Below are positions 1-32,000 of a DNA stretch of 32,000 nt, piece by piece; the first letter of the stretch is position 1; every line of letters starts with the position of its first letter. The notes beneath the pieces are model-generated. The model saw nothing but the letters and a program-made list of their open reading frames with translations. It did not search any database and was not told where the DNA came from. A program made the position numbers and the translations under genes. Source of the stretch: Bifidobacterium longum subsp. longum JCM 1217 (lineage in GTDB: Bacteria; Actinomycetota; Actinomycetes; Actinomycetales; Bifidobacteriaceae); NCBI RefSeq assembly GCF_000196555.1, contig NC_015067.1, positions 1,710,001 through 1,742,000 on the forward strand, given 5' to 3'.

Positions 1-444
1 GCCTGCGCCCCCACCGAGAACCTGTATTTGCAGGGCCGTCAGGATACCTTCCCCAAGCGCCGTGGCATCACGCGAGTCAAGGAGCTCACTGAGGCGGGTG
101 TCAATGTGTCATTGGGCCAGGATTCAATGCAGGACCCGTGGTACCCGTTGGGCAATGGCAATATGATGCTCATTCTTGATTATGTGCTGCATTTGGCACA
201 GATGATGAGCTTTGAAGAAATCGACGATGCGTTGAAGTTCCTGACCGTCAACGGTGCCACTACGTTGGGCCTGCGCGATATGTACGGCTTGGAAACGGGC
301 AAGCCAGCAAACTTCATTGTGCTGGACGCCGATAGCGTGTTCAACGCCGTGTATGAGCGCTGCTCGGTATTGCGTTCGGTGCGCGCCGGCCGCACGCTGT
401 TTACCCGCGAGGAGACCATCGACACCGGACTCGCCCTGCTGTAA
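1..444 (+). CDS. C-terminal part of a cytosine deaminase-like amidohydrolase (5' end lies outside the window)
   Basis: Frame 1 is open from base 1 to the TAA at 442-444. The tail ...RRGITRVKELTEAGVNVSLGQDSMQDPWYPLGNGNM... resembles the C-terminal region of CodA-type amidohydrolases (DPWYPLG block). Confidence 0.7.
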   Translation, partial: ACAPTENLYLQGRQDTFPKRRGITRVKELTEAGVNVSLGQDSMQDPWYPLGNGNMMLILDYVLHLAQMMSFEEIDDALKFLTVNGATTLGLRDMYGLETGKPANFIVLDADSVFNAVYERCSVLRSVRAGRTLFTREETIDTGLALL

Positions 445-462
445 TAATCCGACACAAACAGT

Positions 463-588
463 AGCTCCCCTTGACAGGGGAGCTGTCGCCAGAGGCAACT
501 GAGGGGTAGACCACAAACGTGCACATCATGTGTGCGCAGGTCTACCCCTCAGTCAGCTTCGCTGACAGCTCCCCTGTCAAGGGGAGCT
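463..588. repeat. Composite GC-rich palindromic (REP-like) element between convergent genes; probable bidirectional terminator
   Basis: Outer arms 463-487 (agctccccttgacaggggagctgtc) and 564-588 are exact reverse complements. Inner arms 499-512 (ctgaggggtagacc) and 539-552 are also exact reverse complements. There is a central gcaca-tcatg-tgtgc hairpin. Each outer arm is itself a GCTCCCC-loop-GGGGAGC hairpin. Confidence 0.8.
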
Positions 589-623
589 TTGCTGGTATGC
601 GCTAGCTACGCTATCGAAACGGA

Positions 624-3233
624 CTACTCCTGCGGAGCGTCACCGGAATCGGCGGGAGCGGATTCGGCCGGCTCAGTGGCCGGAGTGGCGTCGGCTGGAG
701 TCTCGCCATCAGTGGCGGCACCGTCTTCGGCGGGCTTATCGGCGGCGGCCGGCTCCTCGAACTCCTCACCCTTGAAGGTGAATTCGCCGAGGATACCCTC
801 GCCTTCCGCATCCACAATCACGCGCTGACCGTCTTCGAGATCGCCCATCAGGATCTTCTCGGAGATGGCGTCCTCGATGTCGCGCTGAATCACGCGGCGC
901 AGCGGACGGGCACCGAGCAGCGGGTCGAAGCCCTTCTGCGCGAGCAGGTCCTTGGCGGCGTCGGTGAGTTCGAGCGACATATGACGGTCGAACAGGCGGT
1001 CGTTGAGCTGCTTGACGTCCAGATCCACGATCTGGCGCACCTGCGGCTCGGTGAGCTGCTTGAAGACGATGATGTCGTCCAGACGGTTCAGGAACTCCGG
1101 GCGGAACTGCTGCTTCAATTCGGAGCTGACCTGGTCCTTCATGCGCTGGTAGCTGGACTCGTTGTTGGCACCTAGGTTGAAGCCCGTGTTGGCGGCCTTG
1201 GCGATGTCTCGCGTACCGAGGTTGGTGGTCAGGATGATGATGGTGTTCTTAAAGTCCACCTTGCGGCCCTGACCGTCGGTCAGGTGGCCGTCATCGAGCA
1301 CCTGCAGCAACGTGTTGAAGATGTCCGGATGAGCCTTTTCGATCTCGTCGAACAGCACCACGGAGAACGGCTTGCGGCGCACCTTTTCGGTGAGCTCGCC
1401 GCCTTCCTCGTAGCCGACGTATCCCGGAGGCGCACCGAAGAGTCGCGAAGCCGCGTACTTCTCGGAGAACTCGGACATATCCACGCGAATCAGCGCGTCC
1501 TCATCGTCGAACAGGAATTCGGCGAGCGTCTTGGCCAGCTCGGTCTTGCCGACGCCGGTGGGGCCGGCGAAGATGAACGAGCCGGACGGGCGCTTCGGGT
1601 CCTTCAGACCCACGCGAGTACGGCGGATAGAGCGGGACAGGGCGGAAACCGCCTCGTCCTGGCCGATGATGCGCTTGTGCAGTTCGGCTTCCATGTTGAG
1701 CAGTTTCTTGGACTCGGCCTGAGTCAGCTTGAACACCGGGATACCGGTGGTGGAGCTGATGACCTCGGCGATCACGTCCTCGTCCACGACCATCTTGACG
1801 TCGGACTCGCCTTCGCGCCAGGAGTCTTCCTTCTGCTTGCGATCGGCTTCCAGCTTCTCCTGCTTGTCGCGCAGTTCGGCGGCCTTCTCGAAGTCCTGGC
1901 CCTTGATGGCCTCGTCCTTGTCGGCGGCGATCTTGGCGATCTTCTCGTCGAGTTCCTTGAGCTCAGGCGGGGCGGTCAGGCGCTTGATGCGCAGGCGTGC
2001 ACCGGCCTCATCGATCAGGTCGATGGCCTTGTCAGGCAGATTACGGTCCTGGATGTACCGGCTGGACAGCTCTGCGGCGGACTGCAGCGCGCCATCGGTG
2101 ATGGTCACGTGGTGGTGGTTCTCGTAACGGGAACGCAGGCCCTTCAGGATCTCGATGGTCTCGGCGATGGTCGGCTCGTGCACCTGAATCGGCTGGAAAC
2201 GGCGTTCCAGAGCCGCGTCCTTCTCGATGTACTTGCGGTACTCGTCGGTGGTGGTGGCACCAATGGTCTGGAGCTCGCCACGGGCCAGCATCGGCTTCAA
2301 CATGTCGGAGGCACCCAGCGCGCCGTCAGCCGAGCCGGCGCCCACGATGGTGTGGATCTCGTCGATGAACAGCACGATATCACCACGGGTCTTGATTTCC
2401 TTCAGCACCTTCTTCAGGCGCTCCTCGAAATCACCACGGTAGCGGGAGCCGGCCACCATGGAACCGAGGTCCAGCGAGTAGACCTGCTTGCCCTTCAGGG
2501 TTTCCGGCACGTCGCCGGCTTGGATCTTCTGGGCCAAGCCTTCGACCACAGCGGTCTTGCCCACGCCGGGCTCGCCGATCAGCACCGGGTTGTTCTTGGT
2601 GCGGCGGGAGAGCACGACCATAACACGCTCAATCTCGTTGGTACGGCCGATGACCGGGTCCAGCTTGCCTTCAGCGGCTTCGGCGGTCAGGTTGCGGCCG
2701 AACTGATCGAGGATGGCGGAACCGGACTTGTTCTGCTTGTCCGTCACGCCGCCGGCGTTGGCCAAGTCGCCCTTGCCGTCACCGGTGCCGGTGCCGGAGT
2801 TGCCGCGAATCATATCGATGGTCGCGCTACGCAACTCGCCCAGATCGACGTCCATCTTGATGAGCACCTGGGTGCCCACGCCTTCGCCTTCGCGAATCAG
2901 GCCGAGCAGGATGTGCTCGGTGCCGATGTAGCTGTGGCCCAGCTGCAGGGCTTCACGCAGCGAAAACTCCAACACCTGCTTGGCGTGCGGAGTAAAGGGG
3001 ATGTGCCCGTTCGGAGCCGCGTTGCCCTTGCCGATCATTTCTTCAACCTGCTTGCGGGTGGCATCCAGCTCCACGCCCTTCGAGGCGAGTGCCTTGGCGG
3101 CTACACCCTCACCTTCGCGGATCAGGCCGAGCAGCAGGTGTTCGGTGCCGATGTAGTTGTGCTGAAGGGCCCTCGCCTCTTCCTGCGCCAACACGATCAC
3201 GCGCCGTGCACGGTCGGTAAACCGTTCGAACAT
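624..3233 (-). CDS. clpC: ATP-dependent Clp protease ATP-binding subunit ClpC (class III stress AAA+ chaperone)
   Basis: 869-aa ORF. N-terminal Clp repeat [37 protein letters not shown]. Two AAA+ modules (GEPGVGKT and GPTGVGKT Walker A motifs). UVR-like linker and an acidic tail. Confidence 0.97.
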
Positions 3234-3382
3234 GCTTGTCCTTCCTCAATTGACATTCCGTCTTACTCTACCGATTCACGATGACGTTTATTCATCGGAT
3301 TCCACGAATTGCGCCGTGAGAGGAGAAGAAAACGATATGCTGGTTCTAGATTCACCCGTAGTCGATTACAAGGAGGCTCGAA

Positions 3383-4348
3383 ATGAGTGAAGCTGCAACC
3401 AAGCCCGACATCGTTGTCGGTGTGGATGGTTCCGATGAATCCTTTGCCGCGCTGAAGTGGGCGCTTGAGGAGGCCTCGTTAACCGGTCAGAGCGTCAACG
3501 CCGTGTTTGGCTGGACGCATTCCTGGGATATGGGGTCCGAACCGGACAGCGACGAGGCCTGGGCCAAGGTCCGCCACGATATTGCCAACGAGCTGCGTGT
3601 GTGGGTCGACAAGGCCGCTGCAGGCATCGACTTCGATCCGGCGAATCTGAAGCTCACCTCGGTGAAGGCCTCCGGTACTTCGGCCCTGCTGCAGATCGGC
3701 CATGATTCGCAGCAGATCGTGGTCGGCCGCCGCTCGCTGAGCCGTATGGCCCGCTGGTTCATGGGGTCCCTGTCCGCTTCGCTGGCCGAGGCCGCCGAAG
3801 TGCCGGTGACCGTGGTGCGCATCGCCGGCAGCGAGGATGAGACCGTGACCGAGGCCATTGCCAACGCCCTGACTCCGGGAGACAAGCCCGTTCACTACAC
3901 GCAGCCTCAGCCGGTGGTTGAGGAGGCTCGCCGCCCGGTGGTGGTTGGTGTGGATGGTTCCGAGACTTCCCGCCGTGCGTTCGATTTCGCACTGGAAGAA
4001 GCACGACTGCACGACGCGCCGCTGCATGTGATGTTCTGCTGGCAGCTCAAGGATTTGGGCGTTATTCCGGGCTATGAGAACGCCGTGGCACCGGTGAAGG
4101 TCGGTCAGCGCCGCGCCGAGGAGATTCTCTCTGAGCTGATGGCCAAGGCCCGGATTCCCGATGGCGTCAAGGTCAGCACAAACGCCTTCCATATTCCCGC
4201 ATCCAAAGGTCTGATCGCGGCCTCGCGGTACGCCAGCCATCTGGTGGTCGGCTCGCGTGGCCTGTCCGGGCTGGACGCGCACTTCCTGGGATCGGTGTCC
4301 CGCCAGATCGTGAACTTCGCCGAATGCACGGTGACCGTGGTGCACTGA
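3383..4348 (+). CDS. Universal stress protein family protein with two tandem Usp domains
   Basis: 321 aa. Two repeats open with IVVGVDGSDES.. and VVVGVDGSETS.. and close with ..VVGSRGLSGL..GSVS... AAGGAGG Shine-Dalgarno at 3370-3376. Divergent from clpC. Confidence 0.85.
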   Translation: MSEAATKPDIVVGVDGSDESFAALKWALEEASLTGQSVNAVFGWTHSWDMGSEPDSDEAWAKVRHDIANELRVWVDKAAAGIDFDPANLKLTSVKASGTSALLQIGHDSQQIVVGRRSLSRMARWFMGSLSASLAEAAEVPVTVVRIAGSEDETVTEAIANALTPGDKPVHYTQPQPVVEEARRPVVVGVDGSETSRRAFDFALEEARLHDAPLHVMFCWQLKDLGVIPGYENAVAPVKVGQRRAEEILSELMAKARIPDGVKVSTNAFHIPASKGLIAASRYASHLVVGSRGLSGLDAHFLGSVSRQIVNFAECTVTVVH

Positions 4349-4385
4349 TTCACCAAAATCGGCATGGAGTGCTAACGCACGCCTC

Positions 4386-4434
4386 GGTGATGGGCTTGCA
4401 GGGAGGAATTCTTTATTCCTGCAACCCCATCACC
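4386..4434. terminator. Long hairpin between convergent usp and DUF3027 genes (candidate bidirectional terminator)
   Basis: ggtgatggg (4386-4394) pairs with cccatcacc (4426-4434). An inner ttgcagg/cctgcaa stem is also present. A T-run follows a few nt downstream. Confidence 0.5.
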
Positions 4435-4459
4435 ATCTACTTTTCGCGGAATTCGGAGT

Positions 4460-5647
4460 TTATTCCTCGTCCGCCCTGTTCTGGCGCAGCTGCTCAATGA
4501 GATCGATGACGGTTTCGAGTTCAGGAGTCACATCGTCTGAAGGACGAACGTTATCCTCTTCGTCGTCCATCTCATCATCCTCATCATCATCGGCAACGGT
4601 GTTGTTGAGGATATCCTCTTCGGTGGCCTCGTCGTCAGCATCAGACTTGGACTCGTCGCTGGAATCAGCTGCATCAACATCCACAACGGAATCGGATGCG
4701 TTCTGTGCAACGGACTCATCACCGGCAGACTGGGATTGCGAGGTCCCGTCGCCTGCCGCCTCCTCAGCGGGCTCAGTATCGACGGCGTTCCCGTCAACAG
4801 TCTTCTGTGCTTCGATATCATCACCGGCAGGCTCGCCTGTCTTGTCGGTTTCGCCTTCGGCCTCGTCCTGGGCAGCCGGTTCCTGCTTGCGCGGACGGTT
4901 GGCCACCACGTCGATATGCAGATCGTCGAAAGCAGGCTTGGACTGCACCCACAGCTGGCTTGGCTCGGGAGGTTCGATTTCGGAATGCTCACCGCAGCCG
5001 TGGTCCAAGGAAACCACGCGGCCGTCATCCGGACTCCACTTGTTGGCGCACACGCCGAACATACGGTCGAGTTCGCCCGCGAGCGGCACGAAGAAACCAC
5101 AGGTGGAGCACAGGTTGCCTTCGGCGGTTTTGGTGCTCAACGCTTTGGGGCCTCGCGGACCTTCATACCAGCGCTTGGCAGCCTGCGCGCGGCCCAGCGA
5201 GGTCAGCACGTGACGGCGGGTCAGTCGGAAGGTCTCGACGGCGTCGTTGACATCCTGCAGCGAGGATTCCTCGACTTCGCCTTCCTCGATGCGCTCGTCA
5301 TCCGGATCGGTACCGATCGAATCGGTGGGAGCCAGATCCGTGGGCTCAAGGCGATCCCTCCAAGGAATCCACTTGGGCGGCATCAACGCGCCCTCAGTAG
5401 GGATCAAGGAGGATTCGTTGACGGTCCAGGAGTCGATCTCCTCGTCGTGATACAGCGTCACCGACCATTGCCATCCTTCGTAGCCACGGATATTCGCGGC
5501 GAAGCGGAAGTCAGTGACGTGATCCTCAAGATCATATGAGGTAACGAAATCCCCCACCTGATCGCTCTCGTCGGCCACTTCGAGCAGCACGGCGCGCGCG
5601 ATGGCGTGAGGGTCCGGTGTCACGATGGTTTCGGTGGTATCAGTCAT
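4460..5647 (-). CDS. DUF3027-like protein with a Cys/His cluster and a long acidic C-terminal tail
   Basis: 395 aa. Block CSTCGFFVPLAGELDRMFGVCANKWSPDDGRVVSLDHGCGEHSE is typical of the actinobacterial DUF3027 family, which sits next to a cold-shock-domain gene. The C-terminal ~150 aa are D/E/S-rich. Confidence 0.7.
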   Translation of the reverse strand: MTDTTETIVTPDPHAIARAVLLEVADESDQVGDFVTSYDLEDHVTDFRFAANIRGYEGWQWSVTLYHDEEIDSWTVNESSLIPTEGALMPPKWIPWRDRLEPTDLAPTDSIGTDPDDERIEEGEVEESSLQDVNDAVETFRLTRRHVLTSLGRAQAAKRWYEGPRGPKALSTKTAEGNLCSTCGFFVPLAGELDRMFGVCANKWSPDDGRVVSLDHGCGEHSEIEPPEPSQLWVQSKPAFDDLHIDVVANRPRKQEPAAQDEAEGETDKTGEPAGDDIEAQKTVDGNAVDTEPAEEAAGDGTSQSQSAGDESVAQNASDSVVDVDAADSSDESKSDADDEATEEDILNNTVADDDEDDEMDDEEDNVRPSDDVTPELETVIDLIEQLRQNRADEE

Positions 5648-5655
5648 AGATCAGA

Positions 5656-6045
5656 TCAGTCCTGTACATCGAATTGATCCGCCACCGCACGCAGCAACGT
5701 GGCCAGCTTTTTGCTGTCGGCAGCAGATGGGTAACGGTGACGGCGCAACGTATTGCCGGCCGCATCAAGCATCTTGATGAGGTCCTCGCAGATGGCGGCC
5801 ATGTCATCCGCCTTCGGGCGGGTGGCCTTGACCAAGCTGGGAGCGGAGGCGATCAGGCGAACATCCATGGCCTGCGGCCCACGACGGCCGTCCACCACGG
5901 AATACTCCACCTTGGCCCCCTTGCGCAACGTGGTGACGCCAGTGGGTAGGGCCTGAGCCGGCAGGAACACGTCCTTGCCTTCCTCACTGGTGATGAAGCC
6001 ATAACCCTTGGCTGCGTCAAACCAACGAACTCGACCGGTGGGCAT
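5656..6045 (-). CDS. Cold-shock domain protein with a C-terminal extension
   Basis: 129 aa. N-terminus MPTGRVRWFDAAKGYGFITSEEGKDVFLP carries RNP1-like KGYGFI and RNP2-like DVFL motifs. About 60 extra C-terminal residues. Lies 8 nt upstream of the DUF3027 gene. Confidence 0.85.
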   Translation of the reverse strand: MPTGRVRWFDAAKGYGFITSEEGKDVFLPAQALPTGVTTLRKGAKVEYSVVDGRRGPQAMDVRLIASAPSLVKATRPKADDMAAICEDLIKMLDAAGNTLRRHRYPSAADSKKLATLLRAVADQFDVQD

Positions 6046-6114
6046 TGCGAACCTTCCTTAATCCTCAATGGAAATAGTAAACCGAAGGTACAGTTTACCT
6101 CACAGGGCTTGACC

Positions 6115-8106
6115 TCACGCTTTGGGCTGAGTCGCCTGAGTCTTACGCTCAGAGCTGAACCAAGAAGTCTTCTGTTTGGCGTCCTTGGTTTTGCCGGTGG
6201 ACTGCTTGGGCTCAGGAGCGGCGATCTGCTCAATCGGCAGCACCACGGTGAAGGTCAGGCCTCCCCCATCGGTGCCGGTGGCGCAGATAAAGCCGTGATG
6301 TGCTTTGACCACGGATTGCGCGATGGCCATGCCCAAACCAGTACCGCCCTTTTCGCGGGCACGGGATGGGTCCGCGGTGTAGAAGCGTTCGAAAATCTTC
6401 GAGCGCGATTCAGGCGGCACGCCGGGGCCATGGTCCACGAAACGCAATACGGCATATCGATAGCCGGTCTGCATCGAGGCACCTACTTCGGCAGCGTCGA
6501 TGAACCGCCGCATTGACGCGTCGCTGGCGGGCATGCGGGCGAGCTGTCTTGGATCGATGGCGGCCGGCATCACACCGAGCGCGGCTTCAGCGGGCGAATC
6601 GGCAGGCGTGTAGCGGTGGATGTTGCCCACGATGTTGGTCACCACCTGGCGCAGTCGAGAGGCATCACCGGGCAGTACGACCTCAGGCCAATCGCCTTCG
6701 GCAAGGCTGAATTCGGCGGGATGGTTCAAATCGCGCGCCGGTTCGAGGGAAATCTGCATGCGGCGAACGGCACGGTCCGGGTCGAGCGCATGCAAATCGT
6801 CGACGGCGTCGGTGACCAGCGACGAGAGTTTCACCGTGCCGGTCATATCGATGCCGCGCCCCTCATCGAGACGGGCCAAAGACAGCAGATCCTCAACAAG
6901 AACAGTCATGCGCTGGCTGGACCGTTCGATATGTTCGATGGACTCGTCCGCACGCTCCAAGGCACCAGGCATATCGCGCTGCATCTTATACAGCTCCGCA
7001 TAGCCATGGATGGCGGCCAACGGGGTGCGCAGCTCATGGCTGGCGTCGGAGACGAACCGTTTCATCTTGTCGGTGGTCTCCTCCTGCTCATGGAAACTGG
7101 ATTCTATTCGGGTGAGCATGGAATTCAGCGAGGCGGCCAGAGAGCCGACCTCGGTGTTTTCCGGCGCGGAAGGAATACGTTGGCTCAGGTCGCCGGCTGC
7201 AATTTTCGCGGCGGTCTTCTCGATGCGCTTCAGCGGCGTCATCGTGTGCTGGATGATCAGCGTGGACAGGGAGCCGCCGAGCAGCACCACGGCGATGCCG
7301 ACCACAATGCAGTATCGGGTGAGTGTGTTGACGGTGTCGATTTGGTCGGCCAGCGACAAGCCGATGTACACCACGGCACGGTCCTTGCCGTTTTGCTGGA
7401 AGGTCACCGGCAGAATACGCCATGGTGCCCTCGCCGTGACGATGGCGGCATGGTTGGCATTGGCAGTGGGGTTGGCCAGTACCTTGGTGATGGTGTCAGA
7501 GGAATTGGAGTTTCCGTTGGCCGGATCGTTCTGGCTGTCCGCACTGTCGGACTGCACCGTGATGATCTGCTTGGCCACCGCCTGCGTAGTGAATGCCTGA
7601 CCGAGCGTGATGCCATTGGTATCGCCATAGGTAGGCAGAATCGGCACCGATACGATACCGTCCTGCATCTGCGGCATCAGCGGGGTCACGACCAGAGGAT
7701 TGCCTTCTTTGTCTTTGGTTCCGTCGGTGTATTGAATCTGCAGAAAGTACGAGTTCGGCCCCGATGAGTCATTTTTTGACAGCAGATCGATATTGTTGAC
7801 CACCAGTTGGCTTTGCGAGCTTAACTGGGTGTCGGTTTTCTGCAGCATGTAGTTGTTCACCAACGCGCGGATGGAGAAGGAAATCACCGACACGCCGATG
7901 AGCAGCACGGCGATGGTGCAGGCCACCAGCTTGCTGCTCAACGAGATACGGTCGATATGCCGCATCAGCATGTTTTTCTTACGCTCGCGCTGCTCTTGGA
8001 AATGGGCGGCGAACGGCGACATTGCAGGCATGGGATTCGTGTTCGGGGCGGCGTTCGGCGTGCTGCTCGGCGGTACGCCGCCTGACTGCTTATCGGGGAT
8101 ACTCAT
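6115..8106 (-). CDS. Two-component sensor histidine kinase (two TM helices, large extracytoplasmic loop, HAMP, HisKA, HATPase_c)
   Basis: 663 aa. H-box FVSDASHELRTPLAAIHGYAEL. N, G1 and G2 boxes (VVTNIVGNIHRYTP, DHGPGVP, GGTGLGMAIA). TM helix LVACTIAVLLIGVSVISF and a second one before the HAMP region. Confidence 0.9.
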   Translation of the reverse strand: MSIPDKQSGGVPPSSTPNAAPNTNPMPAMSPFAAHFQEQRERKKNMLMRHIDRISLSSKLVACTIAVLLIGVSVISFSIRALVNNYMLQKTDTQLSSQSQLVVNNIDLLSKNDSSGPNSYFLQIQYTDGTKDKEGNPLVVTPLMPQMQDGIVSVPILPTYGDTNGITLGQAFTTQAVAKQIITVQSDSADSQNDPANGNSNSSDTITKVLANPTANANHAAIVTARAPWRILPVTFQQNGKDRAVVYIGLSLADQIDTVNTLTRYCIVVGIAVVLLGGSLSTLIIQHTMTPLKRIEKTAAKIAAGDLSQRIPSAPENTEVGSLAASLNSMLTRIESSFHEQEETTDKMKRFVSDASHELRTPLAAIHGYAELYKMQRDMPGALERADESIEHIERSSQRMTVLVEDLLSLARLDEGRGIDMTGTVKLSSLVTDAVDDLHALDPDRAVRRMQISLEPARDLNHPAEFSLAEGDWPEVVLPGDASRLRQVVTNIVGNIHRYTPADSPAEAALGVMPAAIDPRQLARMPASDASMRRFIDAAEVGASMQTGYRYAVLRFVDHGPGVPPESRSKIFERFYTADPSRAREKGGTGLGMAIAQSVVKAHHGFICATGTDGGGLTFTVVLPIEQIAAPEPKQSTGKTKDAKQKTSWFSSERKTQATQPKA

Positions 8107-8136
8107 GAGATTGCGATACGTTATGGATGGAGGCGA

Positions 8137-8868
8137 TTAGTTCTTCGGTTCGCGAATCATGTATCCGATGCCGCGCTTGGTTTCGATCAGCGGAGTCACC
8201 TTGCGCTTGCCGCCTTCGCCGTCGTCGACCTCGATGCCGTCGACTTTCTTGCGCAGGTAGGAGATGTACGATTCGACGATGGCTGCGTCGCCGCCCCAGT
8301 CGTATTGCCAGACATGGTCGAGAATCTGTGCCTTGGACAGTACTCGGCCCTCGTTGTCCATCAGGTAGCGCAGCAGCTTGTATTCGGTAGGGCTCAGGTC
8401 AACCGGCTGCCCTGCACGGGTCACGTCGTGGGAGTCCTCGTTGATTTCCAAGTCGGCGACGCGAATAATCGGATCGTCTTCCACCTGTTCGCGGGTACGG
8501 CGCAGAATGGCGCGGATGCGAGCCACGACTTCCTCGAGGCTGAACGGCTTGGTGACGTAATCGTCACCGCCGACGGTCAGGCCCATGATCTTGTCTTGGG
8601 TGTCGTCACGAGCGGTGAGAAACAGCACAGGGGCGTTAATGCCTTCCTGGCGGATGCGACGGGTGACGGTGAATCCATCGATGTCAGGCAGCATGACGTC
8701 CAACACGATGAGGTCAGGCTGCACTTTTTCGATAACCTCAATGGCTTCGGAACCGGAAGCGGCGGTGTTTACCTCGAATCCGGCGAAGTGCAGGGAAGCG
8801 ACCAGCAGTTCTCGGATGGACGGCTCGTCGTCGACAACAACAATCGATGCTTCAATAGGCTTACTCAT
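8137..8868 (-). CDS. OmpR/PhoB-family response regulator
   Basis: Receiver domain (VVVDDEPSIRELL...DLIVLDVMLPDIDG) plus winged-helix output (...LSPTEYKLLRYL...RGIGY). I prefer the ATG at 8868 (MSKPIEAS...), which overlaps the upstream gene by 8 nt. The ORF-track start at 8913 would overlap it by 53 nt. Confidence 0.9.
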   Translation of the reverse strand: MSKPIEASIVVVDDEPSIRELLVASLHFAGFEVNTAASGSEAIEVIEKVQPDLIVLDVMLPDIDGFTVTRRIRQEGINAPVLFLTARDDTQDKIMGLTVGGDDYVTKPFSLEEVVARIRAILRRTREQVEDDPIIRVADLEINEDSHDVTRAGQPVDLSPTEYKLLRYLMDNEGRVLSKAQILDHVWQYDWGGDAAIVESYISYLRKKVDGIEVDDGEGGKRKVTPLIETKRGIGYMIREPKN

Positions 8869-9667
8869 GCTTCCTAGAGTGTCGCGCTCTTCTGGGCGTT
8901 TCCTGAATGTCATCTTGGAGTTCGGCCTTGGAATCCTTCTTGATCTCCTTGCGCCGATGAATCACCACCATGACCACGATGATGATGACCAGCGCCACCA
9001 ATACCACACCCATGATGATTATGCCTACGATCACCGTGGACGATGAGGTGGAGGCTTTTTTGGATTTCACGATTTGATCCATCATTGCCGTTGCCGCGCC
9101 AGACCAGCTCGGCGGGTTTTCCAGTAACGGCTGCTGTGCGGCTTCGGATAGCTTATCGACGGTTTTGTTATCGAGAAGCCACTTATCGGAGTTCTTGGAC
9201 ACGACGACCACCAGGTTGCCGTCATTCGAGGCCACGGCAAGCATCACTGTGTTCGGCTTGGGATTCATGGACTCCATCACGGTTGCCGCCCAGTCTCCCG
9301 GTTTCTGTTGACTATTGAAACTGGAAAGATACAGCAGATGCACGTGTACACCGGTTTCCTTCTCGGTTTTGGCGATGGCATCCGTGACTTCGGCCGCATG
9401 GGAGCCCAGGAGATTTTCCGTATCCGTGATGTTCTCGGTGATGGTCACGCCGCTGTCGGTGCTGCTGCTGGAGCTGTCAGAGCTGTCGCTCGAGTTATCC
9501 CCATAGGCATTTGCGGTTATCCACATTGCGTTCATCGCTACTGCAGCAAGGGCGCAAATGGCGCAAACAAGCCATTTTCGGACCATATTCCCGAAGGCCG
9601 AATAGGACGGCTCCGAAGCTAGGACCACAATAGTTGTTTTTCCGTCTTCCCGATTCGTTGTTGACAT
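8861..9667 (-). CDS. TPM-domain membrane protein (N-terminal TM/signal, Ser/Asp-rich linker, TPM fold, C-terminal TM and basic tail)
   Basis: ITDTENLLGSHAAEVTDAIAKTEKETGVHVHLLYLSSF...NTVMLAVASNDGNLVVVV matches the TPM (TLP18.3/Psb32/MOLO-1) pattern. ATG at 9667 is preceded by GGTGGAGG. The ORF-track start at 9712 is an alternative. Confidence 0.7.
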   Translation of the reverse strand: MSTTNREDGKTTIVVLASEPSYSAFGNMVRKWLVCAICALAAVAMNAMWITANAYGDNSSDSSDSSSSSTDSGVTITENITDTENLLGSHAAEVTDAIAKTEKETGVHVHLLYLSSFNSQQKPGDWAATVMESMNPKPNTVMLAVASNDGNLVVVVSKNSDKWLLDNKTVDKLSEAAQQPLLENPPSWSGAATAMMDQIVKSKKASTSSSTVIVGIIIMGVVLVALVIIIVVMVVIHRRKEIKKDSKAELQDDIQETPRRARHSRKHE

Positions 9668-9741
9668 ATCCTCCACCTTAACGGCCGGTATTGGCAATCG
9701 GCCGCCATACATACCATTAACCCTCTAGAAAAGGAGCAACG

Positions 9742-10032
9742 ATGCCCCAATATCAGGTAGATTCCGAGCGAATCCAATCATCCTCGGCCGCAGTGGCCAC
9801 TTCGATCTCGCAAATCAGGCAGGCCGTGGGCGGCATGTACACCAATCTCAATGCCTTGCAGGACGCATGGCGAGGTTCGGCGGCCACCCAGTTCACCGCG
9901 GTAGCCGAACAGTGGCGTGCGGCCCAACAGCAGATGGAGGCCTCACTCGAGTCCATCCAACGCTCGCTGACGCAAGCCTCCACCGTGTACGCTGACGCCG
10001 AAATCCAAGCTTCGCGCCTGTTTGCCAGCTAG
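9742..10032 (+). CDS. WXG100-family (ESAT-6/EsxA-like) protein
   Basis: 96 aa. Central W-R-G (tgg at 9868-9870) in the context LQDAWRGSAATQF. C-terminal TVYADAEIQASRLF fits the YxxxD/E export motif. AAAGGAG Shine-Dalgarno at 9730-9736. Confidence 0.88.
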   Translation: MPQYQVDSERIQSSSAAVATSISQIRQAVGGMYTNLNALQDAWRGSAATQFTAVAEQWRAAQQQMEASLESIQRSLTQASTVYADAEIQASRLFAS

Positions 10033-10038
10033 TTTCTT

Positions 10039-10061
10039 GGCTCCCCTCAAAGAGGGGAGCC
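10039..10061 (+). repeat. GCTCCCC-loop-GGGGAGC hairpin downstream of the WXG100 gene (same hairpin family as 463-588; possible terminator)
   Basis: ggctcccc-tcaaaga-ggggagcc, a perfect 8-bp stem. No T-run follows on the + strand. Confidence 0.5.
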
Positions 10062-10068
10062 AGAATAC

Positions 10069-10094
10069 AAAAAAGGGACTCCCGAAGGAGTCCC
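10069..10094 (-). terminator. Intrinsic terminator of groEL
   Basis: On the - strand, gggactcc-ttcg-ggagtccc is followed by TTTTTT (the A-run at 10069-10074 on the + strand). It lies 35 nt after the groEL stop. Confidence 0.8.
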
Positions 10095-10128
10095 CTTTCA
10101 GCTCAATCAGCTAGCGATCGTTTGCGGA

Positions 10129-11826
<1,698 letters not shown>

Positions 11827-11837
11827 TCAGCTGCCGA

Positions 11838-11864
11838 TTATCACTCTCGACCTCCGAGTGCTAA
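11838..11864. promoter_or_regulatory. CIRCE operator (HrcA binding site), copy 1
   Basis: TTATCACTC-N9-GAGTGCTAA. One mismatch to the consensus TTAGCACTC-N9-GAGTGCTAA. Confidence 0.8.
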
Positions 11865-11872
11865 CCCAGACA

Positions 11873-11899
11873 TTAGCACTCGCGCCCGCCGAGTGCCAA
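11873..11899. promoter_or_regulatory. CIRCE operator (HrcA binding site), copy 2
   Basis: TTAGCACTC-N9-GAGTGCCAA, one mismatch to consensus. Located in the cspA-groEL intergenic region. Confidence 0.85.
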
Positions 11900-11991
11900 C
11901 ACCATCGGCGGCGATTGCGCTTTGGGCATGAAAAAGCCCCAACCGTCGAAACGGTCAGGGCCTTCAATGCACATCCTTGCGTGCGTGTTAC

Positions 11992-12231
11992 TCACTCGGA
12001 GCGGGCTTCACCCGAAGACAGCTTGACAACATCCTTTGCCTGCGTGCCTTTGCCGGACGAAGCGGGCGTATACTCCACGCGATCGCCCTCGTACAGCATT
12101 TTGAACTTATTGGTGCTGCCGTCGTCCTTGATTTCCGCGTAGTGCACGAAAACGTCCTCGCCGCCGTCGTCCGGCTGGATAAACCCGAACCCCTTCTTGG
12201 CAAGGAAGAACTTCACGGTACCTTGTGCCAT
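11992..12231 (-). CDS. cspA: Cold shock protein CspA-like
   Basis: 79 aa. MAQGTVKFFLAKKGFGFIQPDDGGEDVFVHYAEI carries RNP1 KGFGFI and RNP2 DVFVH. Same strand as groEL and immediately upstream of it. Confidence 0.92.
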   Translation of the reverse strand: MAQGTVKFFLAKKGFGFIQPDDGGEDVFVHYAEIKDDGSTNKFKMLYEGDRVEYTPASSGKGTQAKDVVKLSSGEARSE

Positions 12232-12460
12232 ATCTGGTCTTTCCTTTGTTCCCTTGGGCGTCGCGACACAAAACCTATAGGGAACGTAGAAAGAACCGCA
12301 TCGCGCTCCCCCTACCTCGCGACTAGATGACGATTGTACAGTGACGAGGGAACAATCTCAACCGCAGTGGCACATTTTCGGTACGAATTATTCCATAGGC
12401 GTGAGAACGCTCACAGTTTTCGATGTATTTCTCGCCGATATCAGGGGCGCATCAACAACG

Positions 12461-13144
12461 CTAGTTGAGCAACACCACCGTAATGGGAACGGCGAGTCCT
12501 TGCACCTGCTCCACAGCCGAAATGCCAAGCGTGGTCGCCACATCCTCAGCGGTGGCCTTATCGGTCTCATTCTGATACCACACCACGGAAGAAGCCGGCA
12601 ATGTGCCGCTCGGATTGGTCGCCTCGACACTGGTGTAACCGGCGGTCTGCAGCACATCGGCCTGCTGACCCGCATATCCTTGGATTCCTGTGGCGTTGAC
12701 CACACGCACCTGCGTGGCCTTATTCACAGTCGCGATGGCTTCGGACTGCTGAGACTGCTGATCGGAGTTTTGATTCTCATTCGAGGATGTCGTGTCACTG
12801 TCGGTATCGGACTTTGCCGAATCCGAAGTCGAGTCCTTGGACGAATCGGTCGAAGTGGACGAGGAATCATCCTTGGTGCTGTTCTTGGTCTCAGCCTTGC
12901 TGGACGAATCGGACTTGGACGTGGTCGCCGTCTGGGACGATCCTCCCACTACATTCTTGTATTCTCCGGAAATCCATGCCCAGGCCCCGACACCGCACAG
13001 CGCGGCCACCAGAATAACGACGATGAACGGGCAGAGGCGGGCCATTACCGAACGAGCGCCACGGTGAACTCCCACCGGTCCCTTCGGAGGATTGTCGAAG
13101 GAATCCGGTTCATAGGATTCGTAGGTCATCGTGTCGCGTGCCAT
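12461..13144 (-). CDS. LytR_C-domain membrane protein
   Basis: 227 aa. One TM helix (LCPFIVVILVAALCGVGAWAW), a Ser/Asp/Thr-rich linker, and a C-terminal QVRVVNATGIQGYAGQQADVLQTAGYTSVEATN...VVWYQ block typical of LytR C-terminal domains. Confidence 0.7.
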   Translation of the reverse strand: MARDTMTYESYEPDSFDNPPKGPVGVHRGARSVMARLCPFIVVILVAALCGVGAWAWISGEYKNVVGGSSQTATTSKSDSSSKAETKNSTKDDSSSTSTDSSKDSTSDSAKSDTDSDTTSSNENQNSDQQSQQSEAIATVNKATQVRVVNATGIQGYAGQQADVLQTAGYTSVEATNPSGTLPASSVVWYQNETDKATAEDVATTLGISAVEQVQGLAVPITVVLLN

Positions 13145-13259
13145 AATCGCCCTTTCTTCCTATCAAAACTACCCATGAGTGTAATCGGCAAACAACTCAT
13201 CAGTCCACCACACCACGCCCCATGCACCGGATATGCACGTTTGACTACAGTGGTGAGTC

Positions 13260-13949
13260 ATGATCAAACCATTGAGCGAACTGGTAGAGCCAGGGTGGGC
13301 CCATGCCTTGGCCGACGTGGAGCCCACCATCCACCATATGGGCGATTTTCTTCGTGCGGAAAACGCCGCCGGGCGCCCGTGGCTGCCGGCAAGCCACAAT
13401 ATTCTGCGCGCGTTCACCATCCCGTTCGATTCCATCAAGGTGCTGATTGTCGGCCAGGACCCCTACCCGACCCCGGGTCACCCGGTGGGTTTGAGCTTCT
13501 GCGTGGCGCCAAATGTTCACCCGCTGCCGAAAAGCCTGATCAATATTTATAAGGAATTGGTTGACGACCTTGGGGTGCCCATGCCCACCAACGGCGATCT
13601 GACACCGTGGACGGAACGTGGGGTGATGTTGCTCAACAGATGTCTGACTGTCGGCGTCGGGCGGCCAAATTCGCATCAGGGCAAAGGCTGGGAGGAAGTC
13701 ACCGAGGCCGCGATTCGTGCGTTGAACGCGCGCACGGACGCCGACGGCAAGCCCCAGCCGCTGGTGGCGATTCTCTGGGGGCGTAATGCGCAAAGCCTCG
13801 AGCCATTGCTGACCAATGCCTTCATTATCAAATCGCCTCATCCGAGTCCGCTGTCCGCTTCCCGCGGATTCTTCGGCTCCAAACCATTCTCCAGAGCCAA
13901 TCAAGCCCTAGTCACCATGGGTGCCGACCCGGTGGATTGGACTCTTTAG
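13260..13949 (+). CDS. ung: Uracil-DNA glycosylase (family 1)
   Basis: 229 aa. Motif [21 protein letters not shown] and motif B HPSPLSA. Confidence 0.95.
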
Positions 13950-13979
13950 GCAGGCCAACAGTCATTGTGAGTAGTTACA

Positions 13980-15068
13980 GTGGGGGGCATGACTTTGTTC
14001 CCCACGCAACCGAACATACCTTCGCCGACCACCGCCGCACGACCGGTCGCCGTTCCCGCGCCCGGCGTGTCGGCTCCGCTGGGTGCCGATGACGCCAAAC
14101 GCGCACGTATCCTGGCCGACGCCATTCGGGCGAGGTTCGCCCAGACACTGGTGGGTCAGGATAATCTACGCGAATCGCTTATCGTGACCTTGGTGGCCGG
14201 CGGGCATATTCTTATCGAATCCGTGCCGGGCTTGGCCAAGACCACGGCCGCCCAGACGCTCGCCACCTGCGTATCCGGCTCGTTCAAGCGCGTGCAGTGC
14301 ACTCCTGATCTCATGCCATCTGATCTGGTGGGCACGCAGGTCTTCGATTTTGCGTCGCAGAAGTTCACCACGCAGATCGGTCCGATTCACGCCAATTTCG
14401 TACTGCTGGACGAGATCAACCGTTCGAATGCCAAAACCCAGTCCGCCATGCTTGAGGCCATGGCCGAGGGTGCCACGACCATCGGCGGGCAGCGTATCGC
14501 CTTGCCCAAGCCGTTCATGGTGATCGCCACCGAGAATCCGATCGAGGAGGAGGGCACGTTCAACCTGCCCGAAGCCCAGATGGATCGTTTCATGATGAAG
14601 GCCGTCATGACCTATCCTTCGCCCGACGAAGAGGCTCGGATGCTGGCCATGCTCACCCGCCGCGGCTCCGATATGATCGGTCCCGACACCATCACCGGCG
14701 AACGCATTTCCGTGTCCGACGTTGATTTTTTGCGCAAGGCGGCACGCCGCGTGCATGTTTCCGACGCGATCATGCGTTATGCGGTCGATATCACCGCCAC
14801 GTCACGAGGTGCCGGCTCCCGCCCCATCAAGGGACTGTCGTCCTTGGTGCGTTTGGGCGCCTCGCCGCGCGCCACCATCGCCTTGACCCGTATCGGCCAG
14901 GCGAAGGCGTTGCTGTCCGGGCGCGACTATGTGGTACCCGAGGACCTCAAGGCGTTCGCTCATGAGGTGCTGCGCCACCGTATTATGCTGACGTTCGAGG
15001 CACTGGCCGATGGCGTGGTCAGCGATCAGATCGTCGACAAGATCGTCGAAACGGTTCCTGTTCCGTGA
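13980..15068 (+). CDS. MoxR-family AAA+ ATPase
   Basis: Walker A ESVPGLAKTTAAQ, Walker B FVLLDEINRSNAKTQSAMLEAM, and C-terminal ...GASPRATIAL.... Start is GTG 13980 or ATG 13989. Confidence 0.9.
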   Translation: MGGMTLFPTQPNIPSPTTAARPVAVPAPGVSAPLGADDAKRARILADAIRARFAQTLVGQDNLRESLIVTLVAGGHILIESVPGLAKTTAAQTLATCVSGSFKRVQCTPDLMPSDLVGTQVFDFASQKFTTQIGPIHANFVLLDEINRSNAKTQSAMLEAMAEGATTIGGQRIALPKPFMVIATENPIEEEGTFNLPEAQMDRFMMKAVMTYPSPDEEARMLAMLTRRGSDMIGPDTITGERISVSDVDFLRKAARRVHVSDAIMRYAVDITATSRGAGSRPIKGLSSLVRLGASPRATIALTRIGQAKALLSGRDYVVPEDLKAFAHEVLRHRIMLTFEALADGVVSDQIVDKIVETVPVP

Positions 15069-16015
15069 GTTCCGATTCCGTTCGCAAGAAGATCGAGGCC
15101 CTTGGCACTCAGCTGAGCCTGCCTACCGTAAGGAAGGCTTTGGGCGCGCTGGAGGGCGAACACGCATCCGGGCGTCGCGGCGGCAGCGGCGATGCGATGG
15201 ATGTGCATGCCTATGAGCCAGGCGACGAATCCCGTCTTATCGATTGGAAGACCAGCGCCCGCCAAGGCCGCCCCATGGTGGTCGAGCGCGAGCGCCTGTC
15301 GACGTCACGGGTCTGGTTGCTGATGGACGTGGGCCTGGAGATGACTGGCGTATGCCCTTCCGGAGAACGCGCATGGCAGGTTGCCGCCAATGCGCTGCGT
15401 ATGTTCGCCGCACTGTCGTTGCGCCGGTCGGACGATATTTCGCTGGTGTTCGGCGATGAGTCCAGTATCACCCGCGTGCCGTTCAACGGTGGGTTCGCGC
15501 AGTTCGAACGCACGCTGGACAAGGCGCTTGACCGTGATTGGGATCATCACCGTAATATCGACGCGCTGCTGGAATATGCGCGCCGTATCAAGGATCGCGA
15601 GGCATTGATCGTATTGGCCACCGATGAGCATGCGATGGAGGAGCGGCATATCACCACGATCCGTCGTATTACCCGCACCCATCCGATGGTGCTGATCGAT
15701 GTGGCGACGATGAATCCGTTCAAGGCCGTCTCATCCCGCCACGCTCCCACCGACGGCTTGAGTGCACGGCGTGTGCCGGCATTCCTGCGCAACGCCAAGG
15801 CAGCGGCCGAGGTCGATACTCATCGCGCGTATATGGCCGCGGCTTTGGAACAGGAGCTCACCCGTGCCGGTTCCCATATCATTCGATCCGCATCCAGCGA
15901 ATCCATGTTCGATCGTTTCGTCGCCCTGGTGTCCCGGGCATTGGCCCGCACCACACGCAATAGACTGGGTACTGCACCCGAACTGGTCGGACTGACTTTG
16001 GCTGGTGATCTATGA
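15065..16015 (+). CDS. DUF58 domain protein (MoxR-associated)
   Basis: 316 aa. Signature HAYEPGDESRLIDWKTSARQGRPMVVERE. GTG start overlaps the moxR stop (GTGA at 15065-15068). Confidence 0.85.
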   Translation: MSSDSVRKKIEALGTQLSLPTVRKALGALEGEHASGRRGGSGDAMDVHAYEPGDESRLIDWKTSARQGRPMVVERERLSTSRVWLLMDVGLEMTGVCPSGERAWQVAANALRMFAALSLRRSDDISLVFGDESSITRVPFNGGFAQFERTLDKALDRDWDHHRNIDALLEYARRIKDREALIVLATDEHAMEERHITTIRRITRTHPMVLIDVATMNPFKAVSSRHAPTDGLSARRVPAFLRNAKAAAEVDTHRAYMAAALEQELTRAGSHIIRSASSESMFDRFVALVSRALARTTRNRLGTAPELVGLTLAGDL

Positions 16016-16566
16016 TGCACAGCATGTTCCCCATCATCCCGCTCGCCACTGATCCCGGCGATCTCAGGCCCGTGGAGTCGTTGGCCTTGACCACTCCCCT
16101 GGTGGTGGCCATCATCGCATGCCTGTTGCTGGCGGTAGGTCTGATCGCGTTGATCATCATGCTGTCTCGCCCCGCACGCAAACCTCGGAACAGCGACCGC
16201 GCGCGTGGCGCTCATAGCAATGCCAGCTCCAAGGCCGAGTGGCGTGCCCGCATCGACGATGTGGTGGCCCGTCATGAATCCGGAGCACTGCCCCGGCATG
16301 AGGCTTTCGTCGAATTGTCCGTCATCGCCCGTGATTTCGCCGGTGCCGCATCAGGCAAGGAGCTTAGTTCCAGTACGCTGACCGATTTGGCGTACCTGAA
16401 TCGCACGCCCGCGAATCGCCAAGGATTGGACGCATTGAAGCAGACCATTGGCGCGTTGTATCCACCGGAATTTGCCGATGATGCCCGCAACCGAATCGCC
16501 CAGACGACCAGCGTGCAGCAGGCCGCCGAGTGGGTGGCGAATCTGGTGGAAAGGTGGCGTTCATGA
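16012..16566 (+). CDS. Single-pass membrane protein of the MoxR/vWA operon (occupies the DUF4381-like position of Bat-type operons)
   Basis: 184 aa. TM helix LVVAIIACLLLAVGLIALIIML. ATGA overlap with the DUF58 gene at 16012-16015. No recognisable catalytic motif. Confidence 0.6.
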   Translation: MMHSMFPIIPLATDPGDLRPVESLALTTPLVVAIIACLLLAVGLIALIIMLSRPARKPRNSDRARGAHSNASSKAEWRARIDDVVARHESGALPRHEAFVELSVIARDFAGAASGKELSSSTLTDLAYLNRTPANRQGLDALKQTIGALYPPEFADDARNRIAQTTSVQQAAEWVANLVERWRS

Positions 16567-17621
16567 TGCTGGCATGGCATTGGCCTTGGGCCGCTCTGGC
16601 CGGCGTCTTGGCGACGCTGGCGATTATCGTGCTGATTGTCGTGTTCGCCCGCCGTAACGCCGCCGACGACACCCCTGTATTCTCGATGGACGACGATCTC
16701 AATACCGAGCACGCTTCCCGCCTGTTCCGTCAATGGCGCGCTTTGGGCCGTCTCGCCATCAGCGTGCTGGTGCTTGCGCTGGCGCTGGCCATTGTGCTGG
16801 TGGCTCGCCCCAGCCAAGTGGATGCCGGTGACGAACGCGCTTCCAGCCGAGATATCGTCCTGTGTCTGGATGTGTCGGGGTCCACGCTCCCCTATGATCG
16901 CGAGGTCATCGACACCTATTTGGAACTGGTCAAGCATTTCGAGGGGGAACGTATCGGTTTGAGTATCTTCAACTCGACCTCACGCACGGTGTTCCCGCTG
17001 ACCGACGACTACGAACTGGTCACCAAACAGTTGACCTCCGCCAGCAAGGCGCTGAAAGGCGTCGAGTCGCAGGATGACATCGATAAGATGTCCGATGCCG
17101 AATATCAGGACATCGCCAATTGGCTCGAAGGCACGCAGAACCGCAAGGACGCCACCTCCTTGATTGGCGACGGCGTGGTGTCTTGCGCGGCGATGCTCCC
17201 CGGTTTCGCTTATGGCGAAGCCAATCATGCGAATGCCGACCGTCAGCGTGCGGCATCCATCGTGCTGGCCACCGACAACGTCGTGTCGGGCAAGCCCACC
17301 TATTCGCTGACCGAAGCGTTGGATTTGACCCAGCAGACCAAAATCACCGTGGACGGCCTGTATTCCGGGCCGAAAGCCAGTGAATCGGACCAAACCACAA
17401 CGGATATGAAGTCCGCGATCGAGTCGCATGGAGGCATCTTCCTCACCCAATCGAATGGCGCGTCGATAGATGAGCTGGTACGGGATATTCAGTCGCGTAG
17501 AGATACGGATGTGGAGAACAAGGCGAAATCCTCGATGGTGGACGCTCCCGGTCTGTGGACGCTTGCTCTGGCCGTGATACTCATTATCTGGATCGTATGT
17601 GCATGGAGGTTGAGGCGATGA
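16563..17621 (+). CDS. vWA-domain membrane protein (BatA-like), N- and C-terminal TM helices
   Basis: MIDAS motif in IVLCLDVSGSTLPYD. ATG 16563 overlaps the preceding stop (ATGA). The ORF-track start at 16530 is less likely. Confidence 0.8.
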   Translation: MMLAWHWPWAALAGVLATLAIIVLIVVFARRNAADDTPVFSMDDDLNTEHASRLFRQWRALGRLAISVLVLALALAIVLVARPSQVDAGDERASSRDIVLCLDVSGSTLPYDREVIDTYLELVKHFEGERIGLSIFNSTSRTVFPLTDDYELVTKQLTSASKALKGVESQDDIDKMSDAEYQDIANWLEGTQNRKDATSLIGDGVVSCAAMLPGFAYGEANHANADRQRAASIVLATDNVVSGKPTYSLTEALDLTQQTKITVDGLYSGPKASESDQTTTDMKSAIESHGGIFLTQSNGASIDELVRDIQSRRDTDVENKAKSSMVDAPGLWTLALAVILIIWIVCAWRLRR

Positions 17622-18649
17622 ACGGATTCACCTTCTCCCCCGCCTTGGGCTGGGTCGCCGGCGGACTGCTGGCGGCCGGGCTCGCCGTACTGGCCATTCT
17701 CGAAATCGCATTATTTGTTCGTCGCCGTGCTTCCAGTGACGAGACCGTGTGGGCTTGCATACGACGTACGCTTATGCTGCTCATCGTCGCGGTGATGGTA
17801 CTGACTCCCAGCGTGGTATCGTCTACCACCTCACAGGCCATCAATGCCACCGACGTCATCGTGGCGGTGGATACCACCGGGTCGATGGCGGTGGCCGATG
17901 CCACATACGGGTCCGAGAAGACCATTACCCGCATCGATGCCGCACGTCAGGCCGTGCATGATGTGACCGCCGCTTATCCGGACGCCAGTTTCGCGGCGTT
18001 ACGGTTCGGTGCTTCGGGAACGCTTGATGTGCCGCTGACCCCGGATGCGCCGGCCATCGATAATTGGGCCAACACGTTGGCGGTGGAAGCCACATCCGTG
18101 TCAGCGGGCTCCAGTCTGGATGCTCCGATCGATCAATTGCTGCTGACCGCGAAGTCGATTCGTGAAGCGCACCCGGATGATGCGATTGTGCTGTACCTCA
18201 TCACTGACGGCGAACAGACCTCGAATGTGACGCGTCGTACGTTCTCGTCACTGCGCCAGTATCTCAATGATGGGTTTACCGTGGGCGTCGGCTCGACCGA
18301 GGGCGGCAAGATTCCCGTCATCGCCGATGGCGTCAGTGCCGGCGATTCCAACACCACGGACCACTGGGTGGTCGACCCGGATACCGGCGAACCCGGCATC
18401 TCCAAGATGGATGAGAAGAACCTTAAAGACATTGCCGACGAGATCAGTGGCACGTATGTGGCCGTGAACGCTTCACAGACTTTGGCGGATTCGGTTTCGG
18501 CCAAGTCATCGAAGCAGTGGCGCATGACCACCACGGTCAAGGAGCGCACACGCACCACGCCGGTGGTATGGCCGCTGGCCATTGCGTTGGCGATATTGCT
18601 TGCCATGGAAGTCGGTGCATGGATCGCAACCTCAAGGAGACTGCTGTGA
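17618..18649 (+). CDS. Second vWA-domain membrane protein (BatB-like)
   Basis: MIDAS variant in VIVAVDTTGSMAVAD. Two N-terminal TM helices and one C-terminal TM helix. ATG 17618 overlaps the preceding stop (ATGA at 17618-17621). Confidence 0.8.
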   Translation: MNGFTFSPALGWVAGGLLAAGLAVLAILEIALFVRRRASSDETVWACIRRTLMLLIVAVMVLTPSVVSSTTSQAINATDVIVAVDTTGSMAVADATYGSEKTITRIDAARQAVHDVTAAYPDASFAALRFGASGTLDVPLTPDAPAIDNWANTLAVEATSVSAGSSLDAPIDQLLLTAKSIREAHPDDAIVLYLITDGEQTSNVTRRTFSSLRQYLNDGFTVGVGSTEGGKIPVIADGVSAGDSNTTDHWVVDPDTGEPGISKMDEKNLKDIADEISGTYVAVNASQTLADSVSAKSSKQWRMTTTVKERTRTTPVVWPLAIALAILLAMEVGAWIATSRRLL

Positions 18650-19248
18650 GAAACAGTAACGAAATCCACGAGAACGATGGCTCGGCGAATACTCGGATGC
18701 GGGCGAAGTGCCCGCTTTGGACACGTATCGTCCTGGCTTGTGGCGCCGTATTGCTGTTGCTGGTTGCCGGCGTGGCGGCAGTAAACCTGTCCGCTTCGAT
18801 TACGTTCAATCAGGCCACCGCATCATTGAACGCCAATATCAAAGCGGCTCAGGACGAGTCCACGGATATCACCACGCTCAAGGCGCAACAGCAGCAGACC
18901 GATGCGCAATTCGCCGAGGCCGGGCGAATGCGCACGCTTCTGTTGCCGCAAGTCAAGGACGCCATCGACGCCAATGCTTCGATTTCTTCCGAGCTGACAA
19001 AGATCACCCTGAAACAGGCCGAGGCGCAGAACAGCGGTTCCGATTCCGGGCAAGCCCAGTCGGCACAGCAATCCGAGAGTTCCTCATCCAATGCCAAAAA
19101 GGGCGGCGCGTTGACCGACGAACAGAAGAAGCAGGTCGAGGAGCTGATGAAGGCCAATCAGCAATCCACCGATACCCAGTCGAACACCACCCAATCCGAG
19201 CAGAAAGCGACGCAGAACAAGGGTACCGGGGCCACCAAGCCGTGGTAA
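18646..19248 (+). CDS. Single-pass membrane protein with a coiled-coil, Gln/Ser-rich ectodomain (last gene of the MoxR/vWA operon)
   Basis: GTG 18646 overlaps the preceding TGA (GTGA) and follows an AAGGAGA Shine-Dalgarno at 18634-18640. TM helix IVLACGAVLLLLVAGVAAV. Q-rich, low-complexity tail. The ORF-track start at 18517 lies inside the previous gene. Confidence 0.6.
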   Translation: MRNSNEIHENDGSANTRMRAKCPLWTRIVLACGAVLLLLVAGVAAVNLSASITFNQATASLNANIKAAQDESTDITTLKAQQQQTDAQFAEAGRMRTLLLPQVKDAIDANASISSELTKITLKQAEAQNSGSDSGQAQSAQQSESSSSNAKKGGALTDEQKKQVEELMKANQQSTDTQSNTTQSEQKATQNKGTGATKPW

Positions 19249-19490
19249 GCAGTCGTTCACAGTTGTTCTTTTTCTCACACCCTCATGGGTCATGGCCTTA
19301 TCGCGGCTGTTTCCCGGTTTCGGCTGTCGGCTTTGACGTTTGTCCAATTTTTCGATAGGCCATGGCTGATCCAAGGTATGTCCAAACAGGCTATTTGTGG
19401 ATAATCGTTACGACTATGCACAACACTTGGGGATAACTTCGCCCAAAATCGGCAAGCTAGAACCACATTGGTCGTTCCGGCTGGACAAGC

Positions 19491-19838
19491 ATGAGTCCTG
19501 TCCTTTTAGCTGGATATATGAATACCTACACCAGCAACCCAGCACCCATCGATCCCACCGGCGGCTTTGCCGACAATACGGTGACGCCGTTCGATTACGG
19601 CACTTGCCCTTGCCATGCGGCGGTACAGCGTAGTCGCGACCTCGTGTCCGTCCAGCGTGCGGCCACACTGGCGCAATCGGACCAGACGGCGGTGGCCGTG
19701 AACCGCTCCAGCAACATCGTGTGGACCGGTAAAGCCGCCGATCTATTCCGATCGCGGCTCAGTCGCACCGCACAGTATTCGGCCAGTCTCGCGCAAGACA
19801 TGGAGACCACCCACCGATTGGCTTGGGGGTCATCATGA
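19491..19838 (+). CDS. Small WXG-like helical protein, translationally coupled to the downstream hydrolase
   Basis: 115 aa (alternative ATG at 19518, where codon GC3 rises). W-T-G at 19722-19730 in the context NIVWTGKAADLFRSRLSRTAQY. Its TGA overlaps the next ATG (ATGA at 19835-19838). Confidence 0.6.
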   Translation: MSPVLLAGYMNTYTSNPAPIDPTGGFADNTVTPFDYGTCPCHAAVQRSRDLVSVQRAATLAQSDQTAVAVNRSSNIVWTGKAADLFRSRLSRTAQYSASLAQDMETTHRLAWGSS

Positions 19839-21439
19839 GCGAGCACGATTACTGGCAAGTGGAATCGTCCGTTTACGGCGGAGTGGGATATGCGCCAGCC
19901 ACTCTTGAAGAATATGTCGTCATAGCCAAGGCTCTCGATGACGAGGCGGCAGGATTTGCGGCCATAGCCACGGCTTGGGAATCGGCCGCATTACAGTTGC
20001 AGTCACATCGGCATAGTGCGCCGATGTGCGTCACCTTGCAGTCGGGCGATCCGAGCGCCGTTGTTCCCGGCCATGTCACTGCACCATATGCCGCGCTGGG
20101 CAATCGGTGTTATGACCATGCAACGGCATGTCAGCGGTTGAGCGATGATCTGCGTGGCGCGGCCGATCTGCTGATTCGCGCACACTCTCTGTATTCTCAG
20201 GCGGAGATGACGGCTCGGCGCATGTTTACCGAATTATTGCAGGCCGGCACACAGGCCAAACCGGGATATGCCGCGGTGGGTGTTGCCGCTGTGGCGGCGG
20301 GCGGCTTTCTGGCCGGCTGGACTATTGACGGCAAACCGAATTCGGCATGGATGTCCACGTTCACCTATCCGTTCCAGGAAGGAGTGCTTAGCGGCGCGGG
20401 CGGAATCATTGGCGGCGTACCTATCGGCAAGAGCATTGCGCACACCGATGAGGTCAACAAGGCTGCGGGGAAAATCGCCAATTTCTCCGGCCCGGCGAAA
20501 GACGTCGTCCAAGGCAATCATCTGGACGTGCGCGAGGTGCAGGCGAATGCCGACGTCGTCCGCGCAAGCGGATCGGTGGCCGAGTCAATGGAGAATCTGC
20601 GCAGGCTCGCCGAAGAGCGGCTCGGCAAAATCGAGCTGAACAGCGGACTCGAATATGGGACCATCGCCATTCAACGCTATGAACGATCTGATGGAACCAA
20701 CTCCTGGCTGGTCACCATCCCGGGTACCGATGGACAGCCTGACTCACCATTTGGCTGGGCGCAGAACGTGGAACTGATGAGCGCCGATCAGGAGCGCCGC
20801 AGGAAAGCGGACAGCGCTCGCATGGTTGCCGAGGCGATGCGTCAGGCAGGCATCGGCAAGGATGAGCCCGTGGCGCTGATCGGCCATTCCCAGGGTGGTA
20901 TCGTTGCCGCCACGCTTGCCTCGGATTGGGCGGAGGAATATACCATCGAGCATGTGGTGACAGCCGGATCGCCGGTGGCCAATCATCCGATTCCGCAACG
21001 CACGTGGGTCACCAGCGTGGAAATCGATGATGAACTGGTCGCCGCACTGGATGGTGCCGCCAACCCGGTCACCGATAACTGGCTCACCGTACAAGGGCAT
21101 GTATCGCCCGCGCCCGCGGCAACACCATCCACAGTGCATTCGGACGGCTCATGCACTCCCGGCGCAACGCCCATCACCGGCCTGACCCCATATGACGCCG
21201 CACCCGTGGCTGGTTCGACCAACGGCAGGGAGTTGTCGCACTGGATCAAATACCATCAGGCCGCCTATCAGAACGCCACCGACCTCGGCTCCCCCGCCGT
21301 GCAACGCCACGAAGCCCATTTCCAGGAAGTTATCAACGGAGAGCTCAAGGAAACCCGCTACTACCAAGGCCGCATGACCCAGTCCGCGACCATTGCCCCT
21401 AGCGAGCGAACCACCGAGTTCAGCACGTTCGGCGGTTAA
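19835..21439 (+). CDS. WXG100-like N-terminal domain, hydrophobic linker and alpha/beta-hydrolase (lipase/esterase-like) protein
   Basis: 534 aa from ATG 19835. N-terminus has ATAWESAALQL and HSLYSQAEMTARRMF (YxxxE). Hydrophobic stretch YAAVGVAAVAAGGFLAGW. WLVTIPGTDG strand and nucleophile elbow ALIGHSQGG (20882-20899). Confidence 0.75.
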   Translation: MSEHDYWQVESSVYGGVGYAPATLEEYVVIAKALDDEAAGFAAIATAWESAALQLQSHRHSAPMCVTLQSGDPSAVVPGHVTAPYAALGNRCYDHATACQRLSDDLRGAADLLIRAHSLYSQAEMTARRMFTELLQAGTQAKPGYAAVGVAAVAAGGFLAGWTIDGKPNSAWMSTFTYPFQEGVLSGAGGIIGGVPIGKSIAHTDEVNKAAGKIANFSGPAKDVVQGNHLDVREVQANADVVRASGSVAESMENLRRLAEERLGKIELNSGLEYGTIAIQRYERSDGTNSWLVTIPGTDGQPDSPFGWAQNVELMSADQERRRKADSARMVAEAMRQAGIGKDEPVALIGHSQGGIVAATLASDWAEEYTIEHVVTAGSPVANHPIPQRTWVTSVEIDDELVAALDGAANPVTDNWLTVQGHVSPAPAATPSTVHSDGSCTPGATPITGLTPYDAAPVAGSTNGRELSHWIKYHQAAYQNATDLGSPAVQRHEAHFQEVINGELKETRYYQGRMTQSATIAPSERTTEFSTFGG

Positions 21440-21454
21440 AAGTAAATACCACAC

Positions 21455-21470
21455 TTGACAGAGTTGTCAA
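21455..21470. promoter_or_regulatory. Palindrome TTGACA-GAGT-TGTCAA upstream of hicA (candidate -35 region and HicB operator)
   Basis: Perfect 6-bp inverted repeat lying 20 nt upstream of the hicA ATG. A TATAAT hexamer sits at 21486-21491. Confidence 0.35.
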
Positions 21471-21489
21471 GAAAGGAGTTAACAATATA

Positions 21490-21709
21490 ATGACGAGTAG
21501 GAGATGGCTCATCAAACTGATGAAGCAAGCGGCAGAACGCAAGAATGTCACGTTTGAAAGTATCAGGCAAGGAGGGAGTCATGAGATATTCCAACTCGAC
21601 GGACTTATGATTCCCCATCCCACGACATAACGAAATCGACAACAACCTCGCGGACATTATTTGCAAAGAAGCAGAAGCCAAACTCGGGAAAGGCTGGTAT
21701 CAGCAGTGA
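21490..21709 (+). pseudogene. hicA: HicA-family toxin gene disrupted by a +1 frameshift
   Basis: ATG 21490 (AAGGAG at 21473-21478) encodes MTSRRWLIKLMKQAAERKNVTFESIRQGGSHEIFQLDGLMIPHPTT, then a stop at 21628-21630. The +1 frame continues PRHNEIDNNLADIICKEAEAKLGKGWYQQ to the TGA at 21707-21709. Removing one C from the CCCC run at 21613-21616 restores a 72-aa HicA with the conserved IPxPRHxEI block. Confidence 0.75.
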
Positions 21710-22071
21710 AAACATATCAGGTCATCGTTCGCCCTGGCGAAAAATACTGGATTCTTGAGATTCCCGGTATCGGTTTCACGCAGGCAAGAACAACAGCAGA
21801 GATTGAAAGTATGGCACGCGACCTTATCACCGTCATGACACAAGATGCTGATTTCGCACTCACCGTAGAGACAAAGCTGCCGCAATCCGTGCAGGAGCAT
21901 CTTGATGAAGCTCGGCGACTGCGCAAGGAAGAAGCGGAATGCAGATCGAACGCAGCGCGGGAAACTCGCGCCGCGGCACAAGAACTACATGGCATGGGTC
22001 TCGCCCTACAGCAAATAGGCGATATACTCGGGGTCTCACGGCAACGGGCACATCAACTTGTCAATGCTTAG
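21706..22071 (+). CDS. hicB: HicB-family antitoxin with a C-terminal helix-turn-helix
   Basis: GTG 21706 overlaps the restored hicA stop (GTGA). VKTYQVIVRPGEKYWILEIPGIGFTQARTTAEIESMARDLI matches a HicB N-terminal fold. C-terminal HTH LQQIGDILGVSRQRAHQLV. Confidence 0.8.
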   Translation: MKTYQVIVRPGEKYWILEIPGIGFTQARTTAEIESMARDLITVMTQDADFALTVETKLPQSVQEHLDEARRLRKEEAECRSNAARETRAAAQELHGMGLALQQIGDILGVSRQRAHQLVNA

Positions 22072-22117
22072 CATCAATCGGCTACCCCACAATGCAATCA
22101 CCGCAGAGACGCGGCTA

Positions 22118-22196
22118 GCGCCACTTTCCCGGGATTGTTGCGCCAGCATGCCCGAACCCCCCCTCTATCAGCGCAACATTCCCGGGAGAGTGGCGC
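22118..22196. repeat. 79-bp palindromic element (26-bp arms, 27-bp spacer) between convergent hicB and ykoE-like genes
   Basis: The arm at 22118-22143 (gcgccactttcccgggattgttgcgc) matches the reverse complement of 22171-22196 at 24 of 26 positions. Each arm contains the self-palindrome tcccggga. Confidence 0.75.
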
Positions 22197-22206
22197 GCAA
22201 AGAGTG

Positions 22207-22848
22207 TCAGGCGCGTCGCTCGATGAGTGCGCGGCCGGATGCGAGGCGGTCGAGCACACCGGTTTTGGCGATGGCCAGCATCAGATACCAGGCCATCACG
22301 CCGCTGATAAGCACGCCGCCGGTGACCTCGGAAATCATGTGCACAATGCCACGCGGGCTGACGAATGACACACCCACGTAGCGAAACAGCATCAGATATG
22401 TGCCGTATTCCAAGGCGACCAACGCACCGGATGCAATGGAAATCGGCAGATTGAACATGCGGTAACGGGTCAAGGCGAACGGAATCTCAGCGAAAACACC
22501 TTGCAACAGCGCCGAGATAATCACGAAGCCCAAATCGAACTGGCTACCAATCACCGTTTCGACCAGCGTGCCGATAAGGTTCACGTACAGCGCCGCTCCG
22601 GGTTTGCGCAGAATCAGCACCGCCAGCGTACCGGAGAAGTACCAGACGGCGTGCACGATGCTGGCGAAACCGGGCAGAATCGCGCCGAATACCGAAGAGA
22701 TCGGCATGTACGCGAAGTTGAATCCCCAGAAGATCACGCCGCAGGCCGCACCCAGCGTGGCACCGACCGCGATATCCAACGGCTGCCATTTCAGTGACGA
22801 TACGGCAATCGGACGTTTCGGAAGAGTATGAATGGTGGTTGCAGGCAT
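22207..22848 (-). CDS. ECF-transporter substrate-capture (S) component, YkoE-like
   Basis: 213 aa with about six TM helices. The block ...LILRKPGAALYVNLIGTLVETVIG... resembles B. subtilis YkoE (MIRKPGAALVSEIIAALVECLLG). No EcfA or EcfT genes are adjacent. Confidence 0.7.
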   Translation of the reverse strand: MPATTIHTLPKRPIAVSSLKWQPLDIAVGATLGAACGVIFWGFNFAYMPISSVFGAILPGFASIVHAVWYFSGTLAVLILRKPGAALYVNLIGTLVETVIGSQFDLGFVIISALLQGVFAEIPFALTRYRMFNLPISIASGALVALEYGTYLMLFRYVGVSFVSPRGIVHMISEVTGGVLISGVMAWYLMLAIAKTGVLDRLASGRALIERRA

Positions 22849-22980
22849 GGTGATCTCCTAGCCTTAAAGGCCGCACACAGTAATCGAACCACGGGCGTTC
22901 CTTGACCTGTGCGGCTCGGGCGGGAACGCCGCACCACAGTATAGCCGCTCGGTTCACGGCTGGAAGTACCCTTGGAGGTT

Positions 22981-24417
22981 ATGAAGCTTACCGATATTTC
23001 CCCCGCAATCGCATTGACCCCACTCGACGGCCGTTATCACAAGGCCACCGCCCCGCTCGTCGAATACATGAGCGAACCTGCCCTGAACCGCGAACGCATG
23101 CGTGTCGAAGTCGAATGGATGATTCTTCTGGCCAACGGCTTTGAGGGCAACGGCAACCAGCCGATCGTTGACGGCGTCAAGCCGTTCACTGCCGAAGAGC
23201 AGGCCTTCCTGCGCGCCATTCCCGAGGACTTCGGCGCCGAAGGCATCAAGCAGCACGCCGCTCATGAGGCCATCACCCACCACGATGTGAAGGCCGTGGA
23301 GTACTACATCGATGATCAGATCGACAAGGCTCCGGCCGAGCTGACCAACATCAACGACGAGCTGAAGACCCTCGTGCACTTCGCCTGCACGTCCGAAGAC
23401 ATCAACAACCTCTCCATCGCCCGTTGCGTCAAGAACGCGATGGAAAACGTGTGGACCCCGGAGTTCAAGCGCATCATCGACCACCTCGCCGGCAAGGCCG
23501 AGGAATTCAAGGATATGCCGCTGCTCTCTCTCACCCACGGCCAGCCGGCCACGCCGACCACACTCGGCAAGGAGCTCGCCGTCTACGTCTACCGTCTGAA
23601 CCGTCAGCTCAAGCACATCGAAAACCAGGAGTACTTGGGCAAGATCAACGGCGCGACCGGCACGTTCGGCGCCCACCTGGCCGCATGCCCGGATGTCGAC
23701 TGGGTCGCCGTCTCCCGCGAATTCGTCACCAACCGCATGGGCCTGACCTGGAACCCGCTGACCACGCAGATCGAAAGCCACGACTGGCAGGCCGAGCTGT
23801 ACTCCACCGTCTCCCACGCCAACCGCATCATGCACAACCTGTGTGTGGACGTGTGGATGTACATCTCCCGTGGAGTGTTCGCCCAGGTGCCGGTCAAGGG
23901 TGCCACTGGTTCCTCCACCATGCCGCACAAGGTCAACCCGATTCGTTTCGAGAACGCCGAAGCCAACTTCGAAATCAGCTGCTCGCTGCTCGACACCCTC
24001 TCCGCCACGCTGGTGGAATCCCGTTGGCAGCGCGATCTGACCGATTCGACCACCCAGCGCAACATCGGTTCCGCGCTCGGCTACTCCTTGCTCGCCCTGA
24101 CCAACCTCATGGGCGGCCTTGAGTCCATCCACCCGAACACCCACGTCATCGAGCGTGAGCTTGATGAGAACTGGGAGGTGCTTGGCGAGCCGATCCAAAC
24201 CGCCATGCGCGCCTGCGAGCTCAAGGGCCTGCCGGGCATGGACAAGCCGTACGAGAAGGTCAAGGAGCTTATGCGCGGCCACACCATCAACAAGGAACAG
24301 GTCGAGCAGTTCATCGACCAGCAGTCCTTCGACCCGGAAACCGCCGCTCGCTTGAAGGCTCTGACCCCCGCCACCTACACCGGTGTGGCCAGCCAGCTCG
24401 TCGCTTTCGACCGCTGA
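22981..24417 (+). CDS. purB: Adenylosuccinate lyase
   Basis: MKLTDISPAIALTPLDGRYH..., with fumarate-lyase signature GSSTMPHKVNPIRFENAEAN. ATG 22981 is preceded by a GGAGG Shine-Dalgarno. The ORF-track TTG at 22972 is less likely. Confidence 0.95.
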   Translation: MKLTDISPAIALTPLDGRYHKATAPLVEYMSEPALNRERMRVEVEWMILLANGFEGNGNQPIVDGVKPFTAEEQAFLRAIPEDFGAEGIKQHAAHEAITHHDVKAVEYYIDDQIDKAPAELTNINDELKTLVHFACTSEDINNLSIARCVKNAMENVWTPEFKRIIDHLAGKAEEFKDMPLLSLTHGQPATPTTLGKELAVYVYRLNRQLKHIENQEYLGKINGATGTFGAHLAACPDVDWVAVSREFVTNRMGLTWNPLTTQIESHDWQAELYSTVSHANRIMHNLCVDVWMYISRGVFAQVPVKGATGSSTMPHKVNPIRFENAEANFEISCSLLDTLSATLVESRWQRDLTDSTTQRNIGSALGYSLLALTNLMGGLESIHPNTHVIERELDENWEVLGEPIQTAMRACELKGLPGMDKPYEKVKELMRGHTINKEQVEQFIDQQSFDPETAARLKALTPATYTGVASQLVAFDR

Positions 24418-24539
24418 AATAGGTGCGATGCGAGTCCCTCGAGCCCCTCGAATCCCTCGCATCCACCACACTACTGCGCTGAGTCACAAACCGAACCGCA
24501 AACTGAACCGAACAAGGACAGGCGTCAGGTAACCATTTC

Positions 24540-27101
24540 ATGACTACTGAACAGGATCAGTCCACTACGGAAGATCGCCCGAACAAGGCGACCTCCTCCA
24601 CTACCGACCGGCCGATCGCCTCTGGTGACGGCCGGTCGGCCAGTTTTGCTGTCAGCGGACCGGACAGCCCGGCAACCGACGACAGCAACGATTCCGGACC
24701 GTACATCGACGACATCGCTCCGCGCCGCACGCGCGACTTCGGCGATCTGACCCGGGCCGGTCTGTCGCTGTTGATGGCCGCCGTGGTCATGGTGTTCGCC
24801 GTGTATCTGGGCGGCATGACGCGCGGCGTCGAATCCGACGCACACACCGCAGCCCAGGTCATCAACTGGTTGGCTGACTTCCCCTCCACCGTGCTGACGC
24901 AGCTGGCCACCACGGTCATCGTAGTTATCGTGCTCGCTCAGTTGCTCTTGGCCCGCGAATGGCTGCAAGCTGCGGTGTCCGCGCTGGCCATGTTTGCCGG
25001 ATACGGCATGGTGTGGGTCATATCGACGGCAATCAGCAGTCTGAACGATTTCACCCTGCCAATGGCACTGGTCTCAGCCGCCACCTCATACGGCTCCGGG
25101 CTGTTGCCCGACATCTACGCCGGCATGGCGTCCTTCCTGACCGCCGCCGGGCCACGCCGTACCCGCTCCACGGTCAAATGGAGTTGGAATATCCTGTATG
25201 CCATCGCCGCGGTGATGGTGGTGCTTTCGTGGCATTCGGTTACCGGCATGCTGGTTTCGATGGCCGCCGGTCGCACGGTGGGCATGCTTATCCGATTCGT
25301 GGTCGGCACGCAGAATAAAGGCGTGTGGGGCAAAGATCTCGTCGCAGTGCTCTCAAGCATCGGATTAGAGACCACCTCACTCATCCGGCATCAGGAGCCC
25401 GGAATCAGCCATGGCTCATTGTCTGCCACGTTGGATGACGATTTGACGGAAGGCTCGCGCATCTACGATGTGGAGACCGCGAATAACCGTCGTTTTATCG
25501 TTTCCGTCATCGACGCGCAAACCCATACCGTCGGCTATCTGAAGCAACTCTGGGATTGGGTGCGTTTTACCAGCGTGTCCATTCGACGCGATCGTTCCGT
25601 GCGCGACGCCGTTCAGCATCACTTTGCCATGCTGCTCGGCCTGCACAATATCAAACTGCCCGCGCCCTCCCCATACGGCATCGCCGATACGGACGAGTCC
25701 GCGATTCTGGTGCTGGATGCGCACACCATCGAGTTGCCCGCCAACCTGAACACGCTTACCAAGGCGGATGCCGTAGCGTATATGCGATATCTGTCCGTGG
25801 CAAATCGCCGTGGATATACGCACCGACGCATCACGCCTGATACGCTCGCCCGGCTCGAAGATGGCACTGCGGTTATCGCCGGCTGGCTGAATGGCGACAG
25901 CGCTTCCGGCCCGGCCAATACCGCACTTGACAAGGTTCAGCTACTCGCGTTGTTCGCCGCACTGATCGGCGTGAAACCGGCAGTCGCGGCCGCCCGCGAA
26001 GCTTGGGGAGACACGACGTTGACCACGTTGGCCCCGTTCATTCAGAAAGTCGCGGTCCCCTCCCCCACACGCGCATTGGGCACGTGGGACAAGCAGCTGC
26101 TCAAGGAACTGCGAGACCACATCAACACCATAATCGATGAGGAGACCGCCGAATCCGCCGAGCCGGTGACGCTGGCCCGCTTCTCTTGGCGTTCGATGAT
26201 CACCATGCTGCTGGTCATCGTGGCCGTGGTCGTGGTCTTCACCCAACTGAAGCCCGAGGAGATCATCACCGCGCTGACCAACGCCAACCCGTTGATGGCG
26301 GTGGTGACGCTCGCGTTCGGTGTCTGCGGCTGGATCGGCTCGTCGATTTCGCTCGGTTCCCTGATGGCGCGGCACAAGCGTGACAATATGGGCGTCTTCA
26401 TGAGCCAGGTGGCAGGCGGCTTCGCCACCGTATCCATGCCAGCCGGCGTGGGCCCCTCGTTCGTCAACCTGCAGTTCCTGCGCAAATCCGGCTATCGCAA
26501 CACCCAGGCGACCGCAATTATGAGCGCCGCGCTCGTGGTGTATTACGCCGTGTACTTCTCCATGCTGGTCATCATCGGCCTGTTCACCGGCCGCAACATG
26601 TTCTCCGGCGCAATCCCGACAAACACGTTGGTTATCGTGCTGGGCGTTGTGGTCGTGGTGCTGTCCATTGCGATGATGATTCCGCCGTTGCGCCACTGGG
26701 TGACCCGTCGTCTTATGCCGCTGGCCAAGACGTATATCAACCAGCTGCTGGACGTGCTTTCCCAGCCCCGACAGCTCACAGTCAGCTGCCTAGGCGCGCT
26801 GTTCCAGAACGCGACCACTGGGCTCGCTTTCTGGGCGGCCCTGCAAGCGTTCGGCTATTCATCGAATCCGATTGAAACGACGTTCGTCTTCCTGCTGGCC
26901 TATGCATTGGGTTCCGCAGTGCCCACTCCAGGCGGTCTGGGCGGTGTGGAAGCGGCGCTGACATTCGCGTTCGTGGCGGTCGGAGTGCCGCAGGGCGTGG
27001 CGCTTTCCGCCACTTTGCTGCACCGCGTGGTGTTCTACTGGCTGCGCATTCCGCTGGGCGCGGCGGCCATGAAGTGGCTTGACAAGCATAATCTTGTCTG
27101 A
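24540..27101 (+). CDS. Large polytopic membrane protein with a C-terminal UPF0104/LPG-synthase-TM (MprF flippase-like) domain
   Basis: 853 aa. N-terminal multi-TM block, a central ~300-aa soluble region, and C-terminal TM bundle ending in PTPGGLGGVEAALTFAFVAVGVPQGVALSATLLHRVVFYWL, typical of the UPF0104 family. Confidence 0.75.
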   Translation: MTTEQDQSTTEDRPNKATSSTTDRPIASGDGRSASFAVSGPDSPATDDSNDSGPYIDDIAPRRTRDFGDLTRAGLSLLMAAVVMVFAVYLGGMTRGVESDAHTAAQVINWLADFPSTVLTQLATTVIVVIVLAQLLLAREWLQAAVSALAMFAGYGMVWVISTAISSLNDFTLPMALVSAATSYGSGLLPDIYAGMASFLTAAGPRRTRSTVKWSWNILYAIAAVMVVLSWHSVTGMLVSMAAGRTVGMLIRFVVGTQNKGVWGKDLVAVLSSIGLETTSLIRHQEPGISHGSLSATLDDDLTEGSRIYDVETANNRRFIVSVIDAQTHTVGYLKQLWDWVRFTSVSIRRDRSVRDAVQHHFAMLLGLHNIKLPAPSPYGIADTDESAILVLDAHTIELPANLNTLTKADAVAYMRYLSVANRRGYTHRRITPDTLARLEDGTAVIAGWLNGDSASGPANTALDKVQLLALFAALIGVKPAVAAAREAWGDTTLTTLAPFIQKVAVPSPTRALGTWDKQLLKELRDHINTIIDEETAESAEPVTLARFSWRSMITMLLVIVAVVVVFTQLKPEEIITALTNANPLMAVVTLAFGVCGWIGSSISLGSLMARHKRDNMGVFMSQVAGGFATVSMPAGVGPSFVNLQFLRKSGYRNTQATAIMSAALVVYYAVYFSMLVIIGLFTGRNMFSGAIPTNTLVIVLGVVVVVLSIAMMIPPLRHWVTRRLMPLAKTYINQLLDVLSQPRQLTVSCLGALFQNATTGLAFWAALQAFGYSSNPIETTFVFLLAYALGSAVPTPGGLGGVEAALTFAFVAVGVPQGVALSATLLHRVVFYWLRIPLGAAAMKWLDKHNLV

Positions 27102-27105
27102 TTCG

Positions 27106-27136
27106 TCTATTTTCATACCCCCTTCGGGGAAATAGA
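27106..27136 (+). terminator. Hairpin just after the UPF0104 gene (candidate terminator)
   Basis: tctattt (27106-27112) pairs with aaataga (27130-27136) around a cccc-ttc-gggg core. A second hairpin, gaaaaccc/gggttttc, lies at 27140-27166. No clean T-run follows. Confidence 0.4.
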
Positions 27137-27246
27137 TGTGAAAACCCTTATAAAACGCGGGTTTTCGCAGAAACATGCGCTAGTATCATTGATGACAACA
27201 TGGACTAAGCAAAAGTGCTTGTCCCCTGACCCAAGAAGGATGCTTT

Positions 27247-27528
27247 ATGGCATACAACAAGTCTGACCTCGTTTCGAAGATCGCCCAGAAGTCCAACCTG
27301 ACCAAGGCTCAGGCCGAGGCTGCTGTTAACGCCTTCCAGGATGTGTTCGTCGAGGCTATGAAGTCCGGCGAAGGCCTGAAGCTCACCGGCCTGTTCTCCG
27401 CTGAGCGCGTCAAGCGCGCCGCTCGCACCGGCCGCAACCCGCGCACTGGCGAGCAGATTGACATTCCGGCTTCCTACGGCGTTCGTATCTCCGCTGGCTC
27501 CCTGCTGAAGAAGGCCGTCACCGAGTGA
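27247..27528 (+). CDS. hup: Nucleoid-associated DNA-binding protein HU
   Basis: 93 aa. MAYNKSDLVSKIAQKSNLTKAQAEAAVNAF...RTGRNPRTGEQIDIPAS is canonical HU/IHF. AAGAAGGA Shine-Dalgarno upstream. Confidence 0.95.
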   Translation: MAYNKSDLVSKIAQKSNLTKAQAEAAVNAFQDVFVEAMKSGEGLKLTGLFSAERVKRAARTGRNPRTGEQIDIPASYGVRISAGSLLKKAVTE

Positions 27529-27571
27529 CCTTCTGCTCGTAGCGATTACTTCGAGCATTACTGACGACAAA

Positions 27572-27602
27572 GACCCCGACCGAGATGGTCGGGGTCTTTT
27601 TG
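27572..27602 (+). terminator. Intrinsic terminator of hup
   Basis: gaccccgacc-gagat-ggtcggggtc (10-bp stem) followed by TTTTTG. Confidence 0.85.
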
Positions 27603-27643
27603 TTGTGGTGCTGTGACGTGTTGTCCAACCGTATTATTCCGGA

Positions 27644-29107
27644 CTAGTTCAGCGCTTCCATAAGCTGCTCGAATCCCAGGGTGGGCTCGGCCTCGAAGGG
27701 ATCGAGGAGTATGGCTTCCCGGCGTTCGGGGGCGGTCAGGGTCAGGTGGGTCCAGTCGGCGGAGAACTGGGCTCCGACGTTCAGGGCCGCGTCCACGAAC
27801 CGGCCACGCAGGGCGGCACGGGTGTCGGTCGGCGGATTGTGCACGGCGTATTCCACGTTGTCTCCTGTCAGCAGCTCACGCATCTGGTTGCGGGCTACGA
27901 GCGAACCGTACAGGCGACCGTTGGCGATGTCGTGGTAGTCGAGCTCAAGCTGTTCCATCTGAGCGAAGGTGACGTCCGGGCGACGGCGTTTGAGCGCGTC
28001 GAACAGACGCTTCTTGGCGGCCCAGTCCACGCGGTCGGCGAGCGCATCGTATGCACCACGCTCCAGCGCGTCCAGAACGCGGCTCCACTCCCCCATAATC
28101 GTGTCGATCGTGGTGGCCGGCAGCGAACTTGCCAGCGCATCGCCATGGGTTTCGATGAAGGCCTTGACCGCCGCATAATACCGGCGCTGCAGACCCAGTG
28201 CGGACACGGATTCGCCTGATTCGAGCGTCAGTTCGGCGCGCGGATTGTCAAGGAATCGACTGACCGTGCGATTGGCGGCAGCCGGATCAGCAAAGGCATA
28301 CTGCTCGAATCCGGACGGAACGCCATGGCGGAAGGCGTCTTCGATCGCGCACAGCACAAGGTGCGTGACGGCAAGCTTCATCCATGTGGACCATTGCGAA
28401 CGGTTCGAGTCGCCGATGATCACATGCAGCCGGCGGAAGGAGTCGGGGTCGGCGTGCGGTTCGTCGCGCGTGTTGACCATCGGGCGGGAGCGGGTGGTGG
28501 CCGAGGAGACGGCCTCGTCCAGGAAGTCCGCGCGCTGGGTGATCTGGAAGCCGTCCGGGGTCATGCGGCCGGCACCGGTGTACAGCTGGCGGGTGATGAG
28601 GAACGGCAGCAGCTGGTGTTCGATGGTCTCCAACGGCACGAAGCGGCGGACCAGGTAGTTTTCGTGGCAGCCGAAGGCGTGGCCGGCGGAGTCGACGTTG
28701 TTTTTGAACACATGGATCGTGGCGTGTGCGCCGTAGGATTCGCGCAGCTTGCGCTGGGCCTTCAGGGCTAGGTTGCGCATCACGTGTTCGCCGGCGAGGT
28801 CCTGGGCCAGGGCCTCGCGCGGATCGCGCGCTTCGGCGGTGGCGTATTCGGGGTGGGATCCGACGTCCAGATACAGACGTGAGCCATTGGCCAGATACGT
28901 GTTGGTGGAGCGGGAACGGGAGACGATGGGCTGGAACATGGTCATCGCCACCTGGCCGGCGTCCACGGGGCGTTCGGCACCGGTGACCGCCACGCCGTAT
29001 TCGGTTTCGACGCCGAAAATACGGCAGAACCCGTCCATCTCGGCGGATGGTACGGGTTCCGTGGCGTGCAGGGAGCGGGTGCCGCTGTCACGCAGTTGGG
29101 GCATCAC
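27644..29107 (-). CDS. pafA: Pup-protein ligase PafA
   Basis: [11 protein letters not shown]..., [62 protein letters not shown], and it lacks the Dop loop. GTG 29107 and ATG 29104 overlap the pup stop (GTGATGA). An alternative internal start is ATG 29038 (MDGFCRIFG...). Confidence 0.93.
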
Positions 29108-29307
29108 TCGCCGCCTTTTTGCACGAAGCTGTTGACGTATTCCTCGGCGTTGGTTTCCAAGGCGGATTCGATGTCGTCGAGGATGTCGTCCAACACGTCG
29201 GCTTGGTCGGTGGACTCGGTTTGGGCGGCGGCCTGCGTAGTGGCGAGGGCGTCGTCTTCCTGGGTCGCGGCCTGCTGTGCTTGAGGTTGTTCGAATTGTT
29301 GTGGCAT
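29104..29307 (-). CDS. pup: Prokaryotic ubiquitin-like protein Pup (C-terminal GGE)
   Basis: 67 aa from ATG 29307. ...[31 protein letters not shown] matches the conserved Pup C-terminal half. The upstream part of the 88-aa track ORF runs through a repeat element and is not used. Confidence 0.9.
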
Positions 29308-29334
29308 GTTGTCTTCTTCTTGGGCTGTCAAACT

Positions 29335-29383
29335 CCCCTCAGTCAGCCTTCGGCCGACGGCTCCCCTCACCCGAGGGGGAGCC
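29335..29383. repeat. Half-copy of the composite REP-like element seen at 463-588
   Basis: cccctcagtcagccttcggccgacggctcccctcacccgagggggagcc is collinear with 545-588 (cccctcagtcagcttcgctgacagctcccctgtcaaggggagct). It contains two hairpins and lies between the IMPase-like gene and pup. Confidence 0.7.
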
Positions 29384-29405
29384 GGAGGAGACAGGAATTA
29401 TCGAA

Positions 29406-30302
29406 TTATCGCTGGTTGATGGAGTCGGGCCACGGATACTGGTGCAGGTAATGCTGTAGTTCGCGGATGATGAGTCCGTTGGAGGCCACTACATCGTTAT
29501 CGTGACGCCAGTGGATGCGTTCGCCGTCCCAACGGCTCAGCGTGCCCTGCGCCTCCCAGACCACCACGGTGCCGGCGGCGATGGCGGGGATATCCCACAC
29601 GTGCAGCATCGGCTCGAAGTAGGCGTCGTAGGTGCCGTCGGCCACTTTGCACAGGTCGAGCGAGGCAGGGCCCACACGCTTGATGTCGGCCGGGCGTCCG
29701 GCGAGCGAGGATGCCACGTCGAGCGCACGCTGCGATTCGCCGGGCAAGAAGGACATGCCGTAGCCCAGCACGGAACCATCCAGTGAGGAGGTCATCGACG
29801 GCACGACTTTGTCGCGCTTTTCGCCGACCGTGGTTTTGTGGATGCGCACGGCGCCCGCTCCCCTGGCGGCCAGGTAGGTCAGGCCGAGGGCCGGGGCGTG
29901 CACGATGCCGATGATCGGCTTGGGCTCATTGTCCGGGCCGAATTCGAACAGGGCGGCGGTCACTGTCCATTCGCTCATATGGCGTACGTAGTTGATTACA
30001 CCGTCGATTTTGCCGATGTACCAGTAACGCTGGCCGGGGCGGCTTTCGGCGGGTCGGGTGGTCCAGAAGCCGTCGAAGTGGGCGATGTCGGCGATTCTGG
30101 AGCTCATAAAGCGCAAAATCTTGCTGTCGACTTCGAGCTTATAGCGGGGACCATGATCCGCGTTCTCGGCGCTCGGCTGGGCGAGGTTACGCGGATTGAG
30201 CTGGTCGTGGAGGGCATGCTGACCGGCTTCTTCGAGAAGGCCGGCGACTTTGAGCGCAAGGTTGCGCAGGTCCTGTGGGGTCTCTTCGCGTGTTTCTTCC
30301 AT
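29406..30302 (-). CDS. Inositol monophosphatase (IMPase/FBPase-fold) family protein with a divergent metal-binding motif
   Basis: WYIGKIDGVINY aligns to the canonical W-x-[IV]-D-P-[IL]-D-G-T-x-N-[FY]. VWDIPAIAAG...EAQG aligns to the WDxAAG...EAGG block. ATG 30302 (MEETRE...) or TTG 30311 is the start, 11 nt after the dop stop. Confidence 0.75.
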   Translation of the reverse strand: MEETREETPQDLRNLALKVAGLLEEAGQHALHDQLNPRNLAQPSAENADHGPRYKLEVDSKILRFMSSRIADIAHFDGFWTTRPAESRPGQRYWYIGKIDGVINYVRHMSEWTVTAALFEFGPDNEPKPIIGIVHAPALGLTYLAARGAGAVRIHKTTVGEKRDKVVPSMTSSLDGSVLGYGMSFLPGESQRALDVASSLAGRPADIKRVGPASLDLCKVADGTYDAYFEPMLHVWDIPAIAAGTVVVWEAQGTLSRWDGERIHWRHDNDVVASNGLIIRELQHYLHQYPWPDSINQR

Positions 30303-30313
30303 AGCTACCAAGT

Positions 30314-31981
30314 CTATCGTTCGGCGTTGATGGCCAGCGACTTCAGCAGATCGATGGCGTGTTCGGCCGAATTGAGTTCGGTTTCGCAGCGCGCCTTGGT
30401 GAAGGCGAGCGGATCGGAGATGTCGAGGGAGAACAGGTGATGGTCGGTAGCGGCCATATGGCCGGCATTGCCGTAGAATTCGACAGCCTCGCCCTCGTCT
30501 GCGGCGCGCGGGTCGCGAACAGTGAGTCGGGACCAGCTGGCGGCGGCCACCTCATCGCCGAATTGCGCCACGAGTTTTGCCCTGAGCCAGGCGCGGGTGT
30601 CTTCCGGCGGTTCGGTAGTGGCGCGTGCGATGTCGGCGGCGCTCACCACCCGTTCGGTGCGGGGTTCGAGTTTGGTGAAGATGCTGTCCGCGGGGTCGAG
30701 CGCCGCCCATTTCAGGTCGATGACCTTCAGTCGCGGGTCGTTCCAGCCATTGGCCACGCTGGGCGCAGCTGCCGCGGTGATTTTGCGGCGCAGTTTTTCG
30801 AGCAGCTGCCATTTGAGCAGCCATTCGATGCGGCTGGCCTCGCCGGTCATGGCCAGACGTTCGTCATCGCCGGCGGTGTGACGGATGGAGGCGCAGTCGA
30901 TGAGCGCCTGCTGCCACATCGCCATGATGGATGTGGTGGATTTGTCCGGCCAGGCGGGCTCGCCGGCGGTGTCGGTGCCTTCGACCAGTGCGGCGACCTG
31001 GTAGACGGCTTGGCGCAGTTTGAGCTGGATAAGCCATGCGTTGGTTTCGCCGCCGTTGGCCAGCGGCAGGCTTGCGCCCAGCGTCAGGTCGTGGGAGACG
31101 GTGTGCATGGCTTCGACTGGGTCAGACAGTTCGAGTTCGTCGAGGAAGGCGTTCAGATCGAATCCGGCTTCGTCCGCGTGTTCGAGCAGCCACAGCAGCA
31201 TGCTCGTGGTGCCGAGTTTCAGGGCCTGCGGTACCTCCATACGGTTGGCGTCGCCGACGATGACGTGCAGGCGGCGGTATTCGTCGGTGGAGTGGGATTC
31301 GTCGCGCGTGTTGATAATCGGGCGTTCGAAGGTGGTTTGCAGGCCGACTTTGACGTGGATGTAGTCGGCGCGCTGGCTGAGCTGATAGCCGGGGATTTCG
31401 CTGTTCTCGCCGATTCCTACGCGGCCGGAGCCGGCGTAGATCTGGCGGGTGACGAAGTGGAGGGTCATCAGGCGCGTGACTAGGTCAAATGGCACTGAGC
31501 GGGCCATCATATAGTTCTCGTGCGCGCCCCAGCAGGAGCCCTTGCCGTCCACATTGTTGCGATGCAGGGCGATGGGGGCGCCGGTCTGTGTGCGGGCGCG
31601 TTCGGTGGCGGCCTGCATGATGAGGTCTCCGGCACGGTCATAGCGGGCCGCTTCGAACGGGTCGGTGGTTTCCGGTGCCGAGTATTCGGGATGGGCGTGG
31701 TCCACGTAGACGCGGCCACCGTTGGGGGCGATCACGTTGGTGATGTTGAGTTGTGGGGCGTCGGTGAGCATGTCCGGTCGGGCGGCGGCACGTTCGAGTC
31801 GGGTGCCGCGCGCGTCGTTGACCGGGTCCTCCTGCCGGTAGTCCCAGCGGATGGATTTGCTGTGGCTGTCCGCGGCGCCGTTCACCACGTCGAAGGACAG
31901 TTGCACCGGGTTGTAGCGGTCCGGGGTGTTCAGGGATACCGCGTATTCGGTTTCGGTGCCCATCACTCGTTTGACGGTCAT
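30314..31981 (-). CDS. dop: Pup deamidase/depupylase Dop
   Basis: 555 aa. MGTETEYAV, the Dop-specific loop ...IRWDYRQEDPVNDARG..., VYVDHAHPEYSAPE, NNVDGKGSCWGAHENYMM, and INTRDESHSTDEYRRLHVIVGDAN. AAGGAG Shine-Dalgarno just upstream. Confidence 0.93.
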   Translation of the reverse strand: MTVKRVMGTETEYAVSLNTPDRYNPVQLSFDVVNGAADSHSKSIRWDYRQEDPVNDARGTRLERAAARPDMLTDAPQLNITNVIAPNGGRVYVDHAHPEYSAPETTDPFEAARYDRAGDLIMQAATERARTQTGAPIALHRNNVDGKGSCWGAHENYMMARSVPFDLVTRLMTLHFVTRQIYAGSGRVGIGENSEIPGYQLSQRADYIHVKVGLQTTFERPIINTRDESHSTDEYRRLHVIVGDANRMEVPQALKLGTTSMLLWLLEHADEAGFDLNAFLDELELSDPVEAMHTVSHDLTLGASLPLANGGETNAWLIQLKLRQAVYQVAALVEGTDTAGEPAWPDKSTTSIMAMWQQALIDCASIRHTAGDDERLAMTGEASRIEWLLKWQLLEKLRRKITAAAAPSVANGWNDPRLKVIDLKWAALDPADSIFTKLEPRTERVVSAADIARATTEPPEDTRAWLRAKLVAQFGDEVAAASWSRLTVRDPRAADEGEAVEFYGNAGHMAATDHHLFSLDISDPLAFTKARCETELNSAEHAIDLLKSLAINAER

Positions 31982-32000
31982 GTAGTGCTCCTTGAGCTTG

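Follow-up and report, generated by a model that had tools for sequence, protein, structure and literature searches.

WXG100 proteins and the combination of a WxG turn with a YxxxD/E signal are treated as markers of type VII secretion. In the PE-lipase LipY and the PE/PPE proteins of mycobacterial ESX-5, a helical YxxxD/E module is fused to an alpha/beta-hydrolase lipase, and the partner contributes the WxG. All-helical partners also bind lipases in the case of the Lif foldase, whose gene adjoins the lipase gene. For the LXG toxins with their Lap partners and the reverse-domain lipase TslA with TlaA1/2 of T7SSb, the targeting domain is completed by adjacent small helical partners (PMC11217815). 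Among bifidobacteria, type VII loci have been reported sporadically and in few members (PMC4965825, PMC11217815): T7SSd systems exist in some Bifidobacterium (PMC11217815), and type VII clusters were reported from B. choerinum alone of three calf isolates, which included B. longum and B. pseudolongum, and as confined to B. choerinum and B. dentium, to the exclusion of B. longum and B. pseudolongum strains (PMC4965825). Our literature search on type VII secretion in B. longum or Gardnerella, on DUF1023 and on bifidobacterial MoxR returned no direct statement beyond these two papers, and no secretome data were found.

The gene pair and its distribution in Bifidobacteriaceae

In the 32-kb window of the B. 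longum JCM 1217 genome (the whole stretch of DNA that was analysed), two adjacent genes on the forward strand encode a divergent WXG100-clan protein of 106 aa (19518..19838) and a 534-aa protein (19835..21439; an exact match to BAJ67126.1) that joins an N-terminal helical domain to a lipase-like serine hydrolase. The longest open reading frame of the small gene starts at 19491 and has 115 codons, and the true start is probably M10 at 19518 because the orthologues begin there. All coordinates of the original prediction were borne out when the sequence was read again, from the W-T-G at 19722-19730, W48 at 19976-19978, Y120 at 20192-20194 and GHSQGG at 20882-20899 to the TGA of the 115-aa frame (19491-19838) that overlaps the ATG of the 534-aa frame (19835-21439) in an ATGA at 19835-19838. 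This overlap implies translational coupling of the two genes, a claim that held across the whole family: 75 of 80 related loci have a homologous small frame that ends where the hydrolase frame begins, with a stop/start overlap in 57 of these 75 (4 nt in 51 loci, 1 nt in 6) and gaps of at most 23 nt in the rest. Together with the conserved motifs described below, this makes the features of the pair more than a product of chance.

The pair was found in all ca. 80 Bifidobacteriaceae species sampled and is syntenic throughout, covering all sampled Bifidobacterium, Gardnerella, Bombiscardovia and Galliscardovia as well as Scardovia and Alloscardovia with an invariant gene order. The view of the pair as an accessory "effector module" in the manner of LXG/TslA toxins is weakened by its being a universal, syntenic core feature of the family, since polymorphic toxins show an accessory, strain-variable distribution; the two genes behave as a housekeeping gene pair, unlike a secreted toxin. 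In current annotations, the small gene is often unnamed or not called at all and the large one is labelled just "alpha/beta hydrolase", which makes the module invisible to annotation-based surveys.

Throughout the surveyed species, the pair follows a cluster (13980..19248 in the window; assigned with Pfam and NCBIfam) encoding a MoxR AAA+ protein, a DUF58 protein, a single-TM protein, a BatA-like and a BatB-like VWA protein and a DUF6466 protein, whose order is identical in all ca. 78 full loci and which is separated from the small gene by a gap of 269 nt after the DUF6466 gene. Adjacency to the MoxR cluster is nonetheless weak evidence because general synteny of the region is high: the next gene downstream is in most species a convergent, conserved one of 505 aa, and an MprF-like flippase-domain protein is always encoded nearby. 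Directly downstream in the JCM 1217 window, we found a HicA/antitoxin-like gene pair that is present in only three loci. As had been stated for the window, no immunity-like gene adjoins the pair and no FtsK/SpoIIIE-type EccC/EssC ATPase is encoded in the 32 kb, and the same result was obtained for the genes mapped within 6 kb on either side of the pair in 80 loci. Our DNA search for this ATPase covered the window and these flanks, and its absence from B. longum is a matter of statements in the literature. Rfam searches of the whole window, including the 269-nt gap ahead of the small gene, detected no RNA element, PADLOC returned no similarity to defence systems, and a scan for promoters and terminators gave nothing informative.

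Sequence and predicted structure of the two proteins

Judged by its sequence, the small protein is related to WXG100 proteins at the level of the clan rather than as a family member by curated cut-off. The protein of the window itself matches neither PF06013 nor TIGR03930 and stays below the curated family thresholds, while 21 of its 70 orthologues match the PF06013 WXG100 model at E <= 1 (best E 9.1e-5). Further orthologue matches are to PPE, EspA_EspE, WXG100_2 and T7SS_signal, and unrelated helical families appear in no more than two members each. Its 106 residues, with the WxG between two predicted helix-length segments of ca. 33 residues each, correspond to the size and fold of WXG100 proteins, and the W-T-G turn motif (19722..19730) contains, together with the alanine two residues on, the sole invariant columns among the 70 orthologues (W69-x-G71-x-A73). 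This motif aligns on the WxG of T. curvata 4lws_A, the top PDB profile match of the small protein, and on that of the bifidobacterial WXG100 protein; a direct hhalign comparison with the latter aligned on WxG and helix 2 (P 3.6e-4, probability 37%), whereas searches of PDB sequences with profiles of both proteins gave nothing significant and all PDB profile matches of the small protein had E >= 0.12. Recurrent Pfam matches, 4lws and hhalign together place the protein in the WXG100/EsxAB clan, in line with the Esx-like nature that had been predicted from its W-T-G. The WXG100-like part is preceded by an N-terminal extension of 40 residues with a C-P-C-H motif (19605..19616) in which the CxC is nearly invariant: C30 and C32, as numbered in the 106-aa protein, show a conservation of at least 90% among the 70 orthologues. 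At loci where the small protein has no C-P-C-H, Cys65 of the large protein is missing in every case and His80 in most.

The large protein was modelled by AlphaFold2 as one compact body (pLDDT 92.3, pTM 0.89). It begins with a beta-strand at residues 6-15 (19850..19879), with invariant G15 and G16, which is the single strand within residues 1-228 and pairs with the C-terminal domain. Order in residues 1-19 depends on the presence of the hydrolase: in a model of residues 1-228 alone, the strand drops to pLDDT < 50 and is disordered. An antiparallel helical hairpin follows (helices 21-59 and 85-116, with Cys65 and His80 in the joining loop; 19895..20182) that has pLDDT > 90 in both models. This hairpin (36 residues) is helical, confidently predicted and ends in YxxxD/E, with Y-S-Q-A-E (20192..20206) at the distal end of its second helix, and we propose it as the docking surface for the small protein, whose divergence tracks that of the hairpin best (r 0.70, partial r 0.51, compared to a partial r of 0.23 for the hydrolase). 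Y120 and E/D124 are each invariant in 88 of 88 sequences, and the motif residues are the sole invariant positions in otherwise fast-evolving helices. The layout is that of type VII substrates, with YxxxD/E right after a helix-turn-helix and WxG on the partner. By contrast, the reading of ATAWESAAL around W48 as a second WXG hairpin is wrong because this motif is no WxG turn: W48 is part of helix 21-59, and no orthologue has Gly at position 50. Aligning the small protein with this hairpin by hhalign detected no paralogy (probability 1.3%).

The gene at 9742-10032 of the window is a true WXG100 gene (PF06013 E 1.1e-18, TIGR03930 4.8e-17), as had been assumed, and is a universal orphan in the genus at 74-99% identity. 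Profile-profile alignment reproduced the suggested match of Y-x-x-A-E-x-x-A-x-R-x-F between its C-terminus and the large protein, with the YSQAE region aligned on YADAE over 34 columns (hhalign P 7.1e-5, probability 63%), and this shared C-terminal motif hints at a putative common, conserved receptor. Weak Pfam matches of the 73 N-terminal sequences were to T7SS_ESX_EspC (13 of 73) and WXG100_2 (2 of 73), and none of them matched LXG (PF04740) or PE (PF00934) at E <= 1. Foldseek did not find a significant match of residues 1-228 to Esx structures (best E 1.4), which ranked among CorA, chemoreceptor and BAR hairpins with E > 1 throughout; an Esx fold similarity is therefore compatible with the models but not diagnosed by them. 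Among 1.84 billion representative proteins, a profile of the N-terminal domain retrieved 81 clusters, nearly all of 470-570 aa with the domain at residues 1-150; even the remotest clusters with a name are hydrolases from Bifidobacteriaceae, and none of the 1.84 billion combines it with any other C-terminal domain. A detachable targeting domain is at odds with this lack of recombination and with the integration of the N-terminus into the hydrolase body by AlphaFold. Of the type VII effector module that was originally proposed, the Esx-like pair, the coupling and the serine hydrolase are supported, and an accessory, toxin-like character is unsupported or weakened.

Four further helices lie between the hairpin with its YxxxD/E and the hydrolase in the model, including two Ala/Gly-rich ones at residues 143-165 and 171-193 (20261..20413), the second of which contains a conserved QEG (181-183). 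These helices, the first of them weakly hydrophobic, may form a membrane-peripheral hairpin or be buried core helices; their best 19-mer reaches a Kyte-Doolittle value of 1.74 (mean over 88 orthologues 1.46), compared to 2.2-3.6 for the true transmembrane helices of the neighbors. A true transmembrane helix at 146-164 was rejected as the leading model in view of this weak hydrophobicity and of the pairing of the N-terminal strand. The large protein carries no Sec or Tat signal.

Its alpha/beta-hydrolase domain (residues 229-515; 20519..21379), predicted earlier together with the nucleophile elbow GHSQGG, passes curated Pfam cut-offs for PGAP1 (PF07819; 28.7 bits versus a cut-off of 24.3) and Abhydrolase_6 (26.4 versus 26.3), and its orthologues match PGAP1 in 88 of 88 and Abhydrolase_8 in 77 of 88 cases. 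The elbow (20882..20899, with Ser352) is invariant in 88 sequences and located on a strand-turn-helix, between strand 345-351 and helix 353-364 of the model. Asp406 (21050-21052) and His469 (21239-21241) follow the expected strands of the model and are, like S352 and E400, invariant in all 88 sequences, from which we infer Ser352-Asp406-His469 as the candidate catalytic triad, including the assignment of acid and base. The domain is lipase-like and minimal with a variable insertion at residues 427-465, and Foldseek searches with the full model gave weak matches to minimal lipases, none better than E 0.057.

Possible roles of the pair

The explanation that we prefer, if with middling confidence, is a vertically inherited, Bifidobacteriaceae-wide two-gene module that forms a two-subunit serine hydrolase using an Esx-type helical bundle. 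The small protein would pack antiparallel on the hairpin of the large one and thereby complete an Esx-type four-helix bundle, which would place its WxG turn next to Tyr120, so that WxG and YxxxD/E would adjoin in the complex; the Cys-x-Cys(-His) extension would come to lie near the Cys65/His80 loop and possibly share a metal site with it. Such a bundle would serve a housekeeping lipase/esterase as an obligate handle for its stabilisation or regulation and would not be the detachable targeting domain of a polymorphic toxin. The enzyme, which has no Sec or Tat signal, would most likely act within the cell or at the cytoplasmic side of the membrane, where the Ala/Gly-rich helices 143-193 perhaps dock it, and its predicted substrate would be an envelope lipid or ester, close to the MoxR-DUF58-BatA/BatB-DUF6466 membrane proteins and the MprF-like protein.

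WxG and YxxxD/E could also be so strictly conserved because an export ATPase recognises them, and not for purely structural reasons. In that case, the pair would be a genuine type VII(-like) substrate whose composite signal works as in EsxA/EsxB or PE/PPE and whose folded lipase is exported by an EccC/EssC-type ATPase encoded elsewhere, which we regard as unlikely. An invariant WxG in the small protein and an invariant YxxxD/E in the large one are the exact bipartite substrate signature, the latter region aligns with the WXG100 C-terminal tail (P 7.1e-5), the small protein matches WXG100, PPE, EspA_EspE and T7SS_signal and the hairpin EspC and WXG100_2, and the genus has both a universal WXG100 gene (74-99% identical) and, in some members, T7SSd (PMC11217815); moreover, lipase-type enzymes are often extracellular, and the large protein, although one of them, lacks a Sec signal. 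However, neither the 32-kb window nor the 6 kb on either side of the pair in 80 species yielded an ATPase or any other type VII component, the clusters were reported for B. choerinum and B. dentium while B. longum and B. pseudolongum both carry the pair (PMC4965825), the N-terminal domain is integrated with the enzyme and never shuffled onto others, and Foldseek matches to Esx structures are non-significant. That the whole Esx resemblance is superficial, with generic Ala-rich helical hairpins and convergent or coincidental WxG/YxxxE matches, appears very improbable: the lack of a Pfam WXG100 match of the window's small protein, PDB profile matches at E >= 0.12, hhalign probabilities of 37% and 63% and Foldseek Esx matches mixed at E > 1 with CorA, chemoreceptor and BAR hairpins would fit it, but 21 of 70 independent orthologues match the curated WXG100 model, the next commonest families are all type VII/Esx, the motif residues are the sole invariant positions in fast-evolving helices, and the two motifs match two separate parts of the WXG100 profile, each in register.

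Two further explanations concern the membrane and the neighborhood. The large protein might be a single-pass membrane protein in which residues 146-164 span the membrane, with the Esx-like hairpin and its partner in the cytoplasm and the hydrolase facing outward as an anchored ecto-lipase. The uncharged segment of ca. 20 residues is conserved in position, flanked by Pro143 and a charged D/E-G-K/R motif and free of charge in 74 of 88 orthologues, and neighboring genes encode membrane proteins; still, we consider this topology quite improbable, with a mean best 19-mer of 1.46 that reaches 1.6 in just 28 of 88 orthologues (true transmembrane helices of the neighbors: 2.2-3.6), a pTM of 0.89 that indicates a single globular body, and the predicted pairing of strand 6-15, disordered without it, with the C-terminal domain, which puts both ends in one compartment. 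Clusters of MoxR, DUF58 and VWA genes are known from other bacteria, such as Bacteroides Bat and mycobacterial MoxR1, but to our knowledge no lipase partner has been reported with them. A role of the pair as terminal output of the MoxR-DUF58-BatA/BatB-DUF6466 cluster, with all eight genes as one unit and the AAA+ chaperone and VWA proteins assembling, inserting or activating the hydrolase complex, seems distinctly unlikely to us. Its invariant order in ca. 78 loci and at least four genera, the shared strand of all eight genes, the restriction of DUF6466 to the same lineage and a DUF6466 divergence that partly follows that of the small protein and the hairpin (partial r 0.35-0.39) speak for it. 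On the other hand, the cluster genes overlap each other while 269 nt separate them from the small gene, and synteny is just as strong for unrelated flanking genes, with UDG on the upstream side and the 505-aa and MprF-like genes on the downstream side, so that the conserved adjacency may reflect only a stable chromosome.

More speculatively, and in our view rather doubtful, the Esx/WXG100 signal pair might be used without a canonical type VII locus, either by a cryptic family-wide receptor or export route that reads the Y-x-x-A-E-x-x-A-x-R-x-F tail shared by the universal orphan WXG100 protein and this lipase or by a four-helix bundle domesticated inside the cell as the obligate subunit of a hydrolase of membrane lipids working with MoxR-BatA/BatB. 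If true, either would mean that a fold so far linked to type VII secretion has found a new use in a major group of commensals of the gut and vagina. Both signal halves are strictly conserved on a core pair of a family with sporadic reported type VII loci: should the pair be exported, bifidobacteria and Gardnerella would possess a so far overlooked route by which a lipase reaches the interface with host or microbiota, and should it stay inside, the Esx fold would be a subunit of a housekeeping enzyme and WXG-like genes would then be no evidence of type VII secretion.

Comparison with known systems

The best structural matches of the catalytic domain are B. subtilis LipA and Lip_vut1 (target-normalised TM-score ca. 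0.4), though at E 0.06-0.4 over ca. 160 residues, and the large protein adds the 228-residue helical N-terminal region and the insertion at 427-465. With the Family I.1/I.2 lipases of Burkholderia and Pseudomonas it shares an identical nucleophile elbow, GHSQGG, and Burkholderia/Chromobacterium lipases give weak local Foldseek and sequence matches to the hydrolase. Those lipases, however, are exported by Sec/T2SS with a membrane-anchored foldase, and Lif has no detectable homology to the small protein and differs in gene order and sizes.

Like LXG toxins and TslA, the pair described here combines a helical domain, in this case on a lipase, with an adjoining gene for a small helical partner. 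The former are antibacterial toxins that are polymorphic and vary among strains, and their genes lie at or near T7SS loci and adjoin immunity genes, whereas this pair is universal, syntenic and non-modular, with neither an immunity gene nor an LXG Pfam signal. The architecture of LipY and PE/PPE is mirrored by the YxxxD/E helical module and alpha/beta hydrolase of the large protein and the WxG of its small partner, but Pfam finds neither PE nor PPE in the large protein (NCBIfam LipY and Pfam PE matched just the true WXG100 of the window, and weakly), its hydrolase is PGAP1/Abhydrolase_8-like instead of belonging to the HSL family, its helical module is built into the enzyme while that of LipY is linked and cleaved off, and most of its organism group is without reported type VII loci.

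From EsxA/EsxB (ESAT-6/CFP-10), the pair differs in that the YxxxD/E partner exceeds ca. 100 aa and continues for 410 further residues into an enzyme to which its N-terminal strand belongs, in the 40-residue Cys-containing extension of the small partner and in the lack of a linked EccC/EssC, with Pfam gathering thresholds unreached. Like EsxA/EsxB, it consists of two adjacent, co-expressed genes with a WxG bend on one product and a YxxxD/E ending helix 2 on the other, has Ala-rich helices of ca. 35 residues and gives profile matches in register with bona fide WXG100 proteins.

Small gene upstream of the hydrolase gene

Both open reading frames of the original prediction, their ATGA overlap at 19835-19838 and every motif coordinate proved correct on re-check. 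Because orthologues begin at Met10 of the 115-aa upstream ORF, the small gene probably spans 19518-19838 (+) and, judging from these starts, encodes a product of 106 aa, which shares 99% identity with a B. longum "hypothetical protein". Of 80 related loci, 75 have a homologous ORF directly 5' of the hydrolase gene, among them those of Gardnerella with a shorter version (about 62 to 92 aa). Mean column identity in an alignment of 70 orthologues is merely 14%, with an invariant W-x-G-x-A and a nearly invariant C-x-C about 37 residues N-terminal of it.

The small protein does not pass the curated WXG100 family cut-off. When the 70 orthologues were scanned singly, 21 of them matched Pfam WXG100 (best E 9.1e-5), and the runner-up families, PPE (5), EspA_EspE (4), WXG100_2 (3), and T7SS_signal (3), all bear type VII/Esx names. 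Searched against the PDB, the family profile found as top match 4lws_A (E 0.12, aligned on the WxG), which is titled "uncharacterized protein" in its PDB record and which we take to be a Thermomonospora curvata Esx protein, followed by other sub-threshold matches to ESAT-6-like MAB_3112/3113 and S. aureus EsxA. Against the aligned true WXG100 proteins of the genus, hhalign matched the WxG and helix 2 (P 3.6e-4). Together, the orthologue Pfam matches, the PDB profile matches, and hhalign argue that the small protein is a divergent member of the WXG100 clan.

Helical hairpin and hydrolase domain of the large protein

The large protein (534 aa, 19835-21439 (+)) matches BAJ67126.1 of B. longum subsp. 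longum JCM 1217 exactly. Its AlphaFold2 model (pLDDT 92.3, pTM 0.89; 88-sequence alignment) comprises a strand (residues 6-15), a hairpin of two helices (21-59 and 85-116) with Cys65 and His80 in the intervening loop, a kink (117-120), further helices (121-141, 143-165, 171-193, and 206-226), and an alpha/beta domain (229-515). Residues 1-228 modelled alone retain the hairpin (24-59/85-116, pLDDT above 90), while residues 1-19 are disordered and the last helices less confident. Since there is no other strand within residues 1-228, strand 6-15 must, according to the model, pair with the C-terminal domain, so that N-terminus and enzyme would be a single body in the same compartment.

Tyr120 is invariant and residue 124 is Glu or Asp in 88/88 large-protein sequences. 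By pairing LLIRAHSLYSQAEMTARRMF of the large protein with LTQASTVYADAEIQASRLF from the C-terminal end of the WXG100 profile (34 columns, P 7.1e-5), hhalign bore out the predicted position-for-position match to the WXG100 C-terminus. The idea that this region is a second WXG100-type hairpin is supported as regards the modelled helical hairpin and the aligning Tyr120/Glu124 motif, but not as regards Trp48. Trp48 (kept in 81/88) is ruled out as a WxG because it is located inside helix 1 and position 50 is never Gly. Foldseek found no match to the N-terminal model with E below 1. The WXG100 structures 3zbh, 3gwk/3gvm, 3o9o, and 2vrz recur in the Foldseek list with target-normalised TM-scores of 0.39-0.55, mixed with generic hairpins (CorA, chemoreceptors, BAR domains), and the modelled N-terminal fold fits Esx without being diagnostic of it. 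Pfam matches among 73 large-protein N-termini are likewise recurrent but weak (T7SS_ESX_EspC 13, WXG100_2 2).

As anticipated, the C-terminal domain looks like an alpha/beta-hydrolase: the Pfam cut-offs for PGAP1-like and Abhydrolase_6 are passed, and PGAP1 (88/88 orthologues) and Abhydrolase_8 (77/88) match always around the nucleophile elbow. Ser352 (in GHSQGG), Glu400, Asp406, and His469 are invariant across the 88 sequences. When the PDB was searched with the whole model in Foldseek, nothing came out below E 0.057; the best matches were the minimal lipases Lip_vut1 and B. subtilis LipA, and local matches were found to Burkholderia and Chromobacterium lipases, which share the GHSQGG. The large protein is most likely a serine esterase or lipase with catalytic activity.

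Distribution, gene neighbourhood, and type VII loci

The distribution and context of the pair are what changes its reading. Practically every Bifidobacterium species has a member of the hydrolase family, which also occurs in Gardnerella, Bombiscardovia, Galliscardovia, Scardovia, and Alloscardovia. All ca. 78 full loci have the order MoxR AAA+, DUF58, single-TM protein, BatA-like VWA, BatB-like VWA, DUF6466, small gene, hydrolase; the genes from MoxR (AAA_3) to DUF6466 (13980-19248 (+)) overlap, and their order is invariant across Bifidobacteriaceae. Four loci on contigs labelled Dysosmobacter segnis, Anaerovoracaceae bacterium, Senegalimassilia sp., and "bacterium" (L022, L023, L024, and L030) contain the full Bifidobacterium-type locus, from UDG to the MprF-like gene, with ca. 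53% identity to the query and near-identity to each other, and probably stem from Bifidobacterium contigs that were mis-binned into metagenome-assembled genomes.

Searching 1.84 billion representative proteins with a profile of the large protein's first 150 residues yielded 81 clusters and no more. Nearly all of these are proteins of 470-570 aa that carry the domain N-terminally, or fragments of such proteins, the most distant named matches being esterase/PGAP1-like proteins of Scardovia and Alloscardovia; the only other architectures are two repeat proteins matched in multiple short stretches. Such near-uniform clusters argue that the N-terminal domain is no shuffled targeting module.

In line with the original prediction, no immunity-like gene was found beside the pair. 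The next conserved gene past the hydrolase is a convergent 505-aa gene (22954-24471 (-)) that lies directly 3' of it in most species and has no Pfam or NCBIfam match. It forms a conserved divergent pair with the gene of an 853-aa protein (24540-27101 (+)), the last 300 residues of which form an MprF-like flippase/LPG_synthase_TM domain. Between the hydrolase and these usual neighbours, a 46-aa ORF (21490-21630 (+); weak HicA_toxin match, E 0.007) and the gene of a 136-aa protein with a C-terminal, Sigma70_r4-like HTH (21661-22071 (+); E 0.0018) resemble a toxin-antitoxin-like insertion; only 3/80 loci have a homologue of the 136-aa protein. PADLOC and Rfam returned no match. Further along lie two Pup-ligase family genes (PafA/Dop-like; 27644-29107 (-) and 30314-31981 (-)), with no proteasome genes seen beside them within the window.

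A scan for FtsK/SpoIIIE ATPases found none anywhere in the 32-kb window, again in agreement with the original prediction. Kelly et al. compared three calf isolates and described a type VII/WXG100 cluster that B. choerinum AGR2158 had and the other two, B. longum subsp. suis AGR2137 and B. pseudolongum AGR2145, did not; they termed it the first report in the genus and mentioned a similar cluster in B. dentium Bd1 (PMC4965825), while Garrett et al. assigned T7SSd to Actinomycetota including some Bifidobacterium (PMC11217815). Since these reported loci are sporadic and the pair is universal, the pair cannot generally depend on them.

The gene at 9742-10032 (+), already regarded as a bona fide WXG100, indeed matches PF06013 (E 1.1e-18) and TIGR03930 (4.8e-17). 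It is near-universal in the genus, an orphan core gene where type VII loci are sporadic, and with 74-99% identity among orthologues from many Bifidobacterium species, it is unusually well conserved for an Esx protein. In B. longum GT15, it is reportedly induced 31-fold in stationary phase (PMC9415070). The gene is convergent with groEL (10129-11802 (-)) and divergent from the gene of a 283-aa membrane protein with a TPM-phosphatase domain (8861-9712 (-)), which adjoins an MtrAB-like two-component system (6115-8913). What speaks against the argument from sporadic loci is that this near-universal WXG100 and the hydrolase share one C-terminal motif, for which a conserved recognition partner common to both is a real possibility.

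Possible interaction and roles of the pair

Several observations point indirectly to an interaction of the two proteins. Translational coupling of the two genes is conserved, with the small-gene stop overlapping the hydrolase start in 57/75 loci and gaps of at most 23 nt in the others. Pairwise divergence of the small protein tracks the hairpin best (r 0.70). With MoxR, DUF58, and VWA2 distances regressed out, this correlation keeps a partial r of 0.51, against 0.32 with the middle helices, which evolve just as fast, and 0.23 with the hydrolase. In all seven loci with a small protein devoid of the CxC, Cys65 is missing as well, and in six of the seven so is His80; these losses amount to only about two independent events, in the Gardnerella clade and in that of L051/L058 (B. 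criceti/B. anseris loci). Going by this joint loss, the Cys-Pro-Cys-His motif (19605-19616) and Cys65/His80 of the hairpin loop (20027-20029 and 20072-20074) could together make up a metal or redox site between the subunits. In EsxAB and PE-PPE, the WxG turn lies beside the partner's Tyr motif in a bipartite-signal geometry, and by analogy, the small-protein WxG turn would lie beside Tyr120 in an antiparallel Esx-type dimer.

Of the type VII effector module originally proposed, the Esx-like nature is supported at the clan level, and a purely superficial resemblance is barely credible; the effector part sits poorly with a pair that is family-wide, non-modular, and without an immunity gene or linked ATPase. 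That the pair is a true type VII-type substrate, as its Esx-like features would allow, is unlikely. We lean, with roughly even confidence, toward a housekeeping two-subunit hydrolase whose Esx-type bundle would serve inside the cell or at the inner side of the membrane. It seems quite unlikely that the pair is functionally coupled to the MoxR-Bat cluster in a direct way, as the invariant gene order might suggest; this reading overlaps with the housekeeping one.

A single-pass ecto-lipase would need a membrane anchor, for which the best 19-residue window of the large protein (146-164) is the candidate, but its Kyte-Doolittle value of 1.74 is weak beside the 2.2-3.6 of true TM helices of neighbouring genes; the mean best window over 88 orthologues is 1.46, with only 28/88 at 1.6 or above. 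Given this weak hydrophobicity, a conserved Gln-Glu-Gly on the second helix (171-193) of the Ala/Gly-rich pair, and the pairing of strand 6-15 with the C-terminal domain, a membrane-spanning topology is unlikely and an ecto-lipase highly improbable. The segment may be a peripheral hairpin that dips into the membrane, or two buried helices.

An Esx partner together with a lipase fused to a helical domain is an arrangement of a known kind; what is new here is that it is family-wide and non-modular and apparently does not need a linked secretion system.
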